In this document: positions 1 through 64,000 of the stretch, one piece after another
How the letters are laid out: the number at the start of each line of letters is the position of its first letter
Numbering within the stretch: the first letter of the stretch is position 1
IMG/VR virus record: IMGVR_UViG_3300045988_156427
From: a virus
Taxonomy: Duplodnaviria; Heunggongvirae; Uroviricota; Caudoviricetes
Direction: 5' to 3' (one strand)
DNA length: 64,000 nt
Made by a program: the position numbers and the translations under genes
The notes under the pieces: model-generated
What the model saw: the letters and a program-made list of their open reading frames with translations, nothing else
Databases searched by the model: none
What the model was told of the DNA's origin: nothing

Positions 1-160
1 TAAGGCCTTTGAATAAGACAAAAGGCTGCCTCATCGCTAACTTTGCAACAGTGCCTTCAGAAGAAAATGCTGCTCCGTTACATTTCAGCCACCCCGTTGG
101 CGGTGTTTCTAAGGGCCACGGAACGGGCACGCCAACGGGCAATGCTGAGCCTTCCCCCAA
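1..160 (-). other. Partial tail-fibre cassette running off the window edge; first ~35 codons shared with the two complete cassettes, then diverges (possibly degenerate)
   Basis: Minus-strand frame open from TTG at 158-160 to position 1; codons 1-35 near-identical to ORFs 171-599 and 610-1077, remainder unrelated. Confidence 0.3.
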
Positions 161-177
161 ACCAACGTTTTCATGCC
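56..177. repeat. Tail-fibre cassette boundary repeat R1 with embedded invertase crossover-like site TTCCCCCAAACC-AA-CGTTTTCATGCC (152-177)
   Basis: About 115 bp near-identical to 498-616 and 976-1094; core resembles hix/gix/cix AAACCNNGGTTTT sites. Confidence 0.6.
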
Positions 178-599
178 GCCCTTACGATATAATTAAACGC
201 AATGTTACGAGGACGAATGGTTACATAATTAACCCCATCACCTCGTGAAGGCCCTGCAAATGAAAAACGGGAAAATCCAGGTTGGTTAGAAACAATTTGG
301 TCATAGTTATTGATTGAATGACCAGACCCAATGTCGAAATTACCTCCGTAATGAGAAAAACTTGTACCATCCTGCCCTGAAAGCAGGGTACGTCCCGCAT
401 CAATCCCGCGCCCATCATCCCAGCCACGGATAAATTCACCGCGTAAATCCGGTAATTTATTGGTGGGGTAGGCTTTTGCCAGTTTGGGATACATTTCAGA
501 AGAAAATGCTGCACCATTGCATTTTAGCCAGCCCGTTGGTGGTGTTTCTAAGGGCCACGGAACGGGCACACCAACAGGCAGTGCAGAGCCTTCCCCCAA
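171..599 (-). CDS. Tail-fibre C-terminal variable cassette (receptor-binding region)
   Basis: 142-aa ORF, TTG start at the crossover-like site; motif GWLKCNGAAFS...LPDLRGEFIRGWDDGRGID typical of tail-fibre C-termini; stop lies inside next repeat. Confidence 0.65.
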   Translation of the reverse strand: MGEGSALPVGVPVPWPLETPPTGWLKCNGAAFSSEMYPKLAKAYPTNKLPDLRGEFIRGWDDGRGIDAGRTLLSGQDGTSFSHYGGNFDIGSGHSINNYDQIVSNQPGFSRFSFAGPSRGDGVNYVTIRPRNIAFNYIVRAA

Positions 600-616
600 A
601 CCAACGTTTTTATGCC
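498..616. repeat. Tail-fibre cassette boundary repeat R2 with crossover-like site 591-616
   Basis: Direct repeat of R1/R3; homology with R1 extends to about 655. Confidence 0.6.
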
Positions 617-1077
617 GCCCTTACGATGTAATTAAATGCAATATTACGGGGGCGGGTTTCAGATGCTGTACGAACTGAGCGAGAGGCGTCGAATGTCCAG
701 TTATAAGAGCCATAACCCTCAATAATTTCCGTTTCCTTTAGGCCTGTAGATAATACTTGACCATGTTGACTAAATGGCCCTGAACTAAGTACATCTCTAA
801 AAAGCTGAGTACGCCCGAAAGAACCAACAATATTCTGAATTGCATCATTCTGTGCAGATAATAAATTACGGCCAGAGTCAATCCCCCGCCCGTCATCCCA
901 GCCGCGAATAAATTCGCCCCGTAGATCCGGCAATTTATTAGTAGGGTAAACCTTTGCCAGATTTGGGTACTTTTCAGAAGAAAATGCTGCACCATTGCAT
1001 TTCAGCCACCCCGTTGGCGGTGTGGCTGAGGGCCATGGAACAGGTACACCAACGGGCAGTGCCGAGCCTTCCCCCAA
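610..1077 (-). CDS. Tail-fibre C-terminal variable cassette (receptor-binding region)
   Basis: 155-aa ORF paralogous to 171-599: conserved N-terminal 35 aa and C-terminal RPRNIAFNYIVRAA, variable middle. Confidence 0.65.
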   Translation of the reverse strand: MGEGSALPVGVPVPWPSATPPTGWLKCNGAAFSSEKYPNLAKVYPTNKLPDLRGEFIRGWDDGRGIDSGRNLLSAQNDAIQNIVGSFGRTQLFRDVLSSGPFSQHGQVLSTGLKETEIIEGYGSYNWTFDASRSVRTASETRPRNIAFNYIVRAA

Positions 1078-1094
1078 ACCAACGTTTTAGTCTT
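976..1094. repeat. Tail-fibre cassette boundary repeat R3 with crossover-like site 1069-1094, adjacent to the invertase gene
   Basis: Direct repeat of R1/R2; sits about 55 bp upstream of the invertase start. Confidence 0.6.
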
Positions 1095-1148
1095 AATCCC
1101 TACCTATACCAACGATGTATTTTTAACTAAACAAAGAGGTTGTTTTTC

Positions 1149-1721
1149 ATGCAAATTGGCTACATTCGTGTGTCAACAAATGACCAAAACACAGATTTAC
1201 AAAGAAATGCACTGAACTGCGCAGGATGTGAACTGATTTTTGAAGATAAAATAAGCGGAACAAAGTCAGCCAGACCAGGCTTGAAAAAGCTGCTCAGAAC
1301 GTTATCAGAAGGAGATACGCTGGTTGTCTGGAAGCTGGATAGGCTTGGCAGAAGTATGAAACACCTTATCACGCTTATAGAGGAGTTGCGGGAAAAAGGT
1401 GTTAATTTCCGTAGTCTGACAGACAGTATTGACACATCAACACCCATGGGGCGTTTCTTTTTTCATGTCATGGGTGCTTTAGCAGAAATGGAACGTGAAT
1501 TAATTGTTGAGAGAACACTGGCCGGACTGGCAGCTGCACGCGAACAGGGACGCATTGGCGGACGTCGCCCGAAGTTGACAAAAGAACAACATGAGCAAAT
1601 AGCGAGGTTGATCGAAAATGGCTACAGCAGGAAACAGTTGGCAATTATTTACGATATCGGTGTATCGACGATTTATCGTTATCATCCTGTAGAGAAGCGC
1701 CAAACTCAATCTGAGCTGTAA
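1149..1721 (+). CDS. cin: Serine DNA invertase of the Cin/Gin/Hin/Min family
   Basis: MQIGYIRVSTNDQNTDLQRNAL... resolvase N-terminus with catalytic Ser, C-terminal HTH; ATG at 1149 with AGAGG RBS (track start 1140 is TTG). Confidence 0.9.
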   Translation: MQIGYIRVSTNDQNTDLQRNALNCAGCELIFEDKISGTKSARPGLKKLLRTLSEGDTLVVWKLDRLGRSMKHLITLIEELREKGVNFRSLTDSIDTSTPMGRFFFHVMGALAEMERELIVERTLAGLAAAREQGRIGGRRPKLTKEQHEQIARLIENGYSRKQLAIIYDIGVSTIYRYHPVEKRQTQSEL

Positions 1722-2156
1722 TTCTAATGCCGCGTCGGTGTAATTTATCTTGATAGAATAGGTACATTTATCGCGCGGCACATCAATTCGATGTATCTAG
1801 CGCCTGCTGACCGCTAATGAAAACTGTTCTCGAAATGTTGTCCCTAGTCCGAGACTAGGGTATCACCTCTGGAAAGCATACGCAGAACCTTTTTTAACCC
1901 AGGGTGCCCAGCCTTTTTGCTGCTCGCCTTATTCGCAAAAATTAGCTCACATCCTGCGCTTTCAAGTGCTTTTCACTGCATAGCTGTGTTTTGTTCATTT
2001 GTCTATATGCGTACATAGCCTATTAGCATATTTTTTGCCCACTATCGTTATTTATTGCAAGCCACAGGTTTTAATTAACAAAACCAGTGTGTGTGGAAAT
2101 CACAAAGTGCATACCGTTCTCAAATGTTGTTCAACTTACTGTTGTATAGGTAAAAA

Positions 2157-2420
2157 ATGACATTTTATGTACATATCGTGATGTTATCCCTTCTTGGTGG
2201 GGTGTATTCGTATTTGAGTGGGCTATGTGAAAACCGTTACGAGTCTTCATGCAAGAAATTGCTGGCCGAATGTATTTCCGCCGTACTTGCTGGCTTTATT
2301 GGCATGTATCTCGCGGAATATAAGGACATGAATGAAAGCCTTCAGAGCTGCATGGTTCTTATTTTCAGCGCCAATAGCAGGCTTATTATTGAAGGTTCCA
2401 AAAGTCGGTTGAATAGGTAA
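2157..2420 (+). CDS. Small membrane protein, possible lysis-cluster (holin-like) protein
   Basis: 87 aa, hydrophobic segments, directly upstream of lydA. Confidence 0.4.
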   Translation: MTFYVHIVMLSLLGGVYSYLSGLCENRYESSCKKLLAECISAVLAGFIGMYLAEYKDMNESLQSCMVLIFSANSRLIIEGSKSRLNR

Positions 2421-2494
2421 GTCTCTTATGCAACATAACCGGTTGAGAAGTTACTTTGCATACCATTACCTCCTGACAACGTAGGAGGGAACTT

Positions 2495-2824
2495 GTGCTT
2501 GACACACAGGAATTAGCTCCAGTTGCTATTGCGCTCCTGCTTTCAGTAATTGGTGGGATAGGCACGTTCCTGATGGATGTCCGAGACGGTCGCCAGTCTG
2601 GCAATTTGTTGGGATTGGTTACGGAGATCTTTGTTGCAGTGACAGCTGGCGCGGTGGCGTACCTATTGGGGCAACACGAGGGCTGGGAGTTATCAATTAC
2701 GTACTTAATGGTAACGATAGCCAGCAATAACGGTCATGAGGTGATTTCAGGGATGAAACGAGTGAATATCGATAGCATTCTGAATGTTCTTACAAGTTTG
2801 GTGAAAAAGGGAGGCGGGAAATGA
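2495..2824 (+). CDS. lydA: Holin LydA
   Basis: 109 aa, two or three TM segments, GTG start after AGGAGGG RBS; first gene of the lyd-dar operon by synteny. Confidence 0.6.
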   Translation: MLDTQELAPVAIALLLSVIGGIGTFLMDVRDGRQSGNLLGLVTEIFVAVTAGAVAYLLGQHEGWELSITYLMVTIASNNGHEVISGMKRVNIDSILNVLTSLVKKGGGK

Positions 2825-3264
2825 TTGGCTGGGGTGTATGCGTTCTTGCGTTAGCCTTAGCCGATCGCTATTTGCTAAAACGCAAGGACATCACGCATTT
2901 AGAACTTGGTGATGTGGAAATTAAACCGGGTTTCATCCGGGTGCCGTTCAAATACCGGTCTAAATTCCCGTTTTTGCGCGGCGCAACGGTCAGATATTGG
3001 ATCCGCGATGTTCAGAAGCCGACGACAGTGATTGAAGGCGAACAACGTTGTTTGACGTCGGCTGAACAGGGCGAAAACAGTGAATGGTTGTACATACCCA
3101 CTGAATATATGGGTAAAGGAGAGCGACTGTGGCATTTCAACGTCATGGTTACGCATGGCGACTCGTTCATTAACCCGTTGTATCGGATTTTCCCTGTTAC
3201 TCAGCAAATCCGCAGAAGTTACGTAATAAATCTCGCACAGGATGTGTCAGATGACGAAAAATAA
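2821..3264 (+). CDS. lydB: Antiholin-like LydB
   Basis: 147 aa, ATGA start/stop overlap with lydA; synteny. Confidence 0.5.
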   Translation: MIGWGVCVLALALADRYLLKRKDITHLELGDVEIKPGFIRVPFKYRSKFPFLRGATVRYWIRDVQKPTTVIEGEQRCLTSAEQGENSEWLYIPTEYMGKGERLWHFNVMVTHGDSFINPLYRIFPVTQQIRRSYVINLAQDVSDDEK

Positions 3265-3853
3265 GTATGCAACGGTCGATTTTGACCAGGTTAATGAAAA
3301 GGGGCTGAAATCCCTTATCGCGGCGATCAATAAAACCGGTGTTACGGTAATTGAGGTTGACTCCAGCAACCGCGCAACAACGAAAGATGGCGTTAAAGTT
3401 AAAACCGCAAAGCTGGTTCTTAACGACGGACAAATTCTTGCCATACAGGTAAACGATACTGGCGATATATCGTCTGTGAGGCTGAATGGAAAAGCTATTC
3501 CTAACGCTCAGTCGCCGGATATCAAGACGCTTGGTACCGTCATGGGGCAAGCGGCCCGCAAAAACTCCGCAAAATTCCAGAAATCACTGATCGCCAAAGC
3601 GAAACGTGTTGCCAATCCGGTAGACAAGAAACCGGCAGTAAAATCCAACTTTCAGCGCCTGCAAGAGGCAAAACAGCGGAATGCTCAGGTGGTTGCCGCT
3701 TATAAATCAGCGCAGAACTCGGTGTCTTTCAATCAACAGCAGATCACTGATTTGCGGGCGAAGCTGGATAAGGAGACAGGCCGACTCAATAACGAAAAGG
3801 CCCGAAATGGCGAACTCAAACGCCGTCTTAAGCAACTGAAAGCAGGAAATTAA
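3251..3853 (+). CDS. hdf: Hdf, head-associated Dar-operon protein
   Basis: About 200 aa, coiled-coil C-terminus; start moved to ATG 3251 with AGGA RBS; synteny upstream of darA. Confidence 0.5.
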   Translation: MTKNKYATVDFDQVNEKGLKSLIAAINKTGVTVIEVDSSNRATTKDGVKVKTAKLVLNDGQILAIQVNDTGDISSVRLNGKAIPNAQSPDIKTLGTVMGQAARKNSAKFQKSLIAKAKRVANPVDKKPAVKSNFQRLQEAKQRNAQVVAAYKSAQNSVSFNQQQITDLRAKLDKETGRLNNEKARNGELKRRLKQLKAGN

Positions 3854-3854
3854 C

Positions 3855-5774
3855 ATGGAACAGTTCAATATCAATAAAGGGGTGACGATCAAGCCTGGGC
3901 TTGACGTGCTTCCCCCGCCAGTGACTGATGATGAATATCGCGCATTAATGGCCGGTGAGGACCGCTATCTGATGACGGAATCCAACACCCTGGAAGAAAT
4001 CGAGGCTACGTTCTTCTATGACACGCCGATCCACTGGTGTGCTACGGATTTACTGGAGGCGATTAGTTCTACTCGTTTGCAGCTACACCGGACCATGCAG
4101 GCATTTGTCCGGGCATTGAACCAGAAGCTGAATGGTACCGGAATCTCTGCGGGGAGTGATAAAACGGGGGATGTGGCCCAGAACGGTGCACGCGCGATCG
4201 GCGGGGCTGAAATTGGCCGGGCACGTAACGTTAACGGGCTGCCGGTTCTGCCAGCCATTATTCCGCTCAGTGATGGTCAGACTATCAGCATTCTGTTTCA
4301 TAGCCCGACAGCGGAAAACCGGATCACCAATAGCGATACGCTGATTGCTTTCCAGTTCTTACTGAATAAAAAAGACGTTACTCATACCGTTGCTCCGATG
4401 AGTGGACGTGATATGACGCTGGCGCAGGTCACCATGAAACTTGCCAACCTTGCAGAGAAAAACTCGGCAAAATTCCAGCGTGCGCAGAAGAAGAAAAAAG
4501 CCCTGGTTGATGAAATAACCCAACTACAGGCTGACAGTGACCAGAAAGAGGATGCCATGAGCGACCTCGCGGATCAGGTGGCAGCGGTAGAAGGGCAGAA
4601 GGTAGATTTGGAGCAGAAAATTAACGCTGTTGCATCGGAAGCGGATTCTCTTTATGAAGAGAATGAGCGTTTGCAGACGGAGATTGATCAGCTCAATCGC
4701 ACTGGTGGGCGCGAAACCATTGCTCCTGCGGGGATGACTGGTGGACACTCTCGCGCGATGACGGATCGCCTTGCAAGTATCAAAAATCGTATGCATATGA
4801 ACGGGGAAGTGACGCTCAGTAATGGTGCATCAATGAAGCAATTCATTGAGGACGGTGAAGGGTATATCCAGTTAACCGATTCGGATGGCAGCGTGTACAT
4901 GATCAAGGCTAAATCCATACAGGGCGTGGACATGGCAGATGCGATCGGCAAGCTGTTTAAAGCCTATAAAGCGGGTAATGTATCGGAATACCTGGTCCAA
5001 ACAGAAGAACATAAACCGGAAAAGGTCGAACCTGAACCAGCGGAGGATACCGGTAGCTCTTCGCCTGAACCAGAAGTCTCTGTAGGTGCATATCGATATG
5101 CCCTGCAAATGCGTCCGGCGGCCCCTGGCGCAATACCTGAAAGTAACAAAGCAATTCTGCCGCGCCCTGATGAAGGTGACCCGTATTATGAATATGCACG
5201 CTACGGCATTGCTACTTACGATACCCCGATTTCTGATCAGCAAATGAGTGAGTACGACCTGAAGTTATTGCCTCGCGAGGATTCTTTCGACTTCCTGGCG
5301 AAGACACTTACTAATGGTCCGTTTGGCAAATATGCACAAAAAGCTCTGGAGCTGGCCACCAGCTCACCAGACGAGTTCCGCGTAATGCTGAAAACTCAGT
5401 TTCAAAAAACTTTCCCCAATATTGCGTTTCCTGGGGGCGCTGGCACCGAGAAAATGGTGCAGAGCATGATCAATGCATTGCAGGCCGAAGTCGGTGAGAT
5501 TACTCAGCCAGAACCGGCCCCGGCACAGCCTGATGAAACGGTTAGCGAAGCAGATGCAGAGGCTAATAAAGCCATTGAATATCTCAATAACGTGATGGAT
5601 ATGCAAAGCACTGACATGGCGGAGATCCGTAACGCTCGGGGCAATGTCCGGGAAGCGATTGCAGCCCTTCAGGCTGCCGGACGTTTTGAGGAAAACGAAG
5701 AGCTGGTTAACGGCGCAGCTCGCCACCTGGCTGATCTGTTGGTAGCAATCCAGAAAGCGGGGGTAGCGGCATGA
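3855..5774 (+). CDS. darA: DarA, virion-packaged anti-restriction protein
   Basis: 639 aa; position and size match the P1 dar operon. Confidence 0.7.
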   Translation: MEQFNINKGVTIKPGLDVLPPPVTDDEYRALMAGEDRYLMTESNTLEEIEATFFYDTPIHWCATDLLEAISSTRLQLHRTMQAFVRALNQKLNGTGISAGSDKTGDVAQNGARAIGGAEIGRARNVNGLPVLPAIIPLSDGQTISILFHSPTAENRITNSDTLIAFQFLLNKKDVTHTVAPMSGRDMTLAQVTMKLANLAEKNSAKFQRAQKKKKALVDEITQLQADSDQKEDAMSDLADQVAAVEGQKVDLEQKINAVASEADSLYEENERLQTEIDQLNRTGGRETIAPAGMTGGHSRAMTDRLASIKNRMHMNGEVTLSNGASMKQFIEDGEGYIQLTDSDGSVYMIKAKSIQGVDMADAIGKLFKAYKAGNVSEYLVQTEEHKPEKVEPEPAEDTGSSSPEPEVSVGAYRYALQMRPAAPGAIPESNKAILPRPDEGDPYYEYARYGIATYDTPISDQQMSEYDLKLLPREDSFDFLAKTLTNGPFGKYAQKALELATSSPDEFRVMLKTQFQKTFPNIAFPGGAGTEKMVQSMINALQAEVGEITQPEPAPAQPDETVSEADAEANKAIEYLNNVMDMQSTDMAEIRNARGNVREAIAALQAAGRFEENEELVNGAARHLADLLVAIQKAGVAA

Positions 5775-6136
5775 CACTATCAGCTATTGAGTTAATGGAT
5801 CTCAGCGATAAGTTGGATGCTCTGATGTCCAAAGCGGCTACCGCGAGTGGCATGGAGTTGCTGGATATCAGCGATGAAATTGACCAGATCATGCAACAGA
5901 TGGGGTACGGTGTGTCCGGCGGCAGTAGTGGCGAGGAAAAACAACCTTCGGTACATGATGGTGTGCCAAAACTGGTTGCTGATTTCCTGGCTGATAAATT
6001 CGTCGATCAGAGCACCGATGCATTTATCGGTACCTTGCAGGATTTGAGTCAATATGTTGGCACATACATCGACCTGGACCAGGTTAAACAGCACACGGCG
6101 GCATGGATAGCCGCCAACATTAAAGAGGCAGCATAA
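5771..6136 (+). CDS. ddrA: DdrA, small acidic Dar-operon protein
   Basis: 121 aa, ATGA overlap with darA stop; synteny. Confidence 0.5.
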   Translation: MTLSAIELMDLSDKLDALMSKAATASGMELLDISDEIDQIMQQMGYGVSGGSSGEEKQPSVHDGVPKLVADFLADKFVDQSTDAFIGTLQDLSQYVGTYIDLDQVKQHTAAWIAANIKEAA

Positions 6137-6148
6137 GGCGTAACAGGG

Positions 6149-9136
6149 ATGAGCTTAAGCGATCAGGTGGTGATGGCCACCAGCATAGAAACGCTGATCG
6201 AGCTGCTAAAAAACCTGCCCGATTACGGGCGGGTTTCGTATGTGGTGACAGCGAAGGGAGACGAGGTAAAAACAGCGTTTGATATCGTCGATGCCTCAGC
6301 TCTTTTGGTATCCAATACTCTGGATGGGAAAATTAATCCAGACTATCCCCAGGAACTTCAGCCGCGCGACCGGACCCGCGCATCCAGCCTTCTTCAGGTC
6401 AACCAGATATCCAAGGATTTGCGTCCTGCCCAGCTTACCGATTCCGGTTTATCCAGCCATGGCGCGCCGATAATTGGTGAGGACAATGCCATTGAGTCAG
6501 GTAATGGACGGACCATGGGGATCATCAAAGCCTATCAGGACGGCAATGCGGATCGGTATCGTGAGTACCTGATTGAACATGCGACCGAATTCGGAATACG
6601 ACCTGAAAAGGTTGAATCAATGACGGCTCCGGTACTGGTGCGCCGCCGGTTAACGAAGGTTGACCGTGTTCAGTTTGCCAAGGACTCAAATATTTCTGAT
6701 CTCCAGGAAATGGCAGCCAGTGAAAAGGCTTTTGTTGATGCCGACAGCATAACTCCGGCGATGATGGCGCTGTTTAACCCATCAGAAAGCGGAGATCTGC
6801 TTAGCCGCAGTAATGACGCGTTTATTCGCGGGTTCATGACGCAAGTTGGTGCCACACAGGCTGCTGGCCTTGTAACGGAAGATGGGCGACCAACACGGCA
6901 ACTTGTTGACCGTATACAAAACGCGATCTTTGCCAAGGCATATAAGGATGCGCGCCTGGTAAGAATGGTTGCAGAAGAACCTGATCCGGATATGCGTAAT
7001 GTTCTGACGGCGCTTAATGCGGCAGCCAATGATTTTGTCCAGATGCAGGCTTTATCAGGAGAAGCGCACAAGCAGGCTGTGACAACTATTGTTGATGGTA
7101 TTGAGACAGCGGATAGTCTCGATAAAAAGGCGCTGGCGGCATTGAAAGATGCGGTAGACCTGGTAAGGCAATCGAAGGAGTCAGGCCAACATATTACCGA
7201 TGTTATTGCTCAGGGGGATATGTTCAGCGAAACAGCCCCGGAAGTGAAAGCTCTCGCGTTGTTCATCGTCGCGAATAACCGTAGCGCGAAGCGTATGGCC
7301 ACCGCCTTTAAGTTGATGGCTCAACGTATCAATGATGAGTTACAGCACCAGGGCCAGGCTCTGGGGGATATGTTTGGCGGCGGCGATGTGTCGTTACAGG
7401 ATATCCTTCGCCAGGTGTCTCAGGAACTGGAAAACGAAGGCATGCAAGGGATATCCGGCGGTCTTTTCGAGTCCGTTTCCGGCGGTAGTTACAACGGTGT
7501 TGCTCCGTATACCAGTTTGCTATTACATCGGGCATCCGGCATCAAAGACATTATTCATCTGATCAGGCTGCTTTCCCGCACAGATCCCCAGGATGAACAG
7601 CTTGTACAAGTGCTTGCGCATTTTGTTCGAATGCCTGTTGCCGACGTGAAAAAATGGTGCCGATTATTCGGTATCAGCAATTCGTTACTTCGCGGCTTGT
7701 TAAATCACGCATCCTCCCTTGGGCGCGATGGCTTTGACGAGATAGCGCAGGCGATAAAAAACGGAGATATGCCACCAGCTATTGACTGGTTTTCCATTCG
7801 CCCAACCAGGGTGAAAGCATTCCTTAGCGCGGCGCATTCGGCATCACCATTGGCAGAAATGGTTCAGAGGTTGTCGCTCATATTCACAGACCATACCGCG
7901 TTGGGTGATCTGACTCTGGACGAGATGAAAGAAGCCTCCATTCAGTGGGCCGATCAACAAAATGAGGTTAACTCAGACTTCTTGCCAGCATTCAGGAAGG
8001 CCGTTAGTAAAGCGGATGATGCCCGTGGAATTCTGAAGGCATTTAAGGCATTGCAAAGTCGTGTTAATAAACATGTCGGTGATATCGATGGGGTAACGGC
8101 GGAAGGCCGGGATATCCTTAAAGAGCACGGCATAACGCCAGAGTTTATTGATGAGATCAGGACTGATATGCAGCGTGAGGTCGTATCGTCCCTGCAAATC
8201 GTAGTCAGAGCGTTGGCGGATGCTAATCCGAAGAGTGCGGCCATTGTTAACCGGGTTATTGGTGATATTGAAGCATCGGAGGGCATGGGGGCGCTGAAAC
8301 TCTTCCTGTCGCGAGCGTTTAATCCTAACGGCAATATTCTCCCTGGCATTATTGGTGAGGCTAAAAAGTATGTCAGTGAAGAAGAACTTGAGCAGCTTGA
8401 CCAACTACTTAAGCGATTCTCATATAACCCGCAGACACGCTGGCAAATGAATCAGCGAAGTATGGGTTCGGTCCACGAGAAAGTGTTATCTGCCATGAAC
8501 AGTGCGATCGCAAACTCATCCGTATCTGAAGAAAAAGCTCTTGAGTGGGCCGACTCTTTTATCACGGAAGAAGTGGAAGAAGCCCGCGCTGGACAGAATG
8601 GTGGGATAGACCTGCGCAAGGAACTTGCTGATATTTATCGCCTGACCGGCGGGAAAATATCGACCTTATCAAAAGTGGTTCACCACCAGGGAAGGGCATA
8701 TGCAAATCTAAATGGTGTTGTTGCTGTCAATTTGAACGATGAAAATGCAAGTGCACTGTGGCACGAGCTGGGTCATCATCTTGAGTACAGTAACCCTGGT
8801 TTGTTAGAGAAAGCCCGGTCATTCCTGAAGGCCAATGTTGAAGGGGATAAGCCATCTTTCGTCAATATCGGTGGGCGTGGCAAGCCTGAATGGTGCTTCA
8901 GATCTCGATTGAGTAATATTTATATGGCGAAGGTATACCCGCCAGCCTCAGTAAGTAACACCGGGAAAATTCGGCAGAAATCACCGACTATTTCCAAAAC
9001 GTCAGCAACGGAAGTATTCTCTATGGCTCTTCAGTTGTATCATGACAAAGAGGCCGCTGCCGCATCACTGATGAATGGTGACGGATTGCTGGAACTGTTA
9101 TTAGGTGTGGCAAAGGAGCTAAATAATGCAGATTAA
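6149..9136 (+). CDS. ddrB: DdrB, large Dar-operon protein
   Basis: 995 aa; synteny and size. Confidence 0.6.
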   Translation: MSLSDQVVMATSIETLIELLKNLPDYGRVSYVVTAKGDEVKTAFDIVDASALLVSNTLDGKINPDYPQELQPRDRTRASSLLQVNQISKDLRPAQLTDSGLSSHGAPIIGEDNAIESGNGRTMGIIKAYQDGNADRYREYLIEHATEFGIRPEKVESMTAPVLVRRRLTKVDRVQFAKDSNISDLQEMAASEKAFVDADSITPAMMALFNPSESGDLLSRSNDAFIRGFMTQVGATQAAGLVTEDGRPTRQLVDRIQNAIFAKAYKDARLVRMVAEEPDPDMRNVLTALNAAANDFVQMQALSGEAHKQAVTTIVDGIETADSLDKKALAALKDAVDLVRQSKESGQHITDVIAQGDMFSETAPEVKALALFIVANNRSAKRMATAFKLMAQRINDELQHQGQALGDMFGGGDVSLQDILRQVSQELENEGMQGISGGLFESVSGGSYNGVAPYTSLLLHRASGIKDIIHLIRLLSRTDPQDEQLVQVLAHFVRMPVADVKKWCRLFGISNSLLRGLLNHASSLGRDGFDEIAQAIKNGDMPPAIDWFSIRPTRVKAFLSAAHSASPLAEMVQRLSLIFTDHTALGDLTLDEMKEASIQWADQQNEVNSDFLPAFRKAVSKADDARGILKAFKALQSRVNKHVGDIDGVTAEGRDILKEHGITPEFIDEIRTDMQREVVSSLQIVVRALADANPKSAAIVNRVIGDIEASEGMGALKLFLSRAFNPNGNILPGIIGEAKKYVSEEELEQLDQLLKRFSYNPQTRWQMNQRSMGSVHEKVLSAMNSAIANSSVSEEKALEWADSFITEEVEEARAGQNGGIDLRKELADIYRLTGGKISTLSKVVHHQGRAYANLNGVVAVNLNDENASALWHELGHHLEYSNPGLLEKARSFLKANVEGDKPSFVNIGGRGKPEWCFRSRLSNIYMAKVYPPASVSNTGKIRQKSPTISKTSATEVFSMALQLYHDKEAAAASLMNGDGLLELLLGVAKELNNAD

Positions 9137-9434
9137 AATCGCAGCGCCATTAGGCGGAGATGCCATTATCGAATTTGATGATAATGAAGAAGTTTCCGGG
9201 CGTTTAAGCATTATCTCCGGTGACATTACCGAGGACATGATCGCTGAAGCCATAGCTGGGGCAAATCCCAATAGCTATATGGGATTCGTTAACACCCTTG
9301 ATGCTCCCGCAAGTGATGTTCTCCGAACGCTGCATCTTTACGCTGGCTGGTTTGTTGATTGGCCAGCAGTAGATGGTGGCGATGAGGACGACGACGATGA
9401 TTTTGGTGATCATGTAGACCAGATCGTATATTGA
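9126..9434 (+). CDS. Small acidic protein ending in an Asp-rich tail, last gene of the dar operon
   Basis: 102 aa, strong AAGGAG RBS, overlaps ddrB stop. Confidence 0.55.
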   Translation: MQIKIAAPLGGDAIIEFDDNEEVSGRLSIISGDITEDMIAEAIAGANPNSYMGFVNTLDAPASDVLRTLHLYAGWFVDWPAVDGGDEDDDDDFGDHVDQIVY

Positions 9435-9437
9435 AGA

Positions 9438-9462
9438 AATCCCGCCAATCGGCGGGATTTTT
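9438..9462. terminator. Bidirectional intrinsic terminator between convergent operons
   Basis: AAATCCCGCC-AATC-GGCGGGATTT hairpin followed by a T-run, 4 nt after the stop at 9434. Confidence 0.7.
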
Positions 9463-9465
9463 ACC

Positions 9466-10560
9466 TCACGAGAAGCTTTTTTCTGATGTCAGCCAACAGT
9501 GCTCGTGCAAATCTCTTGGTGGTTTTTCGACAAATGCCTCTTCAGCCACATCCTGCCAGGGGATTTGTTTAGTCCATTCAGCTATAGCGTTATGGTTTGC
9601 CGAGAATAACGGTATTGTATAGGCCTTCAGCCAGTCTAATGTGCTGGAGTTGTGTTTTTGAGCGTGATGTTTCGCATGGTGTTTGGCGATCACGATCGTA
9701 GGCACTACCCATTTACTACCGTCAGTCATTGTGAAGTGCATATTACGGGGAACAGATGACTTTTCCATCAACTCCCGAATCCCGGGAAATTTCCCCAAGA
9801 TCAATCGGCGATATTCATCGCTATTGCGCCCACCAAACTCTTTGGCTTTGAATTCAAGATATGCTTCAGAAACGAGAGGTGAATCCTCTGTGTTTAGAGT
9901 TATCGCCGTGAAAAAACCAGCAGGATTGTTTTTACTATGGGCCAACCGGTGATGCGAATCATAAAAGTACCCTTTCTCGCGTTCCGATGGTTTCGACAGC
10001 AACAGCAGGCGCGAGTCATAATTGGTTAAATTGCCAGTTATCACTGCATGAGCGCGATCGCTGATTTCCGCCGAGTTAATAACGATGAAAAGATCGTGCG
10101 GTCCAGTAAAACCAGCCAGAGACTCTTCGTTATTCAGACAATAGGTTATATAGACGCATCCCCATGTTTCACTGATATGCACCAACCCTTTGTCAGGGTG
10201 TATTCTGAAATAATTGCCAAGAAAAGGGTGTTTTTGGGTAACTCGCTCCCAATAACGGAACATATAGTCAATTATTGTTTTTCGACTATCGTTAATCGCA
10301 GGAGAAACAACCACTGTACGGGAACACGAATACAGTATTGTTTGCAGGATGCTAATCACTGCCACAATAGAGGTTTCCCCAATACCATGTGGTGTGGTGG
10401 CAGTGACTTTGGCTCCGGTGTTCTTTATCGCGTTAATAATTTTTGCTTGATGAGGTGTTAACTCAATATCAAGCAACTCTTTTGCTGCCAGTTCCCAATT
10501 GTCTTTATACCGTTCTATCAGTGCTAACCAGGCAGATTCATTCTGTATACGATTAATCAC
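9466..10560 (-). CDS. PacB paralogue: terminase large-subunit ATPase-domain homologue with degenerate Walker motifs, no nuclease domain
   Basis: 364 aa; shares [22 protein letters not shown] and GGR blocks with PacB (29798-31282); Walker A is GIGET, Walker B is NS in place of DE. Confidence 0.6.
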   Translation of the reverse strand: MINRIQNESAWLALIERYKDNWELAAKELLDIELTPHQAKIINAIKNTGAKVTATTPHGIGETSIVAVISILQTILYSCSRTVVVSPAINDSRKTIIDYMFRYWERVTQKHPFLGNYFRIHPDKGLVHISETWGCVYITYCLNNEESLAGFTGPHDLFIVINSAEISDRAHAVITGNLTNYDSRLLLLSKPSEREKGYFYDSHHRLAHSKNNPAGFFTAITLNTEDSPLVSEAYLEFKAKEFGGRNSDEYRRLILGKFPGIRELMEKSSVPRNMHFTMTDGSKWVVPTIVIAKHHAKHHAQKHNSSTLDWLKAYTIPLFSANHNAIAEWTKQIPWQDVAEEAFVEKPPRDLHEHCWLTSEKSFS

Positions 10561-11461
10561 TTTCCACCTCTTCCGTGGTGTTTTCTTGCAGTTCTGTTAA
10601 TGCAGCACGACATAGGTTCCGGGCATTGGCTATAGCCACACTTTTGACTTCATCCGTCATCGTGCAGGTAATGTACTGATCGAGTTCTTCAGCGCGGATG
10701 ATGCTTTTGCCAATCAGAAACTGTATTTGCCATAGCAGATCGGCATCCATAATCAGAATTTCTGCCGGGCCTTCAGGGCCAGCCGGGAAGGAAACATAAG
10801 ACTGTTTGCCCAGGCCGACAACTCGACAACTTGCTTCAAGAATTGCGCGCTTGAGGTCTGACTTTATAACGGAAACAGGTTGATTTTCACCAGTGATTAC
10901 GCCGTTGACATGGAAAGGCATGTAGCTTGAAATACGCTCCACTTTCCACACGCCAGCAAGCGATCCTTCATGCAGCACAATGGGGGTAACCGCGAGTTTC
11001 ATCTCACCATATAACTGCTGGCAGATAGCTGGATTGCTGAATACATCTAAAGGCTCACATTCAAACAGCGGCGCAATCTGCATGAGGTCCATCATGGTCA
11101 TCCCTGGGGTACGAGCAGTAATGAATTTGCGCATACCAGTATCCATTGCGCTCCAGATTGCTACACCATGCTTTTTGCTCACTTCTTCAGTAAAGCCAAG
11201 GTGGCACATGATGGTTTTTTCGATAGCCAGATCGGAGATAGAAACCTTTTCGCCAGGTACACCATCATTATTGATGGTCACTTCGACACTCTGGCCATTA
11301 CGCAGGCGGTATTGAATTGTTTTAGTATTTTGTGCTGCCATAGTCTTTTCTCTGCTTAAAAACTGATGTATTGCGCCTTCAGGTGGGTCAGGAATGTTTT
11401 CCCACCAGCGAAAGCAATATCTCGGGGTGTTCTGTTCGTTAAAAACGCGTTCCATTGCCAA
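10553..11461 (-). CDS. Hypothetical protein, translationally coupled to the PacB paralogue
   Basis: 302 aa ORF; its stop overlaps the downstream GTG start (GTGATTAA); true start may be internal. Confidence 0.45.
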   Translation of the reverse strand: MAMERVFNEQNTPRYCFRWWENIPDPPEGAIHQFLSREKTMAAQNTKTIQYRLRNGQSVEVTINNDGVPGEKVSISDLAIEKTIMCHLGFTEEVSKKHGVAIWSAMDTGMRKFITARTPGMTMMDLMQIAPLFECEPLDVFSNPAICQQLYGEMKLAVTPIVLHEGSLAGVWKVERISSYMPFHVNGVITGENQPVSVIKSDLKRAILEASCRVVGLGKQSYVSFPAGPEGPAEILIMDADLLWQIQFLIGKSIIRAEELDQYITCTMTDEVKSVAIANARNLCRAALTELQENTTEEVESD

Positions 11462-11543
11462 CTTTGGCGTTTTTTAGCGAGTTCGTGCTTTTGTTGGCGT
11501 TTGGACCACCGCTTTTCTTTCAGTCGTTTTTTACTCATAAACT

Positions 11544-12032
11544 CTAAAACGGAATATCGTCTTCAAAGTCCATTGGAGGTTCGTTATTGGCGCTGCTCTG
11601 AGGTTTGCCACCACCGCTGTATTGCTGGTGGTTTTGAGGTTGGTTTGACTGCCCCCAGCCATTTGAGGACTGTGAATCGTCGCGGCGAGCGCCGATCATT
11701 TGCATGGTGCCGCCCTGGCTGACGATAATTTCCGTCGTGTAACGTTCTACACCGGCGTCATCTGTCCACTTACGGGTTTTAAGTTTCCCTTCGATGTAGA
11801 CCTGAGAACCTTTTCGTAAATACTCACTCGCAATTTCAGCAAGTTTTCCGAACAAAACGACTTTATGCCATTCTGTTTGCTCTTTCTGTTGGCCCGTTTG
11901 CTTGTCGCGCCATGATTCATTCGTTGCGATGCTGAGTCTTCCGACCGCGCCGCCATTTGGTATATACCTGATCTCCGGGTCTTGCCCCAGGGTACCAATC
12001 AGGATGACTTTGTTTACACCGCGTTGTGCCAC
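11544..12032 (-). CDS. ssb: Single-stranded DNA-binding protein
   Basis: 162 aa, OB-fold N-terminus, Gly/Gln-rich linker, acidic DDIPF tail; GTG start. Confidence 0.9.
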
Positions 12033-12051
12033 TTATCTTACCTAATAAAAT

Positions 12052-12068
12052 AAATTAATTAGAGCAAT
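12052..12068. promoter_or_regulatory. C1 repressor operator-like 17-mer (AAATTAATTAGAGCAAT)
   Basis: 16/17 match to reverse complement of ATTGCTCTAATAAATTT, in the divergent ssb/lyz promoter region. Confidence 0.6.
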
Positions 12069-12200
12069 AATATATATCTTTGAAACGTAGCTAACAAGTG
12101 ATTTGCATTATCCTGTGTCTTCTAAAGGGATCGAGTCAGTCGGTATTGGCTGTGAATGGGTGTTTGTCCTGGAGCGTAAAAATTCGCTTATGAGGTCTTT

Positions 12201-12758
12201 ATGAAGGGAAAAACAGCCGCAGGAGGCGGTGCAATTTGCGCTATCGCGGTGATGATTACCATCGTGATGGGTAATGGCAATGTGCGAACCAACCAGGCGG
12301 GGCTTGAGCTTATCGGAAACGCTGAAGGTTGCCGACGTGACCCATACATGTGCCCGGCGGGTGTATGGACTGACGGGATTGGTAATACACACGGGGTAAC
12401 GCCGGGCGTGCGAAAAACCGACCAGCAAATCGCCGCTGATTGGGAAAAGAATATCCTGATCGCTGAACGCTGTATTAACCAGCACTTCCGGGGCAAAGAC
12501 ATGCCCGATAATGCCTTTAGCGCAATGACAAGCGCGGCATTCAATATGGGATGCAATAGTTTACGGACCTACTACAGCAAAGCGCGAGGCATGCGAGTAG
12601 AAACGTCCATCCACAAGTGGGCGCAGAAAGGAGAATGGGTGAATATGTGTAACCATCTCCCTGATTTCGTGAACAGTAACGGCGTGCCCCTGCGAGGTTT
12701 AAAGATTCGCCGTGAAAAAGAACGCCAGCTTTGCCTGACGGGACTGGTCAATGAATAA
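12201..12758 (+). CDS. lyz: Endolysin (lysozyme) with N-terminal signal-anchor-release segment
   Basis: 185 aa, hydrophobic N-terminus then lysozyme-like domain; synteny with ssb and pro. Confidence 0.8.
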   Translation: MKGKTAAGGGAICAIAVMITIVMGNGNVRTNQAGLELIGNAEGCRRDPYMCPAGVWTDGIGNTHGVTPGVRKTDQQIAADWEKNILIAERCINQHFRGKDMPDNAFSAMTSAAFNMGCNSLRTYYSKARGMRVETSIHKWAQKGEWVNMCNHLPDFVNSNGVPLRGLKIRREKERQLCLTGLVNE

Positions 12759-13005
12759 ACTCCGGCAGCTCCGCCGACTTTCGACAATGAAGTTATCGCT
12801 GGCGGCGATAGTTTTCGACTCGATTTTCATGGCGGTATATGTGCTCAATGAGACGTGGCCACTGGAACCGCTATTATATGCCGGGCTTCGGCTGTGCCTG
12901 ACATTTTTGAGCATGGCTGCAAGATTGATGCAGCAGAAAGAAACCGCTTCAGATTGCCCACGTCGCGCGGTGCGAAAATATATGGCACGCAGACGAAGGC
13001 GATAA
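12751..13005 (+). CDS. Small membrane protein downstream of endolysin
   Basis: 84 aa, one TM segment, ATG overlaps the lyz stop. Confidence 0.4.
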   Translation: MNKLRQLRRLSTMKLSLAAIVFDSIFMAVYVLNETWPLEPLLYAGLRLCLTFLSMAARLMQQKETASDCPRRAVRKYMARRRRR

Positions 13006-13018
13006 TAGTTAACGAGAA

Positions 13019-13045
13019 CCCCGGCAGCCGCCGGGGTTATTTTTG
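13019..13045 (+). terminator. Intrinsic terminator after the lyz operon
   Basis: CCCCGGC-AGC-GCCGGGG hairpin followed by TTATTTTT. Confidence 0.7.
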
Positions 13046-13049
13046 ATGG

Positions 13050-15780
<2,731 letters not shown>

Positions 15781-15846
15781 TTAATTAGAATAATTCACAT
15801 CGTGTTTGAACGGAATTTAACACTAGTCACTTGTTAAGGATTACCA

Positions 15847-18800
15847 ATGAACAAGCTATCTATGGGGGTGTTTCGCTGTTCAAGTGTCAGCGAAATATTG
15901 AAATACATTAGGGCAATAACATCTCACCGAGCGCCGATTAAATACGGCGTGGAAAAGGTGGAAGGCAAAAGCTATGACCGACTGCGCCGGGAGGCGAATC
16001 AGAAGGCGATAGATTTGCTTAATTCGCTGGTGGACGGCGCGACACTGACAGATGAACAGCGCCAGATCCTGGCTGGGTACACCGGTGAAGGCGGCATTGG
16101 CGGGTCCGTCTCCGAATATTACACACCAAAGCCGATCGCTGAAGGTGTCTGGGAGATCATGAAGCTCTACGGCGCGGACGTAGGTAACACTCTGGAACCA
16201 TCGGCGGGCACCGGCGTTTTTAATGAGACAAAACCGGTTGGTACGGTGATGACTGCGACTGAGATCAGCAGTGTTTCCGGTCGTATAAACCAGCTGTTAC
16301 ACCCGGAAGACAGCGTACAGATTTCCCCGTTCGAACAGCTGGCTGTAAGCACGCCTAACGATTCATTCGACCATGTTGTGGGTAACGTTCCGTTCGGTGG
16401 TCGTGATAACACACGCAACATCGATAAGCCTTACGCAGAAGAAACGGACATGGGTTCTTACTTCATGCTCCGCATGCTGGACAAGATAAAGCCAGGCGGA
16501 TTCATGTGCGTGATTGTGCCGCCGTCCATTGTTTCAGGTTCAAACATGAAGCGGTTACGCCTGCGCCTATCACGGAAAGCTGAATTTCTTGGTGCTCACC
16601 GCTTGCCTACCGGTACTTTTGACGCAAACGGGACCAGTACAGTCGTTGATGTGGTGCTGATGCGCAAACATCCGGCAGAGATGGCTGAGAAAATCCCCCT
16701 GGTGGATGAAAGCACTCTTGAATCGGCAAATGTGCTTTGGCCAACGTTTATTTCTGGCAAGTGGTTTGAAAAGGACGGTCGCCGGTTTGTTCATGGCACC
16801 CAGGAGAAGGGATTCCAGGGGCGTATTGAGGTTCGTGCCGACGGGCAGATTGATAACCAGGCTCTTAAAGCGAAGCTGATTCATCGTTTCGAAAGTCGTA
16901 TCGACTGGTCTTTGCTCAATATGGCTGAACCGTCACCGACCGCAGACGTTGTTGATGAAGGGGAAATGCGCCTGATTAATGGCGTATGGCAAAAATATGC
17001 TGGTGGTCGCTGGATTGAATCTGATGCAGGGAAGGAGCTGAAGATTGATGTTGCCAGTTATGGCGCGGACAGCTGGGAGGCTCTTCAGCGTAACCTGACT
17101 ACAACAGAAGGCCGTCTCGGTATGACATTTACCCAGATGGCAAATGTCCGCGATAAGTACACCACATCAATCAGCGACGATATGGTGCAGCTGGTGGACT
17201 GGATTAACAGCCAGCCTGAAAAATACCGTGAACGCTTGTATCGCGGGGCGATGATTGGCCGGATGTTAATTGAATATCAGGACATGAAGGCCGCCGGGCA
17301 TAGTGCTGAACAAATCGAACAGCAGCGCCTTTCTCTGGTATCCCGTTTGCAGGCAGAGATTGACCGTTTTGGTAACCCCGGTCGCGGTCCGATAGCGAAA
17401 TTATCGGGGAGCGGTGCGCGCGCCTGGTTTGCTTTCCGTGGTGCAATTAAGCTGGATGGCACTATTTCTGACGAGCTGACAGGAAAACTGGTTACGCATG
17501 ATTCCAGCGCCAGTTATGACTCCACCAGCTATCAGGACACCCTGCGTTATCTCTACAGTGATCTCACTCGCGATCCAATCCAGCTCGATGATTTCCGCCT
17601 TGCGTTTACCGGCGAACTGCCAGCCAGTGATGACGAGTTGCTTAATTTATTGGCCAGCACCCCTGGTATTGCGGTTTCACCGTATGGCGGGATTGTTCCG
17701 TTCGCCCGCGCCACCAGCGGCGACATTAACGAGATAGTGGCTCCAAAACAGGAATTCCTCGCCACACTCCCCGACGGTCCAGTAAAGAACAACGTCCTTA
17801 ATCAGCTGGCAGCTATCGAAGAGAAGCGCATCAAGACGCCAGCAGAGAATATCCGGTTTAAGCTCAATAGCCGTTGGTTCGACCGTTCCGTCATTCTGGA
17901 ATTTTTGCAGGAAAACGGCTATCCGGATCTGCGCTATGTGCAGTCAGTGCAGCTGGAAGGCGACGAAATGGTTTCTGACACCTATCACGGTGGTGATGGT
18001 CTGTTCGTCGGGCACCGATACGGTGTCGTCCAGCGCAAGGATAAAGAAACAGGTGAGATTCGCTACGAGTGGGACCGTAAATCAGGTGAAAACGCGACCG
18101 GGTTCCCGGCACAGCTGGAAAAGTATCTCAATGGTGCGCGTATCGGTGGCAAAGATAGCGCGACGGCGAACGGCTACCGCGAGCAGATGGCACTGCTTGA
18201 GGACCAGTTCAATAAGTGGATCAAGACGCACGATCGCTACGATGAACTGGTTACCAAATACAACGATGTGTTCAATAGCAATATCCCGTATGAACACTCT
18301 GGCGATCCGCTTGGGTTGAAGGGATTAAGCGGTAAGCGCCAGCCATTTGATTACCAGAATAGCGAGGTGCGCCGACTGTCCGAAGATGGGCGCGGCATCC
18401 TGGGCTTCGGCACCGGGCTGGGTAAAACCACGACCGCGCTGGCGCTTGAGGCGTTCAACTATGAGAACGGTCGCTCCACCCGTACTGCGTATGTAGTGCC
18501 TAAATCAGTGCTGGAAAACTGGTATTACGAAGCAAAAGAATTCCTGAGTGAAGAGGCATTCAGTAACTACCTGTTCGTCGGTCTTGATGTGCTGATGGAT
18601 GGCGATCAGATTCGCCAGGTGCCGGTGCTCGATGAGAACGGTAAACCTGTTCTTGGTACTGATGGCACTCCCGTTATGCGCGATGCTCTTAAGCTGGCAG
18701 ATGAAGCCACTATCACGGCGCGGATGAACGCGATCCCGCACTCAAATTACCGTGCAGTCGTGTTTACCAAAGAACAATACGCCCGCATTCCTCTACGTGA

Positions 18801-21800
18801 TGACACCGTAGATGAGCATGCACAGGATATGCTTTATGACTTCGTTGCCGCCGGGCGCGTAGCCAGCGCAATGGATTCCGATTCCCATCGCAAAGAGGCG
18901 GCGCGTCGCCGGGTATTGTCGGAGTATTCAGATACCGGTACCGAAAAAGCAGAGAAGTATCCGTACTTTGAGGATATGGGCTTCGATAGTGTGATCGCTG
19001 ACGAAGGTCACAACTACCGCAATAGCTATAAAAATGGTCGCGAAGCGTCACAACTGGCCTATCTGCCCACCAGCGCGGTGGCGCAATCGGCGCGAGATAT
19101 GGCAATTAAAAACGCGTACCTGATGAAAAAGAATGGCGGGCGCGGGCCGGTTCTCCTGACTGCAACGCCAGTCGTTAACACCCCGATCGATGCATACAAC
19201 ATGCTTTCTCATGTTCTGCCGAAGGAATACTGGCAGAACATGGGGATCTACGGTCCTGATGACTTCGTTAAATTCTTCGGCAAGACCAGGCTGGAAACGG
19301 TGCAGAAAATCAGCGGTGAAGTTGAAGAAAAAATGGCGCTGGTGGGCTTTGAAAACCTTGATGCGCTGCGCGGTATATTCCATCGCTGGGTAACGCTTAA
19401 AACGGCGGAAGACGTTAAGGATACCGTGGAGATCCCGGAGCTGGACGAACACCAGCAGGATGCACCACTTACTGAAGAACAACTGGCGGCGTATGAAGAA
19501 TTGCGTCAGCAGGCGGAAGCGGCGGCAAAAGCCAACAATGGCGTTACGACCTCGGTCAATGAAGACGGCGTGATTGAGCACGAGAAAGCCCGTCCGATCT
19601 TCTCAATAATCAGGGATATGGACCGCGTATGTACTGACATGGACCTGTACTATCGCCGGATCACCTATCGTTTCCTGCCGGAGTACGCCGATGCGGTGCA
19701 GCAGCTGGCGGACAGTTTGCCTAAACAAGCCACCAGCGAAGACGACGACAGTGATGATTCAATCACGCAGCAATCGCAATACTCCCTGATAGATAAGGGC
19801 GAGTTTATTCAGTTGCAGGTTCCGGAAGCGTTCGAGCAGGAAGTGAATAAGCGCCTGGCCAGGTTTGGCATTGACGAACAGACCGTAACTCACCCCGTTA
19901 CGCCGAAATACGCGAAGCTGATCGCCACGCTGAAGGAGTTTTTCCCGGAAGGTAAGCAAATCATCTTCACCGATGAAAAAACGCAGCACCAGAAGCTCAA
20001 GCGCATTATCTGCAATGCTCTAAACCTTGAACCTTCAAAGGTGGGGATCCTGAATGCTCAGACGGTTGCCGAGGCAGGTAAAACCGGTAAGAAACTGAAA
20101 GCGGTTAAACCGCCGAAAGAGCTACCGGATGAACCAACAGATGCACAGATAGCGAAATACAACGAGCAAATGGCTCTGTATGACGCCTATATCGCGCAGC
20201 AAAATGAAATGTCGTTGGGCGGTCTGGAAAAGATTGCAGCCGACTTCCAGGAGGGCCGGACTCCGATCATCATCTGCAACAAAAAGGCAGAGGTGGGTAT
20301 CAACCTGCATCGAGGAACGACTGACATCCATCATCTGACGTTGCCATGGACACCAGCCAGTATCGCACAGCGTAACGGTCGCGGTGCTCGAGTTGGCTCC
20401 AACCGTGCAAGCGTTCGCGTTCACTACTACTGCGGCAAGGGGTCTTTCGATGAATACCGATTGAAGACGCTGAAGCGTAAAGCAGGCTGGATCTCCGATA
20501 TCCTCCGTTCAGATAAGTCGGAAATGGAGAACGCCGACGCCAATGACATGATCGAAATGCAGATGTATACCGCGAAGGATGACGGCGAACGTCTGGCAAT
20601 GATGCAGGTTCAAATGGATAAGGCGAAAGCTGCGAAACGCGCTCGCCAGAAAGAACAGGCTACTATCGACCTTCAGAATTACATCAAGGCGCAGCACGCA
20701 GCTGGCGAGGATGTGGAGGTACTTACCGCTGAATTGGAGCGAAGCAAAGCGGAACTTGAAAAGACCACCGCCGAGGTAGCTAAATTCAAACAGGTGGTAA
20801 TGGCCAAAGCAGCTGATAACGCAGACTGGAAAGCCCGCTGGGGTAGCGTCCATCACACAGACCGTATGTTGTTAGCACAGTATCGCGCGTCGTTGAAAAG
20901 CGCCATTCAGCGCAAGGCTAATATCTCTCAGGCCATCTCCCGCTATGAGAAATTATTGAACCGTACTCAGAAGGCCGCGACGGATATCAAACGCCTGCGC
21001 CCGCTGGTGGAGGATGCAATAAATAAAGGCATTCTGGATGTTGATCCTGATCTGGTTAACCATGCGAATGAGTTCCTTGTTATCGGCGATCGCTCATGGC
21101 GTGTAGGCCAATACTATGATTGTGCCGGTGATATCGTTCGCATTAAGTCGCTGGACTTCGACAGCCAGCGCGCAGACGTGGAGATCATCTTTACCTTCAA
21201 AGGCACCAAATCGGGTAACTGGGATGTGAAGACGCTGGATAAACAGGTTGATGTAACTCCCGATGAAGATGCTGTTATGCAGAAAATCAGTGGTGGCGTC
21301 TCCATCGCCGGGATTAACGACATCATTTCCTGTGACGATTTCTACCGTTTCCAGCAGCGCGGCATGATCAAAATCACTGACTCATACGGCGTTCAGACTA
21401 CAGAGTCAGGCTATAGCATCGATTTTGTTGGTACCTATACGGACCCACTGAAGCATGCGGTTTACCCGGATCGCCGTGACGGCGCGCTGAAGTCGTCAAT
21501 TGCAAAATGGGTGCTTGGTATGATGTCGGAAGGGAATAACCGCCAGATCCGTTCGGCAGAAACATTCCTGGTTGAATTGTTTGGCTCCAATTATGGCGAT
21601 GTAATCGCGTCATACGGAGATACGCTATCCCCTGAAGCAATTCAGGAGAAAATAGCGGATGCGATCGCCAGAATGCCGGAAAAAACAAGCCAGGGGGCTA
21701 CTCGTAACGGGGATTCTGAACTTGAAGTCACCAATGCCATTTTCGGTACCAATGAGTTCCGGGGGTCAGATTATGAGATCACCACAGCACAGTTTGGCAC

Positions 21801-22614
21801 CATTGGCATTTACAGCAATAAAGCCGAGATCAAGCAGGCAATGGACGCAGCAAGCGCGCGCATCGCAGCAGAACGGGAAGCCAATCTGAATCATGCAGTC
21901 GCCGCGCTGACTCAATCGTGGGTAACAGCAATCAGGGAGGCCGCCACCACAGGGAAAATCACACCTGCAATAGCGGATGTCGTAAACGACGGCTCTAAAT
22001 TTATGGATGCCTATCAAATGGATGCGGTGAAGTTGCCATCAGCCTATGGTCAACTCAGCTATCGCATGACCTACAACCTGGTATCAATGTTTTCCGACCT
22101 TGCCATCCTTGGGCTGGTGGATCTTAACGAGGTTACGCCGGAATTGCTCAGCATGCGCAAGAATCATGTGGAGATATTGCAGAGAATTAACACGGTTCTT
22201 GCCGGGCGCACCGATGAAGAGAAACAGGCCGACGCTGATCGGATAAACCTAGCCCTTGGCAACATCACGGAGGAAGAGATTGCCGCCAGAAACGAGAAAC
22301 AAGAAGAGTTATCATCAATACAGGGTGATGCCACCAGCATAGCTCAGTCTCTTGGTCTGAATTATCGCGTATCCACCGCCGACCTGAAGATGATGTACGC
22401 ACCAAAATTCGCCGCTGGCGAGGTATTTGGGCTTCAGGAAGCCTCAGGCATGAAAGGCGTTCTTTTCCGTGCGAAAGACGCAATCAAGGCGAAATTCGGC
22501 GCTCGCTGGCTGCCAGCGAAGGCGAAGAACAGCGATTTCCCGGGTAACTGGTGGATTATCGAGACAAAACACAACGTGGCGGACGTTCTGGCCGTCATCC
22601 AACAATACGCATAA
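15847..22614 (+). CDS. darB: DarB, giant methyltransferase-helicase anti-restriction protein
   Basis: 2255 aa; N-terminal N6-adenine MTase-like motifs, Walker A GLGKTTTALAL and DEGH box. Confidence 0.85.
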   Translation: MNKLSMGVFRCSSVSEILKYIRAITSHRAPIKYGVEKVEGKSYDRLRREANQKAIDLLNSLVDGATLTDEQRQILAGYTGEGGIGGSVSEYYTPKPIAEGVWEIMKLYGADVGNTLEPSAGTGVFNETKPVGTVMTATEISSVSGRINQLLHPEDSVQISPFEQLAVSTPNDSFDHVVGNVPFGGRDNTRNIDKPYAEETDMGSYFMLRMLDKIKPGGFMCVIVPPSIVSGSNMKRLRLRLSRKAEFLGAHRLPTGTFDANGTSTVVDVVLMRKHPAEMAEKIPLVDESTLESANVLWPTFISGKWFEKDGRRFVHGTQEKGFQGRIEVRADGQIDNQALKAKLIHRFESRIDWSLLNMAEPSPTADVVDEGEMRLINGVWQKYAGGRWIESDAGKELKIDVASYGADSWEALQRNLTTTEGRLGMTFTQMANVRDKYTTSISDDMVQLVDWINSQPEKYRERLYRGAMIGRMLIEYQDMKAAGHSAEQIEQQRLSLVSRLQAEIDRFGNPGRGPIAKLSGSGARAWFAFRGAIKLDGTISDELTGKLVTHDSSASYDSTSYQDTLRYLYSDLTRDPIQLDDFRLAFTGELPASDDELLNLLASTPGIAVSPYGGIVPFARATSGDINEIVAPKQEFLATLPDGPVKNNVLNQLAAIEEKRIKTPAENIRFKLNSRWFDRSVILEFLQENGYPDLRYVQSVQLEGDEMVSDTYHGGDGLFVGHRYGVVQRKDKETGEIRYEWDRKSGENATGFPAQLEKYLNGARIGGKDSATANGYREQMALLEDQFNKWIKTHDRYDELVTKYNDVFNSNIPYEHSGDPLGLKGLSGKRQPFDYQNSEVRRLSEDGRGILGFGTGLGKTTTALALEAFNYENGRSTRTAYVVPKSVLENWYYEAKEFLSEEAFSNYLFVGLDVLMDGDQIRQVPVLDENGKPVLGTDGTPVMRDALKLADEATITARMNAIPHSNYRAVVFTKEQYARIPLRDDTVDEHAQDMLYDFVAAGRVASAMDSDSHRKEAARRRVLSEYSDTGTEKAEKYPYFEDMGFDSVIADEGHNYRNSYKNGREASQLAYLPTSAVAQSARDMAIKNAYLMKKNGGRGPVLLTATPVVNTPIDAYNMLSHVLPKEYWQNMGIYGPDDFVKFFGKTRLETVQKISGEVEEKMALVGFENLDALRGIFHRWVTLKTAEDVKDTVEIPELDEHQQDAPLTEEQLAAYEELRQQAEAAAKANNGVTTSVNEDGVIEHEKARPIFSIIRDMDRVCTDMDLYYRRITYRFLPEYADAVQQLADSLPKQATSEDDDSDDSITQQSQYSLIDKGEFIQLQVPEAFEQEVNKRLARFGIDEQTVTHPVTPKYAKLIATLKEFFPEGKQIIFTDEKTQHQKLKRIICNALNLEPSKVGILNAQTVAEAGKTGKKLKAVKPPKELPDEPTDAQIAKYNEQMALYDAYIAQQNEMSLGGLEKIAADFQEGRTPIIICNKKAEVGINLHRGTTDIHHLTLPWTPASIAQRNGRGARVGSNRASVRVHYYCGKGSFDEYRLKTLKRKAGWISDILRSDKSEMENADANDMIEMQMYTAKDDGERLAMMQVQMDKAKAAKRARQKEQATIDLQNYIKAQHAAGEDVEVLTAELERSKAELEKTTAEVAKFKQVVMAKAADNADWKARWGSVHHTDRMLLAQYRASLKSAIQRKANISQAISRYEKLLNRTQKAATDIKRLRPLVEDAINKGILDVDPDLVNHANEFLVIGDRSWRVGQYYDCAGDIVRIKSLDFDSQRADVEIIFTFKGTKSGNWDVKTLDKQVDVTPDEDAVMQKISGGVSIAGINDIISCDDFYRFQQRGMIKITDSYGVQTTESGYSIDFVGTYTDPLKHAVYPDRRDGALKSSIAKWVLGMMSEGNNRQIRSAETFLVELFGSNYGDVIASYGDTLSPEAIQEKIADAIARMPEKTSQGATRNGDSELEVTNAIFGTNEFRGSDYEITTAQFGTIGIYSNKAEIKQAMDAASARIAAEREANLNHAVAALTQSWVTAIREAATTGKITPAIADVVNDGSKFMDAYQMDAVKLPSAYGQLSYRMTYNLVSMFSDLAILGLVDLNEVTPELLSMRKNHVEILQRINTVLAGRTDEEKQADADRINLALGNITEEEIAARNEKQEELSSIQGDATSIAQSLGLNYRVSTADLKMMYAPKFAAGEVFGLQEASGMKGVLFRAKDAIKAKFGARWLPAKAKNSDFPGNWWIIETKHNVADVLAVIQQYA

Positions 22615-22647
22615 CAGGAGCGCCCGGTTCGCCGGGCGTCGCATAAT

Positions 22648-23088
22648 ATGGCCACACTATCTGATACAATAAAACCGAATAAAACATATCTTGAGGCGGT
22701 ACTCCGTACAGCGTTGTTAGGAAAGACAGAAGACGAATACGTTGATTTCTTCCTGTCAGGGCTACGCGGGCGATTACTGAAAAATCCCCGCCTGTACCGC
22801 AGCTATGGTCCATACTGGCCGGAAATTAAAAAATTATTACTGGAGCGCGGTTATGGTAATTTCGGTCGTCTCGTTGACCGTGACGTTCGCAAAATTTACC
22901 GTTATGACCGCCCGGCGCTAACACTCATAGCCGCGACGCTCTACAGCCAGGAGCGTTTTGATAATGGTCAGATATACTCAGCCTGGCATTTACTGCCAGT
23001 GCCTGAAGAAGTTGACGACCAGGACTATGAGTTTGAGTCTTACGATTTGGAAGTTGAAGCCTTGGCACAGGCTGGAGAGAAAACTTGA
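22648..23088 (+). CDS. ulx: Ulx (gene upstream of lxc)
   Basis: 146 aa between darB and lxc; positional call. Confidence 0.5.
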   Translation: MATLSDTIKPNKTYLEAVLRTALLGKTEDEYVDFFLSGLRGRLLKNPRLYRSYGPYWPEIKKLLLERGYGNFGRLVDRDVRKIYRYDRPALTLIAATLYSQERFDNGQIYSAWHLLPVPEEVDDQDYEFESYDLEVEALAQAGEKT

Positions 23089-23333
23089 AAAAGCGATACT
23101 ACACAGTAAAGCATGGGACGCTACGAGCATTACAAGAGTTTGCTGACAAGCATAACGTTGAGGTGCGCAGGGAAGGGGGAAGTAAAGCTCTGCGCATGTA
23201 CCGTCCGGACGGAAAATGGCGGACGGTCGTCGATTTCAAAACTAACAGCGTTCCCCAGGGCGTCCGCGACCGGGCATTCGAGGAATGGGAGCAGATCATC
23301 ATAGATAACGCATTGCTCCTGAATGCTGATTAA
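23085..23333 (+). CDS. lxc: Lxc/Bof, C1 co-repressor
   Basis: 82 aa, basic; TTG start with GGAGAG RBS overlapping the ulx stop; size and position. Confidence 0.55.
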   Translation: MKKRYYTVKHGTLRALQEFADKHNVEVRREGGSKALRMYRPDGKWRTVVDFKTNSVPQGVRDRAFEEWEQIIIDNALLLNAD

Positions 23334-23337
23334 GAAC

Positions 23338-23366
23338 TCTCCGGCCTAGGGAGATTAGGCCGGAGA
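23338..23366. terminator. Hairpin between convergent lxc and the SIR2-like gene
   Basis: TCTCCGGCCT-N9-AGGCCGGAGA inverted repeat then AT-rich tract. Confidence 0.4.
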
Positions 23367-23374
23367 TAAATATA

Positions 23375-24679
23375 CTATATAAACTTAGATATAATATCGT
23401 GAATCTGTTGTAGCGGGATTTCTTCCATCTTACTCTTAATAAGAGAGCGGTTAGATGCTGTCAGTGAAGGCCATTTTGTTTTCCAGGCTAGATATGCTCG
23501 CCATGAGTAGCCTGTTTCGTAAGGTTTATTCATATAAGTCATTGAGTGTTCAACCGCATGTATGTATTTTTTCTCAAAGTTGGTTCCTTTTACTTCAAAT
23601 AAACTACCGAAATAAATAAGCCATTTTGCCAGGTGTTCATACTGCTCCCATGCGCCAGACTCTTTAGTAAGATCTATTTTTTTATCTATTATATCACAAA
23701 AAACATTTAATACCTTTTCATCATTCCAGCTATATCCAGATGATGAAATGGAGGAAATGATATGATAAAAAGAATCCTCTAACTTCAAGAACTCTATTTT
23801 ATACTCTCTTCCGTTTTTTATTACCGATTTGATTGAGTGCCTCAATTTGTCTTTTATTTTTTTTGCTTCTGGAATTTTCTTGTTAAGTTTTCTAAAGAAA
23901 TCAGACACCTCTGTTTTATCTATAACCCTAATCCCAAAGCAGGAAAAATAGTAATCTTTAATAGGTTGCAATAGTTTTCCTCGGGAAATAAGGAAAATAT
24001 TGGAGGACATTACGTTGTCCCGTGAAAATACCTTATATTCATTTATAATCGCCTTGAGGTTCGCGTCACTTAGAGAATAGCCAAGAATAACAATAGTGTT
24101 TTCATGTAGAACTGTGCTTAGTTTATTTGAAAAGTAAGAATTACCATTTATAAATCTGAAATAATCCTCGCTAGTAACAACCATATCTGATGGGGAGTCT
24201 ATAGAGCCGTGAACATGGTAGACTTTAACCTCACAATTATATTTTGGAATTGGCAGGCCGGGGGTGATTGTACACGTTCGATTCTCTCCAGCCAGTTTTT
24301 CTGCTAACTTGTCATAATTTGTCGTAATTACTTTAAATGTGTTTTCTTTGAAAAAGTCTTGAATATATTCAATTGATGGATCAAGTTCGATTGAGGCTAT
24401 GATTTTCTCAATCTCCTGGTAAATATTTTTCCCCGAAAGTATAAATTTTAGTGCAATAACCTGAGCAGCCTCTTCAAGGCTAAGGTCTTTTGCTTTTCCA
24501 TCAGGAAATAATTCCTCTTTGAGTGAGTCACCATCCTTCAATAAACCGCACAGTTGCTCCAATAAAGATTGCCAACTTGGGGCTTTATCATCAGAAACAG
24601 CCTTTGAAAATCCAGTGCCTGTAAGAAAGCACAGCCTATGTGTAGCTGCTGCATAGGCAATTTCTATATACTCGCTCAT
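23375..24679 (-). CDS. SIR2-like (DHS-like NAD-binding) protein with an uncharacterised ~170-aa C-terminal domain; candidate NADase defence effector
   Basis: 434 aa; GTGFS (aa 21-25), TTNYD (119-123), VHGS (156-159), ILGYSLSD (198-205) fit SIR2-family motifs; AT-rich island; ATG with GGAG RBS. Confidence 0.75.
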   Translation of the reverse strand: MSEYIEIAYAAATHRLCFLTGTGFSKAVSDDKAPSWQSLLEQLCGLLKDGDSLKEELFPDGKAKDLSLEEAAQVIALKFILSGKNIYQEIEKIIASIELDPSIEYIQDFFKENTFKVITTNYDKLAEKLAGENRTCTITPGLPIPKYNCEVKVYHVHGSIDSPSDMVVTSEDYFRFINGNSYFSNKLSTVLHENTIVILGYSLSDANLKAIINEYKVFSRDNVMSSNIFLISRGKLLQPIKDYYFSCFGIRVIDKTEVSDFFRKLNKKIPEAKKIKDKLRHSIKSVIKNGREYKIEFLKLEDSFYHIISSISSSGYSWNDEKVLNVFCDIIDKKIDLTKESGAWEQYEHLAKWLIYFGSLFEVKGTNFEKKYIHAVEHSMTYMNKPYETGYSWRAYLAWKTKWPSLTASNRSLIKSKMEEIPLQQIHDIISKFI

Positions 24680-24735
24680 TACTTACTCCATTTACTTATA
24701 GTTCTACGGAGAAGTATACCCTAATGCATTGACGT

Positions 24736-25377
24736 TTATAGATAATTTCCTTTTCCTGTTAATACTCCCTTAGGCACCTGTTTTTGTGCCAGCGTTTGGG
24801 TTCCGCGAATTATGTTAATCAGAGGGCTTAGTAACGATGGTTCCTGGCGTGCCTCAACTTCTCCAGCCATTGCCCTGATGTAGTCTGCGCTGGCAACGTT
24901 GTTGTATTCCGTCGCAAAGCAACATAGTAACGTCAGAACATGCTCTGTCGTTATTTCGCTCCAGTTGATGTTGAAAAATTCATCGCCTTTTTTATCGTGT
25001 TCGGAATCGAAGATGCTTTGGTGGAGGATGTATTTGCCGGATTCCTTGCGCGGTAACTTGATCGCTTTCTGGCGTTCCAGCTCCTTGTAAATCTGCATTG
25101 CTTCAATCAGTACCGGCCTGCCGTTCATGAAGGGATCGCGCAACCTTACACGCTGGCCAACTCGACCAGTAATAAAGCTGTTTTCCTCTTCCACCAGCAC
25201 GATAAAACCCTTTTCCTCTTTTTCTCGCAATTCGCGCAGCAGCTGGAGTTCCATGTCGCGGCGGCGTTCAGGGTAGCTGGTCCGCTCAGCCATTATCAGC
25301 TCGTTGTTGATCCATGCAGCAGTCATTGACGCCGGTTTGCCGACGCTCATCGAAACAACGCATATTTTCTTATCCAT
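24736..25377 (-). CDS. Hypothetical protein at the position of P1 mat
   Basis: 213 aa from ATG 25377 with AGGGG RBS; backbone GC content; positional only. Confidence 0.4.
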   Translation of the reverse strand: MDKKICVVSMSVGKPASMTAAWINNELIMAERTSYPERRRDMELQLLRELREKEEKGFIVLVEEENSFITGRVGQRVRLRDPFMNGRPVLIEAMQIYKELERQKAIKLPRKESGKYILHQSIFDSEHDKKGDEFFNINWSEITTEHVLTLLCCFATEYNNVASADYIRAMAGEVEARQEPSLLSPLINIIRGTQTLAQKQVPKGVLTGKGNYL

Positions 25378-25565
25378 AGCGCCCCTACAAAAAAGAAAAG
25401 CCACCAGCGGCGGCTTAGCAATACAACTGAAGGTAGCGCCCGGTACTCAGACTGTGCCGTCCATGGAATATTTGAAAAGGGATCCATCCGTACCGGGCGT
25501 GTGATGATTCTGACTCAAGTCACTTGTCAGTTGTCAATCATTTAAGATTAAAAATAATATATTTA

Positions 25566-26126
25566 TTAGTGCATTATGTTTGCCATTTCATAGGCGTCAG
25601 CCAGCAACTCCATCTCTGACTTGTTCAACAAGGTGAATTCTTTCTTGCCTCCTACCACGCCATCGGCATGAACAGGGACCAGCCAGGGGTATTTTTCTCT
25701 TACTTCAGCCGGTGCTGCATGCTGGTGGTGCCATCTGCAAAGGGGCAATTGCTTTTTGTGACAACCCGGCGCGGTACGACCGGAGATATGGTGCAGAGAC
25801 ACCTCTTCAGATATTACTCCATGCATGTAGCAGGCAATGCAGGGGAGAGTGCCAAGAGCATTGGCGATAGTCTGTTCCTCCTCCGTCGGTGTTCGCCCCT
25901 TCAAGCCACGAGATTTTATTTTTACCGCACTTTTCCGCGTTTTGCTGGCTGGTGGGCGCTCTTTCTGTTTAGCGATACGGCGGTCGATAGAATCCCGCAT
26001 TTTCTGATATTGCGATTCTCGCCAGGCGGGGTCAGCCAACTTTTCCCGTTGCCGAGCGATCGCTCGTTCTCTGGCTGCCTTCTGCCACTCGCGGCGCTGT
26101 TCAAGTTTTTGTTCGATTGTTTTCAT
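25566..26126 (-). CDS. ref: Ref, HNH-family recombination enhancement endonuclease
   Basis: 186 aa from internal ATG; basic N-terminus, Cys/His-rich HNH-like core; C1 operator upstream. Confidence 0.7.
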   Translation of the reverse strand: MKTIEQKLEQRREWQKAARERAIARQREKLADPAWRESQYQKMRDSIDRRIAKQKERPPASKTRKSAVKIKSRGLKGRTPTEEEQTIANALGTLPCIACYMHGVISEEVSLHHISGRTAPGCHKKQLPLCRWHHQHAAPAEVREKYPWLVPVHADGVVGGKKEFTLLNKSEMELLADAYEMANIMH

Positions 26127-26131
26127 ATGGC

Positions 26132-26157
26132 AAAAAAAAGGCGGCCTAATGGCCGCC
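26132..26157 (-). terminator. Intrinsic terminator immediately upstream of the ref start codon
   Basis: GGCGGCC-TAAT-GGCCGCC hairpin with an 8-nt U-tract on the minus strand ending 6 nt before the ATG. Confidence 0.6.
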
Positions 26158-26224
26158 AATGATGTCAAGGAGTGAAGTAATGGCAACGTCTTCGTAGTTG
26201 ACAAAAACTGCGGCCAAATTATAG

Positions 26225-26241
26225 CAATCAATTAGAGCAAT
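26225..26241. promoter_or_regulatory. C1 operator-like site upstream of ref
   Basis: ATTAGAGCAAT core (26231-26241). Confidence 0.55.
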
Positions 26242-26373
26242 GGTATATATTTTGTTTCTCGCGAATCACATTTTTTCACTTCAGTACCTGTGTGCTATAC
26301 TCCTTCTTGATTGATTGGATGCGGAATACAAACCCGCTCTTTTGTGCAGCCTGGCTCCTTGCCAGGCTTTTTT

Positions 26374-26685
26374 TTATTTCATCATGGAAGCGGTTAACGC
26401 TTTGGACCTTGCTGAACTGATTGAAAGGGCATTGTTTACCTTACCCAGGAGTTCGCCAAATTCCCCCATCACTCTAGTAAGCCCGCGCCGCGCTTCCTCC
26501 TCCGTTGCATTCATCACAAAATGTTCAGCACTCCGCATGCTTTTAACGGGGAACGCAACAGATATCGAGTCGATATCAGGCATCCTATCGCTCAACTTTA
26601 CGGTGACAATGACAGATGGCGACAGAATATTAGTGCTTACAGACAGCACTACATATTTTCCGTCGATGTTGAAATCCTTTCTCAT
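26374..26685 (-). CDS. Small protein between cre and ref (position of P1 cra)
   Basis: 103 aa, ATG start, C1 operator-like core just upstream. Confidence 0.45.
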   Translation of the reverse strand: MRKDFNIDGKYVVLSVSTNILSPSVIVTVKLSDRMPDIDSISVAFPVKSMRSAEHFVMNATEEEARRGLTRVMGEFGELLGKVNNALSISSARSKALTASMMK

Positions 26686-26701
26686 ATGCCACCATAAATA
26701 T

Positions 26702-26718
26702 CAAAGAATTAGAGCAAT
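26702..26718. promoter_or_regulatory. C1 operator-like site between cre and the 103-aa gene
   Basis: ATTAGAGCAAT core at 26708-26718. Confidence 0.5.
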
Positions 26719-26735
26719 CATTTACGCGTTAATGG

Positions 26736-27767
26736 CTAATTGCCATCTTCCAGCAGGCGCACCATTGCCCCTGTTTCACTATCCAGGTTACGGATATAGT
26801 TCATGACAATATTTACATTGGTCCAGCCACCAGCTTGCATGATCTCCGGTATTGAAACTCCAGCGCGGGCCATATCTCGCGCTGCTCCGACACGGGCACT
26901 GTGTCCAGACCAGGCCAGGTATCTCTGACCAGAGTCATCCTTAGCGCCGTAAATCAATCGATGAGTTGCTTCAAAAATCCCTTCCAGGGCGCGAGTTGAT
27001 AGCTGGCTGGTGGCAGATGGCGCGGCAACACCATTTTTTCTGACCCGGCAAAACAGGTAGTTATTCGGATCATCAGCTACACCAGAGACAGAAATCCATC
27101 GCTCGACCAGTTTAGTTACCCCCAGGCTAAGTGCCTTCTCTACACCTGCGGTGCTAACCAGCGTTTTCGTTCTGCCAATATGGATTAACATTCTCCCACC
27201 GTCAGTACGTGAGATATCTTTAACCCTGATCCTGGCAATTTCTGCTATACGTAGCAGGGTATTATAAGCAATCCCAAGAAATGCCAGATTACGTATATCC
27301 TGGCAGCGATCGCTATTTTCCATGAGTGAACGAACCTGGTCGAAATCAGTGCGTTCGAACGCCAATGCCTGTTTTGCACGTTCACCGGCATCAACGTTTT
27401 CTTTTCGAATCCGCCGCATGACCAGTGAAACAGCATTGCTGTCACTTGGTCGTGGCAGCCCGGACCGACGATGAAGCATGTTTAGCTGGCCCAAATGTTG
27501 CTGGATAGTTTTTACTGCCAGACCGCGCGCCTGAAGATATAGAAGATAATCGCGAACATCTTCAGGTTCTGCGGGAAACCATTTCCGGTTATTCAACTTG
27601 CACCATGCCGCCCACGACCGGCAAACGGACAGAAGCATTTTCCAGGTATGCTCAGAAAACGCCTGGCGATCCCTGAACATGTCCATCAGGTTCTTGCGAA
27701 CCTCATCACTCGTTGCATCGACCGGTAATGCAGGCAAATTTTGGTGTACGGTCAGTAAATTGGACAT
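26736..27767 (-). CDS. cre: Cre site-specific tyrosine recombinase
   Basis: 343 aa; MSNLLTVHQNLPALPVDATSDEVRKNLMDMF... matches Cre along its length as I recall it; cognate loxP 420 bp upstream. Confidence 0.98.
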   Translation of the reverse strand: MSNLLTVHQNLPALPVDATSDEVRKNLMDMFRDRQAFSEHTWKMLLSVCRSWAAWCKLNNRKWFPAEPEDVRDYLLYLQARGLAVKTIQQHLGQLNMLHRRSGLPRPSDSNAVSLVMRRIRKENVDAGERAKQALAFERTDFDQVRSLMENSDRCQDIRNLAFLGIAYNTLLRIAEIARIRVKDISRTDGGRMLIHIGRTKTLVSTAGVEKALSLGVTKLVERWISVSGVADDPNNYLFCRVRKNGVAAPSATSQLSTRALEGIFEATHRLIYGAKDDSGQRYLAWSGHSARVGAARDMARAGVSIPEIMQAGGWTNVNIVMNYIRNLDSETGAMVRLLEDGN

Positions 27768-27774
27768 TTAACAC

Positions 27775-27996
27775 TCAGATAATGGTTTTAAGTAAAGTGT
27801 ACAGGATCGGCTCTGCCTTTACCTGTTTATGGTTCTCGTCATAGAAACGCCAGCGACCGCGCGTGCGTTCTATTTTCTCTTCACCGCGCGATAATGACAG
27901 TTGGCAACTATCACGATCAAACCCTTTTGCCCGCCAGTAACCACGGTTTTTCTCAAGCTCAAGATGAGTGGACACTTTAGCAGTTGAATATCCCAT
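27775..27996 (-). CDS. Hypothetical basic protein between loxP and cre
   Basis: 73-aa ORF with ATG and AGAGGTG RBS, ends 8 nt before cre. Confidence 0.35.
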   Translation of the reverse strand: MGYSTAKVSTHLELEKNRGYWRAKGFDRDSCQLSLSRGEEKIERTRGRWRFYDENHKQVKAEPILYTLLKTII

Positions 27997-28185
27997 TTTT
28001 CACCTCTGATTGATTGGTGGTGCTAAGTGCGCTACGCGAAATCTGTAGGACTAACACCGCCAATTTTTCACAGATTTTACGTAGCGCAACCTTGATCAAA
28101 TGATCAAGTGGTCACTATTTGACCTGCTAAGGTATTGAACTGTATGGATTTACAGGTAAATTGATCATATTCAATAACCCTTAAT

Positions 28186-28219
28186 ATAACTTCGTATAAT
28201 GTATGCTATACGAAGTTAT
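28186..28219. other. loxP recombination site (ATAACTTCGTATA-ATGTATGC-TATACGAAGTTAT)
   Basis: Exact 34-bp loxP: two 13-bp inverted repeats around an 8-bp spacer. Confidence 0.97.
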
Positions 28220-28262
28220 TAGGTCCGAAGAGGAGTTTACGTCCAGCTGCGCATAAAAATCA

Positions 28263-28279
28263 AGAATTATTAGAGCAAT
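28263..28279. promoter_or_regulatory. C1 operator-like site in the immC control region
   Basis: TTATTAGAGCAAT, 15/17 to the reverse-orientation consensus. Confidence 0.6.
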
Positions 28280-28345
28280 AAATTTTGAGAGAAAAACCCC
28301 ACTCCACCAGCCAAAAACTGGATTGTTTTTCATAGTTGTTTGACA

Positions 28346-28362
28346 ATTGCTCTAATAAATTA
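28346..28362. promoter_or_regulatory. C1 operator overlapping a -35-like TTGACA
   Basis: TTGACA-ATTGCTCTAATAAATTA, 16/17 to consensus. Confidence 0.7.
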
Positions 28363-28600
28363 TAGTTTTGCCGCCGTTTCGTAATACGACTTTGGATTCA
28401 CTATTTAATGTGTCTTCAGCGTTGTAGAGCGGCTCAGAAGGAAATGAGCAAACAGGGAAACCTTATACAACGGCATTACAGCTATGCATTGCTCATCTTA
28501 CACACAGCGCAATGTTGTTAGATTACCCCAGCATGGATCATGGGTGAAACAGTAGGTCAGAGCTTCAGGCTCTGTGTTGTCAATACAGTGAGGCATAATT

Positions 28601-28810
28601 ATGGCTTTCATTCCACCAACCATCGACGACGTTAGACATTGCTCTAACGCTTTATCTGTAGACCCCGCCGAAACCGACGCTGCCCGCGCCATTGCTGAAC
28701 ACTACTCAAAGATATCCAATCAGGAGTACCGCATCACCCAAGACGACCTGGATGATCTCACTGACACAATCGAATATCTCATGGCCACTAACCAGCCAGA
28801 CTCACAATAA
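28601..28810 (+). CDS. coi: Coi, C1 inactivator
   Basis: 69 aa acidic protein directly upstream of c1; GTGAGG RBS. Confidence 0.75.
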   Translation: MAFIPPTIDDVRHCSNALSVDPAETDAARAIAEHYSKISNQEYRITQDDLDDLTDTIEYLMATNQPDSQ

Positions 28811-28855
28811 ATGCACTAATAAATCTATTATTTTCGTTGGATCCTTCTATAATGG

Positions 28856-28898
28856 TGGCCAACAACTCCCAGTGTAATCCGCTGTGAGTTGTTGGCCA
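28856..28898 (+). other. 13-bp-stem hairpin between coi and c1
   Basis: TGGCCAACAACTC-N17-GAGTTGTTGGCCA, no U-tract, 22 nt before the c1 start. Confidence 0.5.
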
Positions 28899-28920
28899 TG
28901 TCAATTCTGGAGGAGGATCA

Positions 28921-29772
28921 ATGATAAATTATGTCTACGGCGAACAACTGTACCAGGAGTTCGTCAGCTTCAGGGATCTCTTTCTAAAAAAAGCTGTTGC
29001 ACGCGCCCAACACGTTGATGCCGCCAGCGACGGTCGTCCTGTTCGCCCGGTTGTCGTTCTGCCGTTCAAAGAAACGGACAGCATTCAGGCTGAAATTGAT
29101 AAATGGACTTTAATGGCGCGGGAACTGGAACAGTACCCAGACCTCAATATCCCAAAGACTATTTTATATCCAGTGCCTAACATCCTTCGCGGTGTGCGTA
29201 AGGTTACTACTTATCAGACAGAAGCTGTGAACAGCGTCAACATGACCGCTGGCCGCATTATTCATCTGATTGATAAGGACATTCGCATCCAGAAAAGCGC
29301 GGGGATCAATGAGCACAGTGCGAAATACATAGAGAACCTGGAAGCAACAAAAGAGCTAATGAAGCAGTACCCGGAGGATGAAAAATTCCGTATGCGTGTA
29401 CACGGCTTTAGCGAAACAATGCTGCGCGTCCATTACATTTCCAGTAGCCCTAACTACAATGATGGTAAATCAGTTAGTTACCATGTGCCGCTGTGTGGTG
29501 TGTTTATCTGCGATGAAACTCTCCGTGATGGAATCATCATCAACGGTGAATTCGAGAAAGCAAAATTTAGCCTTTATGACTCTATAGAACCGATCATCTG
29601 CGACCGCTGGCCGCAGGCAAAAATATATCGCCTGGCAGATATTGAAAATGTAAAAAAACAAATTGCCATCACTCGCGAAGAGAAAAAGGTCAAATCAGCC
29701 GCATCAGTTACGCGCAGCCGTAAAACTAAGAAGGGGCAGCCAGTAAACAGCAACCCCGAAAGCGCGCAATAG
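28921..29772 (+). CDS. c1: C1 repressor of lytic functions
   Basis: 283 aa, GGAGGAGG RBS; downstream of coi and beside pacB; operators spread through the window. Confidence 0.85.
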   Translation: MINYVYGEQLYQEFVSFRDLFLKKAVARAQHVDAASDGRPVRPVVVLPFKETDSIQAEIDKWTLMARELEQYPDLNIPKTILYPVPNILRGVRKVTTYQTEAVNSVNMTAGRIIHLIDKDIRIQKSAGINEHSAKYIENLEATKELMKQYPEDEKFRMRVHGFSETMLRVHYISSSPNYNDGKSVSYHVPLCGVFICDETLRDGIIINGEFEKAKFSLYDSIEPIICDRWPQAKIYRLADIENVKKQIAITREEKKVKSAASVTRSRKTKKGQPVNSNPESAQ

Positions 29773-29797
29773 TTTTCCATCCGGCATGGTCAAATTG

Positions 29798-31282
29798 TTA
29801 TTCATTAAGCCATGCCAGAGCTTCATCAACCTGCGCTTCGTCTTCGACGCTAAGCACTTCATCTTGGGGAACATAGTTCGCCAACATAGCGAAACAATAT
29901 GTATCCCAATGGTCCGGTGAGTGCAGGTTGAGTTTTTTCTTCATATCTTCCTTTGACATCACCTTCCATTGACCTGCGGAATTTATCCCTACCGGTATCT
30001 TTGATGCTTCCTCTATAGTCGCAGCCCCCTTATCAAGCCTCATACGCCCTGATTTTACAGCTTCTGCCGCCTGAATATTCGCGAAAGCGCGCATATCGAA
30101 ATAAAGGCTTTTATCTTCACGGCTGTGCATCTTTTTACCCCAGCGGATACGCTGGACGGTAATGCCATAGCGTTCGTACATTAGATCAGCCGTCGATTTC
30201 CCCAAGCCATCGCCATCAATAGCTATGGTTATGTTCGGGAACCGTTCTGGGTTACATTCTGCGAAAATCTTGGCGGCTAACTGCGTTTCTGTAACGTCTG
30301 TGTATTCCAGCATACGATAGTTGATTACACGGCGTTTATTTCGCTGGCCGGACACCATCATGATATTAATAACGGACTTATCTCGTCCTGTGCCACCAGC
30401 AACGTCAACACATGCAACCCAGCCCCATCCTTTGGCAATCTTGACCTTTCGCCGCGTCGCCCGCTCAACCTCATCACGACCAAGAAGAAAGCCATCTTGA
30501 GATTTGGGAAATTCACCACGTACTTTGATCATGTACATGGGGTTATCACGACCGCCATACTCCGCAAGTTTTGCTCGTATAAATTTTGCATCTACAAGCG
30601 GAGATTCTTCACTATTCAGTATTATCGCAGTAAACAATCCATCAGGATTTCCCGGGCGAATAGCTAGTCTGTGGTGTGAATCGTAGAAATAGCCTGAAGG
30701 TCGCGTAGGCTGGGAAAGAAGCAGAATACGGTTATCCTTACCGGTCAGCGCACCTGTTATCACACTGAATGCTTTATCACTTACACCCGACGCTTCGTCG
30801 ATGATATACAAGAGATGATCGGCGTGTTCACCAGCCAACGCCTCCTCATTTCCGGGGCGACAGGACTTTATCAATATTGTCCAAACACCCTTGCCAGTCA
30901 CCTCAAAAAAAGACGTTTCTGTAAGAATGAAATACTTCGACAACCACGGGAATCTGCTAACAGCAGTAGCCCAATTGCTCTTTATGTATTTGAAAATACC
31001 ATCAAGGACTTGCTGTCTTTTGTTAGCGACCAGAATGACGCGAGCGCCGGGGAAAAACATGATGAAGAGTATTGCAATGATACTCGTCATATCCGATTTA
31101 CCAGTACCATGGCCGGAGGTCACACTTGTCCAACTGCCGTCCTGCTGCGTGGACTCAATGATCTCATCCTGCTGCCAGGTTGGTGTCTTCCCAAACAACA
31201 CATCAGCGGCCGCAATCCAGTCATAACGATATAGCGCCACCAGCTCGCGCCAACGTGGGTCCGTTACGCAACTTCTGGCCAT
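29798..31282 (-). CDS. pacB: Terminase large subunit PacB
   Basis: 494 aa; Walker A SGHGTGKS, Walker [14 protein letters not shown]; TAATG overlap with pacA. Confidence 0.85.
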
Positions 31283-32475
31283 TAATCATCATCCCCGTAC
31301 AGTTTGCGGGTAACTTCTTCGTCTTCCTCCTCGTCTTCGTCCAGATCCTGTTCAAGCCATGCTTCGTTTGATATGCCTTCCGCATCGACATCACCATAAC
31401 CACCTGTATCGACGATATCGGCAATTTCTTCTCTACGATGCTCAATCCACAATGCCGCATCAGCGCGGCGGCTGGCGGCCCGTTCTCGCGCGATTTTATC
31501 CAGATCTTCAAGTGATGGAGCGCCAGATGCTGTTTGGTTTTCCTCATCATCGGTATTGGTCTTAGGAGCACGCAGATCGGCTTTGATTTGCTCCAGCATC
31601 AGGGGCGGCACTTTTCCTCCATGCGCCTCGATGAATTCAGCCGCTTCCAGCACTGACCAGTTATTTTCACGCTTTCGTTCGTATGCCAGCTTAACAATGC
31701 CAGCTTGCCCCATAGATAAAGCGTGCTTTTCCGCCTCCCGGCTTTCTTTTCGATAGTTATTCCGGATGCTGTAAATGGTGTTGATCAGGCTGCTTATCTG
31801 CGCGGAACAGCTGTTTAGCATGCTCGCGATACGGTATTCAGGCGGAGTACCTTCATCATCGTCTTTTTGCTGATCGCGCATTTCCTGCACCAGGCGAATA
31901 CACGTATCCCTGGCGTTCTCCAGCATAAGGAGATGAGAAAGAGACTTTTCCAGAAGAGTGGTTTCCAGAACATCGGCCCCGGACCGACGCAACATAGCGC
32001 GCGCGGCCTTCCGCGCTTCAACGTTATCTATCAGGTAATCGCCAGCTTCGAATTCAAAGCGTTCACCATCATCATCCAGGGTGTCGCGTTCCAGGCGATC
32101 ACGTAAGGTCCGGTGGGCGCGGGTGATCACGTCATGATCATCTGAACGATCATTTATGCGCTTATTTTGGCGCTTCGCATTCTCGACTGCGGCACTGACA
32201 ACGGCATTAACTCTTTGTTTTCCCGCTATTTCAGCCGAAACGTGATCACCTGCATGTTGATCATTAGAGTGATCAATGATCATGCTTTTTAGTGGCTTCC
32301 TGACTGGCTTATTTGGCTTGCGGCTGTCCGTAGTCCTGGTGTCTTCTTTGAAGGCACGGAGATAACGACGTGCGGTATTAGGGTTAAGATTAAACTCGGC
32401 GGCATACTGTGCGATGGTGTAACCACCATCTCGCGCCAGGCGAGCAAAATTCTTCTTGTGATCGTCCCAGGTCAC
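31282..32475 (-). CDS. pacA: Terminase small subunit PacA (contains the pac site)
   Basis: 397 aa, N-terminal HTH-like segment, acidic C-terminus; GTG start with AGGAAG RBS; TGATCA cluster inside its 5' region. Confidence 0.8.
32124..32282. other. pac packaging site: two clusters of TGATCA hexamers about 100 bp apart
   Basis: TGATCA at 32124, 32135 (plus GATCA at 32148) and at 32243, 32258, 32270, 32277. Confidence 0.75.
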
Positions 32476-32560
32476 TTATGCTTCCTTTCGTAAAAACTCT
32501 TTTTGACGCGAGGGTAACGAAAGTCACATGTCAAAAGGCCCGGAACGGGCAAGCAATCAA

Positions 32561-33013
32561 TCAGATACGTGCGGATGTGGCATTACAGTAATGACGGTGC
32601 TGACGGGCCACCTTATTGAAAAGTTGACGCGCCATTACCCAAGGCTGGTGCTCCCGGCGTTCCTTTTCGTCCTGCGTCATATAGAGTTCGTTCTGGAGTT
32701 TTTCATCAAACCGGCGCGGAGCGCGGCTACGGCGAAAGAATTCAGGATTCAGAGAGTGGATCTGAAATCTACGTGGGCGTGTACTGTCATCTATCAAAAC
32801 AGACGAATACTTAGACACAGCGATAGCCTTTAAGCGCAGATAAACATCGCGCTTATCGACATCCAGATGCGGGTATTCCTTTTCAAGAATTGCTGCGAGT
32901 TCTTTCGCTGATAGAAGAGATTTAGTGCGGATCATGTAATCCGCAATCTCGTACGATGTTATTCGTGAGTGATTTATTTCCATGAAGTGGCGTCCCTGCC
33001 AGTTAAGTAACAT
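32561..33013 (-). CDS. lpa: Lpa, late promoter activator
   Basis: 150 aa; C1 operator-like core about 80 bp upstream; synteny with pacA. Confidence 0.6.
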   Translation of the reverse strand: MLLNWQGRHFMEINHSRITSYEIADYMIRTKSLLSAKELAAILEKEYPHLDVDKRDVYLRLKAIAVSKYSSVLIDDSTRPRRFQIHSLNPEFFRRSRAPRRFDEKLQNELYMTQDEKERREHQPWVMARQLFNKVARQHRHYCNATSARI

Positions 33014-33083
33014 CCTGTCACCTACTGATTAGCCCATGTCAACTAATCAACGTGGAATATAATACCCTCGATTAAAGAAATAG

Positions 33084-33100
33084 CAATACATTAGAGCAAT
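33084..33100. promoter_or_regulatory. C1 operator-like site upstream of lpa
   Basis: ATTAGAGCAAT core at 33090-33100. Confidence 0.6.
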
Positions 33101-33101
33101 T

Positions 33102-34145
33102 TTATCTAACACTCGACGAATGACTTGTGATAACGCCCACTCCAAGCGCGTAATCAAAGAACAATCGTTGATGCATCGCCAACCTACCGTGCGTCTTCTC
33201 CCAATTATCGCGGTCACGCTCAATATCACGCTGGCATGACTGGCACAGAGGAATTGCGTAAATGTCATGCGCGCATAATCGACTATGACGAACGATATAA
33301 GGCGTAATGTGAGCGCCAGCTCCCGCAGCTCCACACCCACAGCATGGACGGGAAGCAACAAAGTCCATGTACTCAGGTAATTTTAGCGATTGCAGTTTTG
33401 GTATTTTGAAATGCGCCATGCCAGGGTCGGAGTCAACATCCACAGGGCATACTTTTGCACGCATCGGCGCGGCGCGTTCTTCCATCATCTGAACATATGC
33501 TGTAGCGCGATCGTCATACGGGCGAATATCCGCCTCTTTCAGAGGTCCGCTATCCTGCGGAGTAGCCTTCATCTTATTTATTGATATGCGGCAGACTTCT
33601 TCCGGCATCAGGTGCATCATGTTGCGCATGAAAGCCCACCAGCACAGCTCCTGAATACTTAAATCATGGCTATTTGAAAGGCCCATTTCCTGACGGGCGA
33701 CATCCAGTATCCAGTTAACGCGATTATTGTGCAGCGTTTCTTTCAGCTCATTAAAACCACGCATCCGGTAATGGTTATCGTGATGCCAGCACAACAACAC
33801 CGCGCTATTGTCTCGTTCAGCGTGGACAATATGGTTGTCACACCAACTACGATCTGCGGCCTGGCATTGACCCTCTTTCCTACGCAACCACGCCACCAGC
33901 GCGTCAATTCCACCAATACGGCGAAACAGTTCATCGCTGTTAAAAAACGGCTGCAACGCCTCATTTGTTGCCATGGTTTGCTCGGTAACAACGAGGCCGT
34001 CTTCCATGTGCTCGATTAACTCACGCGGCACCGGCTCCATAATAAATTTACGGCCAGCCTCCACCAGCTTTCTGACCTCCTGATCCACTTTGAACGTGGC
34101 GAGGCCAAGCTCTTTCTGTACAAAGGGAGTAATTACGGCTTTCAC
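33102..34145 (-). CDS. Cys-rich protein downstream of phd-doc (position of P1 pdcB)
   Basis: 347 aa, GTG start with AAAGGTG RBS; CxxC/CxC motifs near C-terminus. Confidence 0.5.
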
Positions 34146-34172
34146 ATCACACCTTTAATCACTGATTGGGCT

Positions 34173-34352
34173 TTATCTGCTGCCCGGCATTCTCTGTTTA
34201 AGCACAACCATTTCCTGACGGCATAACACAGCAATAGCGGTCCTGACTCCAATTTGCTTACCAACCAGGTATTGCTTTACCTTGCGGCGACTCACGCCAT
34301 CAAGAAGCATCTTTAACGCTTCACGGGACAATTTGTTGTATTTGCGTGCCAT
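34173..34352 (-). CDS. Small basic protein immediately downstream of doc
   Basis: 59 aa from ATG 34352, GGAG RBS. Confidence 0.35.
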   Translation of the reverse strand: MARKYNKLSREALKMLLDGVSRRKVKQYLVGKQIGVRTAIAVLCRQEMVVLKQRMPGSR

Positions 34353-34356
34353 TAAT

Positions 34357-34737
34357 CTACTCCGCAGAACCATACAATCTACGTAACGTGTCGGCGACAG
34401 AAGATACAGATATCTCGCCAGTCGCAGCGCCTACAGTAAGGTCTGCCAGTTCAGGTGAATCAAATACCTGCACCCCGTTACGGCGTAGAAATAACAGCGC
34501 ACTGTTTAGCGCGGTACGCTTATTGGCATCATTGAATATATGCCCTCTCGCTGTAGCCACCAGGTAGGTGGCGGAGACTTCGAAAAGGTCGGTGATCTCT
34601 TCGTAGGCAACTCTGGCCTGAACTCTCCCGATAATGGCCTCTGCCCTACCCGGATCAGACATTCCCGGCAGGCCGCCGTAGCGGCTTATATTCGCATCAT
34701 GAAGCGCAATAAGTTCTTCCGGTGATATATGCCTCAT
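34357..34737 (-). CDS. doc: Doc toxin (Fic-fold kinase) of the Phd-Doc addiction module
   Basis: 126 aa, [22 protein letters not shown]...; overlaps phd stop. Confidence 0.92.
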
Positions 34738-34958
34738 TATCGGTTAACCAGTTCCTTGTTGGTGGAGTCCAGGGTGTCAAACAGGGATGCAAATTCAGCA
34801 TCCAGCGCCGCTTTTTTGTAGGCTTCGAAAGTAGCCTTGCTGACAATTACTGCTGGCTCACGGCCTCTGCGGGTGATTTCAACCTCTTCCCCGGCCTCAA
34901 CATTGTTGAGCACTTCAGAAAGGTTGCCGCGCGCGGTACGGAAGTTAATGGATTGCAT
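34737..34958 (-). CDS. phd: Phd antitoxin
   Basis: 73 aa from ATG 34958: [39 protein letters not shown]... Confidence 0.92.
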
Positions 34959-35030
34959 AAACACCTCGTGTACTCGTTATGTGTACACAATTATAAACTT
35001 CACAGGCATAAAGCACCAGCACTTTGCAGC

Positions 35031-35420
35031 TTAAATAACCGGACAATCATCAAATTCCCCACTTCGGGCATCATTGATGACATGAGTGATCACACCAAAA
35101 ACAGCATTACTGCCCGTGTATCCATCGTCATCTACTGGTAACGCCTCTTTCTTCCCAGTGCTTAAATCCTCCAGGTGCTGGCGCGGATACTTCCTGTATC
35201 TCTTTATGCGATATTCACCCTCCATAGCGCACACAAGCAGAGAACCATCAACCGGAGTAAGCGAGGAATCAACCACCAGCAAAGCACCCTGCAATATTCC
35301 CTCACGGTGATGGCTATCAGCTGCCCGCATGAAGTAGGTCGCTGAAGGATGTCTAATTATCTGCTGATCAAGAGAAATTCGGCTTTCAACATAATCCGCC
35401 GCAGGAGAAGGGAAGCCCAT
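35031..35420 (-). CDS. humD: HumD, UmuD-like S24 peptidase
   Basis: 129 aa, UmuD'-like C-terminal domain; SOS box 19 nt upstream. Confidence 0.8.
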   Translation of the reverse strand: MGFPSPAADYVESRISLDQQIIRHPSATYFMRAADSHHREGILQGALLVVDSSLTPVDGSLLVCAMEGEYRIKRYRKYPRQHLEDLSTGKKEALPVDDDGYTGSNAVFGVITHVINDARSGEFDDCPVI

Positions 35421-35438
35421 AGCGTTTTACCTCAATGA

Positions 35439-35458
35439 TACTGTTTATTCATACAGTA
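35439..35458. promoter_or_regulatory. LexA (SOS) box TACTGTTTATTCATACAGTA
   Basis: Perfect CTGT-N8-ACAG palindrome just upstream of humD. Confidence 0.8.
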
Positions 35459-35543
35459 TACATTGAAAAGGCATAGTTTGTGAAAGCGGGGTTTGTAGGC
35501 GAGCCACGCTGGGGGCTAATCACATTTCTCCCCCATCTTGCCG

Positions 35544-35795
35544 TTATTTTTTTGGTGCATCCTCGTTCTGATACACCGGATCGCTCCCTTTTGGCAACTG
35601 GAGGCTTAACTGCCGATAGTGCCGTAACCGTTCCATGAAATAGGTGCGCAGATTCTCTGGTTGCTCGCGGGCTACCTGTTCAGCTATGACAGGTATGTTC
35701 AATCGCTCTTTGTACGCCACACCGCTGGCAGCCAGATCAACGTTAACCTTATCCCGTTCTTCCTGACTTTTAGCTGCAATATTCCAATCGTGCAT
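35544..35795 (-). CDS. hot: Hot, homologue of DNA polymerase III theta subunit
   Basis: [33 protein letters not shown] resembles HolE; start moved to ATG 35795. Confidence 0.7.
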
Positions 35796-36244
35796 ATCAA
35801 ATCCCATCCAGAACAATTGCGTAACGACTATTATTTAACCAGCAAAGTAACTTTTAATTTTTTTTCTTTTCCCATTGATTTTTGTGCACAGCTTATCTGC
35901 CTTGCCGTGCGCAGAATCAACTTTTTTCTTCCTGATTTATCCACAAAGTTATGCACTTGCAAGAGGGCCATTTTCTAAATATTGTGATGTTTCACAAATG
36001 AAATGAATTTTGATTAATGAAGATAAGGAGAAAATTTGAGATGCAATCATGACGTTAATAGATAGGGTCTGCATTACAGACCCCATCCGCATCAAGGAAT
36101 TAGCCGTTCCCTGATGTTGTTCCGAAAACATGTGCCGTAAGCTCACGTTAACGACTTTCTTTCACCGAATCCAACTATATAGGGGTTGGGTTTCTACGTC
36201 AACGTGAGCAAGTGCTCCTTTACATTTGACAAGGAACCACCTTA

Positions 36245-36382
36245 ATGACTGCTTTTTTTCAGTTCCTGAGTGCATTTTTAGATGCGCCTGTTATTAGCCA
36301 GATTCTGGCGATCATCCTCATCATCGTTTTGATTTTGCTTTTAAGGTCAGTAAAAAATGGAATTATGCACTGGCTTACTTAA
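36245..36382 (+). CDS. Candidate 45-aa hydrophobic peptide (MTAFFQFLSAFLDAPVISQILAIILIIVLILLLRSVKNGIMHWLT)
   Basis: ATG to TAA, one predicted TM helix, AAGGA 10 nt upstream; in a 640-bp stretch with no other long ORF. Confidence 0.35.
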   Translation: MTAFFQFLSAFLDAPVISQILAIILIIVLILLLRSVKNGIMHWLT

Positions 36383-36456
36383 TGTTCAGTGAAACATTAA
36401 AATCTCCTTGATGTGGAAACAATCATTTTCTGTATGTGCTGGTGGGTACCTGTAGT

Positions 36457-36819
36457 TCAGCTTTCGTTGGCATTTAACTTCGTCTTTGCTTTCTCCACCA
36501 GCAACTTCCAGATGCCTATTTCATTAGCAGCCGCCTTGATGGCGGCATAAAAAGCATCTTGCTGATCGTAACGCTGAATCTGTTTTTTCATTTTTGCCTC
36601 CACCAATTTAATTTCATTACGTGCTTTCTGAAGCCGCAGCGCCGCCCGGTTACGTCTGTTCTTGTATAGCGCGTTAATCTCTGATAATTGCTTTAATTTA
36701 CCAGCCTGACTGCGGATTATCGCCTCTCTGACTTCTGCCGTGCGTCTCATCTGATCTCTTAAGAGTTCACCGTTTTCGATAATTCTTTCAAGGTGTTTGA
36801 TGTGATCTGCAACTCTCAT
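36457..36819 (-). CDS. Hypothetical coiled-coil protein
   Basis: 120-aa ORF in a co-directional overlapping gene string. Confidence 0.45.
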   Translation of the reverse strand: MRVADHIKHLERIIENGELLRDQMRRTAEVREAIIRSQAGKLKQLSEINALYKNRRNRAALRLQKARNEIKLVEAKMKKQIQRYDQQDAFYAAIKAAANEIGIWKLLVEKAKTKLNANES

Positions 36820-37748
36820 ACTTCACCCTCGCTTGTATCGCCAGCATCCACCAGCGGCAATAAAGCCCTGGCCATCTTATGAACCAATAGTGCATCAATA
36901 ATGCCAAGCGTATGCCCCGGCTTAATGTTTAATGCCGCCTCAAGGTGACACCTTTCCAGGCCACTTTTCTCGGCTTGTTTATGATGATCTGGTGTAATAA
37001 CGTCGCCCAAAACACGGCTAATTCTTTCTCGTAATTGCTGGGTGCCAGCACACTTGATCGCTGTATCGTGGAGACGGTTAACCAGTTCGCGATAAACATG
37101 CGGCTTAATTCGGATACGTTCACCGGTGACGCCCTTTCCTGGTGCTGGCACCGAACTATCCGGAATATCCGGATAGTTGCCAGCCTCGTAAGCTACCCGC
37201 AGCCAGTGCATGAATGTTTCAGTGGACACACAACCACAGTCCACATCGATTTTCCCGCGTTGCTGTTCCAGCCATTGCCCAAAATCCAACCTGTAAGTCT
37301 TACTTTCAAGTTCATCACCATTGAACTCGACTTTCTGCGACGCTATGAGAGCTGATTCGTATTGTTCGCGAGTGACAACTGACTGGTATTCATCGCTATC
37401 AAGGTCACCAATTGGAAGCTCAATCTCACAACAAAAATTGCGCCCAAAGAAAGTGTCTTTTTTGTGGTCTGAGCCAAAAGCAAAAGTCGCGCATGGTGCC
37501 ATTAAATTGACACTGGGTAGGTAACAATAACTCATTCCATCAGGCCACCCGCCGCACTTAGGCAGTTCCTTCACTAACAAGTCGATAAACTTCATTTTTT
37601 TATCATCTTTGCAAGCCGCCAAAGCCATTTGGGCAAGTGCCAATACTTCATCTGCCGTATATCCAGCACCGTGACCATACATTTCGATACGGGAAATAAT
37701 CTCTGATATACGCTCTTCAGTGATTCTGGTCATTTCTTTTTGCGCCAT
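36816..37748 (-). CDS. Hypothetical protein
   Basis: 310-aa ORF, overlaps neighbours by 4 and 19 nt. Confidence 0.5.
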   Translation of the reverse strand: MAQKEMTRITEERISEIISRIEMYGHGAGYTADEVLALAQMALAACKDDKKMKFIDLLVKELPKCGGWPDGMSYCYLPSVNLMAPCATFAFGSDHKKDTFFGRNFCCEIELPIGDLDSDEYQSVVTREQYESALIASQKVEFNGDELESKTYRLDFGQWLEQQRGKIDVDCGCVSTETFMHWLRVAYEAGNYPDIPDSSVPAPGKGVTGERIRIKPHVYRELVNRLHDTAIKCAGTQQLRERISRVLGDVITPDHHKQAEKSGLERCHLEAALNIKPGHTLGIIDALLVHKMARALLPLVDAGDTSEGEV

Positions 37749-38104
37749 TTCTTTTCACATTCCTTAGTCCATTTTTCAATGTTCATTTTGGCAATATCAG
37801 TCATTCCATCACCTAAGAAATACTTTCTCCGGTACGTCTTGCACTTAAACCACACTACAACAGCCACCAGCCAGAAAATAAAAGGCCATACAGCAATACC
37901 AACTCCAGCCGCGATAAAGCCCAATAGCCATAAATGAAGCTCTCCAACTTCTGTTTGCGGCAATATTCTTAAAGAATTAAGCAGCAGACTGAAGGAATAG
38001 TCGTATGCATTGGCGGTATAAGACATGCAATCCATATAATTAAAGTCATAGCCTGCGGCTGCCGCCCATAATGGGCGGTCAAGAAAATGTTTTAGTGTCA
38101 TCAT
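37730..38104 (-). CDS. Hypothetical membrane protein
   Basis: 124 aa with hydrophobic segments. Confidence 0.45.
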   Translation of the reverse strand: MMTLKHFLDRPLWAAAAGYDFNYMDCMSYTANAYDYSFSLLLNSLRILPQTEVGELHLWLLGFIAAGVGIAVWPFIFWLVAVVVWFKCKTYRRKYFLGDGMTDIAKMNIEKWTKECEKKWRKKK

Positions 38105-38110
38105 ATAAAT

Positions 38111-38500
38111 TTAAGGTTCAGACCAGTTATCTTCAATAGCAATGCTTAATCTTTGTAGCCATTCTGCTAATTTCAGCATTGCTTCTCTTTCGCTTAAACC
38201 ACGAGGAAAATCATCAAGCGAAATTGTTGGCTTGAAGCCCCCGTAACTATCTATTTCAACAGTCAGATTTTGCTCCAGCACGGTATTCCTTACGCGGCTA
38301 TTGTGCCGAAGCAAATATACTGAACGTGATTTATTGGTTTTATGGTCAAACTGATATTCGGTAAGTATCATCTGGCTTTTGCCATGACTATTACCTCTCC
38401 ACATACTTACCTCACTTAATAAAACAACTCCATGCGTAGTTGATGATTTTTTCCCACGTAATATAAATCTGCACTCCGGCAGTAAAACCAAAGCCAACAA
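38111..38500 (-). CDS. Hypothetical protein
   Basis: 129-aa ORF. Confidence 0.4.
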   Translation of the reverse strand: MLALVLLPECRFILRGKKSSTTHGVVLLSEVSMWRGNSHGKSQMILTEYQFDHKTNKSRSVYLLRHNSRVRNTVLEQNLTVEIDSYGGFKPTISLDDFPRGLSEREAMLKLAEWLQRLSIAIEDNWSEP

Positions 38501-38582
38501 TTGCTGAAAAAATCAAAACATTTACTTTTGACATTATAAATTTTCTCTCGGTGTCGTAGGTGATAGCACCATAATTGATAAT

Positions 38583-38834
38583 TTAGTGAGTTAGCAGTTC
38601 CATTTTTTGGATGATTTCCGCATGAGCATCATCGTTATCAACACTTAACTCGTTTAATGCCTCTCGCACTACATCAACTTCTTCTGGTTGGAAGAAGTCA
38701 TCTCGGTAGTCACCAAATAGAACCGAAACAAGCCTGCCACCAGCAACATCAAGATTGGCGCTAACAGGTGGCTCTTTGCCATCCTCAAATTCGACTACAA
38801 AAGTTATTTTTCCCATCGTTACCACCAGCGACAA
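38583..38834 (-). CDS. Hypothetical acidic protein
   Basis: 83-aa ORF. Confidence 0.4.
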   Translation of the reverse strand: MSLVVTMGKITFVVEFEDGKEPPVSANLDVAGGRLVSVLFGDYRDDFFQPEEVDVVREALNELSVDNDDAHAEIIQKMELLTH

Positions 38835-38898
38835 ATTGAATACAAACCCAGTGCTGCCGCCATCACAATTCCTACCGTGGTGAATGCTTCAGGCCAGC

Positions 38899-39651
38899 TC
38901 ATTGATTCACCTCCTGCGGCGGTTCTGGTAGCGGCATCCAGTGTGATGGAATCCACGACGCACCAGGTATTACCCACCCATCATTAGCGTCAGGATGCCC
39001 CGGGATGTAAGTCGCCCATTTCATTCGCCAGTCACCTTTCCTGTCAAACTCCCTGGCAACAAGAACGGCTGTTTTGGTATCCGGCATTCGCTCACTACAG
39101 CTTATCCAACCATCCGGAGTTACCGGAGAGTTGCCAGCCAGTCTACGCAAAACAGCCTTAATTGCATCAATACGGTCATCATCAACTTTTTCTACAATAT
39201 TGGAATTTAAATACTTCGAAGCCTTGCTATGCCAATCGCTGGTTTTAGGGTCTTGTCCATCCATCAAACGCCAAGCTTCAGCGATTAACTCATAGCCAGT
39301 AACAGTGGCTTCCTGCGCATCACCAATCAGTTGTGTGATCTCTCTTTCAAGCATGCTTAGAGCGTTAGGCATTGGTTTTTCTTCCGGTACTACTGGAACG
39401 GGGGGAGCGGCGTAGACCTCAATAATTCCATTATCAATAGGCCATTCTCCATCCTTGAGGTAGTCACTTGTGCCGTCAACTTGCTGTTCTGCAATGTGGA
39501 ATGCACCTATTGGTTTTGCTTCCAGCGATGCCAGAGCAATCCGTGCCAGTTCTTCCGCTTCTTCTGCTGGCAGTACAACGTTGCTACCCGGTCCGTATGT
39601 TTCGCGCCACTGCTTGATTGTCAGCAGTCGCTCTTTGGTTATAGTGGTCAT
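38899..39651 (-). CDS. Hypothetical protein with DUF551-like C-terminal domain
   Basis: 250 aa; C-terminal W-rich block ending HWMPLPEPP. Confidence 0.5.
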   Translation of the reverse strand: MTTITKERLLTIKQWRETYGPGSNVVLPAEEAEELARIALASLEAKPIGAFHIAEQQVDGTSDYLKDGEWPIDNGIIEVYAAPPVPVVPEEKPMPNALSMLEREITQLIGDAQEATVTGYELIAEAWRLMDGQDPKTSDWHSKASKYLNSNIVEKVDDDRIDAIKAVLRRLAGNSPVTPDGWISCSERMPDTKTAVLVAREFDRKGDWRMKWATYIPGHPDANDGWVIPGASWIPSHWMPLPEPPQEVNQ

Positions 39652-39929
39652 TTGTTAATCCTCAAAACTTTATGCCCGGGCGCAAAAGCACGCGTTTTGT
39701 CTTTGCTTATTCGCCAGCCATCCTTGCGCGCCTCTTTTGCACAGCCAGCCCATGACGTACCTATATACTCACCGAAGTCTGGCACTGGATATACACCTTC
39801 CGTGCACTGACGGCAGTCACAATAGAGATGCATGGTGTAACTTGCAGCGATAGCCATATCACTCTCCTTTAGTACGCAAGTGGTTTTTCCAGCGGTTTTG
39901 CGCCGCGCTGGGCTTTTTGCAAAAACCAC
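39648..39929 (-). CDS. Hypothetical Cys-containing protein
   Basis: 93-aa ORF, 4-nt overlap with downstream gene. Confidence 0.4.
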   Translation of the reverse strand: MVFAKSPARRKTAGKTTCVLKESDMAIAASYTMHLYCDCRQCTEGVYPVPDFGEYIGTSWAGCAKEARKDGWRISKDKTRAFAPGHKVLRINK

Positions 39930-40219
39930 AATCCATCATCCCGTAATGTTTCATTAACCCCATCCGTCGGTTGCTGAGTCTCACCCACTGCCAGACGCCA
40001 GGAGCGTTTCTACGAACTAACAGAATCTTTGCTTTACGGTTTTTCATCGCTTTGCTCTCCTGCGTCTCTTTGCTGCTCGTCGTGCCGCTGCAATACCGGT
40101 ATGGCGGCGCTTTGGTGCCGGGATGATGTTGTCAGCCATCAGGACATGTGGCTTTGCAATTAGCGCAGAAGCCCAAAAACGAGTCGGGTACGGTAACAAG
40201 CCGATACATGCCACACGCA

Positions 40220-40867
40220 CTACTCACCTCCGTTGATGCGAATGCCAGCGGCACGGGAATCATTCCATCGCTTTACTTCTTCACGAATTACGTCAATGCA
40301 TTCTTTCGAATCCATTAGGTAATCTTCATCAAAAAGCCTTTCCTGTTCGTTTTCTATCGCAACAATGATTGCTTCAACTAACTTTTGTGCCTGAGAACCA
40401 CTTTCTAACTCTGCAATGCGCTTCTCTGCGGCTTCCAGCTTCTCGCGCATATCGTCAACGTACTCGACCAGAGATCCGCCAGCAGGAATTTCGCACTCCT
40501 CGACCAGTTGGAAGTAGATATCAGCTGCGGCCCGTGTGTTGCTATGCCTAGCGTCGCCCATCTCACCTTCACGAAGAGCATCGCGTTCGGCGGTAAGATT
40601 GGCTATTTTGCTGTCTTTGCCTTCCAGCTCAACACGCAGCTTCCCTACCGTTAGCGCAATTTCCTCGTTCTCCTGGTCGCGGCGTTTGATGTATTGCTGG
40701 TTTCTTTCCCGTTCATCCAACAATGCCAGCGCGATATCTGGCGAAAAGTGCTTCATAAAATCGTTAAGCGCATTAATTCGCTGATCGAAAGGCATTACAG
40801 GTGCTTCACCAGCAATTTTTGTTTTTTCAGCGATTTCACGAAGCTTTTGATAATCAATCTTGCTCAC
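40220..40867 (-). CDS. Hypothetical coiled-coil protein
   Basis: 215-aa ORF. Confidence 0.45.
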   Translation of the reverse strand: MSKIDYQKLREIAEKTKIAGEAPVMPFDQRINALNDFMKHFSPDIALALLDERERNQQYIKRRDQENEEIALTVGKLRVELEGKDSKIANLTAERDALREGEMGDARHSNTRAAADIYFQLVEECEIPAGGSLVEYVDDMREKLEAAEKRIAELESGSQAQKLVEAIIVAIENEQERLFDEDYLMDSKECIDVIREEVKRWNDSRAAGIRINGGE

Positions 40868-41103
40868 TGGTTGCCTCCTTTACGGATCTGCGCTGCGATG
40901 CGCGAAAAAAAAGACTCCCGCGTATGACTGTTAAGAGCTGGCGCGAACGCTGCGTTAAGAACAGCAGCATCACAGCCGTCATCAATATAGAGCGCAATTT
41001 TTTTCTCCAGGCGCGCTTTGGCTTCCTGCAACTGCATACCCCGGCACGCACGCGGGATATAATCAGCAATTTGAGCGATAGCCTTTTCGTTCTGTTTAAA
41101 CAT
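40864..41103 (-). CDS. Hypothetical protein
   Basis: 79-aa ORF, 4-nt overlaps. Confidence 0.4.
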   Translation of the reverse strand: MFKQNEKAIAQIADYIPRACRGMQLQEAKARLEKKIALYIDDGCDAAVLNAAFAPALNSHTRESFFSRIAAQIRKGGNQ

Positions 41104-41299
41104 GCTTCACCTCGATAGGCTTGATGGTGTCTAACAGCAGTCGACGGCGCGTATTTTCTGCAAAGTGGCGGCGTCCAGTTTCTTTGTGGTAAAACTCGTT
41201 TTTGCCAACGACCCACATCCGCTCTGTTTGGTGCAGTTTTTTTACCTTCGGGCCATCTTTGGTGATCACGGTACCGGTATGGGTTTTTACGATTGTCAT
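41096..41299 (-). CDS. Hypothetical basic protein
   Basis: 67-aa ORF. Confidence 0.35.
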   Translation of the reverse strand: MTIVKTHTGTVITKDGPKVKKLHQTERMWVVGKNEFYHKETGRRHFAENTRRRLLLDTIKPIEVKHV

Positions 41300-53735: not shown

Positions 53736-54734
53736 TTATCCGTTACCGCACGACGGTTTCTGCGTGATAAACGTCTCAAGCATCTTTTCCGCAATTGCCG
53801 ACCAGGTGTGACACTGGACCTTTTCAGCATTTTTCACGCGATCAACGCGAGCAATAACCTCATCCCAATCAATCCGCGACTTGATAACCATATGGTTCAC
53901 CAAAACCAAGCGATCTGGCGGAAGGCAATCGGGAGGCGTTAATACCAACGCCCCGCACATTGCCGCCTCAAGTACAGTTAATCCAAGGCTTTCGGGATGC
54001 GTAACGATAAACACGTCACTCTTACGCAATTCAGCTGCAAATTCGGTTGCTGGTACCGGCGTCCGTCTGTATGGGGTTACCGATATATTCCCCGGATCAA
54101 TGGTAATCAATCCGTCATCGGTCAACGTTCTGGCCTCATACGGAACGGTCAGACGCTGAAGGTTCATAAGGATACTTAAGGAGTGATCAAACCCACTAAC
54201 ATCAAATGCAGCGTGGTCTACAAAAATACGCAGAACATCGTCTGTTTTGGTTTCCAGATGGAACAGATCCTGATTCGCTGCCCATCCAACATGTTTGTTA
54301 AAGCGATTATGACGCTCTAACCTGCCTGGATTATCCAGGTACCGCCAGGTATCATCGCGGACAGTAAAAGTAATATCGACTGGTGCCGAATCCAGCATAG
54401 AACCGTCGTATACCTGGGCTACCCATCCAGTGAATCGACGACGCAGTTGCACGCCTATTTCCCTGGGCACCGTAGTAAAATACCGCAATCCTGGCGCTAA
54501 AATGGCTTTCGCAGAACACGAGGTCGCAGCGGTCAACACAGCTTCAACATAATCCTCCGGGCTTTCGACGCCAGGGGAATATGGACGATGGTATTGCAAT
54601 GTTACCCCTGCCTCACTAAAGGCGCAGGCCAGGTTATAAGCCCACATTTCCGTATATGTTTTCACATCACTGATAGCTTCAAATTTTCGCCCAATGATCA
54701 GGATGTTCATCGGCTTTTCCTCATTCCATTGCAT
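53736..54734 (-). CDS. Glycosyltransferase-like protein downstream of ban
   Basis: 332 aa; ESLGLTVLEAAMCGALVL resembles the GT-B (GT4) C-terminal motif. Confidence 0.5.
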   Translation of the reverse strand: MQWNEEKPMNILIIGRKFEAISDVKTYTEMWAYNLACAFSEAGVTLQYHRPYSPGVESPEDYVEAVLTAATSCSAKAILAPGLRYFTTVPREIGVQLRRRFTGWVAQVYDGSMLDSAPVDITFTVRDDTWRYLDNPGRLERHNRFNKHVGWAANQDLFHLETKTDDVLRIFVDHAAFDVSGFDHSLSILMNLQRLTVPYEARTLTDDGLITIDPGNISVTPYRRTPVPATEFAAELRKSDVFIVTHPESLGLTVLEAAMCGALVLTPPDCLPPDRLVLVNHMVIKSRIDWDEVIARVDRVKNAEKVQCHTWSAIAEKMLETFITQKPSCGNG

Positions 54735-56098
54735 TAATAATCCTCTTGCCAGTCAGCACCAGCATAGTTATCAAACCGTGAGTATTGGCCGTTAAAAGCC
54801 AATCTCACCGTGCCAATTGGGCCATTTCGTTGCTTTCCGATAATTACCTCGGCAATGCCCTTCATTTCGCTATCCGGGTGATAAACTTCGTCGCGATACA
54901 GAAACATGATCAGGTCTGCGTCCTGCTCAATTGCTCCTGATTCACGTAAATCTGAATTTACCGGTCGTTTGTCCGCACGCTGTTCAAGCGATCGATTAAG
55001 TTGTGACAATGCCACCACCGGTACTTGTAATTCCTTCGCCAACGCCTTCAGTGAGCGAGAAATCTCGGCAATTTCCAGCGTTCGGTTATCTTGCAGCTCG
55101 GGGACGCGCATAAGTTGCAGGTAGTCGATCATAATCATGCTCAAACCACCATTTTCTTTATAAACACGACGAGCGCGGGAACGAAGCTCTGTAGGTGTCA
55201 GGGCGCTTGAGTCATCAATAAAAATATTCTGCTTGTCCAACAGAATACCCATTGCGCCAGAAACCCGCGCCCAATCCTCGTCGTTAAGTTGCCCTGTCCG
55301 AATACGAGTCTGATCAACGCGTGCAAGAGAAGCCAGTGAGCGCATCATCAGCTGGTGGCTCGGCATCTCAAGGCTAAAAACCAATACGGGCTTATCGTTA
55401 CGAACTGCGGCATTTTCGACGAGATTCATCGCAAACGTGGTCTTCCCCATAGATGGGCGGGCGGCGACAATGATGAGATCGGACGGCTGAAGCCCTGCCG
55501 TCTTCTTATTGAGATCGGTAAATCCCGTATCAAGCCCCGTTACACCATCATGTGGTCGCTGAAACAACTCTTCTATGCGAGATACCGTTGCATCGAGAAT
55601 GCTGGCGATATCTTTTGGACCACTACCGCTCTTTTGTCGTTTTTCAGCTATTTCAAAAACGCGGCGCTCGGCCATATCCAGCAATTCATTGCTGCCCCTG
55701 CCATCCTGCGCATATCCAGCTTCGGCTATTTCATTTGCGACGGAAATCATTTCACGAACAACCGCGCGTTCACGAACGATATCCGCATAAGCACAAATAT
55801 TTGCCGCGCTGGGCGTGTTCTTTGACATCTCCGCAAGGTACGCAAAACCACCGGCGCGTTCTAATTTACCGTTCTGTTCAAGTGCTTCAGCAAGTGTTAT
55901 CAAATCAATCGGTTTGCCATGACTTAATAACCTCTCCATCTCACTGAAAATTTCACGATGAGCACTGGTATAAAAATCATCAGCAACTATACGATCTGCA
56001 ACTTCATCCCAGCGGCAGTTATCAAGCATTAAGCCACCAAGTACAGCTTGTTCTGCACTAAGGGAATTTGGCATGGATTCAAGAGGGGATGCAGACAT
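54734..56098 (-). CDS. ban: Replicative DNA helicase Ban (DnaB analogue)
   Basis: About 454 aa; Walker A GKTTFAMNLVENAA and high similarity to DnaB throughout. Confidence 0.92.
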   Translation of the reverse strand: MSASPLESMPNSLSAEQAVLGGLMLDNCRWDEVADRIVADDFYTSAHREIFSEMERLLSHGKPIDLITLAEALEQNGKLERAGGFAYLAEMSKNTPSAANICAYADIVRERAVVREMISVANEIAEAGYAQDGRGSNELLDMAERRVFEIAEKRQKSGSGPKDIASILDATVSRIEELFQRPHDGVTGLDTGFTDLNKKTAGLQPSDLIIVAARPSMGKTTFAMNLVENAAVRNDKPVLVFSLEMPSHQLMMRSLASLARVDQTRIRTGQLNDEDWARVSGAMGILLDKQNIFIDDSSALTPTELRSRARRVYKENGGLSMIMIDYLQLMRVPELQDNRTLEIAEISRSLKALAKELQVPVVALSQLNRSLEQRADKRPVNSDLRESGAIEQDADLIMFLYRDEVYHPDSEMKGIAEVIIGKQRNGPIGTVRLAFNGQYSRFDNYAGADWQEDY

Positions 56099-56384
56099 TA
56101 GCACTCCACCCAGGCGTGCTGAATGTCAGATATAATCGGCATACTCAAATCACTCCTAACGATATGAGTCATCACCAGAAAATCAGGATTAATGCGCCGG
56201 ACTCTTCCCGGCTGTCACACCGAATCGCCAGGATGGTGAATCCCTTTACCCGAGAAACAACAAACGGTGGCTTGCACATTCCGGCTACCTGGTTCGTTGC
56301 CTGAGCTAGGGGCAAGGTTCCCCCCTTTTAACGTCACCAGACCGCTAACGACGCATGTGCCAGACGCCGTGTTACAACCAAATA

Positions 56385-56460
56385 TGGTGGCCCCTACCGG
56401 ACTTGAACCGGTGACCGTGCGATTATGAGTCGCCAGCTCTAACCACTGAGCTAAAGGGCC
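56385..56460 (-). tRNA. tRNA with anticodon CAU (Ile2-lysidine type or Met)
   Basis: 76-nt cloverleaf: acceptor GGCCCTT/AGGGGCC, GCTCAGTGGTTAGAGC D-arm, GGTTCAAGTCC T-arm, encoded CCA. Confidence 0.85.
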
Positions 56461-56463
56461 GGA

Positions 56464-56571
56464 TTACTGTTTCCTGAGTGCTTCTATGACGCCAGCAATA
56501 CCGCCTACAACTATGCCAGCAATGACAACGAGAACAATTGGATGCTTGTCAGCAAAATCCCAGAAGCCCAT
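56464..56571 (-). CDS. 35-aa hydrophobic peptide (third gene of the tci-like cluster)
   Basis: ATG overlaps upstream stop (TGATG); one TM helix; ends 3 nt before the tRNA. Confidence 0.4.
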   Translation of the reverse strand: MGFWDFADKHPIVLVVIAGIVVGGIAGVIEALRKQ

Positions 56572-56735
56572 CACTGATCCTTAGAAGCTGTTTTTAATAT
56601 CGGCCATACCAATGTTACAGCTACTGCTACCAACGCCCCGTCGGATAAAACCGACAGGATTGTGCTGGTGAAATCCACCAGCACAGATAGCACGAGAAAA
56701 ACCAAAGCCAGAATTAGACGTGCTTTTATAACCAT
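56571..56735 (-). CDS. 54-aa hydrophobic peptide (second gene of the tci-like cluster)
   Basis: ATGA overlap with the TerB-like gene stop; one or two TM helices. Confidence 0.4.
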   Translation of the reverse strand: MVIKARLILALVFLVLSVLVDFTSTILSVLSDGALVAVAVTLVWPILKTASKDQ

Positions 56736-57160
56736 CAGATATACTGTTCCAGTGGCAATTGAAGAGCCTGGGCAATTTTCTTCAATTGCTCCTGCTCTTC
56801 TGCCCCAATGCCATCCTGGTCAGCAATATCAATGCATAGGCACAGAACATCTACCGCATCATTAGTTCCAGACACGTCAGCCAGTTCACGTAAAGCCTGG
56901 GCATTCGCTCGGCGCGGCGAGGCTTCATATTGAGCGCGAATATTGGCGCTCATCTGGGCAATTTCACCGGAGAACGGCGCAAAGGCAGGAAGTGCTGCAA
57001 TGGTTTTTTCCAACACTGCAATTTCTTTCGCATCGCAGGTGCCGTCAGAGTATGCAATGGAATATGCGCCCCAGACAGTCGCTTCCACCGCATCACGGTT
57101 TTCCATCTTCTTGACTCCGCCAGCCGCTTTGCGGAATTTCTTTTTGAGAATGCCGAGCAT
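56735..57160 (-). CDS. tciA: TerB-like tellurite-resistance-domain protein
   Basis: 141 aa; TerB-like helical domain with acidic C-terminus; TGAGG RBS. Confidence 0.6.
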   Translation of the reverse strand: MLGILKKKFRKAAGGVKKMENRDAVEATVWGAYSIAYSDGTCDAKEIAVLEKTIAALPAFAPFSGEIAQMSANIRAQYEASPRRANAQALRELADVSGTNDAVDVLCLCIDIADQDGIGAEEQEQLKKIAQALQLPLEQYI

Positions 57161-57301
57161 TTATTAACCTCATTACTGGTTGGGAAATAAGGTTGCGGTG
57201 CCGGGTGCTTCCCGGTGTCCTTTGGCTGGTTATCCACCATGGACGGGGAAATAAGGAGAAATAATGGACAGATATAACCATTTCCCCGCGTGCGCTTAGC
57301 C

Positions 57302-58086
57302 GCATTCACCGCAACGGAAAGAGCATTCCTGGTGGACCTGTAGATTGGGATATGAACCCGTTACAGGAGAATGCTCTTACCTGTTACGTGCTCCGTTTCG
57401 TGGAGCTAACGGCGGGTGATCGGGCCGCACCAGACTGGACTTATTTCAGCGTTATGCTCATGCCAGAGAATCAAACTGTGATGGTCGGTGCTGAACTCCG
57501 ACACAGGGTTGTAGCAAGCCCCGCAAAGCGCGCACTACTGTAGTTGCGGCACATCAGCCTGTGCATTCACCACAATGTTGAGAACACTGGTTGTCACGCT
57601 GCAACGCAACATTTATTCGTAGATTGGGATATGACCCCGTTACGCCAGTGTTCTCAACGTTGTAGTGCCGGTTACGGTTCCGGCCAGGCCTCTTCCTCAA
57701 CGGGGTGTTCTCCATACGGACTACCGTTTATTGGTCGTTCCTGCGGTTTATGTTGTGAAGCCAGATGCTTATCTTCTGGTTGCTTCAAAGAGCTGCACTT
57801 CATCACAACGGTAAGAGCACTCGATGCATTTAAGCCAAGCCCCATAAGGGAGAATGCCCTTACCTGTTGTGTTGTGATGACCGGTGCTGATCTCCGGCTT
57901 GCGGTTATTTCAGACTCTCACGGGCGTTTAATTGCCCCGCCGAACAGCTCTTTTCCGCAATAGCTGCAATGTCTTTCGCGCATCAGCCTGCGCATTCATC
58001 ACAACGGTAAGGGTACTTCGTAGGGATTCGAACCCTCTGCCAAGCTCGGCGATCTCCGACGTCGCAAAATACCCTTACCTGTTGTG
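57302..58086. repeat. Family of four long imperfect stem-loop repeats between tciA and the tRNA genes
   Basis: Related 18-25-nt arms pair at 57303-57328/57366-57392, 57571-57590/57644-57666, 57801-57818/57853-57875, 57997-58016/58066-58086; two loops share GTAGATTGGGATATGA(A/C)CCCGTTAC, one holds a T-arm-like GGGTTCGAATCCC. Confidence 0.5.
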
Positions 58087-58087
58087 C

Positions 58088-58163
58088 TGGTGCCGATTAA
58101 CGGACTCGAACCGCTGACATCCTGCTTACAAGGCAGGCGCTCTACCAACTGAGCTAAACCGGC
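58088..58163 (-). tRNA. tRNA-Thr (anticodon UGU)
   Basis: 76-nt cloverleaf GCCGGTTTAGCTCAGTTGGTAGAGC...CTTGTAA...GGTTCGAGTCC...CCA. Confidence 0.9.
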
Positions 58164-58165
58164 AT

Positions 58166-58241
58166 TGGCGATGGTGGATGGATTTGAACCATCGACCCGT
58201 TGATTAACAGTCAACCGCTCTAACCGCTGAGCTACACCATC
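58166..58241 (-). tRNA. tRNA-Asn (anticodon GUU)
   Basis: 76-nt cloverleaf GATGGTGTAGCTCAGCGGTTAGAGC...CTGTTAA...GGTTCAAATCC...GCCA. Confidence 0.9.
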
Positions 58242-58907
58242 ACTTGCCGGGTACGTCTCCGGCGAGGGCTTCCACCTCCGTATGCTTTTCGGCGCACCGC
58301 GCCCTGGCTGCAATTCGGTAACAGGGGATGCACAACCCTGGCTTCCAGCGTGATTAGCGCTTTCAGCATGACGGGATATACCCGTAAATTCGTGGAACTG
58401 TACCCAAAGTGCTGTTAAGCACCGCTGTTACGCTGAAAAGAAAACGCAACAGGAAAGGACGCTGACCAACAGATGGCCCCTTCTCGTTCATCTGGTTAAT
58501 CACACCAGCGCCCTTACCTGTTGTGCCTCCCCGTTCCCTAATACACAGACGGGGACACTCTGCGGTCGATTTTTTGACGGGGGACGACTCATACCCCGTG
58601 GCATCTGGCTTCTTAGGCCGCTACCATCATCAGATCATCGTTTGCATTTACTTTAATGGTCAGTTTCTAAACCGCCGCAAAGTCGCTAACCATGACGAAA
58701 ACCCTGAAAAAAAACGCCCACCCGAAGATGGGCAAACTGGAAGCTCGTAACGCACTTCGGAGTTGCCACTTAGGCGCATGGTCAACCTGGCAACTCGGTG
58801 GTTTGTCTGGGAGGACTAGGCCCAGCCATGCTTACCGCCGCGCCTGTCGCGGCTAACAGCTAAATCGCTCTATAAATCACGATTCATTGAGGCGATATTA
58901 CACTAAT

Positions 58908-58924
58908 AAATTTATTAGAGCAAT
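58908..58924. promoter_or_regulatory. C1 operator, perfect 17-mer (AAATTTATTAGAGCAAT), oriented toward the tRNA-tci-ban operon
   Basis: Exact reverse complement of the consensus; overlaps the dmt stop codon. Confidence 0.75.
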
Positions 58925-61179
58925 ATACCCAAAACGTCATGAGCTACACCTCGAGTGTCCCCCTTACAAGACACAGAACGTCTGGCAAAAAGAGGTTCCA
59001 CTCTGAAGCCACTGTCATGATAAAGCTCTCTGATGTTTGGCGCGCCACTGTTAGTAATGAGAACCTTTGCACCTCGACGATGAGCATCCGTCAACAGAGA
59101 CACCAGGCGTTTTTGCTCTTCAAACTTAAAGTCATGACCGGAATAGTTCGTGAATCCCTCTGTATTTGGAAGCGGTTCATACGGCGGATCGCAAAAGATG
59201 ACATCTCCTTCTCCGGCAGCTTCAATCACCGCTGCAAAATCACCGCATACAAACTCAGACCGCCCTTCCGCACCGAGGAAGGCTTCCATCTCCTGTAATG
59301 GGAAATACGGAGTTTTATACTTCCCATAACCGACATTGAACTCACCGGCCTGGTTGTAACGCGTCAATCCGTTAAAACAATGTCGGTTCAGGAACAAAAA
59401 CGCCGCTGCGCGATGTAAATCATCATAGACTTGTTTGTTAAACGCATTCCGTACTGCCAGGTATCCTTCCTGTGTGTTGTAGTCCTGGAAGAAACGATGT
59501 GCCAGAGTGATAAGTGAATGCGCCTCGCGTTGCAGAGTCTTGTAAAAGTTAATCAGGTCAGCATTCACATCATTTAGCAGATTTTCCTGGTATCCGGCAT
59601 TCATGAAGACAGCTCCGCCACCAACGAAAGGTTCAATCAGGCGCTTCCCTTCTGGCAAATAGCGAAAGATTTGTTCCAGAACACCAAATTTTCCACCAGC
59701 CCATTTGAATATGGACCGTTCGAATTCTGCCGCTGGTTTAACTTTTCGCTCTTTTGTTTCACTTCCTTCTTTCTGCCGACATACGGACTTAGTAATCCGA
59801 TCGCCAATCCAGCGCATTACTGGTATTGCCATACTATTGCCGATCGCTTTGTAACGCGGTCCGTCAGCTGCAAGCATCGCGGCCTCTTCTTCGCTTAAAT
59901 CTGGATAGTGATTGCGAAGATATGCCAGTTCATCTGAATTAACTTTTTTACGCTTTTCCGTCGGGATCAACGTATGCCCATCAGGAAAACCTTGCAGCCT
60001 TTCACATTCGACAGGGGTAAGACGGCGGACAGCTACTTCTGCGTTTCTTACTTCATAGCAAACAGCTGTTGGATTTTTAGCCATTAGAGATGGTGAAGTA
60101 TTCTTAGTTGCAGCATGTTGTGTACCGCTCATACGCTCAGGAAAAGCCAATGTAACAAGATGCTCATGGCTTTCTTGCTCACGTGCCCGCAATGTACCAT
60201 GCCCTTCTGACCAAAAACCTGCTCCTGTGCTGCTAAAAACGGCAAGGTCAGTGGCATCTTTAAAATCTCTTGCCTTTACTGTCGATGCGGTTTCATCGTC
60301 AATATATTCCCCAAATGCTGCCATCCTGAAAGCGTTTACGGCTTTCGTCGATTTCATACCGGGTGGCATGTCAGCGTGTAGGCATGGATTTAGGCTTTCG
60401 CCACTGATTGCAGCGCCATTTGCAATAATGGCGGAAGCGATTTCCTTCTTTTTTCGGCTCGGCGCAATATTCCGGCGCACGCCTTTGAACTCAAAAAGTA
60501 CCGTTGCGGGATCGAGGTCTGTTCGAGCACTTGCGACAACAAACACGCGTCGGCGTCGTTGTGCCACTCCGAAGTATTGGGCATCAAGGATTCTCCAGGC
60601 CACCTTTCGCTGCGGTCCATAAATACAACCACACTGCGGCCACTTTGGAGCATGGCAACCGGTTTTGCCATCCCACCGCCAGAACGCGTTACTTTTTCCT
60701 GATTCAGGTCGATCACCTGGTTCAAATGGCGCATCTTCTCCAGCCAATCCGGCAAGGAAACATCCGAAGGCGTTATCTGCCGATGACAGGACTCCTGGGA
60801 CATTTTCCCAGACGATAACTGTCGGTTTGAGGAAGGACTCAGACCGTTTGTCGTCAATTGCATTTGCAAGCTCCACATACTTCAAAGTTAGCGCGCCGCG
60901 TTCATCATCAAGCCCACCACGTAAGCCCGCGATACTGAATGCCTGACAAGGCGTACCCCCGACGAGCACATCAGGGGATTCGATTTCCCCAGCCAGGACT
61001 TTTTTGGCAAGTTTTGTCATGTCGCCAAGGTTGGCGACATGGGGCCAGCGGTGCGCAAGAACGGCAGATGGAAAAGACTCGATTTCAGCAAACCACACCG
61101 GACGCATACCCAACGGTTCCCAGGCAATACTCGCGGCTTCAATTCCACTGCAAACAGATCCATAGCACAGCTCTTTCAC
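58915..61179 (-). CDS. dmt: Dmt, fused C5-cytosine (Dcm-like) and N6-adenine (Dam-like) DNA methyltransferase
   Basis: 754 aa; [11 protein letters not shown] and ENV motifs N-terminal, FCDPPYEP motif C-terminal; GTG start overlapping hrdC stop. Confidence 0.85.
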
Positions 61180-62081
61180 TGCTTAGCCTCTCCACCAAGG
61201 GCATTTACCAGAGCATCAACCAGGCACGAAATTTCACTGGTCAACAGGAAGAAATCTGCGTCCAGTCGCTGCGCAACATCTTCACTATCAATATCAGAGT
61301 TCTGCTCAAGCAATTCATCCGCAAATTTGACGCTGGTAAGGCTGAAGTTATGGTCCAGTGTAAATTTAATGCGGTTCTGCCAGTCGAGTGCCAACTTAGT
61401 AACGAGCTTGCCAGCTTCCAGGTGTGTGGAAATTTCATCGCTTCCCAAATCCTGCTTTTTCACCCGGGCAATACCGCCATCCTCAAGCACTGCCTTAAGT
61501 TCTGCCGCATCCCCCATTTGAAATCCCTGTGGAGCACTACCATCACGTACCCAGTCGGTCAGCGTTAATTCAATGGGATTTTCAACACTCAGGGGAACAA
61601 CAGGAAGAGAACCCAGAGACTTACGCATAAGCGCGAGCATATCCTCTGCCTGCCGCGCGCTGGCATTGATATAGATACGTTTAGTTGAACCGTCGTAGAT
61701 CGCCTGGATAACAGAAAACTTTGAAAAAGCCCGTGGCAGAAGAGAATGCAGAACTTCGTCTTTCAGGGAGTCCTTCTCTGTTTTCTTCAGTTTACGCGCT
61801 TGTTCTTGCTCAAGTTTTTCAATTTTTTCTTGAATAGCTCGCTGGATAACCGGCGGGGGAAGAATTTTTGTTTCGCGCTTTGCTTCAACAAGGATAAAAC
61901 CATTTCCATGCATAGCGATAACTTCGGAATTATCACCAAATGGAGATACAAAACCGAACTTGGCCATATCCTGACTACCGCATGGCGTGAAAAGGATCAT
62001 TTTCTTTTTATCTTCTAAGTCGGTCAGATCCGCCTCACGAGAAAGTTTATAAATAGTAATGTTTTTCCAGTGCTTAAACAT
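61176..62081 (-). CDS. hrdC: HrdC, RdgC-like recombination-associated protein
   Basis: 302 aa from internal ATG; RdgC-like along full length ([30 protein letters not shown]). Confidence 0.85.
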
Positions 62082-62358
62082 GTTGTAACCCTTGAATATC
62101 AACCACAGAAAGCTCGTCTTTGTAGAAAAAGGCCAGGTTGTGGCACCCCCTCGTTTGAGCGTATGAGCTGGGACCAATTTCGTTCTTCCAGACAAATGGC
62201 TTCAAATCCGTACGGCGAAGCATAAAAACGCGATTTGTTCCGCTCTGATTCCCAATGAGGCAAAAGCCTTCTTTCACCTTGATAGCCTGCAAGTTGTCGA
62301 GTTCACCGCTGGTTACACGGCTATCGAACTCTTTGCGGCTTATTAGCTCCATCTGCAT
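62074..62358 (-). CDS. Hypothetical protein upstream of hrdC
   Basis: About 94 aa from ATG 62358 with GGAG RBS; C1 operator upstream. Confidence 0.4.
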
Positions 62359-62429
62359 CTGACGACTCCAAACAAATGCCCATTGAAGGGCGATGGCTGA
62401 ATGGTACCGAAAATACGACATAAAAAACA

Positions 62430-62446
62430 ATATTTATTAGAGCAAT
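62430..62446. promoter_or_regulatory. C1 operator (ATATTTATTAGAGCAAT) in a divergent promoter region
   Basis: 16/17 to reverse-orientation consensus. Confidence 0.7.
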
Positions 62447-62527
62447 TTTGCAATAGTTGAACTCCGTGTAGACCACAAACAACCTGAGTTAAAATAACGA
62501 AAATCAGAGCAAATAATTGGTGATGAC

Positions 62528-62812
62528 GTGGCAAGTATTGCAACAAAAGACAGCATTTGTTCGGGGCACGGAGGATTCCCATCCAGGCCTCCTGTAGAGA
62601 GTGAACCACTACTTAAAGTCAACGGAGTCGAAGTGTTAGTTGATGGTAAGCAATATGCACAGCATACCGATGGAAACAGTACGCACGGTGGGCAAGCTAT
62701 ATCAACCAGGGCATGGTTTACCGTCAATGGTAAAGGGATCGTATGCGTTGGTGACCCTGTTTCATGCGGATCTACCGTAGCGTCCGGAGACGGCCTGGTT
62801 CAGGTAAGTTAG
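62528..62812 (+). CDS. PAAR-like domain protein
   Basis: 94 aa, Gly/Cys/His-rich (CSGHGG, DPVSCG); GTG start. Confidence 0.55.
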   Translation: MASIATKDSICSGHGGFPSRPPVESEPLLKVNGVEVLVDGKQYAQHTDGNSTHGGQAISTRAWFTVNGKGIVCVGDPVSCGSTVASGDGLVQVS

Positions 62813-62820
62813 GAGATATC

Positions 62821-63609
62821 ATGCTGGAAAAAGACTACCAGTTATCCGCATATAAAAAATTGGCCGCCGCCGGTGGGATGAAAACACCTGGTGCCATAAC
62901 ATCGGCACGAAACAGTGCTAACACGGCAAAACAGCTTGCAGAAGAATTGATCGGATTAATTTTGGATACAATTGTCTATCCCGACACTATTACCAGCTAT
63001 GTTTCAACGATCAGAACAACCACAACCGGCTTAACGAACATTGGAGAACTGGCAACTAAGCACGCGGACCTGTTGGCTGGTTATGCAGATCTGTCAATGC
63101 TGCTTCAACTCGATATTGGTTGGGATGTTTACTGCCGTGCTAATGAGCGAGAAGTATCAGAACTGCCGATCTCTATTGCCATTGGTGATGTGACTATTAC
63201 TAAATCGCTTGAGGACGCTGTAAACGCGCTTAATACATCAAGTTTAGTCGCTGCTATGGGGGAGATTAACCAGACCCTTAACACTGGCTCAGGAAGCTCG
63301 TCAGGCTCTGGTTCAGGCGGCGGCACTGCCACTCCCCCACCAGCACTAACAGAAGAGCAAATTGAATCTCTGAAAGTAGCAACTGAACAGTTTGAGGTTG
63401 TTTTCAACCAGACAACAGCGCCCACAACTGCGTTACAACAGCAGTATGAACGAGCGAATGAAAGCGCCAACGTAGCCATAACTGCTTATAACCATGCTAT
63501 CGGTACCGCGCTTGCGGAAGCATCAGCAAATAAGGCCAGCACAGCCAGCGCAGTTGCCGCTTTGGTTCCTGATTCTGTTCTTGATGAATTAAACAAAGCG
63601 GCACAGTAA
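62821..63609 (+). CDS. Hypothetical protein with a Gly/Ser-rich linker
   Basis: 262 aa from ATG 62821 with AGGAG RBS (track start 62764 overlaps the PAAR gene). Confidence 0.5.
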   Translation: MLEKDYQLSAYKKLAAAGGMKTPGAITSARNSANTAKQLAEELIGLILDTIVYPDTITSYVSTIRTTTTGLTNIGELATKHADLLAGYADLSMLLQLDIGWDVYCRANEREVSELPISIAIGDVTITKSLEDAVNALNTSSLVAAMGEINQTLNTGSGSSSGSGSGGGTATPPPALTEEQIESLKVATEQFEVVFNQTTAPTTALQQQYERANESANVAITAYNHAIGTALAEASANKASTASAVAALVPDSVLDELNKAAQ

Positions 63610-63648
63610 CAAAGGACTTCATTGATAATTTTTCTTCAGGAGGAAGAC

Positions 63649-64000
63649 ATGTCATTCTTTTCTACGTTAAAAACAGCTTTGTCTTTGAAGGAGAAACTTG
63701 CTGCTACTGGTGTTCTTGTTCTGATTTGCGCACTTGTTGGTGCTGGGTTTGCATGGGAACGTCATCAGCTAAAGCAAGCCATGGAGAAAATTGGCAGTCT
63801 TGATCAGGCTGTTAAGGAACGTGATAAGTCAATAATGGATCTTAACCAGGCCATTGAGACGATGAACAAAGCAGAGCAACATTTTCACAGCCAGGAAGTG
63901 AAAAATGAATCAGAACAAGCCAAGTATGCTGACAGGCAAATGGAACGAAAAGCTGAAGTTCAGAAACAACTGGTTGCGGCGGGTAATGTTCGCCAGCGTA
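63649..64000 (+). CDS. Partial CDS (5' end): membrane-anchored coiled-coil protein, continues beyond the window
   Basis: ATG 63649 after AGGAGGAAG RBS; N-terminal TM helix; no stop before window end. Confidence 0.5.
   Translation, partial: MSFFSTLKTALSLKEKLAATGVLVLICALVGAGFAWERHQLKQAMEKIGSLDQAVKERDKSIMDLNQAIETMNKAEQHFHSQEVKNESEQAKYADRQMERKAEVQKQLVAAGNVRQR

Follow-up and report, generated by a model that had tools for sequence, protein, structure and literature searches.

Organisation of the locus

The window (by which we mean the whole 64,000 nt stretch analysed here) is collinear from position 56 to 63998 with the IncY plasmid NZ_LR890538.1 (30447-95776) at 97-99% identity, and an Rfam search of its whole length returned three tRNAs only. 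Its first part carries, in order, the end of an IS26 element, a truncated tail-fibre cassette, two silent tail-fibre tip cassettes, an intact serine DNA invertase gene and the remnant of a second invertase gene, with three crossover sites at the cassette boundaries.

The core TTCCCCCAAACCAACGTTTT of these sites is present in exactly three copies, at 152, 591 and 1069, all on the plus strand and with 0 mismatches, and allowing up to 3 mismatches brought up no other copy in the whole 64 kb (shuffle expectation 0.00). The mix-like site 1 (152-177, TTCCCCCAAACC AA CGTTTTCATGCC), site 2 (591-616, TTCCCCCAAACC AA CGTTTTTATGCC) and site 3, which forms the invertase-proximal boundary (1069-1094, TTCCCCCAAACC AA CGTTTTAGTCTT), all lie on the plus strand and are 26 bp long, in each of which a 2-bp core is flanked by half-sites of 12 bp with imperfect symmetry, and the pattern TTCCCCCAAACC-AA-CGTTTTnnnnnn, found three times, matches the consensus of the Din family of serine DNA invertases (Hin/Gin/Cin/Pin/Min). 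The three sites agree in their left halves and differ in their right halves. The half-site GGTTTGGGGGAA and the consensus for Mu, P1, e14 and p15B are listed in Table 3 of PMC4134206. The 26-mer of site 1 recurs in the related plasmids that we label L001, L005, L007, L008 and L010, and with one mismatch in L009, while the right half AGTCTT was found only at the invertase-adjoining site in every relative examined.

The sites are embedded in longer repeats. One family has three copies of 160 nt each (56-215, 495-654 and 973-1132), the second and third of which are 90% and 73% identical to the first, and a second family pairs 362-610 with 840-1088 (249 nt, 82% identity), a match by which the likeness between cassettes reaches deeper into them. 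The original prediction had described direct repeats of about 115 bp, each with a 26-bp crossover-like site in the same orientation, and the three identical plus-strand cores bear this out. Position 56, where the first repeat begins, is the IS26 junction and no natural repeat boundary.

The tail-fibre cassettes are gene segments

Counted from the half-site, the type B cassette (171-602, minus strand) has 143 codons with its stop at 171-173, and the type C cassette (610-1080, minus strand) has 156 codons with its stop at 610-612. The predicted minus-strand ORFs with a tail-fibre motif were found at 171-599 (142 aa) and 610-1077 (155 aa), and both carry LPDLRGEFIRGWDDGRG and match the Phage Tail Collar domain (PF07484, E about 1e-14). 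All cassettes start in one common frame at the half-site and the middles of types B and C are different sequences. Their last 14 residues (RPRNIAFNYIVRAA) are identical as had been claimed, whereas the first 35 agree at 33/35, residues 17-18 being LE in one and SA in the other. Of the truncated cassette A' (56-163, minus strand) only the first 36 codons remain (GLGEGSALPVGVPVPWPLETPPTGWLKCNGAAFSSE) before the frame enters IS26; translated from the half-site GGTTTGGGGGAA, it matches the corresponding stretches of the two others at 98/108 and 96/108 nt.

Each TTG codon falls within a site and each stop within the right half of the site that follows, where they had been placed, but the reading of TTG as a start codon fails, as the frame of the tail-fibre gene S passes through the site in the relative L001 and TTG is therefore an internal Leu codon. 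A promoter and terminator scan of 1-2500 gave nothing above shuffled expectation and no cassette promoter. The two cassettes, which had been called complete, are instead promoterless 3' gene segments in which this Leu lies within the fusion (…NYLGLGEGS…).

Invertase gene, putative enhancer and pseudo-cin remnant

Adjoining the array as predicted is an intact invertase gene of the Min type (1149-1721, plus strand), which is transcribed away from the cassettes and encodes 190 aa with a Resolvase domain (PF00239, E 2e-51, residues 3-135) and a C-terminal HTH_7 domain (PF02796, E 3e-15, residues 138-180). Residues 1-185 match the Gin structures 4m6f and 3uj3 (E about 4e-92) and the RVSTNDQ motif with Ser9 aligns, so that in its length of about 190 aa, its resolvase catalytic domain with serine nucleophile and its C-terminal HTH_7 the protein has the make-up of a Din-family invertase. 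Identity to P1 Cin is 74%, with Cin and Gin ranging from 74 to 80%. The exact invertase sequence is present on at least 1000 contigs and corresponds to the UniRef entry Q05517_ECOLX, and the invertase region is carried by 146 PLSDB plasmids at ≥95% identity.

Within the 5' end of the gene lies a putative recombinational enhancer, or Fis-binding region (1167-1238), with homology to the P1 cin enhancer: nucleotides 19-90 of the invertase gene share 58/72 nt with the annotated P1 element at the equivalent position in the gene. Residues Q150, R153 and L154 of the invertase correspond, in a numbering taken through the Gin alignment, to the Fis-contacting Q151, R154 and L155 of Hin (PMC3798978). Judged by this homology, 1167-1238 would probably function as an enhancer.

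Beyond the invertase gene, 1853-2118 (minus strand) is 89% identical to P1 31570-31836, which comprises the cin promoters and the cin 5' end. This pseudo-cin remnant, with its promoter region, lies in the same orientation as cin in P1 and has an ATG at 2029, from which the frame reads MLIGYVRI before a stop and then meets more stops; 62/72 nt match the P1 enhancer. The P1 record itself annotates matching homology in p15B at nt 7147-7408. By megablast the window invertase gene has no detectable similarity to P1 cin DNA, and the pseudo-cin remnant alone matches.

An IS26 end truncates the array

According to the original prediction the array ran off the start of the window. It does not, for the first 55 nt (plus strand) are the end of an IS26 element, which cuts the third cassette at 55/56 and limits the cassette array. 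The 14-nt IS26 terminal inverted repeat GGCACTGTTGCAAA is present exactly at 42-55 on the minus strand, positions 1-62 are 96.8% identical to annotated IS26 and positions 1-58 are 100% identical to other records, with 55 nt of IS26 in the window. Homology to P1-like plasmids starts precisely at 56, and the 8 bp of cassette that adjoin the IS26 end are TTCAGAAG. The source metagenome scaffold, traced through the DarA protein to ENA HEQI17-1_SAMEA4431896_METAG-scaffold_188, stops at window position 1-2, which is 55 nt within IS26, and reaches 23.7 kb past the other end of the window.

When window positions 1-420 were compared with PLSDB and complete E. coli genomes, no record with this IS26-cassette junction was found and every array match began at 56; an exact 32-mer spanning the junction likewise had no match in 185,579 species genomes. 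CP088789.1, whose start corresponds roughly to window position 56, was considered as a record sharing the junction and was rejected, as it is a circular record merely opened there, with S at the record's end.

IS26-cut arrays are also found in pD72C (L005, NZ_MK419152.1) and in NZ_LR890200.1 (L008), in both of which an IS26 end adjoins the conserved 5' portion of a cassette, the 8 remaining sites are all direct and the constant 5' part of S (Sc) is not adjacent. These plasmids differ from the window in having kept 8 sites, and pD72C has ISApl1-mcr-1 within the region. The junction positions differ among the three, which makes them independent events. Two of these three junctions in the Min cassette region, that of the window at 55/56 and that of pD72C, fall within one 17-nt stretch, a coincidence for which chance was estimated at about 5%.

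Intact relatives carry reshuffled cassettes

Nowhere in the 64-kb window was there an inverted partner site, an Sc or the tail-fibre assembly gene U. The inverted site pair in cis that is a feature of Din-invertase systems is absent from the window and present in intact relatives, and the window lacks it because it is truncated by IS26 and the scaffold end. Possession of more than two crossover sites, which delimit overlapping invertible segments and are a feature of the Min type, is seen both in the window, with three, and in the intact relatives L001, L007 and L009, which have 7 sites each in both orientations (3 minus and 4 plus, 3 minus and 4 plus, and 2 minus and 5 plus, respectively) between S and the same invertase, with flanks like those of the window.

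In L001 in-frame fusion can be read directly, the S frame running through the site (...SVLNYLGLGEGSALPVGVPVPWPLETPP..., also ...NYLGLGEGSALPV...) into a type B cassette that, compared by eye, differs from window 171-599 by one substitution over the stretch compared. Relatives of this kind use the cassettes as alternative 3' ends for S, joined to it in frame at the site, and in the window cassettes B and C are silent. Cassette types B, C, D, E, F, K and L recur across plasmids in varied order and orientation: type F is on the minus strand in L001 and on the plus strand in L009, E followed by U is on the plus strand in L001 and on the minus strand in L009, and the expressed cassette is B in L001 and K in L009. 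Type C is shared with L001, L005, L007, L008 and L009, being invertase-proximal in four of these and internal in L008. These differences in cassette order are between plasmids, not within one population, and other recombination could contribute to them.

Comparison with known systems

The Min system of the E. coli 15T- plasmid/prophage p15B was reportedly described by Iida et al. in 1990 and by Sandmeier et al. in 1990 and 1992, and p15B is said to have 6 crossover sites. Like the window it is a P1-related plasmid prophage replicon, and it probably shares the arrangement in which an invertase gene that is reversed relative to P1 cin is followed by a pseudo-cin remnant and lydC/lydA, and in which several 26-bp sites part alternative 3' ends of the S tail-fibre gene. 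By arithmetic, the p15B coordinates given in the P1 annotation convert to window coordinates by a constant offset of 5290 at three landmarks (enhancer, 6463-6533 to 1173-1243; pseudo-cin, 7147-7408 to 1857-2118; lydA, 7785 to 2495). Unlike p15B the window shows the right-hand part only, with three direct sites, two cassettes and a stump, and is ended by IS26; intact modern relatives have 7 sites, and cassette repertoires vary by plasmid. For a P1-like plasmid whose invertase gene is reversed in this way, 98.5% identity of the invertase to p15B Min has been published (PMC6906374). Taken with the coordinate fit and the UniRef entry, this statement on a related plasmid points indirectly to the window invertase being Min itself (GenBank X62121). 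The Min serine recombinase makes multiple inversions that result in variable tail fibres (PMC6109161).

The Cin system and C-segment of P1, and likewise Gin and the G-segment of Mu and Pin of e14, share with the window a serine invertase, the position of the enhancer (putative in the window) in the 5' end of its gene and 26-bp sites with a 2-bp core, and in P1 too a constant S part is fused to an invertible variable part. P1 differs in having two sites and one 4.2-kb segment with two large Sv-U modules, whereas the Min type has many sites and cassettes of about 0.45 kb, and P1 cin points the opposite way to the window invertase. The altered C-segments in P1-like plasmids (Venturini et al. 2019) belong, together with the IS26-truncated Min arrays, to the close known systems. 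The R64 shufflon (Rci) and the Rin shufflon of Bifidobacterium prophages are alike in having a constant 5' part, alternative 3' cassettes and a recombinase at the edge (PMC6109161), but they use tyrosine recombinases and unrelated short sites, in contrast to the serine invertase of the Hin/Gin/Cin group seen here. In E. coli prophages a stable 5' part fused to an invertible 3' part with a Collar domain has been described (PMC4134206).

Interpretation and proposed mechanism

The original prediction of a multi-cassette tail-fibre variation locus of the Min type beside a Cin-family invertase is upheld by the 74% identity to Cin, the relatives with 7 sites and the reshuffled cassettes. We conclude that window 56-2118 very probably represents the part next to the invertase in a Min multiple-inversion region of the p15B type, carried by a P1-like IncY phage-plasmid that was recovered by metagenome assembly.

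In an intact region of this type Sc ends in the half-site TTCTTAATTACC-TT (also given as TTCTTAATTACCTTGG and TTCTTAATTACCTTGGTTTGGGGGAA), and each cassette opens with the conserved half-site GGTTTGGGGGAA and closes just past its stop with a variable half-site. As the cassette ends are half-sites, each internal 26-bp site is the junction of one cassette's 3' end and the next one's 5' end. The sites are convergent, those left of the region's centre pointing in one direction and those right of it in the other, a pattern that is kept through any inversion. The serine invertase, presumably with Fis bound at the enhancer that lies near the start of the invertase gene, would swap the two central base pairs between opposed sites so that the DNA between them flips, another cassette being fused in frame to Sc and giving a new receptor-binding tip and host range. 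In invertasomes built with Fis and an enhancer, intramolecular inversion is the exclusive outcome (PMC3798978); the present copy presumably depends on Fis and the enhancer too.

What remains of such a region in view are three direct sites, the silent cassettes B and C, the 36-codon stump, the pseudo-cin remnant and the intact invertase gene with the putative enhancer inside it. As only direct sites are visible and the family is limited to intramolecular inversion between inverted sites, the visible part cannot switch alone, and switching here would require Sc and at least one inverted site still in cis beyond IS26. With IS26 ending the array at 55/56, this copy is truncated and possibly a frozen remnant, and the left part of the Min region may have been lost.

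It is possible, though we think it rather doubtful, that the switch is still functional and that IS26, or an IS26-bounded module, has simply inserted in one cassette, with Sc, opposed sites and U directly beyond it, so that B and C could be fused to Sc and IS26 would be a passenger. The invertase gene, the putative enhancer region and both cassettes (B and C) are undamaged, short-read assemblers break at any repeated IS, which makes the scaffold end uninformative on what lies beyond, and simple IS26 insertions with 8-bp duplications are documented in P1-like plasmids (PMC6906374). Against this, the two plasmids with IS26 at the array, pD72C and NZ_LR890200.1, have Sc non-adjacent and 8 direct sites, and the exact junction is absent from all collections searched. 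The scaffold is moreover 87.7 kb long compared with 95-97 kb in close relatives; if it is collinear past the window about 8 kb would be missing, a weak hint obtained by arithmetic, and this stretch would span baseplate genes, R, S and the left half of Min.

That the junction of cassette and IS26 is chimeric, the real molecule having an uninterrupted Min region, seems to us very unlikely. The junction occurs in no other record searched, the source is a short-read metagenome scaffold, and shufflon repeats break or confuse assemblies (PMC4134206), but the join coincides to the nucleotide with the outer boundary of the IS26 terminal inverted repeat, as transposition yields and as is improbable for a random chimera, and finished plasmids have independent IS26 junctions in the equivalent cassette region.

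We give almost no weight to an ordinary two-site switch of the Cin/Gin type accompanied by non-functional tandem duplicates of cassettes and sites: three direct repeats with identical cores could suggest it, yet the middles of B and C differ in sequence, cassette types are expressed, silent, inverted and reordered across plasmids, and relatives with 7 sites in both orientations are not the single inverted pair with inert duplicates that had been named as grounds for refuting the original prediction. Excision of cassettes as circles between direct sites, in the manner of a resolvase or an integron, is just as hard to credit, for although the sites are direct and the enzyme belongs to the resolvase/invertase superfamily, it is 74-80% identical to the enhancer-dependent invertases Cin and Gin, enhancer homology is kept in its gene, its subclass is described as inversion-exclusive (PMC3798978), inversion systems favour reverse-oriented sites over deletion between same-oriented ones (PMC11850598) and long direct-site arrays are stably present in many plasmids. 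An R64-type shufflon (the recombinase is serine-type, not tyrosine-type), a diversity-generating retroelement (neither a reverse transcriptase nor a template repeat was found among the ORFs of 1-6000) and plain tandem duplication (the cassette middles differ) were rejected.

One could speculate that the conserved 5' part of the Min cassettes is a recurrent IS26 target or a selected breakpoint, by which resistance-carrying P1-like phage-plasmids lose the tail-fibre gene and become plain plasmids, and that a frozen array of direct repeats with an active invertase persists as a reservoir. P1-like or P2-like prophages resident in the same cell and having the same half-site might then draw on it, either in trans or following recombination. 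The support for this, the three independent IS26 junctions, is anecdotal, and we consider the scenario unlikely.

The Min-type system has long been known and is an ordinary one, the layout seen here apparently matching that published for p15B and occurring in well over a hundred sequenced plasmids, and the locus makes no open question testable, its relevance being chiefly for annotation. A run of direct sites beside an invertase is what half of a Min-type region normally looks like and no new layout, and ORFs called as phage tail proteins by annotation pipelines in such arrays are promoterless 3' gene segments whose TTG encodes an internal Leu. Given the IS26 cut, the element may no longer be able to switch host range and has perhaps lost its tail fibres as well, a possible loss of switching that fits the published picture in which IS elements erode P1-like phage-plasmids during the uptake of cargo.

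Cassettes, sites and invertase at the left end of the window

Three direct repeat copies were recovered by repeat search (56-215, 495-654 and 973-1132), each with the crossover-like site originally predicted for it. A 20-nt core, TTCCCCCAAACCAACGTTTT, is identical in every copy, at 152, 591 and 1069, always on the plus strand; shuffled sequence gave an expectation of 0.00 occurrences against the 3 observed, and no fourth copy was found in the 64 kb with up to 3 mismatches allowed. The predicted minus-strand tail-fibre cassettes (171-599 and 610-1077) are both real ORFs with a Phage Tail Collar domain (PF07484). Their first 35 residues, taken to be identical, are similar with 33 of 35 matching, and cassette-to-cassette similarity reaches 249 nt at 82%, beyond these shared residues. 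In the third "repeat" only the opening 36 codons of a cassette (A') are present, after which the frame of this cassette runs into IS26; the order in the window is IS26 / A' (stump), B, C-invertase.

The invertase gene is present at 1149-1721 as expected and encodes a 190 aa protein with Resolvase and HTH_7 domains which is 74% identical to Cin of P1, with Gin crystal-structure sequences matching residues 1-185 at an E value of about 4e-92. At least 1000 contigs carry this exact sequence, which is that of UniRef Q05517_ECOLX. Within the gene, 58 of the 72 nt at positions 19-90 equal the annotated P1 cin enhancer, and Q150, R153 and L154 align with Hin Q151, R154 and L155 (numbering derived from the Gin structure alignment), the Hin residues that contact Fis (PMC3798978).

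A Min-type locus, probably laid out as in p15B

The p15B homologies quoted in the P1 GenBank record (locus ECP15BG) fit the window with a single offset of 5290, placing the enhancer homology (p15B 6463-6533) at 1173-1243, the remnant of the cin promoter and 5' end (7147-7408) at 1857-2118 and the lydA start (7785) at 2495. A remnant of a second invertase (pseudo-cin) lies on the minus strand at 1853-2118, with an ATG at 2029; it reads MLIGYVRI followed by a stop, with more stops after, shows 89% identity to the promoter and 5' end of P1 cin and has a second enhancer-like stretch matching the P1 enhancer at 62 of 72 nt. According to the P1 record p15B likewise has a cin remnant.

Positions 56-63998 are collinear at 97-99% identity with the IncY P1-like phage-plasmid NZ_LR890538.1 (30447-95776), in which the gene order is sit, baseplate genes, R, the tail-fibre gene S, cassette region, invertase, lydC, lydA, lydB, darA, onwards. 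The cassette region of this plasmid and of two further intact relatives (L007 and L009) has 7 sites in each, oriented 3-/4+, 3-/4+ and 2-/5+ respectively. The 7-site relatives, the same invertase and the p15B coordinate fit together strongly support the Min-type multiple-inversion interpretation.

Site types differ by position in the intact relatives. At the S-proximal site the right half is GGTAATTAAGAA, supplied by the constant part of S (Sc); at the invertase-proximal site it is CGTTTTAGTCTT, as at window 1069, and at internal sites it is CGTTTT(T/C)ATGCC, as at 152 and 591. On the coding strand internal sites read as a cassette 3' end, GGCAT(A/G)AAAACG, then TT, then the 5' end of the following cassette, GGTTTGGGGGAA. 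In NZ_LR890538.1 the S frame, which includes SIQSVLNYLGLGEGSALPVGVPVPWPLETPPTGW, crosses the S-proximal site unbroken into a cassette and ends in NYIVRAA and a stop; this cassette is of the 171-599 type, with one substitution noted by eye over the stretch compared. Since the S frame reads through the site, the TTG at which the cassettes had been proposed to start as complete genes is, as read from the sequence, an internal Leu codon within L-G-L-G-E-G. A promoter scan gave nothing above chance for the cassettes, which are 3' gene segments with neither promoter nor start.

Exchange at the central dinucleotide would pair the Sc site with any oppositely oriented site, joining Sc to the partner's cassette and flipping all DNA between the two. 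By this reasoning an arrangement in which the left-hand sites are minus-oriented and the right-hand ones plus-oriented would survive every such inversion, so that a series of direct sites next to the invertase would be the normal half-structure of the region. Fis/enhancer invertasomes give intramolecular inversion as the sole outcome (PMC3798978) and bacterial inversion systems favour reverse-oriented sites over deletion at same-oriented ones (PMC11850598), which is why the three direct sites in the window are predicted not to be substrates for one another.

Among the six relatives in which cassettes were typed the same types sit at different places. The order is Sc-B D E-U / F D B C-invertase in NZ_LR890538.1 (U being the assembly gene) and Sc-K F / U-E B D L C-invertase in L009, and in NZ_LR890200.1 type C is internal and type B invertase-proximal. 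This comparison, between plasmids rather than populations within one plasmid, suggests that the crossover sites are in use.

The array of NZ_LR890538.1 contains types D (6661-7140 plus, 8734-9213 minus) and B (6222-6653 plus, 9221-9652 minus) twice in opposite orientations, so arrays can hold duplicates as long inverted repeats; one protein accession, WP_071987237.1, is annotated twice there. In the deposited genome of phage vB_EcoM-673R5 (ON470615.2) the invertase, at 8214-8785, is split as 'Hin1/Hin2' and most cassettes are frameshifted, probably through sequencing error rather than biology.

IS26 truncates the array

The array does not run off the window start, as had been supposed, but ends at IS26: positions 1-55 are its outer end, with the 14-nt terminal inverted repeat at 42-55, positions 1-62 match annotated IS26, and array matches to P1-like plasmids all start exactly at 56. 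The source metagenome scaffold (HEQI17-1_SAMEA4431896_METAG-scaffold_188; ENA ERZ28579881; 87,741 bp) agrees with the window at all of 15,773 nt (0 mismatches) and stops at window position 1-2, so this assembly offers no extension upstream. An end 55 nt inside a repeated IS26 suggests a break of the kind that de Bruijn assembly produces at k=55. Neither PLSDB nor the complete E. coli genomes nor the GTDB species genomes contain the exact IS26-cassette junction.

Truncation on the left, of any extent, would leave direct sites only; in pD72C (NZ_MK419152.1) and NZ_LR890200.1 an IS26 end adjoins a truncated cassette and all 8 remaining sites are direct. Close relatives exceed the scaffold in length by about 8 kb, which, if the scaffold is collinear, hints weakly at loss of the baseplate-R-S-left-Min interval. 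We favour, with some reservation, a frozen remnant; simple IS26 insertion into a switch that is still operable is a distinctly less likely account of the same junction.

The three independent IS26 right-end junctions (pD72C 680-1499, NZ_LR890200.1 3855-4674, window 42-63) are located in the conserved 5' portion of Min cassettes. Those of the window and pD72C both lie within one 17-nt stretch, GCAGCATTTTCTTCTGAA, but on different sides and with the cassettes oppositely oriented, which could be target preference or coincidence. In pD72C ISApl1 and mcr-1.1 also lie within the Min region remains (2666-5461), with the tail-fibre assembly gene to one side and, to the other, an array made up of eight direct cassettes.

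Other features of the window

A 434 aa SIR2-like protein is encoded on the minus strand at 23375-24679 (PF13289; PADLOC PDC-S25 and ThsA-like matches). The gene sits where NZ_LR890538.1 has its SIR2 gene yet shows no megablast alignment to it, which makes it a divergent allele in what is probably a defence hot-spot. Likewise without a megablast match to this plasmid are 35784-36844 and 38942-42851, segments with DUF551, Ead/Ea22-like and PAPS-reductase-like ORFs that belong to a variable accessory part of the phage-plasmid. Both ARAGORN and Rfam gave three minus-strand tRNA genes, Met-CAT, Thr-TGT and Asn-GTT (56385-56460, 58088-58241).

Relation to described systems

Min has been described as a serine-recombinase shufflon producing variable tail fibres (PMC6109161). 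The half-site GGTTTGGGGGAA and Collar-domain 3' fragments are known from E. coli prophages, where the fragments are mis-annotated as separate tail proteins (PMC4134206). In a P1-like plasmid reported by Venturini et al. the invertase has 98.5% identity to p15B Min and is reversed relative to cin; the authors also described loss or modification of the C-segment through IS in resistance-carrying P1-like plasmids (PMC6906374). At 95% identity or above, 146 plasmids in PLSDB and 164 records among the complete E. coli genomes carry the invertase region (window 1060-1850). The system is thus already known and common, and the window holds a truncated copy of it.

Follow-up and report, generated by a model that had tools for sequence, protein, structure and literature searches.

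We show that the locus between ssb and hxr in a 64,000-nt stretch of P1-like viral DNA (hereafter the window, i.e. the whole stretch that was analysed) is occupied by an accessory cassette of P1-like phage-plasmids made up of two genes, isaA and, downstream of it, that of a catalytically degenerate paralogue of PacB, the large terminase. The identity of the partner gene as IsaA, the putative early-gene domain at the paralogue's C-terminus, the apparent mobility of the pair between two genome slots and the presumed C1-controlled operon are new here and had not been anticipated by the first-pass annotation of this DNA. The features of the locus, with pacB as a reference, are given below in window coordinates.

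12052 to 12097, minus strand: C1 operator (12052-12068, one mismatch to the consensus) and sigma-70-like promoter (12069-12097), upstream of ssb
11544 to 12032, minus strand: ssb, first gene of the presumed ssb-isaA-paralogue operon (ORF list and P1 record)
10553 to 11341, minus strand: isaA, 262 aa from the conserved ATG; the mechanically called ORF reaches a TTG at 11461 (302 aa)
10553 to 10570, minus strand: gene junction, with a Shine-Dalgarno-like site, GAGGTG, at 10564-10570 and the start/stop overlap GTGATTAA at 10553-10560
9466 to 10560, minus strand: gene of the PacB paralogue (pseudo-terminase), 364 aa, GTG start and TGA stop (ORF list and BLASTP)
9775 to 10560, minus strand: terminase-ATPase-fold domain, catalytically degenerate, residues 1-262
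10372 to 10395, minus strand: degenerate Walker A equivalent, TPHGIGET, residues 56-63, Lys replaced by Glu62
10069 to 10092, minus strand: degenerate Walker B equivalent, LFIVINSA, residues 157-164, Asp-Glu replaced by Ile161-Asn162
9469 to 9753, minus strand: C-terminal domain of ~95 aa, residues 270-364, homologous to a stand-alone phage early-region protein of ~100 aa (phrog_17928 C-terminal region)
9437 to 9460: G+C-rich hairpin, a probable bidirectional terminator, between the convergent stops of the paralogue and hxr
29798 to 31282, minus strand: pacB, the active large terminase, a reference outside the cassette

The 364-aa product is a true paralogue of PacB. Its residues 11-272 aligned by BLASTP with the window's PacB at 35% identity and 57% positives over 269 aa (E = 5e-52), so the likeness to the N-terminal ATPase domain of PacB that the first-pass annotation had claimed is not spurious, and all the shared blocks that it had named, GGR included, fall inside this alignment. 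The paralogue was also matched end to end by phrog_5902 (4.7e-186). A comparison of the predicted structure with terminase ATPase domains, proposed in the same annotation, gave a concordant answer, as the AlphaFold (AF2) model (pLDDT 87.5) has a terminase-ATPase fold and its best Foldseek matches in the PDB are the ATPase domains of the large terminases (TerL) Sf6 gp2, P74-26, HK97, T4 gp17 and D6E. Common to PacB and the paralogue are the ASCE ATPase fold of PacB/TerL, the N-terminal DPRW..L..Y+..W..AA helices and the GxFYDSHH / NP.G..TAI.L..EDSP block. PacB, however, has an RNase H-like nuclease in the place of which the paralogue carries a foreign C-terminus: the nuclease half, reported as missing from the outset, is represented by gaps in all of its conserved columns, and the protein ends at residue 364. 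Moreover, PacB is essential, whereas the paralogue gene is accessory, lies in an early operon and does not adjoin the small-terminase gene.

The catalytic centre of the paralogue has degenerated. SGHGTGKS, the Walker A motif of PacB, faces TPHGIGET, exactly as previously read, with the Lys changed to Glu62; for Walker B, the reported loss of Asp-Glu stands but its replacement by Asn-Ser does not, since YIIDEASG faces FIVINSAE and the substitutes are Ile161-Asn162, one residue off the earlier reading. The TerL-invariant K62, Q91, H152 and D161 are replaced in all four paralogue lineages and E162 in three of the four. The substitutes at these lost sites differ from lineage to lineage: K62, 100% conserved in 84 terminases, has become E, R, Q and T, D161 has become I, V, T and L, and position 162 holds N, D, E and N. 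Among PacB orthologues conservation peaks at Walker A and B (0.83 and 0.84); among the paralogues both belong to the least conserved segments (0.38 and 0.39), and conservation is highest at residues 197-262, in the C-terminal domain and at residues 11-33. GxFYDSHH is the best-conserved block common to PacB and the paralogue and is conserved in the wider terminase family too. The alignment thus bears out the proposal that the residues needed for ATP hydrolysis and the nuclease are both absent, and because the Walker A Lys, the Walker B Asp, two further invariant residues and the nuclease domain have been lost, the paralogue is not expected to cleave DNA or to hydrolyse ATP in the manner of a terminase.

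In two lineages a Lys stands one position past the usual Walker A site (GIGQKT, GVGTKT), and therefore nucleotide might still be bound. That an unusual active site still makes the paralogue an NTPase is nevertheless highly improbable in our view: the Lys-Thr of these two lineages, the Gln38 of the Q-motif and the P-loop glycines retained in the paralogue, and the catalytic Glu retained in one lineage would fit such an activity, but the window's own lineage has Glu for Lys and Ile-Asn for Asp-Glu, the Walker B Asp is gone in four of four, and residues that differ per lineage make the pattern of a relaxed rather than an altered constraint.

The paralogue is evidently a fusion of a terminase ATPase fold with a widespread early-gene domain, because its last ~95 aa correspond to a widespread stand-alone protein of ~100 aa encoded in phage early regions. 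Gene_35 of Cronobacter phage JK004, a stand-alone protein of the phrog_17928 C-terminal region type, aligns with these last ~95 residues, as does the C-terminus of ORF36 of Xanthomonas phage CP2. The stand-alone proteins and the paralogue tail have in common the positions M.D.S.W..P..VIA...A...A, T.PLF and two Trp; in contrast to the stand-alone proteins, the P1 and D6 paralogue lineages carry HHA.HHA.KH instead of R-A..YA.EF and have lost the NNMNW motif, and what is a single unit in the former is in the paralogue fused behind the terminase ATPase fold. The C-terminal third had also been considered as a shrunken nuclease remnant, and this was rejected: MAFFT aligned a few PacB residues there, but hhalign detected no similarity between the C-terminal domain and the PacB nuclease half, and the domain is free-standing in many phages.

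The stand-alone form occurs at at least 80 loci. In some P1-like phages its gene follows ban (DnaB-like helicase), the very place that the fused gene occupies in one paralogue lineage (L079), and its neighbours include NinB, NinG, RecT, YqaJ, replication O and P, DnaB, dUTPase, methylases and DUF551, with nin-type, replication and recombination genes predominating in a survey of 150 neighbour proteins at 88 loci. Terminase neighbours were met in two contexts only, i.e. locus L183, with an overlap between the domain gene and the beginning of an 854-aa terminase gene, and locus L180, with the domain gene upstream of terS-terL; a Rosetta-stone link between the domain and terminases, suggested by these two loci, was discarded, as a terminase family appeared once among the 150 proteins of the 88 loci. 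The company of nin, recombination and replication genes, rather than of terminases, would suit an accessory factor that has no part in packaging but acts in early DNA replication, recombination or host take-over, with the dead fold only scaffolding the C-terminal domain or binding DNA for it, and the paralogue's own placements, after ssb, after ban or after dut, are likewise all in early or accessory clusters. Such a factor, however, leaves unexplained why the PacB ATPase domain was recruited and kept together with its PacB-specific N-terminal helices, and no domain of known function was found in the paralogue, so that we rate this role as quite unlikely.

All four lineages of the paralogue family reside in P1-like elements and have degenerate motifs. 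In the tree they group as a single clade (bootstrap 92) whose sister is the PacBs of P1-like phages (bootstrap 100 for the two jointly), with the lineage beside ban in the basal position, and are equally distant from the present-day PacB types (~35-38%). This shows a single origin of the putative pseudo-terminase: the ATPase half of an ancestral PacB was duplicated and fused to an early protein of ~100 aa. Its ORFs are intact in the four lineages down to 37% identity, and dN/dS is 0.23 within the P1 type and, between the two D6-like lineages, 0.29 at dS 0.89. The ratio of 0.29 together with the four intact lineages supports a maintained protein, not a relic, and the paralogue, a homologue of an enzyme that has lost catalytic residues yet evolves under purifying selection, would be classed as a pseudoenzyme. 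A decaying, functionless duplicate could account for the vanished catalytic motifs and for P1 doing without the gene, but it's already largely refuted and hardly credible in view of these intact ORFs and this dN/dS, of the ~100 E. coli genomes that carry the gene at DNA identity of at least 90%, and of the conserved gene overlap and C-terminal domain. The window's ORF list contains no overlapping opposite-strand feature that might explain the conservation of the paralogue.

The paralogue is an accessory gene. Among 5426 complete E. coli genomes, 100 carry it, 575 carry pacB and 335 carry isaA, and P1 itself lacks it, which disposes of the concern, voiced in the first-pass annotation, that it might be a universal P1 backbone gene. 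A scan of 185,579 species representatives returned one full-length paralogue among the matches listed, and among these matches the family appears confined to P1-like elements of Enterobacterales. The phage-plasmid vB_EcoM-813R1 is one of the bearers of the paralogue. In MH422554, in MH445380 and in one metagenomic Caudoviricetes protein, the paralogue is misannotated as 'terminase large subunit'.

The upstream partner had been described as a 302-aa ORF (10553-11461, TTG start) of an unnamed gene; the ORF exists, but it is P1 isaA (P1_gp017, 95% DNA identity). By position as well as similarity it is evidently the orthologue of P1 IsaA, since it lies likewise downstream of ssb; the 95% identity to P1 extends over the isaA-ssb stretch, and IsaA is matched by phrog_2326 at 4.9e-149. 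Translation probably begins at the conserved ATG at 11341 and yields 262 aa, which agrees with the annotation in two related phage records and with the N-termini of all distant homologues, these (47% identity) starting at the equivalent Met. The start/stop overlap with the paralogue, noticed early on, is real, has the Shine-Dalgarno-like site ahead of it and is kept in D6-like lineages (11 and 14 nt). IsaA-paralogue pairs with overlapping stop and start were found at 33 of the 35 paralogue loci, in two genome slots and across ~50% divergence, and the two genes are, to judge from these loci, a mobile two-gene module.

No match to IsaA was found in Pfam, NCBIfam, PADLOC or the PDB sequences, an exhaustive profile search gave as its relatives 41 cluster representatives only, all single-domain, and its AF2 model is poor (pLDDT 60.8). 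In P1, isaA is dispensable by CRISPRi (PMC10695390). The thought that IsaA might be a paralogue of the small terminase PacA, which would make the cassette a shadow of the pacA-pacB pair, was rejected at the sequence level, neither BLASTP nor hhalign detecting any similarity.

The paralogue presumably lies in the C1-controlled early operon of ssb. The operator and promoter upstream of ssb correspond to Ossb/Op21 and P1ssb/P2ssb of the P1 record, no other promoter-like site was found on the operon's strand, the interior of the operon included, and the hairpin beyond the paralogue's stop folds at −20.7 kcal/mol (z −4.9). This arrangement bears on the idea of a prophage-encoded exclusion, in which the mimic poisons the terminase of superinfecting relatives during the plasmid prophage state. 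Mobile elements are known to interfere with terminases, as SaPI Ppi and PICI Rpp do by binding small terminases, and the paralogue is an accessory gene of a variable region; but because the C1 operator governs the ssb operon and no internal promoter-like site was found, the paralogue should be silent in the lysogen, and neither it nor IsaA nor P1 IsaB matched a defence system in PADLOC-DB v2 (E up to 1), a library of defence, not anti-defence, genes. We regard such exclusion as very unlikely.

The location of the pair between ssb and hxr/ddrB, where P1 had been said to carry IS1, was given correctly according to the P1 record: the slot isaA-hxr is the same, and P1 has IS1 and isaB, the latter unrelated to the paralogue, where the window has the paralogue. 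This slot is variable region RD-2 of P1-like plasmids (PMC6906374, PMC9603915), and no mention of a terminase paralogue at it was found in the literature. The paralogue gene is convergent to hxr-ddrB and the dar operon, and hxr-ddrB is grouped with the dar anti-restriction genes in the P1 record and in PMC10695390; judged by position alone, its convergent orientation and the C1-controlled ssb promoter argue against its membership in the virion-packaged Dar-type anti-restriction proteins, and no observation made here favours the first-pass suggestion of a packaged accessory protein. In D6-like elements and in phage Ro157c2YLVW, a Tad2-like DUF2829 gene is located directly upstream of isaA.

Our proposal, to which we give slightly less than an even chance, is that the paralogue is a non-enzymatic, early-made binding protein that engages a partner of PacB and alters packaging. 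Upon derepression of the prophage, it would be co-transcribed with ssb from the C1-repressed early promoter and would work as a stoichiometric binding protein; by engaging PacA, PacB itself or pac DNA, it may modulate or hinder packaging, be it by setting the timing of its own packaging or by acting on that of a rival P1-like element in the same cell, with IsaA and the C-terminal domain possibly giving the remaining contacts. Binding to a PacB partner is the best guess because the N-terminal clade-specific helices and the lid region have been kept while the constraint on the catalytic centre has collapsed. Several observations weigh against it, namely that GxFYDSHH is conserved family-wide and so may owe its conservation to the stability of the fold and not to an interface that was kept, that the equal distance to all PacB types means the paralogue is not tuned to one rival, that the paralogue gene lies among replication and accessory genes (ssb, ban, dut, Tad2-like) rather than in the packaging module, and that IsaA lacks similarity to PacA. 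The two proteins also need not act together, as isaA is often alone (335 versus 100 E. coli genomes) and one paralogue lineage is without IsaA. The logic of the proposed packaging role may resemble that of SaPI Ppi and PICI Rpp, non-enzymatic proteins that bind a terminase subunit to alter packaging; however, the latter are satellite-encoded and not terminase homologues, whereas the paralogue is a phage-encoded terminase homologue.

That the dead packaging ATPase, the early-gene domain and IsaA together constitute a mimic made before the real terminase, which binds either terminase partners or terminase-detecting host sensors, we hold to be possible but doubtful. An anti-defence decoy, an inert early terminase look-alike that occupies or blocks host terminase sensors (Avs1-3-type STAND NTPases or similar) before PacB appears, is in itself unlikely. 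It would agree with a terminase fold bearing inert motifs, with the early expression predicted from the C1 operator and promoter, with the accessory status of the gene in a variable region and with anti-defence-flavoured neighbours (the Tad2-like DUF2829 gene and hxr-ddrB), but this link is purely circumstantial. Among the Foldseek PDB results, the paralogue model has a weak fold match to 8dgc, which we take to be the Avs3-terminase structure. In that structure the sensor reportedly makes contact with the active site of the ATPase, its bound nucleotide and the nuclease site, exactly the features missing in the paralogue, so binding by an Avs-type sensor is doubtful; moreover, sensor binding could trigger rather than block the response, and the null PADLOC result, from a library of defence genes, likewise lends the decoy nothing. 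A compilation of 268 anti-defence proteins contains two anti-Avs proteins only, a ligase and a DprA-like one, and no terminase mimic (bioRxiv 10.1101/2025.06.06.658234), and a decoy of this kind would therefore be a new mechanism.

Large terminases are much used as phage markers and pass for essential enzymes encoded by one gene copy. The paralogue family suggests that their ATPase domain can be copied, lose its activity, be joined to another domain and persist in a non-enzymatic role; misannotated paralogues can bias phylogenies built on terminases as well as inferences of how a phage packages its DNA. P1-like phage-plasmids, carriers of resistance genes, are frequent in E. coli, and the position of the cassette in a main variable region, beside anti-defence genes, leads to testable hypotheses on packaging control or immune evasion, while the long-unexplained isaA now has a conserved partner gene. 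If the mimic is real, it would mean control of when, or whose, DNA is packaged in cells with several P1-like elements, or else sensor evasion, and it would be the first terminase-derived pseudoenzyme in phage-phage or phage-host conflict.

The window is a P1-like phage-plasmid (Punavirus), in which ssb, isaA and the gene of the PacB paralogue follow one another on the minus strand and the paralogue converges on hxr, ddrB lying on that side as well:

11544-12032, minus strand, ssb, first gene of the order
11342-11543, ssb-isaA spacer of ~200 nt, from ssb to the conserved isaA start
9466-10560, minus strand, 364-aa PacB-like paralogue
9126-9434, plus strand, hxr

Over the 3 kb at 9100-12100, Escherichia phage vB_EcoM-813R1 shares 99.8% identity with the window, and two records named P1 share 96.6%. 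In the former (ON470617.2), the phage record nearest the window, the paralogue match is split between different frames near residue 335 (L003:1870-2160), which a frameshift or else a sequencing error would explain, and the annotated gene is 24 nt shorter; the window copy is intact. A fragment comprising residues 78-262 of a truncated isaA together with the paralogue, hxr, ddrB and darA adjoins IS26 and qnrS1 in a 187-kb IncF conjugative plasmid without a pacB match (NZ_CP116089.1), and is P1-like cargo transferred into a conjugative resistance plasmid.

The first-pass annotation described the 364-aa product as PacB-like with degenerate ATPase motifs, and alignment with the window's PacB bears this out (35% identity and 57% positives over residues 11-272, E 5e-52), containing all three blocks quoted as common and placing the Walker A SGHGTGKS of PacB opposite TPHGIGET. 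The Asp-Glu of Walker B is lost as described, the replacement being Ile161-Asn162 (YIIDEASG versus FIVINSAE) rather than "NS", a reading one residue off. The nuclease half is missing too: the paralogue ends ~130 residues before PacB does, and none of the conserved nuclease columns was present in any of four paralogue lineages aligned with 84 terminases. The best Foldseek PDB matches of the AlphaFold2 model were large-terminase ATPase domains, those of Sf6 gp2, P74-26, HK97, T4 gp17 and D6E coming first (mean pLDDT 87.5 from 87 aligned sequences; >90 across the ATPase core, 70-80 in the final third). In the comparison with the 84 terminases, K62, Q91, H152 and Asp161, ~100% conserved in terminases including PacB, were replaced in all four lineages (K62 by E, R, Q and T; the Walker B Asp161 by I, V, T and L), and the catalytic Glu162 was kept in only one. 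Two lineages carry a Lys-Thr shifted one position later (GIGQKT, GVGTKT), so some nucleotide binding may persist; residual NTPase activity is an alternative reading of the paralogue.

A database search placed the paralogue in a 97% cluster of 851 sequences, besides relatives at 53% identity; the plasmid collection held 120 records at 80% identity or above and ~40 more full-length matches at ~50%, and the IMG/VR matches listed included a lineage beside ban (L079) at 37%. dN/dS was 0.29 (dS 0.89) between two D6-like paralogue lineages and 0.23 within P1-type paralogues, selection data that contradict a decaying duplicate; the paralogue is a maintained protein rather than a relic. Constraint has shifted relative to PacB orthologues: these vary least near the two Walker motifs (mean pairwise identity 0.83 for A and 0.84 for B), whereas the same segments are among the least conserved of the paralogues (0.38 and 0.39), in which residues 197-262, the C-terminal domain and N-terminal helices 11-33 are conserved most. 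In a neighbour-joining tree of the ATPase region, the four lineages formed one clade with long branches (bootstrap 92; L079 basal), whose sister group was the PacBs of P1-like phages (bootstrap 100 for the two together), so that the family probably stems from one duplication of the ATPase domain of an ancestral PacB. In a D6-like variant (L068:97-1446 and protein P0002), the frame is open upstream of the usual Met, giving 449 and 438 aa with a charged, coiled-coil-like N-terminal extension.

Residues 272-353 match the end of phrog_17928 (PHROGs), and tblastn with two collection scans showed this ~95-aa unit to exist mostly as a stand-alone protein, ~100 aa long (88 loci analysed; 271 relatives in the metagenome scan). 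The conserved positions of the stand-alone proteins recur in the paralogue tails, and no profile similarity to the nuclease half of PacB was detected; the C-terminal third is a foreign domain. It is sometimes fused elsewhere, as at the end of the 511-aa ORF36 of Xanthomonas phage CP2 (L008:1765-3300), the bulk of which is Ala/Glu/Arg/Gln-rich and probably coiled-coil, with a weak DUF1351 match at the N-terminus. Neighbours of the tail-domain genes are typical early-region genes (NinG, NinB, DUF551, Ead/Ea22, methylases, YqaJ, RecT, replication O and P, DnaB, dUTPase), and such neighbourhoods would fit an alternative, replication- or recombination-linked role of the paralogue. A specific terminase link of the stand-alone domain was dropped, because terminase neighbours occur in two contexts only. 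In one contig (L183:3983-6884, IMGVR_UViG_3300003177_000007), a stand-alone ~100-aa tail-domain gene overlaps by 8 nt the start of an 854-aa terminase gene. The product of the latter begins with an additional P-loop domain (GARDAGKTT, LIVVDDATG; residues 10-211 match phrog_2), behind which lies an entire large terminase of the GpA type (residues 223-780, phrog_675). Three P1-like phages (JK004, L175 and L176) have the stand-alone gene after ban (DnaB-like helicase); L079 carries the fused paralogue at that position, with a tail that closely resembles these stand-alone genes in the alignment, and the fusion may plausibly have arisen at this post-ban locus.

The upstream 302-aa ORF, previously regarded as of no known identity, is P1 isaA, and the overlap behind the proposed coupling is real: GAGGTG precedes the paralogue's GTG start, which overlaps the upstream stop (GTGATTAA). 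IsaA begins at the Met equivalent to 11341 in its distant homologues and in two phage annotations. Longer N-termini (TTG at 11461 in the window; 320 aa in the P1 record) are not conserved, so the annotated P1 N-terminus is probably too long. The P1 annotation runs through the ssb-isaA spacer, which in the window holds the TTG-initiated extension and an overlapping 60-aa ORF (11356-11538). An IsaA homologue (~47% identity) lies directly upstream in 33 of 35 paralogue loci, many near-identical and not independent, with overlaps of 8-14 nt. The pair occupies two slots, ssb-isaA-paralogue convergent with hxr (P1-type) and cre ... dut, a Tad2-like DUF2829 gene, isaA' and paralogue convergent with doc/phd (D6-like), and, the members having diverged about equally (47% and ~50%), the two genes travelled and evolved as a pair. 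They can nevertheless occur apart: no IsaA lies upstream in L079, nor within the 369 nt present in L068; P1 has isaA with IS1 and the unrelated isaB at the paralogue position; and isaA is often without the paralogue elsewhere too, as in SJ46, Ro157c2YLVW and one distant P1-like contig. Complete E. coli genomes yielded 335 isaA, 100 paralogue and 575 pacB, marking the paralogue as accessory.

IsaA had no family or PDB sequence matches and just 41 cluster representatives among 1.84 billion proteins; its structure model was poor, weak matches to uncharacterised ABA-sandwich-like phage proteins being the sole fold hints. In D6-like elements, and also at the ssb slot of phage Ro157c2YLVW, the gene directly upstream of the IsaA homologue encodes a DUF2829 protein whose domain resembles Tad2 (Thoeris anti-defence 2; PF11195, E 2e-22 for the L004 copy):

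L004:3557-4219, DUF2829 gene
L005:3515-4165, DUF2829 gene
L186:2374-3051, DUF2829 gene

IsaA may thus be part of an anti-defence neighbourhood, and such neighbours are the one line of evidence for the alternative of the paralogue as an anti-defence decoy.

Just upstream of ssb are a promoter-like site and a C1 operator that departs from the consensus at one position, corresponding to the ssb promoters and Ossb of the P1 record; between there and the paralogue, that strand showed no second promoter-like site, and a stable hairpin (-20.7 kcal/mol, z -4.9) separates the convergent stops of paralogue and hxr. The cassette is therefore most likely transcribed together with ssb once C1 repression lifts, and this C1 control disfavours a role in prophage-encoded exclusion. 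The L079 paralogue, adjoining ban, likewise lies beside an early replication gene. When up to 3 mismatches are allowed, the operator consensus ATTGCTCTAATAAATTT has 16 matches across the window (chance expectation 0.37), one of them perfect (58908-58924); the window therefore covers a large part of the C1 regulon.

Existing database entries for the family read "hypothetical protein" or phrog_5902 (unknown function), a few records mislabelling it "terminase large subunit". A full-text literature search, with most subscription journals outside its coverage, found no description of a terminase paralogue or terminase-derived pseudoenzyme; isaA-IS1-isaB is reported as a variable region, and one paper reports isaA and isaB as non-essential in P1. 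The paralogue is a conserved accessory protein, derived from PacB and catalytically degenerate, which carries a fused early-gene domain and is in most cases coupled to isaA. Because conservation is confined to non-catalytic surfaces and the N-terminal helices belong specifically to the PacB-plus-paralogue clade, we favour, with confidence just short of even, a mimic without catalysis that would act by binding only, engage a partner of PacB, and thereby modulate or interfere with packaging.

Follow-up and report, generated by a model that had tools for sequence, protein, structure and literature searches.

A SIR2–helical-repeat gene in the lxc–mat cargo slot of P1-like phage-plasmids, a candidate single-protein abortive-infection system

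The fusion of a SIR2 effector to one of a variety of sensors is a familiar arrangement in defence systems. Among the described representatives, DSR2 (equivalog ~1000–1200 aa) joins an N-terminal SIR2 NADase to one or more alpha-helical repeat regions in a single polypeptide. ThsA of Thoeris (~470–480 aa) also begins with a SIR2_2 domain, which is followed by a gcADPR-binding SLOG domain at the C-terminus; ThsA depends on a TIR partner, ThsB. As a single-protein SIR2 defence, DSR2 acts by depleting NAD+ (PMC11087589, PMC10973363). A further single protein of ~440 aa, sole-Sir2, produces ADP-ribose from NAD+ in vitro, and one of its close homologues protects E. coli against T2 and T4 (bioRxiv 10.1101/2024.12.27.630466). 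A system of another kind, CapRel-SJ46, is a validated abortive-infection defence that works when expressed from its native promoter (PMC9712102).

The locus described here, found within the window (the whole stretch of 64,000 nucleotides that was analysed), encodes a 434-aa protein in which a SIR2 domain precedes an all-helical repeat domain, referred to below as the SIR2–solenoid protein. It is a real and well-supported defence candidate of a known general type, namely single-protein SIR2-plus-sensor abortive infection, and not a new category. The protein matches phrog_7567 over its full length (434/434, E = 7.6e-291), is 100% identical in at least 18 P1-like plasmids and carries the database names ‘SIR2 family protein’ (NCBI, WP_000006034.1) and ‘SIR2 family NAD-dependent protein deacylase’ (RefSeq). 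The system is not listed in a DefenseFinder survey of ~850 P1-like elements, and the literature yielded no paper mentioning the protein, no experimental report on it or on any member of its family, and nothing relevant on PDC-S25 or on SIR2 genes of P1-like elements. A preliminary description of this DNA had presented the module as undescribed; this holds as far as the system is unnamed, but not beyond, since the protein was already catalogued under the entries above and the similarly sized sole-Sir2 has been reported.

The segment that holds the gene, and its surroundings, are as follows.

23085–23333, plus strand: lxc, backbone gene forming the left border of the slot (97.8–98.9% identity to the ulx–lxc segment of P1 and P7)
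23334–24735, no strand: low-GC, one-gene cargo segment of the lxc–mat hotspot (GC content and alignments)
23338–23366, no strand: hairpin between the convergent lxc and SIR2 genes (12-bp stem, fold energy)
24736–25404, minus strand: mat, backbone gene forming the right border of the slot (matches mat of P1-like phages)

The GC content is 0.30–0.39 over positions 23350–24700 and ~0.50 in the flanks, which makes the segment the lowest-GC kilobase of the window. In alignments to RCS47, SJ46 and MH422554, similarity is lost exactly after the lxc stop codon and returns at the 3′ end of mat, and these sharp breaks define 23334–24735 as the true cargo segment. The left border is secured by the annotation of ulx and lxc in the corresponding P1 and P7 segment; on the right, mat and the SIR2 gene share a strand, and the extreme 3′ end of mat varies between cassettes. 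Transposon-type mobility is rejected, as no terminal direct or inverted repeats were found at the island borders. Nor did the island give any Rfam match to a structured RNA, the only such elements in the window being three tRNAs located elsewhere. The hairpin folds at −22.2 kcal/mol (z = −5.25, with none of 200 shuffled sequences folding as well) and is listed by a terminator scan as terminator-like on the minus strand; it is probably a bidirectional terminator, an assignment kept at that level because its T-tract is weak.

In reference P1, the same pair of genes, lxc and mat, brackets res and mod. Relatives hold other cargo at this exact place: EcoP1I in P1, EcoP7 in P7, CapRel-SJ46 in SJ46 and, in further elements, a DUF2971/PDC-S31-like protein, a PIN protein or an AraC+EAL pair, while the slot of RCS47 is empty. 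The lxc–mat slot is thus a multi-allelic cargo hotspot. Occupancy of the slot alone is no proof of defence, because the AraC+EAL occupant does not look like a defence system. CapRel-SJ46 resembles the SIR2–solenoid gene in its position in the slot, in lying on the mat strand, in being a single-gene fusion of effector and sensor and in the arrangement of its junction promoter; the protein itself is unrelated, being a RelA/SpoT-type tRNA-pyrophosphorylating toxin with a pseudo-zinc-finger sensor. The preliminary description had already recognized an AT-rich island with a single ORF and a GGAG-preceded ATG, its bounding hairpin, the lxc and mat neighbours at the res/mod position of P1 and a retained Dar operon, all of which are borne out here (DarB, at 15847–22614, and Ulx are both present in the same element). 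It had also proposed that the restriction cassette was exchanged for the SIR2 gene, and of this the res/mod slot stands, whereas an exchange for res/mod in particular is too specific for a slot that is multi-allelic or empty.

P1-like phage-plasmids occur in 699 of 5426 complete E. coli genomes (~13%), and 70 of the 5426 contain the SIR2–solenoid gene (69 over at least 80% of its length), with 71 of the 72 copies on plasmids. About 10% of E. coli P1-like elements carry the gene, ~5 times as many as carry CapRel.

The gene, its expression signals and the parts of its product are listed below.

23375–24679, minus strand: SIR2–solenoid gene, 434 aa, ATG start (ORF; identical to WP_000006034.1)
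24686–24689, minus strand: Shine–Dalgarno sequence GGAG, 6 nt upstream of the ATG (read from the sequence)
24735–24762, minus strand: candidate sigma-70 promoter TTAACA-N16-TATAAA, overlapping the mat stop codon (sequence)
23918–24679, minus strand: SIR2 (SIR2_2) catalytic domain, aa 1–254 (Pfam, PDB sequence matches, Foldseek and motifs)
24317–24319, minus strand: Asn121 codon (SIR2 active-site motif)
24209–24211, minus strand: His157 codon (SIR2 active-site motif)
23378–23917, minus strand: all-alpha repeat domain, aa 255–434, exclusive to the SIR2–solenoid family (predicted structure)

The start codon agrees with that of 39 homologues. To judge from sequence, TTAACA-N16-TATAAA would drive the gene from the 3′ end of mat. 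The CapRel cassette of SJ46 has TTAACA-N16-TATAAT in the same position, and the −10 element is degenerate at the equivalent site in P1 and in the empty slot of RCS47. A simple promoter scanner found no consensus promoter for the SIR2 gene, and it missed this candidate because position 6 of the −10 element is an A.

Residues 1–254 make up a SIR2 domain of the defence type whose Asn/His active site is intact. Pfam PF13289 (SIR2_2) matches aa 117–245 with 83.8 bits against a gathering cut-off of 24.5 (E = 1.6e-23), and PDB sequence matches to ThsA, DSR2 and KomC align the TTNYD and VHG motifs, with His157 opposite the DSR2 histidine mutated in the H171A structures. In 40 aligned sequences at 52–60% identity, the motifs G21-T22-G23-F24-S25, T119-T120-N121-Y122-D123, H157-G158-S159 and G200-Y201-S202-L203-x-D205 are invariant, including the catalytic N121 and H157 and also D123. 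The structural model (pLDDT 83) shows a SIR2 Rossmann fold and gives a Foldseek probability of 1.0 to DSR2, KomC and ThsA at a TM of ~0.6 normalised to SIR2-only chains. DSR2 is the best structural match for the domain (E ~1e-6); the 37 matches at E ≤ 0.001 comprise only DSR2, KomC (Kongming) and ThsA, and weaker ones include FAM118B, Avs5 and SIR2-HerA.

This same evidence bears on a different role for the domain, namely that of a protein-modifying enzyme (NAD-dependent deacylase or ADP-ribosyltransferase) that would tune a host or P1 protein on behalf of the element, for instance in lysogeny control or host physiology. The RefSeq name points that way, some SIR2-family enzymes do ADP-ribosylate proteins, the slot can hold non-defence cargo (AraC+EAL), and the flanking lxc and mat are regulatory or morphogenetic. 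Against this, only SIR2_2 matches: the classical sirtuin model PF02146 gives no match at E ≤ 1 and the 434-aa sequence contains no CxxC pair for the sirtuin Cys4 zinc module, both of which speak against a classical sirtuin protein deacylase. Moreover, the structural neighbours at E ≤ 0.001 are all antiphage NADases, with no classical sirtuin among the 50 Foldseek matches listed, and homologues are mostly chromosomal rather than plasmid-borne, often near defence genes and not associated with any P1 function. A protein-modifying role is therefore considered unlikely.

Membership in the described systems was assessed from how far their profiles extend beyond the SIR2 core, and PADLOC and NCBIfam matches to ThsA, Dsr1, Dsr2 and LmuA-SIR2 all remain within it. 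The NCBIfam Dsr2 model reaches 30.6 bits against a cut-off of 1400 and covers aa 117–212 only, and no region homologous to the DSR2 sensor region was found in the C-terminal part of the SIR2–solenoid protein, which is far shorter than the Dsr2 equivalog. ThsA gives significant sequence and fold matches, but its profiles match aa 117–236 only; the SIR2–solenoid protein differs from it in an all-helical repeat C-terminal domain and the lack of a TIR gene, the adjacent genes being lxc and mat, not ThsB. Other candidates are likewise rejected: SIR2-HerA (Nezha), with no HerA gene in the window and weak PADLOC profile matches (E = 2e-6 or worse); Lamassu, with an LmuA profile matching aa 20–219 of 433 positions only and no SMC gene in the island; and DSR1, whose profile matches the SIR2 core only. 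The best PADLOC profile score (E = 5e-24) comes from PDC-S25/phrog_2695, a single-gene SIR2 candidate of ~520–530 aa, yet aa 100–253 align with positions 127–283 of 517 (~30%) and the remainder does not align. By analogy, the functional precedent closest to a small SIR2 defence that stands alone appears to be sole-Sir2. It differs in that its authors place the Sir2 domain C-terminally, after a non-DSR2 N-terminus, an opposite domain order established by comparing descriptions only, and in that sole-Sir2 (CRISPR-supervised, CRISIS) is encoded inside type I-C cas operons, whereas no cas context was seen among the SIR2–solenoid family members inspected.

The C-terminal domain is confidently modelled as an alpha-helical repeat bundle with an invariant Trp-rich core, and it has no sequence match and no specific fold match to anything known; being all-alpha in the model, it contains no SLOG or Macro ligand-binding domain. 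In an exhaustive profile search of 1.84 billion proteins it occurs only fused to SIR2, never to other effectors, and in all full-length matches it is C-terminal to SIR2. The short matches inspected are fragments, because they begin inside the SIR2 domain, and an 820-aa match is a spurious repeat protein. This domain evolves faster than the SIR2 domain, with a mean pairwise identity of 56% versus 70%. In the closest pair of P1 alleles, nonsynonymous and synonymous changes number 11:4 in the C-terminal domain and 4:11 in SIR2 (Fisher p = 0.027), whereas a second pair shows no difference between domains (p = 0.48); synonymous changes outnumber nonsynonymous ones in the SIR2 domain of both pairs. 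Analogy and this modest difference in rate suggest that the C-terminal domain acts as a sensor or regulatory domain. As to the protein, the preliminary description had placed the four SIR2 landmarks at these residues, made its reading depend on SIR2-family matches in profile and structure searches, found nothing recognizable in the C-terminal part and no known architecture that fitted the whole, and seen no TIR, HerA, pAgo or STAND partner nearby. Each of these points is upheld by the searches, and no orthologue turned up whose known role lies outside defence.

Taken together, the SIR2–solenoid gene is probably a self-contained single-protein abortive-infection system that is carried as swappable cargo in the lxc–mat hotspot of P1-like phage-plasmids. 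Both the defence function and the depletion of NAD are assigned by analogy, the mode of DSR2, in which a trigger binds the helical part and NAD+ is then depleted, being a plausible model. In the lysogen, the protein would be expressed from the gene's own promoter at the 3′ end of mat and held inactive. Upon infection, the C-terminal repeat domain would recognize a product of the infecting phage, most likely a protein, either directly or by controlling oligomerisation. This recognition would release the SIR2 domain to hydrolyse NAD+, and the resulting loss would halt the infected cell while the invader's cycle is still incomplete, so that sister cells with the P1-like element would be protected. 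A bolder version, which is given an even chance, would make the protein the founder of an unnamed family of compact single-protein immune sensors, in which the alpha-solenoid is a new pattern-recognition module that binds a phage component other than the tail tube that triggers DSR2, and activates the SIR2 NADase. As such it would be an interchangeable allele of the slot beside EcoP1I and CapRel, and the commonest recognizable one of defence type in E. coli. In a more radical variant, the SIR2 domain would act otherwise than by bulk NAD+ depletion, e.g. by targeted ADP-ribosylation.

Should abortive infection by the SIR2–solenoid protein be active, it would shape which phages, including therapeutic ones, grow on many clinical and livestock strains of E. 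coli, Salmonella and Klebsiella, and current defence-annotation pipelines miss it. With 434 aa and a sensor-sized domain of ~180 aa, the protein would be among the smallest SIR2 sensor–effector fusions, and that size makes it a tractable model for the repression and activation of a SIR2 NADase. Furthermore, the cargo slot between lxc and mat now has precisely defined borders and probably provides a promoter of its own, and this helps to find other candidates for single-gene defence, the DUF2971 and PIN occupants among them.

A toxic role unrelated to broad antiphage defence has also to be considered, in which the gene would serve plasmid maintenance or competition among P1-like elements (post-segregational killing or superinfection exclusion). 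The gene belongs to a low-copy plasmid prophage, depletion of NAD would be toxic, and cassette alleles share 92–100% nucleotide identity while the flanking proteins are identical, which suggests selection on the cassette itself. However, the 1.4-kb island contains no antitoxin-like small ORF, P1 already has an addiction module in phd-doc, and most family members are chromosomal and without a recurring partner gene. This role is regarded as unlikely, slightly more so than protein modification.

The neighbourhoods of the homologues support a protein acting by itself. Of the gene families that lie within 3 kb of the homologues in 69 non-redundant loci, none is shared by more than three loci, those found in up to three come from closely related genomes, and no TIR, HerA, pAgo, STAND or SMC partner is adjacent here or recurs in the 69 other genomes. 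Since no partner gene recurs, the SIR2–solenoid protein is taken to stand alone. The genes tightly spaced upstream of homologues are heterogeneous (aconitase, HsdR, NERD-UvrD, AbiU, HtpG); the upstream gene in Acinetobacter is the aconitase gene and therefore reflects synteny only, not a conserved partner. In two Proteus homologues, an uncharacterized ORF of 303–305 aa overlaps the start codon by 7 nt. Least probable of all is that the protein is the effector half of a multi-component system with its sensor or signal generator, e.g. a Thoeris-like TIR, elsewhere in the P1 backbone or host chromosome: ThsA profiles match its SIR2 core, a ThsB-like TIR gene adjoins one homologue (1 of 120 flanking genes) and the Proteus ORF might be a partner, but the protein lacks the SLOG or Macro domain, the neighbours do not recur, the cassette that is exchanged between the exact borders of the slot contains this one gene, and the homologue in an E. 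coli chromosome stands alone directly after a prophage integrase.

About one in ten immediate neighbours (~12–14 of 120) are strong PADLOC matches, namely type I REase, AbiU, AbiD, PD-T7-1, PD-T7-5, ThsB, HamB, NERD-UvrD and PDC-S31, and many others are housekeeping genes. SMC_N matches occur in 2 of the 120, of which the one inspected is an ABC-F ATPase. The neighbours that match ‘mad3’ probably encode ABC-F ATPases as well, as the single case inspected does, rather than defence proteins. Divergent members of the family adjoin a type I R-M system plus PemK, and PIN/MazE.

A single-protein abortive-infection system is the best-supported explanation for the SIR2 protein (434 aa, WP_000006034.1), and the probable one. 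The protein would be produced in the lysogen and kept inactive; its helical C-terminal domain (C-domain) would sense a product of the infecting phage or govern assembly, upon which the SIR2 domain would hydrolyse NAD+ and the infected cell would cease to support phage growth. Several observations stand behind it: what the two domains are, catalytic residues that are intact, no partner gene, a conserved C-domain confined to this fusion, and a slot between lxc and mat that, like many of the neighbourhoods, has a defence character. The preliminary description had read the gene as a standalone SIR2 defence candidate replacing P1 res/mod; that reading of the protein holds up, the function still being one that we infer, together with NADase activity, trigger, sensor role and promoter.

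The gene content of the window is that of a P1-like phage-plasmid, with Ref and C8 encoded likewise beside the following features:

15847–22614, plus strand: DarB, 2255 aa
22648–23088, plus strand: Ulx
23085–23333, plus strand: Lxc
23338–23366, between the convergent lxc and SIR2 stop codons: hairpin, 12-bp stem, −22.2 kcal/mol, z = −5.25 versus shuffles
23375–24679, minus strand: SIR2 ORF, 434 aa, ATG start, sole ORF between lxc and mat
24736–25404, minus strand: Mat
26736–27767, minus strand: Cre

The start codon of the SIR2 ORF is preceded by GGAG 6 nt 5′ of the ATG, and GC content across the ORF is 0.30–0.39 versus ~0.50 in the flanks, this region being the lowest-GC kilobase in the 64-kb window. 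ORF, low-GC island, hairpin and lxc/mat borders are all as first described. A second low-GC patch (28000–28450; 0.36–0.37), just past cra/cre, is probably the lox/c1-proximal intergenic region. Three tRNA genes (56385–58241, minus strand; anticodons CAT, TGT and GTT) are expected in a P1-type genome.

In reference P1 the gene order is mat, res, mod (with IS5 inside) and lxc, and EcoP7 res/mod occupies the equivalent position in P7. When the window is aligned with three other P1-like genomes, similarity ends exactly after the lxc stop and resumes at the mat 3′ end, which sets the cargo interval at 23334–24735, exactly as proposed beforehand and at the P1 res/mod position. No terminal repeats were found at the borders of this interval; recombination within the conserved flanks is therefore the simplest route by which the cargo would have been exchanged. 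Among the sampled P1-like records the slot is multi-allelic: it is empty in RCS47 and holds a 373-aa RelA/SpoT protein in Salmonella phage SJ46, the source phage of the validated CapRel-SJ46 defence (PMC9712102), a 346-aa DUF2971 protein related to the PADLOC candidate PDC-S31 in MH422554, a PIN-domain protein (316-aa PIN_12) in JL22, and an AraC-type regulator with an EAL-domain protein in Ro157c2YLVW. Two of these occupants, the DUF2971 and PIN proteins, resemble candidate single-gene defences in their turn. Proteins of the DUF2971/PDC-S31 type are found next to two chromosomal SIR2 homologues as well. SIR2 alleles differing by 2.4% and 7.6% in nucleotide sequence adjoin identical Ulx and Lxc proteins in all three elements concerned (window 22648–25404 and the loci L098 and L099), so the cassette diverges, or is swapped, separately from the genes beside it.

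The family motifs first noticed by eye (GTGFS, TTNYD, VHGS and ILGYSLSD, starting at residues 21, 119, 156 and 198) all lie at these residues, without variation among 40 homologues, and the SIR2 assignment is upheld by a significant Pfam SIR2_2 match (residues 117–245, 83.8 bits; cut-off 24.5). ThsA, Dsr1, Dsr2, LmuA-SIR2 and PDC-S25 profiles match over the SIR2 core only (PADLOC and NCBIfam); the protein already has a catalogue entry in phrog_7567, a family of unknown function that it matches over its entire length. The full-length AlphaFold2 model (40-sequence alignment; pLDDT 83, pTM 0.79) has an α/β SIR2 fold to ~253, a long helix at 258–289 and then a helical bundle to the C-terminus. Its PDB fold neighbours are DSR2, KomC (Kongming), ThsA, human FAM118B, Avs5 and SIR2-HerA, the bacterial ones all being antiphage NADases. 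In sequence alignments, the DSR2 counterpart of His157 is the His that the H171A structures have mutated, and TTNYD aligns with the corresponding motif of both DSR2 and ThsA. RefSeq product names are ‘SIR2 family protein’ or ‘NAD-dependent protein deacylase’; a sirtuin-like, protein-modifying role is nevertheless unlikely, the classical sirtuin model giving no match in the Pfam search and the sequence lacking the CxxC pairs of a zinc module. The family is most conserved at residues 181–220, GYSLxD included (93–96% column identity), and this segment contains the least confident parts of the model (188–195 and 202–207, pLDDT <50); residues 181–206 (window 24062–24139) possibly form a flexible loop at the active site or at an interface.

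Modelled alone, the C-domain (residues 255–434) has nine helices (pLDDT 82.8, pTM 0.76). That the C-terminal ~170 residues match nothing known is borne out by Foldseek (best E = 0.09, DSR2 not in the list), by a profile search of PDB sequences without significant match, and by an exhaustive search with its profile, in which 1.84 billion representative proteins yielded 95 clusters only. Full-length matches all measure ~400–480 aa and carry the domain after SIR2, at ~230–465; the short matches inspected start inside the SIR2 domain and are thus fragments, and an 820-aa match was rejected as a spurious repeat protein. Since every full-length match is a SIR2 fusion, the C-domain is exclusive to this fusion. 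Its invariant core consists of W344, Q346, Y347, W353, S392, W393, W399, W403, N410 and R411, and it evolves more quickly than the SIR2 domain (56% mean pairwise identity versus 70%). In the closest P1-borne allele pair the SIR2 domain shows 4 nonsynonymous and 11 synonymous changes and the C-domain 11 and 4 (Fisher p = 0.027), nonsynonymous changes of the 97.6% allele concentrating in the C-domain; in the more distant pair the domains do not differ (p = 0.48). Such divergence is what one would expect a recognition domain to show, although the numbers are small.

Full-length homologues (43–61% identity) come from Gamma-, Beta- and Alphaproteobacteria, besides a few MAGs that carry the labels of other phyla. 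Strong PADLOC matches were found for ~12–14 of 120 immediate neighbours (type I REase, AbiU, AbiD, PD-T7-1, PD-T7-5, ThsB, HamB, NERD-UvrD, PDC-S31 and dGTPase), and the remaining ones include ordinary housekeeping genes. Matches to ‘mad3’ were left out of this count as probable ABC-F ATPases, which the one examined is. An E. coli chromosomal homologue (436 aa, 56% identity) lies at a prophage edge near the ccm/narP locus (L003–L006), in three of four places directly after the prophage integrase, a position typical for prophage-borne defence cargo. Of two divergent members, one adjoins a type I R-M locus that includes PemK, the other a PIN/MazE pair. A toxin for plasmid maintenance or inter-element competition is a rather improbable alternative. 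When ORFs within 3 kb of the SIR2 gene at 69 non-redundant loci were clustered into families, no partner family recurred in more than three loci, those cases being closely related genomes, which agrees with the claim of a standalone gene. The tightly spaced upstream genes vary (aconitase, HsdR, NERD-UvrD, AbiU, HtpG). The sole hint of a lineage-specific operon partner, a possible one, is a 303–305-aa ORF that, in two Proteus genomes (L040, 5097–6005; L057, 5079–5993), has a 7-nt overlap at the start codon of the SIR2 gene; neither copy has a PADLOC match and, in Pfam, one has none and the other a marginal DMTF1_N match. That the protein is the effector half of a system with its sensor encoded elsewhere is the least probable reading.

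In outline the SIR2 protein resembles DSR2, a helical region coming after the SIR2 domain in both, but it fails to group with DSR2 by length, equivalog score and sensor homology. It differs from ThsA (no SLOG, no ThsB), SIR2-HerA (no HerA), Lamassu (no LmuB) and PDC-S25 (~30% profile coverage), and the assertion that it fits no known SIR2 architecture stands against these five. Sole-Sir2 is a single ~440-aa Sir2 protein that hydrolyses NAD+, a close homologue of which protects against T2 and T4 (2024 preprint, bioRxiv 10.1101/2024.12.27.630466); by that description, its Sir2 domain is C-terminal and its gene lies inside type I-C cas operons. A DefenseFinder survey of ~850 P1-like elements lists type III R-M, dGTPase, PrrC and CapRel but no SIR2, and a literature search found no paper mentioning the SIR2 protein. 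Its kind is well known and makes no new category, and a specialist would not be very surprised.

The SIR2 gene follows mat on the minus strand at a distance of 56 bp. Since mat in P1 carries an operator under C1 control as well as a late promoter, a defence gene here would need a promoter of its own. The promoter scanner gave none for the SIR2 gene; by eye, TTAACA-N16-TATAAA is seen at 24762–24735 (minus strand), overlapping the mat stop codon, and is skipped solely because the last −10 base is A. In the equivalent place the SJ46 CapRel cassette has TTAACA-N16-TATAAT (L091, ~2505–2532), both cassettes thus having a common junction layout with the −35 TTAACA in the mat 3′ end and the −10 over the mat stop. 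Since these layouts match, the −10 elements of the empty RCS47 slot and of P1 (where res is convergent) are degenerate, and CapRel-SJ46 protects from its native promoter (PMC9712102), a candidate promoter is proposed in which the −35 would come from the backbone and the −10 from the cassette.

For experiments the SIR2 protein is a good target, inexpensive to study and of epidemiological reach. Among 5426 complete E. coli genomes, the ulx–lxc backbone is present in 699, AraC+EAL in 140, EcoP1I-like res in 88 (57 on plasmids), the SIR2 gene in 70, DUF2971 in 62, PIN in 30 and CapRel-SJ46 in 14, these tallies being of gene presence, with slot position confirmed for sampled records only. The SIR2 gene is accordingly carried by ~10% of E. 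coli P1-like elements, ~5 times as often as CapRel-SJ46.

What the first reader, a model, noticed from the sequence alone, without database searches (positions are those of the whole stretch)
36131..36382. Candidate small hydrophobic toxin-like peptide with a long-range inverted repeat in its leader
Seen in sequence: the 640-bp gap between hot and the next gene has no long ORF but contains a 45-codon ORF (36245-36382) encoding a single-TM peptide with a basic C-terminal tail. 35-100 nt upstream lies a 13-bp inverted repeat (GCTCACGTTAACG at 36141-36153, CGTCAACGTGAGC at 36197-36209). This layout resembles type I toxin-antitoxin or small membrane-peptide loci (hok, tisB, ldr). Coding status is not established.
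Basis: inference. Interest (0 to 1): 0.4.

Follow-up and report, generated by a model that had tools for sequence, protein, structure and literature searches.

The report
Candidate small toxin gene in phage P1
Between the hot and pmgV genes of a P1-type phage-plasmid lies a conserved 45-codon membrane-peptide ORF behind a very highly conserved, hairpin-rich leader that has a promoter on the opposite strand; this layout fits an RNA-controlled (type I) toxin-antitoxin module, but neither expression nor toxicity has been shown.

Summary

The window is a P1-like IncY phage-plasmid. The P1 reference annotates only minus-strand ORFs here (upfM/N/O). NCBI's PGAP calls the plus-strand ORF a hypothetical protein (WP_000123562.1).

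Evidence for a real plus-strand unit:
- The ORF is intact, indel-free and keeps a Shine-Dalgarno in three clades (77% DNA identity). upfM is lost and upfN truncated in the divergent clade.
- A copy of the E. coli nrdA promoter, with DnaA boxes, points at the ORF.
- The leader (36020-36209) is 84-96% identical by segment, against 58-69% with indels for the flanks.
- An invariant sigma-70-like promoter on the minus strand inside the leader would give a ~110-nt antisense RNA.
- A sister lineage carries an AgrB-like sRNA and a different small hydrophobic ORF at the same position.

Evidence against: amino-acid changes are no fewer than random, there are no homologues outside P1-like elements, no known toxin or RNA family matches, and no RNA, protein or toxicity data exist.

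Verdict: plausible orphan type I toxin-antitoxin-like locus, confidence about 0.4.

The parts
35861..35985 (+). Copy of the E. coli nrdA promoter region. DnaA boxes TTATCCACA (35937-35945) and TTATGCACT (35949-35957); -35 TTGCAA (35957-35962); -10 TATTGT (35980-35985). Predicted start near 35992, firing toward ORF45.
   Evidence: GenBank M95666 annotates an 'nrdA-like promoter' and a dnaA box on this strand. The block is 83.5% identical to the E. coli chromosome (H57). In the alignment the chromosomal copy lies upstream of nrdA (MNQNLLVTKRDG... at L068 nt 839), in the same orientation. The core is invariant in all clades. Activity was not tested.
36024..36052 (+). Strong SD-like TAAGGAG (36024-36030) followed by a mini-ORF at ATG 36041 (MQS* in P1-type, ATG-TAA in the RHB27 clade).
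   Evidence: Read from the sequence. The 36020-36060 segment is 92.7% identical between clades. The C36044T change turns the mini-ORF into a start-stop. Function unknown.
36049..36114 (+). 21-codon leader ORF (MTLIDRVCITDPIRIKELAVP). Its stop codon lies in the 3' arm of hairpin HP2. Coding status is doubtful because there is no well-spaced SD.
   Evidence: It is open in all clades, but 6 of 21 residues differ and the nucleotide changes track the hairpins.
36061..36087 (.). Hairpin HP1: 11-bp stem and 5-nt loop.
   Evidence: Fold (HP1 and HP2 together, z = -6.0). One compensatory change, T36068-A36080 to C-G, in the RHB27 clade. More stable as minus-strand RNA (-18.6 against -13.1 kcal/mol).
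36090..36121 (.). Hairpin HP2: 10-bp stem and 7-nt loop, followed on the + strand by a U-rich tract (UGUUGUU in P1-type, UUUUUAU in the RHB27 clade). Possible + strand attenuator or terminator.
   Evidence: Fold. All three loop changes leave the stem intact. More stable on the minus strand (-11.1 against -8.9 kcal/mol). The terminator role is inferred from sequence only.
36141..36209 (+). Hairpin HP3. A 10-bp apical stem (36167-36176 / 36184-36193) contains three G.U pairs that exist only in + strand RNA.
   Evidence: -25.5 kcal/mol, z = -3.6. 95.7% identical between clades. The apical stem folds at -9.8 kcal/mol on + against -4.6 on -. C36142T keeps pairing as U.G on + only.
36174..36202 (-). 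Sigma-70-like promoter TTGACG (36202-36197), 17-nt spacer, TATAGT (36179-36174). Lobocka's predicted 'PupfN'; here the candidate promoter of an antisense RNA.
   Evidence: Best consensus match in the region, 10 of 12 positions. Annotated as a predicted promoter in NC_005856. Both hexamers are invariant in all 13 distinct sequences. Activity was not tested.
36050..36167 (-). Candidate ~110-nt antisense sRNA: about 50 nt of unstructured 5' tail, then perfect stems HP2' and HP1', then UAUCUAUUAA. Fully complementary to the ORF45 leader 78-190 nt upstream of the ATG.
   Evidence: Minus-strand fold -44.7 kcal/mol, z = -4.6. Both ends are inferred: the 5' end from the promoter, while the 3' end is weak as a terminator.
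36231..36236 (+). Shine-Dalgarno of ORF45 (AAGGAA, 8-9 nt before the ATG).
   Evidence: Kept as AAGGAA or GAGGA at the same spacing, inside a segment that is otherwise only 65% identical and has an indel.
36245..36382 (+). ORF45: 45-codon single-TM peptide, the candidate toxin or small membrane protein. Identical to RefSeq WP_000123562.1 'hypothetical protein'.
   Evidence: PGAP calls it in 100%-identical plasmids. It is intact in 62 of 63 assessable loci, with five amino-acid variants in three clades. There are no indels and dN/dS is 0.45. Simulation.
36383..36446 (+). 3' tail of the conserved block. 36423-36439 can pair with 35990-36006, at the predicted 5' end of the + RNA (fold-back).
   Evidence: Homology between clades ends near 36447. 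In the RHB27 clade the duplex is 17 bp at -27 kcal/mol, reached by 0 of 1000 shuffles. In P1 and P7 it is weak (-11 and -15.5 kcal/mol, p = 0.19 and 0.13). One compensatory pair, 36006/36423, changes A-U to G-C.

Best explanation
The gap holds a plus-strand transcription unit that the P1 reference annotation misses.

A captured copy of the host nrdA promoter, with its two DnaA boxes, starts an RNA near 35992. The RNA runs through a ~250-nt highly conserved leader with three hairpins (HP1, HP2, HP3). The RNA then reaches a Shine-Dalgarno and a 45-codon ORF for a single-pass membrane peptide, and it ends near 36447.

Inside the leader, an invariant sigma-70-like promoter on the opposite strand would produce a ~110-nt RNA (about 36167 to 36050). 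That RNA would be fully complementary to the leader 78-190 nt upstream of the start codon.

The most likely working model is a type I toxin-antitoxin-like module with the layout of ldr/rdl. The antisense RNA would pair with the 5' UTR and keep the peptide from being made, through duplex-triggered decay or by blocking ribosome loading or read-through past HP2. Loss of the short-lived RNA, or a surge of nrdA-type transcription, would allow synthesis of a membrane-active peptide.

Shown here: the sequence features, their conservation, and the promoter orientation. Inferred: both transcripts, translation, toxicity and the regulatory logic.
For: (1) Reading frame.
- ORF45 has the same length and no indel in P1-type, P7-type and RHB27-type elements. 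There are 31 substitutions in 138 nt between the extremes, and the replacements are mostly hydrophobic-for-hydrophobic.
- It is intact in 62 of 63 assessable loci, and 228 of 229 plasmid matches cover at least 80% of the peptide.
- The adjacent non-coding segments are 58-69% identical with about 5-6 indel events in about 176 nt.
- In a substitution-only simulation the frame stays open in 13% of trials. It stays open with equally conservative changes in 2-3%.

(2) The SD is kept (AAGGAA or GAGGA, 8-9 nt from the ATG) in an otherwise variable stretch.

(3) The competing minus-strand ORFs of the P1 reference are not conserved. In the RHB27 clade upfM is absent and upfN is cut to 42 aa with a different start and end.

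(4) The nrdA-like promoter faces ORF45. Nothing else lies downstream on that strand before the convergent pmgV.

(5) Leader segments across 36020-36209 are 84-96% identical between clades, against 77.5% for the ORF. HP1 plus HP2 fold with z = -6.0 and HP3 with z = -3.6. Two compensatory pairs are seen.

(6) Strand asymmetry fits two RNAs. HP1 and HP2 are more stable as minus-strand RNA. The HP3 apical stem, with three G.U pairs, is more stable as plus-strand RNA.

(7) The minus-strand promoter matches the consensus at 10 of 12 positions and is invariant.

(8) Position. E. coli rdlA lies 48-114 nt upstream of ldrA on the opposite strand, a comparable geometry.

(9) Sister lineage. In Cyrano-type elements the same slot (humD, nrdA-like promoter, X, pmgT-like gene) holds a sub-threshold AgrB-like sRNA (27.6 bits, E = 0.0055-0.022). 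It also holds a different 27-aa hydrophobic ORF whose 5' UTR repeats the sRNA's 5' end.

(10) Independent disrupted alleles exist: IS1 insertions at codons ~36-41 in two clades and two frameshifts.
Against: - There are no fewer amino-acid changes than random substitution would give (18 observed, 18.8 expected). Differences fall 11/8/12 across codon positions. dN/dS of 0.45 rests on only 31 differences. Taken alone, the open frame could be chance (p = 0.13).
- No homologue exists outside P1-like elements: 5.8 billion clusters, 1.84 billion representatives and GTDB species genomes were searched. Only three clades, effectively one deep split, are available for any comparative test.
- Pfam, NCBIfam, PHROGs and PADLOC give no match. 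hhalign against Ldr gives 1%. Rfam gives nothing for the leader on either strand.
- The candidate antisense RNA lacks a convincing intrinsic terminator.
- HP2 followed by Us could stop the plus-strand transcript before it reaches ORF45.
- SD sequestration is predicted in all clades, but with different partners in each.
- Covariation amounts to two events; most pairs never vary.
- The 5'-3' fold-back is strong in only one clade.
- The sister-lineage AgrB match is below Rfam's gathering score.
- No published RNA, ribosome-profiling or toxicity data for this locus were found.
Confidence: 0.4

Rival explanations
1. ORF45 is a real but non-toxic small membrane protein of the prophage, for example a modulator of a host membrane protein or an exclusion or lysogenic-conversion factor. 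It would be expressed from the nrdA-type promoter, with the structured leader giving ordinary post-transcriptional control. There would be no toxin-antitoxin relationship.
For: The evidence for a coding plus-strand unit is the same as for the best explanation. The C-terminal tail lacks the Trp-plus-charged-cluster signature that PMC2887945 reports for Ldr/Fst toxins. upfN and upfO, the reference ORFs of this region that were tested, are dispensable for lytic growth (PMC10695390). P1 already has phd-doc 1.3 kb away.
Against: This reading does not explain why the leader is far more conserved than the protein. It also does not explain why an invariant promoter sits on the opposite strand inside the leader. 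The sister lineage has an AgrB-like sRNA at the same slot.
Confidence: 0.2
2. The functional products are RNAs only. These would be a minus-strand sRNA from the 36202-36174 promoter, a short plus-strand RNA from the nrdA-like promoter ending at HP2 (~125 nt), or both. ORF45 would be an untranslated open frame in T-rich DNA.
For: The strongest constraint is on the leader, not the ORF. Amino-acid changes are not fewer than random. In the RHB27 clade HP2 is followed by UUUUUAU, which looks like a terminator. In Cyrano the nrdA-like promoter is followed about 60-85 nt later by a strong terminator. PGAP leaves the ORF uncalled in the listed records where the peptide is 95.6% or 58-60% identical, and in some identical ones too.
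Against: The ORF region is 77.5% identical without indels, while its flanks are 65-69% identical with indels. The SD and the ATG are kept. The hydrophobic profile and the length are kept. The conserved block extends about 65 nt beyond the stop codon and ends there.
Confidence: 0.25
3. The inverted repeat and the palindromic cores (ACGTTAACG / ACGTCAACG, centres 56 bp apart) are DNA binding sites for a regulator. Such a protein might loop or occlude the minus-strand promoter that lies between them. The hairpins would be incidental.
For: Each arm contains a near-palindrome. The arms bracket the -35 and -10 hexamers of the minus-strand promoter. Conservation is very high.
Against: Complementarity extends beyond the palindromic cores (GCTC / GAGC). 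The sequence between the arms forms its own 10-bp stem with strand-specific G.U pairs. C36142T preserves pairing as U.G. No candidate binding protein is known.
Confidence: 0.07
4. The P1 reference annotation is right: the gap encodes the minus-strand proteins UpfM, UpfN and UpfO, and the plus-strand ORF is spurious.
For: They are annotated in NC_005856, and equivalent ORFs are annotated in P7. upfM has a PHROG family, which may simply reflect the deposited annotations.
Against: In the RHB27 clade upfM is absent and upfN is truncated with a different start and end. In P7 the upfN equivalent is 102 aa against 65 aa in P1. upfO overlaps the LPhot late promoter and the DnaA boxes. Apart from the upfM PHROG, none has a family match.
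Confidence: 0.03

Closest known systems
ldr/rdl type I toxin-antitoxin loci of E. coli (LdrA-D peptides, RdlA-D antisense RNAs)
   Same: A small single-TM peptide sits behind a long 5' UTR. The antisense RNA gene lies wholly within the 5' UTR on the opposite strand, tens of nt upstream of the start codon and not overlapping the coding sequence. rdlA lies 48-114 nt upstream of ldrA; here the candidate lies 78-190 nt upstream. There is a local motif resemblance, L-D/A-A-P-V/I-I/L.
   Different: There is no detectable homology (hhalign 1%; no Pfam or NCBIfam hit). The peptide is 45 aa, not 35. The conserved Trp is not followed by a charged cluster. The locus is single copy and phage-borne, not a chromosomal long direct repeat. 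The promoter is an nrdA copy.
hok/sok family (R1 plasmid and chromosomal hok/gef loci)
   Same: A maintenance-type module on a plasmid-like replicon. The toxin mRNA would be a long, highly structured RNA with a possible 5'-3' fold-back, and an antisense promoter is embedded in the leader.
   Different: There is no Hok/Gef sequence match. The peptide topology differs: Hok has a basic N-terminus, then the TM segment, then a periplasmic tail. There is no overlapping mok-like reading frame. The fold-back is strong in only one clade.
dinQ/agrB and tisB/istR-1 (SOS-linked type I systems in which the sRNA targets the 5' UTR)
   Same: The sRNA is predicted to act about 80-100 nt upstream of a sequestered ribosome-binding site. 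The locus neighbours SOS genes (humD, LexA box). The sister lineage carries an AgrB-like sRNA at the same genomic slot.
   Different: I saw no complete LexA box (CTGT-N8-ACAG) on reading the gap; this was by eye, with no pattern search run. The promoter is DnaA-box/nrdA-type. The antisense RNA here would be cis-encoded with full complementarity rather than a divergent gene with a short repeat. There is no Rfam match in the window.
E. coli nrdAB promoter region
   Same: Window 35861-35975 is 83.5% identical to the chromosomal region upstream of nrdA (H57). The alignment carries the similarity on to the -10 hexamer at 35985. Both DnaA boxes and the -35 hexamer are included, in the same orientation relative to the downstream gene.
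   Different: The similarity ends at the -10 hexamer. The nrdA leader is replaced by the P1 leader and ORF45.

Membership tests
Type I toxin-antitoxin system (generic definition) | Toxin is a small (<60 aa) hydrophobic protein with a predicted transmembrane segment | tested here: met
   The peptide is 45 aa with a hydrophobic core at about residues 14-33 and a tail containing R, K and H. These properties are kept in all five variants.
Type I toxin-antitoxin system (generic definition) | An antisense RNA antitoxin that base-pairs with the toxin mRNA | tested here: inconclusive
   An invariant sigma-70-like promoter (10 of 12 positions) lies on the opposite strand inside the leader. The predicted RNA folds well (z = -4.6) and HP1 and HP2 favour that strand. 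The RNA itself has not been demonstrated and its terminator is weak.
Type I toxin-antitoxin system (generic definition) | Over-production of the peptide is toxic, and the RNA counteracts it | not testable with these tools
   This needs an induction experiment. The only indirect hint is the existence of IS1-disrupted and frameshifted alleles.
Type I toxin-antitoxin system (generic definition) | The peptide is actually translated | tested here: inconclusive
   The frame, the SD and the ATG are kept in three clades with no indel. Amino-acid changes are not fewer than random, and the joint simulation gives p of about 0.02-0.03.
Ldr/Fst superfamily | Sequence or profile similarity to Ldr/Fst toxins | tested here: not met
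   hhalign of the ORF45 alignment against LdrA-C gives probability 1% over 9 columns. Pfam and NCBIfam give no Ldr or Fst hit even at E up to 10.
Ldr/Fst superfamily | Conserved Trp after the TM helix, followed by a cluster of charged residues (signature described in PMC2887945) | tested here: not met
   W43 is invariant, but it is followed by LT or LI and then the stop codon. The charged residues precede it.
Hok/Gef family | Hok/Gef domain match and an overlapping mok-like leader frame | tested here: not met
   There is no Pfam or NCBIfam match. The upstream + ORFs end 38 nt or more before the ORF45 ATG.
Hok/Gef family | 5'-3' fold-back (fbi) of the full-length mRNA | tested here: inconclusive
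   The RHB27 clade has a 17-bp duplex at -27 kcal/mol, reached by 0 of 1000 shuffles. P1 and P7 are weak (p = 0.19 and 0.13). There is one compensatory pair.
DinQ/AgrB and TisB/IstR (SOS-regulated type I systems) | LexA box at the toxin promoter; match to the AgrB or IstR RNA family | tested here: not met
   The only LexA site annotated in the P1 reference near here is the one for lxr and humD, seen in the window at about 35440-35460. I saw no complete CTGT-N8-ACAG in the gap on reading it; no pattern search was run. Rfam gives no AgrB or IstR hit in the window at E up to 10.
P1 reference genes upfM / upfN / upfO | Reading frames conserved among relatives | tested here: not met
   In the RHB27 clade upfM is absent and upfN is 42 aa with a different start and end. 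In P7 the upfN equivalent is 102 aa.

The most novel reading that the evidence does not exclude
The captured nrdA/DnaA-box promoter is a sensor of host replication status. It fires convergently into the antitoxin sRNA gene. When the nrdA-type promoter is induced, as with the chromosomal nrdA promoter under replication stress or altered DnaA activity, its transcript would titrate or interfere with the antisense RNA and release a membrane toxin. The same promoter block is kept next to two non-homologous toxin/sRNA cassettes: ORF45 in P1, P7 and RHB27-type elements, and a dinQ/agrB-like cassette in Cyrano-type elements. This would make it a modular 'replication-stress to toxin' switch in phage-plasmids.
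Probability: 0.1. Interest if true: 0.75.

Novelty: new member of a known kind. Interest (0 to 1): 0.45.

Why it matters
P1 is one of the best-studied temperate phages and the prototype of a large family of phage-plasmids that carry resistance genes. If this locus is real, four things follow.

- P1 has a second, RNA-controlled addiction, stress or abortive module 1.3 kb from phd-doc.
- The 'nrdA-like promoter' that GenBank record M95666 annotates without any downstream product acquires one.
- Three reference genes (upfM, upfN, upfO) are probably mis-annotated on the wrong strand.
- Type I toxin-antitoxin modules, reported as rarely mobile (PMC2887945), would be shown as exchangeable cassettes at a fixed slot in phage-plasmids.

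It also offers a compact system for studying how a host promoter with DnaA boxes is co-opted by a mobile element.

Tried and rejected
- Homology searches for the peptide found only the same family plus frameshifted or IS-truncated alleles: word-indexed search of 5.8 billion clusters, exhaustive phmmer of 1.84 billion representatives, and tblastn of phages and plasmids.
- The GTDB species genomes yielded no relatives at all.
- Pfam, NCBIfam, PHROGs and PADLOC returned nothing meaningful.
- Rfam on the window returned only noise, both at 1.5 kb and at 276 nt.
- Three conserved leader words scanned against IMG/VR recovered the same ~54 contigs each time, so no more distant relatives were found.
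- A search for paralogues in the window found none. A weak tblastn hit at 4760-4846 lies antisense inside a 639-aa gene and was dismissed.
- The antisense promoters predicted by Lobocka at the 3' end of the ORF (P1upfM, P2upfM) are poor matches, and the P1upfM -10 is destroyed in the RHB27 clade, so they were rejected as conserved elements.
- Reading the sequence, I found no plus-strand promoter between HP2 and the SD.
- SD sequestration is predicted in all clades but with different partners, so it was not used as evidence.
- Similarity between the P1 and Cyrano modules is not significant (E of 0.74 or higher). I noted a shared GTGCCGTWA motif in the P1, Cyrano and dinQ 5' UTRs but treat it as probably chance.
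- Literature searches found no P1 transcript or ribosome data for this locus. The P1 genome paper is not held.
Full report
**What the window is.** The region is a P1-like IncY phage-plasmid. The 640-bp stretch 35817-36456 is 98.9% identical to phage P1 (NC_005856) and 100% identical to many E. coli and Salmonella plasmids. It lies between hot (35544-35816, -; DNA polymerase III theta homologue) and a pmgV homologue (36457-36819, -).

**Checking the observation.**
- The gap has no ORF longer than 65 aa.
- The plus-strand ORF 36245-36382 encodes MTAFFQFLSAFLDAPVISQILAIILIIVLILLLRSVKNGIMHWLT.
- The repeat GCTCACGTTAACG / CGTCAACGTGAGC is 12/13 complementary with 43 nt between the arms.
- As a bare 13-mer repeat it is only marginally unusual: 24 of 400 shuffles contain one.
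- It forms the base of a 69-nt hairpin, HP3, that folds at -25.5 kcal/mol with z = -3.6.

**Existing annotation.** The P1 reference annotates only minus-strand features in the gap: upfO, upfN, upfM, the late promoter LPhot, and predicted promoters PupfN, P1upfM and P2upfM. The older record M95666 annotates an 'nrdA-like promoter' and a dnaA box on the other strand. It leaves the ORF uncalled in the listed records where the peptide is 95.6% or 58-60% identical, and in some identical records too. The ORF is therefore in databases but has no name, family or literature.

**Comparative evidence for the ORF.**

Relatives fall into three clades: P1-type, P7-type (about 92% DNA identity) and an 'RHB27-type' (about 77%; for example CP057418 and NZ_CP036204).
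- In all three, the plus-strand frame has the same 45 codons, the same ATG and stop codon, and no indel. The most divergent peptide is MIVFFQFLSAFLNAPVLSQVLAIVFIVVLIWFFKSVINRGVRWLI.
- Across 63 assessable loci from phages, plasmids and IMG/VR, 62 are intact and one is truncated by IS1.
- The SD is retained as AAGGAA or GAGGA, 8-9 nt from the ATG, inside a segment that is otherwise 65% identical and carries an indel.
- By contrast, upfM does not exist in the RHB27 clade, and upfN has different ends in each clade.

The protein-level signal is modest. There are 31 substitutions, distributed 11/8/12 over codon positions, and dN/dS is 0.45. The 18 amino-acid changes compare with 18.8 expected from random substitution. 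The frame stays open in 13% of simulations, and stays open with equally conservative changes in 2-3%.

The best argument for constraint is relative. The ORF is 77.5% identical with no indel, while the neutral-looking segments around it are 58-69% identical with about one indel event per 30 nt. I rate translation as probable, not established.

**The promoter that faces the ORF.** Window 35861-35985 is a copy of the E. coli nrdA promoter region. It contains the DnaA boxes TTATCCACA and TTATGCACT, a -35 hexamer TTGCAA and a -10 hexamer TATTGT (TATCTT in nrdA). Aligned with the chromosome, it has the same orientation as nrdA, whose coding sequence (MNQNLLVTKRDG...) follows downstream. The promoter therefore fires into the plus strand from about 35992. 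The only thing downstream on that strand, before the convergent pmgV, is the leader and ORF45. The core of this block is invariant in all clades.

**The leader is the most conserved part.**

| Segment | Identity, P1-type vs RHB27-type |
|---|---|
| 36020-36060 | 93% |
| HP1 + HP2 (36061-36117) | 84% |
| 36118-36140 | 91% |
| HP3 (36141-36209) | 95.7% |
| Segments on either side of the leader | 62-65% |

- Three hairpins are predicted with strong z-scores: HP1 plus HP2, z = -6.0; HP3, z = -3.6.
- In HP1 a U-A pair becomes C-G in the RHB27 clade.
- In HP2 all three changes fall in the loop.
- In HP3 a C-G pair becomes U.G.
- Covariation is thin: two compensatory events in all, because only one deep split exists.
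- No Rfam family matches on either strand.

**A promoter on the opposite strand, and strand asymmetry.**
- The best sigma-70 consensus match in the whole region is on the minus strand: TTGACG (36202-36197), a 17-nt spacer, then TATAGT (36179-36174), matching 10 of 12 positions. This is Lobocka's 'PupfN', and both hexamers are invariant.
- An RNA starting near 36167 would have a ~50-nt unstructured, highly conserved 5' tail followed by HP2' and HP1'.
- On the minus strand these two stems are perfect, because two A.C mismatches become G.U pairs. They are more stable there (-11.1 and -18.6 kcal/mol) than on the plus strand (-8.9 and -13.1).
- The apical stem of HP3 contains three G.U pairs that exist only in plus-strand RNA (-9.8 against -4.6 kcal/mol).
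- This pattern is what one expects if HP3 functions in the plus-strand leader and HP1/HP2 function in a minus-strand sRNA. That is an inference from few positions.
- The candidate sRNA's 3' end (UAUCUAUUAA) is a poor terminator.

**Other leader features (weaker).**
- A strong SD-like TAAGGAG (36024-36030) precedes a 3-codon mini-ORF that is a bare start-stop in the RHB27 clade.
- A 21-codon ORF (36049-36114) is open in all clades and stops inside the 3' arm of HP2.
- On the plus strand HP2 is followed by UGUUGUU in P1 and UUUUUAU in RHB27, so it may attenuate transcription.
- The predicted 5' end of the plus RNA can pair with 36423-36439, just before the end of inter-clade homology near 36447. 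This is a 17-bp, -27 kcal/mol duplex in the RHB27 clade (0 of 1000 shuffles) but weak in P1 and P7. One compensatory pair, 36006/36423, supports it.
- The SD is predicted to be paired in all clades, but with different partners.

**Context in a sister lineage.**

Cyrano-type elements (phage Cyrano and pO111-like plasmids) share only the nrdA-like block with P1. They have no annotated hot gene and no room for one. At the equivalent slot (humD, nrdA-like promoter, X, pmgT-like gene) there are two features.
- A sub-threshold but full-length match to AgrB, the antitoxin sRNA of the dinQ type I system. It scores 27.6 bits against a gathering score of 40, with E = 0.0055-0.022, on the minus strand.
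- A 27-codon hydrophobic ORF, MVNLLFKIVPPMFAIIKAIIEYVNQRP, with an SD and a terminator.

The 5' UTR of that ORF repeats 15 nt of the sRNA's 5' region. That is the dinQ/agrB arrangement as I know it; the locus was fetched for comparison. The ORF is present in 93 plasmids of four genera plus Shigella and is not annotated in any of the 12 records listed.

The two cassettes share no significant DNA similarity. This raises the prior that the slot is used for type I modules. It also suggests that the nrdA-like promoter, which is convergent with the sRNA candidate in both lineages, belongs functionally with them.

**Comparison with known families.**
- The layout is closest to ldr/rdl, where the antisense RNA lies wholly inside the 5' UTR (rdlA is 48-114 nt upstream of ldrA).
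- It shares with hok/sok the compact, structured mRNA and a possible fold-back.
- Membership fails wherever it can be tested. There is no Hok, Ldr, Fst, TisB or other family hit. hhalign against Ldr gives 1%. The Ldr/Fst signature of Trp followed by a charged cluster (PMC2887945) is absent.
- I saw no complete LexA box in the gap when reading it (no pattern search was run), and there is no AgrB or IstR match in the window.
- The peptide family is confined to P1-like elements.

**Verdict.** The best explanation is an orphan, type I toxin-antitoxin-like module: nrdA-type promoter, structured leader and 45-aa membrane peptide on the plus strand, with a cis-antisense sRNA on the minus strand (confidence about 0.4). 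The rivals and their confidences are:
- a non-toxic small membrane protein (0.2);
- an RNA-only locus with a spurious ORF (0.25);
- DNA-binding sites (0.07);
- the reference upf genes (0.03).

Nothing here demonstrates an RNA, a protein or toxicity. Strand-specific transcript mapping, ribosome profiling or tagging, and an induction test would settle the question.

Noticed in passing
L066 (phage Cyrano OV696614.1) 1801-2470; also L067 (NZ_CP024264.1): A sister lineage of P1-like elements keeps the nrdA-like promoter block but has a different cassette at the same slot. It carries a sub-threshold, full-length AgrB-like sRNA (Rfam RF02891, 27.6 bits, minus strand 2004-2085). It also carries an unannotated 27-aa hydrophobic ORF (2339-2421, +) whose 5' UTR repeats AAGTATCTGGCGACT from the sRNA's 5' region. 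tblastn finds the ORF in 93 plasmids (Escherichia, Citrobacter, Enterobacter, Klebsiella, Shigella). It looks like an undescribed dinQ/agrB-like type I toxin-antitoxin module.
   Followed up: partly
window 35831-35971, 35949-36146, 36162-36275 (all minus strand): The P1 reference genes upfO, upfN and upfM are not conserved as reading frames. In the RHB27 clade upfM is absent and upfN is truncated, and the P7 equivalent of upfN has a different length. upfO overlaps the LPhot promoter and the DnaA boxes. They are probably annotation artefacts.
   Followed up: partly
L011 (NZ_CP139854.1) 1501-2329; L069 (NZ_AP026785.1); proteins P0001, P0002, P0007, P0008: Independent disrupted alleles of ORF45 exist. 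There are IS1 insertions near codons 36-41 in both a P1-type and an RHB27-type background, another truncation at codon 31, and two frameshifts (after K37 and after K34). This could reflect an AT-rich IS1 target or selection against an active peptide.
   Followed up: partly
window 35421-35543: The element in this window lacks lxr. humD and hot are separated by only 123 bp, whereas P1 has the 573-nt lxr gene there. Several plasmids (L003, L006, L007) share this arrangement, while other RHB27-type plasmids have an lxr-like gene.
   Followed up: no
L004, L006, L007 about 2140-3637 and L008-L010 about 1700-3135, against window 36447 onward: Homology between clades stops about 65 nt after the ORF45 stop codon. 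Downstream, RHB27-type elements carry a type I restriction-modification hsdM gene or other hypothetical genes instead of pmgV. The hot/promoter/leader/ORF45 block therefore travels as a unit, with a recombination breakpoint just 3' of it.
   Followed up: partly
L029 (IMG/VR 2529292906_000009) 5502-6000: A mosaic allele: the first ~70 nt after the nrdA-like -35 hexamer are P7-type, while the leader and ORF are P1-type. This shows recombination within the locus.
   Followed up: no
window 36024-36052: A consensus SD (TAAGGAG) lies 10 nt upstream of a 3-codon mini-ORF (ATG CAA TCA TGA). In the RHB27 clade this becomes a bare start-stop (ATG TAA). It might be a ribosome-loading or standby element; the function is unknown.
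   Followed up: no
window 36133-36142; L066 2243-2252; L071 (E. coli dinQ 5' UTR) about 505-515 on the minus strand: A short motif, GTGCCGT(A/T)A, occurs in the 5' UTR about 90-115 nt upstream of the small ORF in P1 and Cyrano, and just upstream of the AgrB target region in E. coli dinQ. It may well be chance; no statistics support it.
   Followed up: no

Follow-up and report, generated by a model that had tools for sequence, protein, structure and literature searches.

A conserved, covarying RNA family with an initiator-tRNA-like anticodon arm in an untranslated region of the ban operon of a P1-like phage and in other prophages of Enterobacterales

In a P1-like phage, the untranslated region of the ban operon contains a series of stem-loop units that belong to a conserved, covarying and previously unannotated RNA family, which is missing from Rfam 15 and whose functional strand is the minus strand. 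The units were found in a 64,000-nucleotide stretch of DNA from a Caudoviricetes record (IMG/VR IMGVR_UViG_3300045988_156427; hereafter, the window), where positions 57302-58086, in the minus-strand sense, lie between tRNA-Thr and tciA and are 99.6% identical to the P1-like phage JL22 (megablast). The interpretation that we prefer, and to which we assign a probability of roughly 0.5, is that the units are tRNA-derived structured RNA modules that are excised from phage operon transcripts and present a mimic of an anticodon arm with the anticodon CAU.

In the P1 record, the order of elements on the minus strand is ban operators and promoters, tRNA-Asn, tRNA-Thr, the unit region, tciABC, trnI and ban, with 1.7 kb of untranslated sequence at the head of the operon. 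The first protein-coding gene downstream of the units (Table 1) encodes TciA, a protein of the TerB family (Pfam TerB, E = 2.1e-6; phrog_632, E = 7e-62), and the tRNAs called by ARAGORN in the whole window are those for Met, Thr and Asn only. A preliminary description of the segment, made from the sequence alone, had reported four units with related arms, and a repeat search located all the elements: left arms at 57305, 57566, 57799 and 57995, right arms at 57373, 57645, 57856 and 58071 (repeat families D1, D4, I1, I4 and I9), and a 25-nt loop block at 57340-57364 and 57619-57643 with 96% identity (family D6). The count was incomplete, however: a fifth copy, whose right arm belongs to repeat family D4, lies outside the described range, approximately 200 nt upstream of tRNA-Asn. 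The last of the four units had been said to abut the 3' end of tRNA-Thr, and its stem indeed begins 2 nt from the 3' A of this tRNA. A search with the right-arm 15-mer, allowing up to 3 mismatches, yielded 6 matches in the window against 1.07 expected, a number that none of 100 shuffles reached; five of these matches fall within 57374-58525, and the remaining one, with 3 mismatches, is located elsewhere in the window.

All five units (U1 to U5; Table 1) have the shape of a three-way junction or a hairpin closed by a long helix. The outer stems comprise 18-25 bp in each unit, and their sequence itself is conserved (ACAACAGGUAAGRGC...GCYCUUACC-GUUGUG). In the class I units, U1 and U2, the outer helix encloses a helix of 4-7 bp (P2) that is capped by an anticodon-arm-like hairpin: U1 has about 22 bp in its outer stem, which is interrupted by a single bulged A, followed by a P2 of 6 bp and the apical hairpin AC-GGG-UUCAUAU-CCC-AAUC, and lacks P3, whereas U2 combines a 23-bp outer stem and the apical hairpin AC-GGG-GUCAUAU-CCC-AAUC with a P3 hairpin, GUUGCGUUGCAGCGUGACAAC. 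The class II units share the outer stem and carry other cargo, namely a CCC-UUAU-GGG hairpin in U3 and, in U4, a small hairpin together with the T-arm-like AGGG-UUCGAAU-CCCU (GGGATTCGAACCC at 58023-58035) that is not part of a full tRNA. The T-arm-like hairpin had been recognized correctly; the block shared by the loops of U1 and U2, in contrast, resembles an anticodon loop (xUCAUAx) and not a T loop. U3 is located in a segment, 57799-57994, that is missing from the reference P1, and has a compensating variant in relatives; in U5, the compensating variants are CACAAC/GUUGCG and CAUAAC/GUUACG.

Table 1. Features of the unit-containing part of the ban operon and its surroundings, in order of position in the window (R1, covariance model; fold values, minus strand)
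Feature	Coordinates	Strand	Sequence	Basis, score or context	MFE (kcal/mol); z versus shuffles
tciA (TerB family), first protein gene downstream of the units	56735-57160	minus		P1 annotation	
STnc100-like segment, U1 to tciA start	57194-57313	minus		RF02076, 39.2 bits, E 2.1e-6	
U1 (class I)	57307-57390	minus		R1, 42.3 bits, E 7.5e-11; plus strand 12.2	-35.0; -6.33
Anticodon-arm-like motif of U1	57343-57361	minus	ACGGGUUCAUAUCCCAAUC	sequence position	
Hairpin A3	57485-57501	minus	UCGG-AGUUCAGCA-CCGA	repeat search	
Hairpin B2	57549-57564	minus	GCACA-GGCUGA-UGUGC	directly 3' of U2 after GGUGAAU	
U2 (class I)	57568-57667	minus		R1, 38.5 bits; plus strand 22.2	-47.9; -8.32
Anticodon-arm-like motif of U2	57622-57640	minus	ACGGGGUCAUAUCCCAAUC	sequence position	
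Hairpin A2	57761-57779	minus	CCAGA-AGAUAAGCA-UCUGG	repeat search	
U3 (class II)	57802-57873	minus		R1, 19.0 bits; plus strand 12.1	z -5.97
U4-U3 spacer, 136 bp, with B1 and A1	57870-58006	minus		megablast	
Hairpin A1	57881-57897	minus	CCGG-AGAUCAGCA-CCGG	repeat families D5, D7; just 5' of U3	
Hairpin B1	57978-57993	minus	GCGCA-GGCUGA-UGCGC	repeat family D2; directly 3' of U4 after GAUGAAU	
U4 (class II)	57998-58088	minus		R1, 21.1 bits, filters off; plus strand 19.4	z -5.85
tRNA-Thr (UGU)	58088-58163	minus		ARAGORN; Rfam tRNA, 72.9 bits	
tRNA-Asn (GUU)	58166-58241	minus		ARAGORN; Rfam tRNA, 74.5 bits	
U5 (class II)	58443-58527	minus		R1, 21.1 bits, filters off; plus strand 16.9	z -4.96

A covariance model, R1, that was built from lambdoid-phage units only matches each of the five units on the minus strand, U1 to U3 in a search of the whole window and U4 and U5 with the filters off, and in a search of 2.7 kb all five minus-strand matches have E values of 3e-4 or lower. 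For every unit, both the R1 score and the fold stability are greater on the minus strand than on the plus strand, with z-scores of the folds ranging from -5.0 to -8.3. The models of Rfam 15 match no unit: at permissive thresholds, in the window region and related loci, this search returned only tRNAs, a sub-threshold STnc100 and chance microRNA-like hairpins. In the alignment of the family (A4), which was partly fitted with the covariance model and then hand-anchored on the motif, and so favors pairing, and in which many of the sequences are close relatives, 91.2% of the cells are paired across 52 distinct units, compared to 74.2 ± 0.6% after shuffling and 40-51% when the partners are slid. 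Both-sided changes occur at 27 of the 31 pairs, and the covariation score is 0.44 versus 0.17; none of 500 shuffles attained any of these values. R1 itself contains 21 aligned pairs, and, over the whole family, 90% pairing is seen in helix 1 (the outer stem together with P2). G·U cells number 114 in the family as opposed to 59 A·C cells, 27 of which are at one fixed position, and this G·U excess, combined with the stability of the minus strand, points to an element that acts as RNA. The proposal that these are structured RNAs is thus strongly supported.

The apical motif ACGGG-xUCAUAx-xCC-AAUC is present in U1 and U2 and absent from U3, U4 and U5, with which only the outer stem is shared; the U1-type motif is common to more than 120 viral contigs. 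When the loop was left free in the search, real units nearly always contained xUCAUAx, with three exceptions, two of which are at C34. Positions 33-37 of the loop are near-invariant and positions 32 and 38 variable, as in real anticodon loops, and the units possess the 7-nt loop, U33 and purine at position 37 that are characteristic of anticodon stem-loops. Comparison with the arm of E. coli tRNA-fMet (UCGGGCUCAUAACCCGA, versus ACGGGCUCAUAACCCAA in the unit), the sequence of which was checked in all 5426 genomes, revealed 14 contiguous identical nucleotides that include three G-C pairs. The apical hairpin of the lambdoid units coincides exactly with CGGGCUCAUAACCC of tRNA-fMet (three G-C pairs and the loop CUCAUAA), and the P1-type loops depart from it at positions 32 and 38. 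The apical hairpin of U1 and U2 is a near copy of the anticodon arm of the initiator tRNA, with the anticodon CAU. The units differ from tRNA-fMet in that they lack the D arm and the T loop, P2 forms a 7-bp extension beneath a disrupted pair, and the units of P1 phages and lambdoid phages are closed by 18-25 bp and lack CCA; neither ARAGORN nor the Rfam model RF00005, whose matches in the window at E up to 10 are the three tRNAs only, calls any unit, including the short Klebsiella-type ones, as a tRNA.

Units are found in prophages of at least 19 named genera of Enterobacterales, to the prophages of which the family is confined; the CPS-53 prophage of E. coli K-12 contains no unit. A 371-nt lambdoid leader segment that includes units of the family matches 2799 of the 5426 complete E. 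coli genomes, i.e., about half of them, with no annotated RNA for this segment among the matches listed. In Klebsiella-type phages, all 7 loci have a short-stem unit that begins 6-7 nt past the last tRNA of an array and has the same orientation; array and unit belong to the late leader and, in the records that annotate Q, come after it. These short units end in RCCA (GGCC-A/G-CCA) and have intrinsic terminators on both sides, whereas the GGGCC-stem subgroup ends in GCCU, GCCC or AAAU, and the long-stem units, among them the five in the window, lack CCA. In mEp460-type phages, the units precede the first gene that lies left of the repressor, in a leader that is highly structured as a whole (z = -4.9). 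The genes downstream of the units vary and encode, for instance, a YfdP-like protein, RdgC, an HD-domain protein, holins or TciA; the units invariably point in the same direction as the operon around them and are both co-oriented and co-located with phage tRNA arrays. Given that the shortest members combine a 6-7-bp acceptor-like closing stem with a 3' RCCA and take the place that the next tRNA of the array would have, we infer that the family is tRNA-derived.

According to the preferred interpretation, the modules would be co-transcribed with the tRNAs and the downstream genes, and their long helices would serve as processing stalks cut by RNase III, similarly to those around rRNAs and in mRNAs of phage T7, whereas the short CCA-ended form would be matured by RNase P and 3' trimming. 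Such cutting would separate tRNAs, spacers and the tciA-ban mRNA from one another and would free a stable RNA some 60-90 nt long; its invariant CAU loop could be recognized by a factor whose usual target is the anticodon arm of tRNA-Met/fMet. The involvement of RNase III and RNase P is suggested by the architecture: the 18-25-bp outer stems are in the range of a helix of about 20 bp or more, mostly Watson-Crick, that is expected of an RNase III site. The known RNase III stalks, namely the rRNA operon stems, T7 R-sites, the lambda N-leader and sib sites, likewise are near-perfect long helices with conserved single mismatches or bulges that flank structured cargo in a polycistronic phage or stable-RNA transcript; unlike in the units, neither conservation of the stem sequence across unrelated phages nor an invariant loop in the cargo is needed there. 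The earlier suggestion that the units are processing signals for the tRNA operon is plausible in this regard, considering that units flank tRNAs and that the short relatives are placed as though they were one more tRNA closing an array. An invariant apical loop, however, is not needed for a pure processing role, and the CCA end is confined to the Klebsiella-type subgroup. Further points against the preferred reading are the failure of ARAGORN and the Rfam tRNA model to call any unit, in line with the missing D arm and T loop, and the lack of the CAU loop in U3-U5, because of which the five units may not all share a single function. A last such point is that plaque formation by P1 on a laboratory host was unaffected when plp, upl, trnT, tciABC and trnI were knocked down by CRISPRi (PMC10695390), a result that is compatible with, although not a demonstration of, an accessory role. 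Apart from this CRISPRi table and a preprint on Pas/STnc100 RNAs, the literature that was searched on the motif, the ban-operon tRNAs, P1 transcriptomes and tRNA-like decoys included nothing relevant, and in particular no transcript, cleavage or binding data for any unit.

Several characterized RNAs share some of these properties. The species 1 and 2 RNAs of phage T4 (rnaC and rnaD), which are encoded in the T4 tRNA cluster, have tRNA-like 3' ends and have no assigned function, are, compared by description, also small structured RNAs co-transcribed inside a phage tRNA cluster; T4, however, is virulent, and the units are repeated, with long closing stems and a mimic of a CAU anticodon loop. The C4 RNA of P1 and P7, which is processed by RNase P, is similarly a small structured RNA of P1-type phages that is derived from a longer transcript with the help of a tRNA-processing enzyme, but is encoded in the immI locus and mediates antisense control of ant; its model (RF01695) has no match in 56300-58950 at E values up to 10. 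The YrlA/Y RNA model (RF02553, threshold 69 bits), which describes a tRNA-like T/D domain joined to a Ro-binding stem, produced a single match, 58104-58221 with 25.6 bits, which covers the real tRNAs and none of the units. The thrS operator of E. coli is a mimic of an anticodon arm in an mRNA that regulates its own downstream gene and resembles the units in that a hairpin copying the anticodon loop of one tRNA lies inside an untranslated region. Since the genes downstream of the units differ, the CAU mimic is not a gene-specific operator, and a gene-specific leader or riboswitch was rejected on the same grounds. The invariance of the initiator-loop copy suggests a specific partner, for which MetRS, the 30S P site, a modification enzyme and a tRNA-directed nuclease are candidates.

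The last of these candidates leads to a possibility that we consider doubtful, namely that the freed RNA is an anti-toxin or anti-defense decoy that soaks up or inhibits a host factor attacking tRNA-fMet/Met, e.g., a VapC-type nuclease. VapC-type PIN nucleases cut tRNA-fMet at A38/C39, and the units copy 14 contiguous nucleotides of its anticodon stem-loop, three G-C pairs included, with the pattern of near-invariant and variable loop positions found in anticodon loops. Other aspects of the family are in accord with such a role: the location beside, and orientation with, phage tRNA arrays, the restriction to Enterobacterales prophages, and the dispensability of the region on the laboratory host, which is usual for accessory anti-defense genes. 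Nevertheless, U3-U5 lack the mimic, the P1-type loops are unlike tRNA-fMet precisely at positions 32 and 38, and the same features would equally well suit a ligand of MetRS, the 30S P site or a modification enzyme. The view of the region as an anti-defense locus, put forward in the preliminary description, is accordingly speculative, and it seems rather unlikely that temperate phages of Enterobacterales carry an undescribed class of non-coding RNA consisting of initiator-tRNA anticodon-arm decoys that tRNA- or rRNA-type processing would generate from transcripts of early or late operons and that would neutralize a host factor targeting tRNA-fMet/Met. If they do, this would be an RNA-based form of counter-defense that stands beside the replacement tRNAs of the phages and complements them; in any case, the CAU loop opens the way to testing whether phages employ tRNA mimics, in addition to replacement tRNAs, against tRNA-targeting systems.

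We also regard as unlikely the alternative that the units are purely cis-acting leader elements that block Rho loading, stabilize mRNA ends or mediate antitermination, with no functional RNA being freed. This alternative would account for the occurrence of units in leaders of long operons (mEp460-type, Klebsiella-type and the 1.7-kb head of the ban operon), for the overall structure of the mEp460 leader, and for the result of promoter scans, which passed no site internal to the locus or the leaders. A need for stability alone, however, does not explain the invariant loop sequence and the internal loop, and the short CCA-ended form in the tRNA arrays resembles a discrete gene. Nor is there similarity to the put antiterminator region of HK022: within HK022 positions 21000-31000, no R1 match exceeds 14 bits, a result that concerns homology only and not function; by the gene order of the record, this span runs through the early region from erf to gene O, where the two-hairpin elements putL and putR are located. 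The boxA-like CGCUCUUUUUA just 5' of the lambdoid units was considered as a boxA/nut element and rejected because this stretch varies freely among relatives.

The locus bears traces of recombination at the units. The reference P1 lacks exactly 57799-57994 (196 bp), the stretch between two repeated left arms, hybrid units are present in SJ46, L093 and L123, the tRNA content varies among P1, P7, D6 and Ro157, and a tRNA-tciAB cassette is also common to lambdoid late leaders. Together with the T-arm-like hairpin of U4 that stands without a full tRNA, these observations are what would be expected if the units were non-functional debris, i.e., decaying tRNA pseudogenes and scars left where P1-like and lambdoid phages have repeatedly swapped tRNA cassettes. 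We nevertheless find this explanation improbable, since the conserved loop and the compensatory changes in the stems imply that the units are under selection and are not scars: 27 compensatory pairs of 31 and a near-invariant loop over 19 genera point to purifying selection on the structure, and the class II units also have compensating variants. Thus, the part of the preliminary description that linked the region to tRNA-gene exchange holds insofar as the units mediate recombination and the tRNA content varies, and fails where they were taken for remnants. In the preferred interpretation, the repeated stems of the modules additionally act as recombination substrates, which explains the reshuffling of tRNA cargo between P1-like and lambdoid phages.

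It is highly improbable that the units act as DNA, either as protein-binding palindromes or as ends of miniature transposable elements, even though their arms are conserved in sequence besides pairing and they are present in several copies, at which recombination takes place. The strand asymmetry (the excess of G·U and the stability of the minus strand) indicates RNA, loops of 40-60 nt disfavor cruciform extrusion, and all model matches in the 64-kb window are at one locus (57307-58527); the co-orientation with the operon is constant, no target-site duplications were seen, and, in contrast to what is expected of MITE, REP or ERIC elements, copies elsewhere occupy only equivalent positions in operon leaders or tRNA arrays.

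Because the reference P1 record annotates two plus-strand genes here, upl (57352-57543) and plp (57544-57963), with predicted sigma-70 promoters, the statement that the region has no convincing coding potential needed a test, which it withstood. Plp has no match in Pfam or PHROG, the 196-bp unit indel, the length of which is not a multiple of 3, swaps its entire C-terminus, and the P1 version of plp runs antisense into the tRNA-Thr gene. The Upl frame is intact in both P1 and the window, with no Pfam match and with matches to two PHROG families that are short, have no function and span Upl alone. JL22 is annotated with other ORF boundaries, the promoter scan passes no site, and the variation tracks base-pairing and not codon position, so the possibility that upl and plp are real genes and the repeats are coding repeats is exceedingly slim. 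Most probably, upl and plp, which have been copied from the P1 reference into many phage and plasmid records, are annotation artefacts over a structured RNA on the opposite strand. Two short ORFs in the minus-strand spacers (25 and 31 aa) have poor spacing of the ribosome-binding site, and the 31-aa one has no family match.

The sequence between U1 and the start of tciA contains a match to the STnc100 model RF02076 that abuts U1, is below the gathering score of 47 and covers only positions 31-147 of the 206 in the model; RF02076 does not match the five units themselves. In the lambdoid phage JLK-2012, a full copy of STnc100 (107 bits) adjoins tciAB and tRNAs within the late leader, and STnc100, or PasD, has been described as a prophage-encoded sRNA (bioRxiv 10.64898/2026.05.13.724894). 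The spacer between U4 and U3 is about 98% identical to sequences in lambdoid phages (mEp460, Stx2c phages and IME207), and the mEp460 copy is located in the early-left leader. In the lambdoid phages, a GGTACC hairpin with a U-run, located 5' of the units at the boxA-like stretch, may be a terminator; due to its 19-nt loop, this hairpin is not called by a simple terminator scan, and GGAGAA on the 3' side of the unit is the pairing partner of the U-run. The small hairpins between the units of the window also vary in a correlated manner: as read from the sequence, the stems of B1 and B2 differ by compensatory changes (GCACA...UGUGC in B2), and the three copies A1, A2 and A3 show compensating differences among themselves.

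A repeat search recovered the inverted-repeat pairs formed by the four left and four right arms previously described between the tRNA genes and tciA, the first protein gene downstream, as well as the 25-nt block reported to be shared by two loops, and detected a fifth right arm at 58510, beyond the four described earlier. The right-arm 15-mer, with up to three mismatches, occurs at six sites in the window, compared to 1.07 expected (0 of 100 shuffles reach six), and five of these sites lie within 57374-58525. Each of the resulting long-stem modules (hereinafter units U1-U5) is predicted to fold into a long closing helix around one or two hairpins, and in all five the fold is more stable on the minus strand. 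U1 and U2 (class I) contain a core hairpin with a CAU loop; U3, U4 and U5 (class II) have only the outer helix in common with the family and differ in cargo. The T-arm-like element noticed previously (AGGG-UUCGAAU-CCCU) is part of the U4 cargo, and the unit said to abut tRNA-Thr is U4 as well, its stem beginning 2 nt past the CCA of that tRNA. Small hairpins recur between the units, with copies that differ by compensating changes. The tciA 5' leader, abutting U1, contains an STnc100-like segment (57194-57313, minus strand; 39.2 bits, below the gathering score of 47) that shares the GGUGAAU found after each unit.

Units and associated features in the head of the ban operon
Feature	Position	Strand	Description
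U1	57307-57390	-	fold z -6.3 minus, -3.2 plus
U2	57568-57667	-	fold z -8.3 minus, -6.2 plus
U3	57802-57873	-	fold z -6.0 minus, -3.5 plus
U4	57998-58088	-	fold z -5.9 minus, -4.7 plus
U5	58443-58527	-	fold z -5.0 minus, -4.6 plus
dicF-like region	58697-58798	-	marked in the P1 record
Intrinsic terminator ending the dicF-like region	58715-58734	-	8-bp stem and U8
Small hairpin type A	between units		CCGG-AGAUCAGCA-CCGG
Small hairpin type B	between units		GCRCA-GGCUGA-UGYGC

For the segment 57161-58087, a sequence search gave 99.6% identity to JL22, a P1-like phage, and ~99% identity to P1 over the shared parts. The P1 record places the ban promoters, which are controlled by C1, upstream on the minus strand; the order along that strand is "dicF-like region", tRNA-Asn, tRNA-Thr, unit region, tciA, tciB, tciC, trnI, ban. 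Given this order and the three tRNAs of the window, all assigned to the minus strand by ARAGORN and Rfam in agreement, the units lie inside an operon read on that strand. The terminator of the dicF-like region, the sole strong intrinsic one in the head of the operon, precedes the tRNAs, so transcription must read through it to reach them; the dicF-like region itself has no match to Rfam DicF at E up to 10. In the one experiment found on this region, in which plp, upl, trnT, tciABC and trnI were knocked down by CRISPRi, it proved dispensable for plaque formation on a laboratory host (PMC10695390).

The P1 record also places two plus-strand ORFs with predicted promoters, upl and plp, over the unit region. 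For Plp, neither Pfam nor PHROG gave a match, and for Upl the only matches are two short PHROG families, functionally uncharacterised, that extend over Upl itself. Precisely window positions 57799-57994 are absent from reference P1, a gap of 196 bp (U3 and spacer) between two repeated left arms; this length is not a multiple of three, and the indel swaps the entire C-terminal part of "Plp", an ORF that in P1 extends antisense into the tRNA-Thr gene. The ORF boundaries in the JL22 annotation differ from those of P1, and a scan of both strands of 56300-59000 passed no sigma-70-like promoter. The preliminary description, which saw no convincing coding potential here, is borne out by the missing family match of Plp, the replacement of its C-terminus through the indel and the promoter scan: the unit region is very probably not protein-coding.

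A BLAST search with a unit of the lambdoid phage mEp460 identified relatives in SfV, SfII, SfIV, ST64B, cdtI and Stx2/Stx2c phages and in phages of Klebsiella, Citrobacter and Pantoea, with the common minus-strand core ACGGG-xUCAUAx-xCC-AAUC; a scan of viral contigs for this core gave at least 120 matches and at least 89 distinct units. In the core, three GGG/CCC pairs close a 7-nt loop, and helix P2 (up to 7 bp) directly flanks this core; a variable second hairpin, P3, is usually present. The outer helix, P1, measures 21-25 bp in lambdoid and P1-like phages and 6-7 bp in those of the Klebsiella type. A covariance model trained on 12 lambdoid units and no others detected, on the minus strand of the whole window, U1 (42.3 bits, E 1.8e-9), U2 (38.5 bits) and U3 (19.0 bits), and, with filters off, also U4 and U5 (21.1 bits each), scoring higher on the minus than on the plus strand for all five. 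The Rfam scan suggested earlier matched the tRNAs, and no Rfam 15 family covers the units in the window region or the related loci scanned; full-text literature searches for the motif returned nothing.

Covariation of the stems, proposed as a check in the preliminary description, is evident in a structural alignment of 52 distinct units, with helix P1 model-guided and helix P2 anchored on the motif. Standard pairs fill 91.2% of the cells, against 74.2 ± 0.6% in shuffles and 40-51% with partners slid; 27 of 31 pairs change on both sides (19.0 ± 1.6 in shuffles), and the covariation score is 0.44, against a shuffled value of 0.17. No shuffle out of 500 reaches any of the observed values, in an alignment that leans towards the model and includes many close relatives. 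Among P1-like phages, less variation is seen in class II units, though they too include compensating variants. The excess of G·U cells (114) over A·C cells (59, of which 27 fall at one fixed P2 position) points to an RNA made from the minus strand of the window. The units are conserved RNA structures on the sense strand of phage operons and constitute a widespread, unannotated family of RNA modules, of greater interest than the plain set of stem-loops originally, and correctly, observed.

The core hairpin closely resembles the anticodon arm of tRNA-fMet, UCGGG-CUCAUAA-CCCGA, compared to ACGGG-CUCAUAA-CCCAA in lambdoid units and ACGGG-UUCAUAU-CCCAA and ACGGG-GUCAUAU-CCCAA in P1 units. The E. 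coli tRNA-fMet sequence is 100% identical in 5426 of 5426 genomes (annotated tRNA-Met; median four copies). When the loop was left free in the search, real units, counted as non-independent events, showed CTCATAA (103), GTCATAT (85) and TTCATAT (78), along with a few xTCATAx or xTCATTx variants; C34 is changed in only two units, and one further unit reads CCCATCC. Thus, positions 33-37 are nearly fixed and 32 and 38 vary, as they do in genuine anticodon loops. The unit loop is an anticodon-loop copy, and the CAU anticodon-arm mimic is invariant in U1 and U2. Neither ARAGORN nor the Rfam tRNA model accepted any unit as a tRNA; the units are tRNA-like but not tRNAs.

The units are also associated with tRNA arrays. 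Loci of Klebsiella-type lambdoid phages are arranged as Q, terminator, tRNA-Asn (± Phe, Thr, Arg), unit, terminator, holin gene. The unit measures 67 nt and is followed by RCCA; in all seven loci checked, it lies on the strand of the tRNAs and begins 6-7 nt past the final one. In mEp460-type phages, the first gene to the left of the repressor gene is preceded, at a distance of ~90-170 nt, by the long-stem unit. Because this first gene varies by phage (YfdP-like, RdgC, HD-domain protein, Xis-like), the unit is not a leader for one specific gene, which rules out a gene-specific leader reading. Directly 5' of the units in mEp460 (2440-2490 of its locus, minus strand) and at equivalent sites in many lambdoid loci, there is a GC-rich GGTACC hairpin followed by U5-7, terminator-like in appearance but with a 19-nt loop and not called by a simple scan; the U-run of this hairpin, by pairing with GGAGAA on the 3' side of the unit, extends the outer helix.

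The structure of the units is well supported; the mechanism proposed here is not. We infer that the family is tRNA-derived. The long helices would serve as processing stalks for cleavage by RNase III, the short form ending in CCA would undergo tRNA-style maturation by RNase P and 3' trimming, and both routes would yield a similar small three-way-junction RNA. Arm lengths appear compatible with a tRNA-like L shape (P1 plus P3, ~12-14 bp; P2 plus the GGG stem, ~12 layers), and the CAU loop would be recognised by some normal reader of tRNA-Met/fMet. It is an attractive hypothesis that the unit could be a decoy for a tRNA-fMet-directed toxin, and an anti-defence role of the units is hypothetical.

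Of 5426 complete E. coli genomes, 2799 contain a match to a 371-nt mEp460 leader segment that includes the unit; among the 25 matches listed, none has an RNA annotated at that place. With one genome per species, model-confirmed units were found in 19 named Enterobacterales genera, including Escherichia, Shigella, Klebsiella, Citrobacter, Enterobacter, Yersinia, Erwinia, Pantoea, Kosakonia, Leclercia and Raoultella; the K-12 CPS-53 prophage has lost its unit. Two odd cases fall outside, one a probable contaminant and the other an Acidobacteriaceae bog MAG with a 34-bit match and compensating stems of its own (locus L267, 2553-2622, minus strand). In several Saccharibacteria MAGs, a P2-like helix encloses ACGGGATCATAACCCAATC or a closely similar sequence. 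The Acidobacteriaceae and Saccharibacteria matches could reflect either distant relationship or chance.

Between U4 and U3 lies a 136-bp spacer (57870-58006; 2501-2637 in the mEp460 locus) that is ~98% identical in lambdoid E. coli phages and in IME207, a phage recorded from Klebsiella pneumoniae. It is more conserved than the stems and contains a 25-codon minus-strand ORF (MRRLMRERHCSYCGKELFGGAIKRP) with poor ribosome-binding-site spacing. The late leader of JLK-2012 (1020-2960 of its locus) has the order Q, tRNA-Asn, tRNA-Thr, tRNA-Gly, tciA, tciB, STnc100 (full, 107 bits), esterase gene, indicating that the P1 ban operon shares its tRNA-tciAB block, as a cassette, with lambdoid late leaders. 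Regions of this type are known carriers of prophage sRNAs (bioRxiv 10.64898/2026.05.13.724894). Hybrid units, with U2 as the 5' half and U1 as the 3' half, occur in SJ46 and in the related loci L093 and L123; together with the 196-bp indel between left arms, they show that units recombine with one another, and the repeats drive deletions and fusions. Gene content also varies: Ro157 has an extra tRNA-Tyr, and D6 and P7 an extra 87-nt tRNA-Ser(UGA)-like gene (2138-2224 of both loci, minus strand), roughly at the position of the P1 U1 region and followed by its own long-stem unit; the D6 authors reported that tRNAscan-SE gave this gene no amino-acid assignment. Elsewhere in the mEp460 locus (4980-5137, plus strand), isrK (67 bits) and C4 antisense RNA matches lie beside an antirepressor gene, an arrangement that resembles an immI-type module of P1 within a lambdoid phage.
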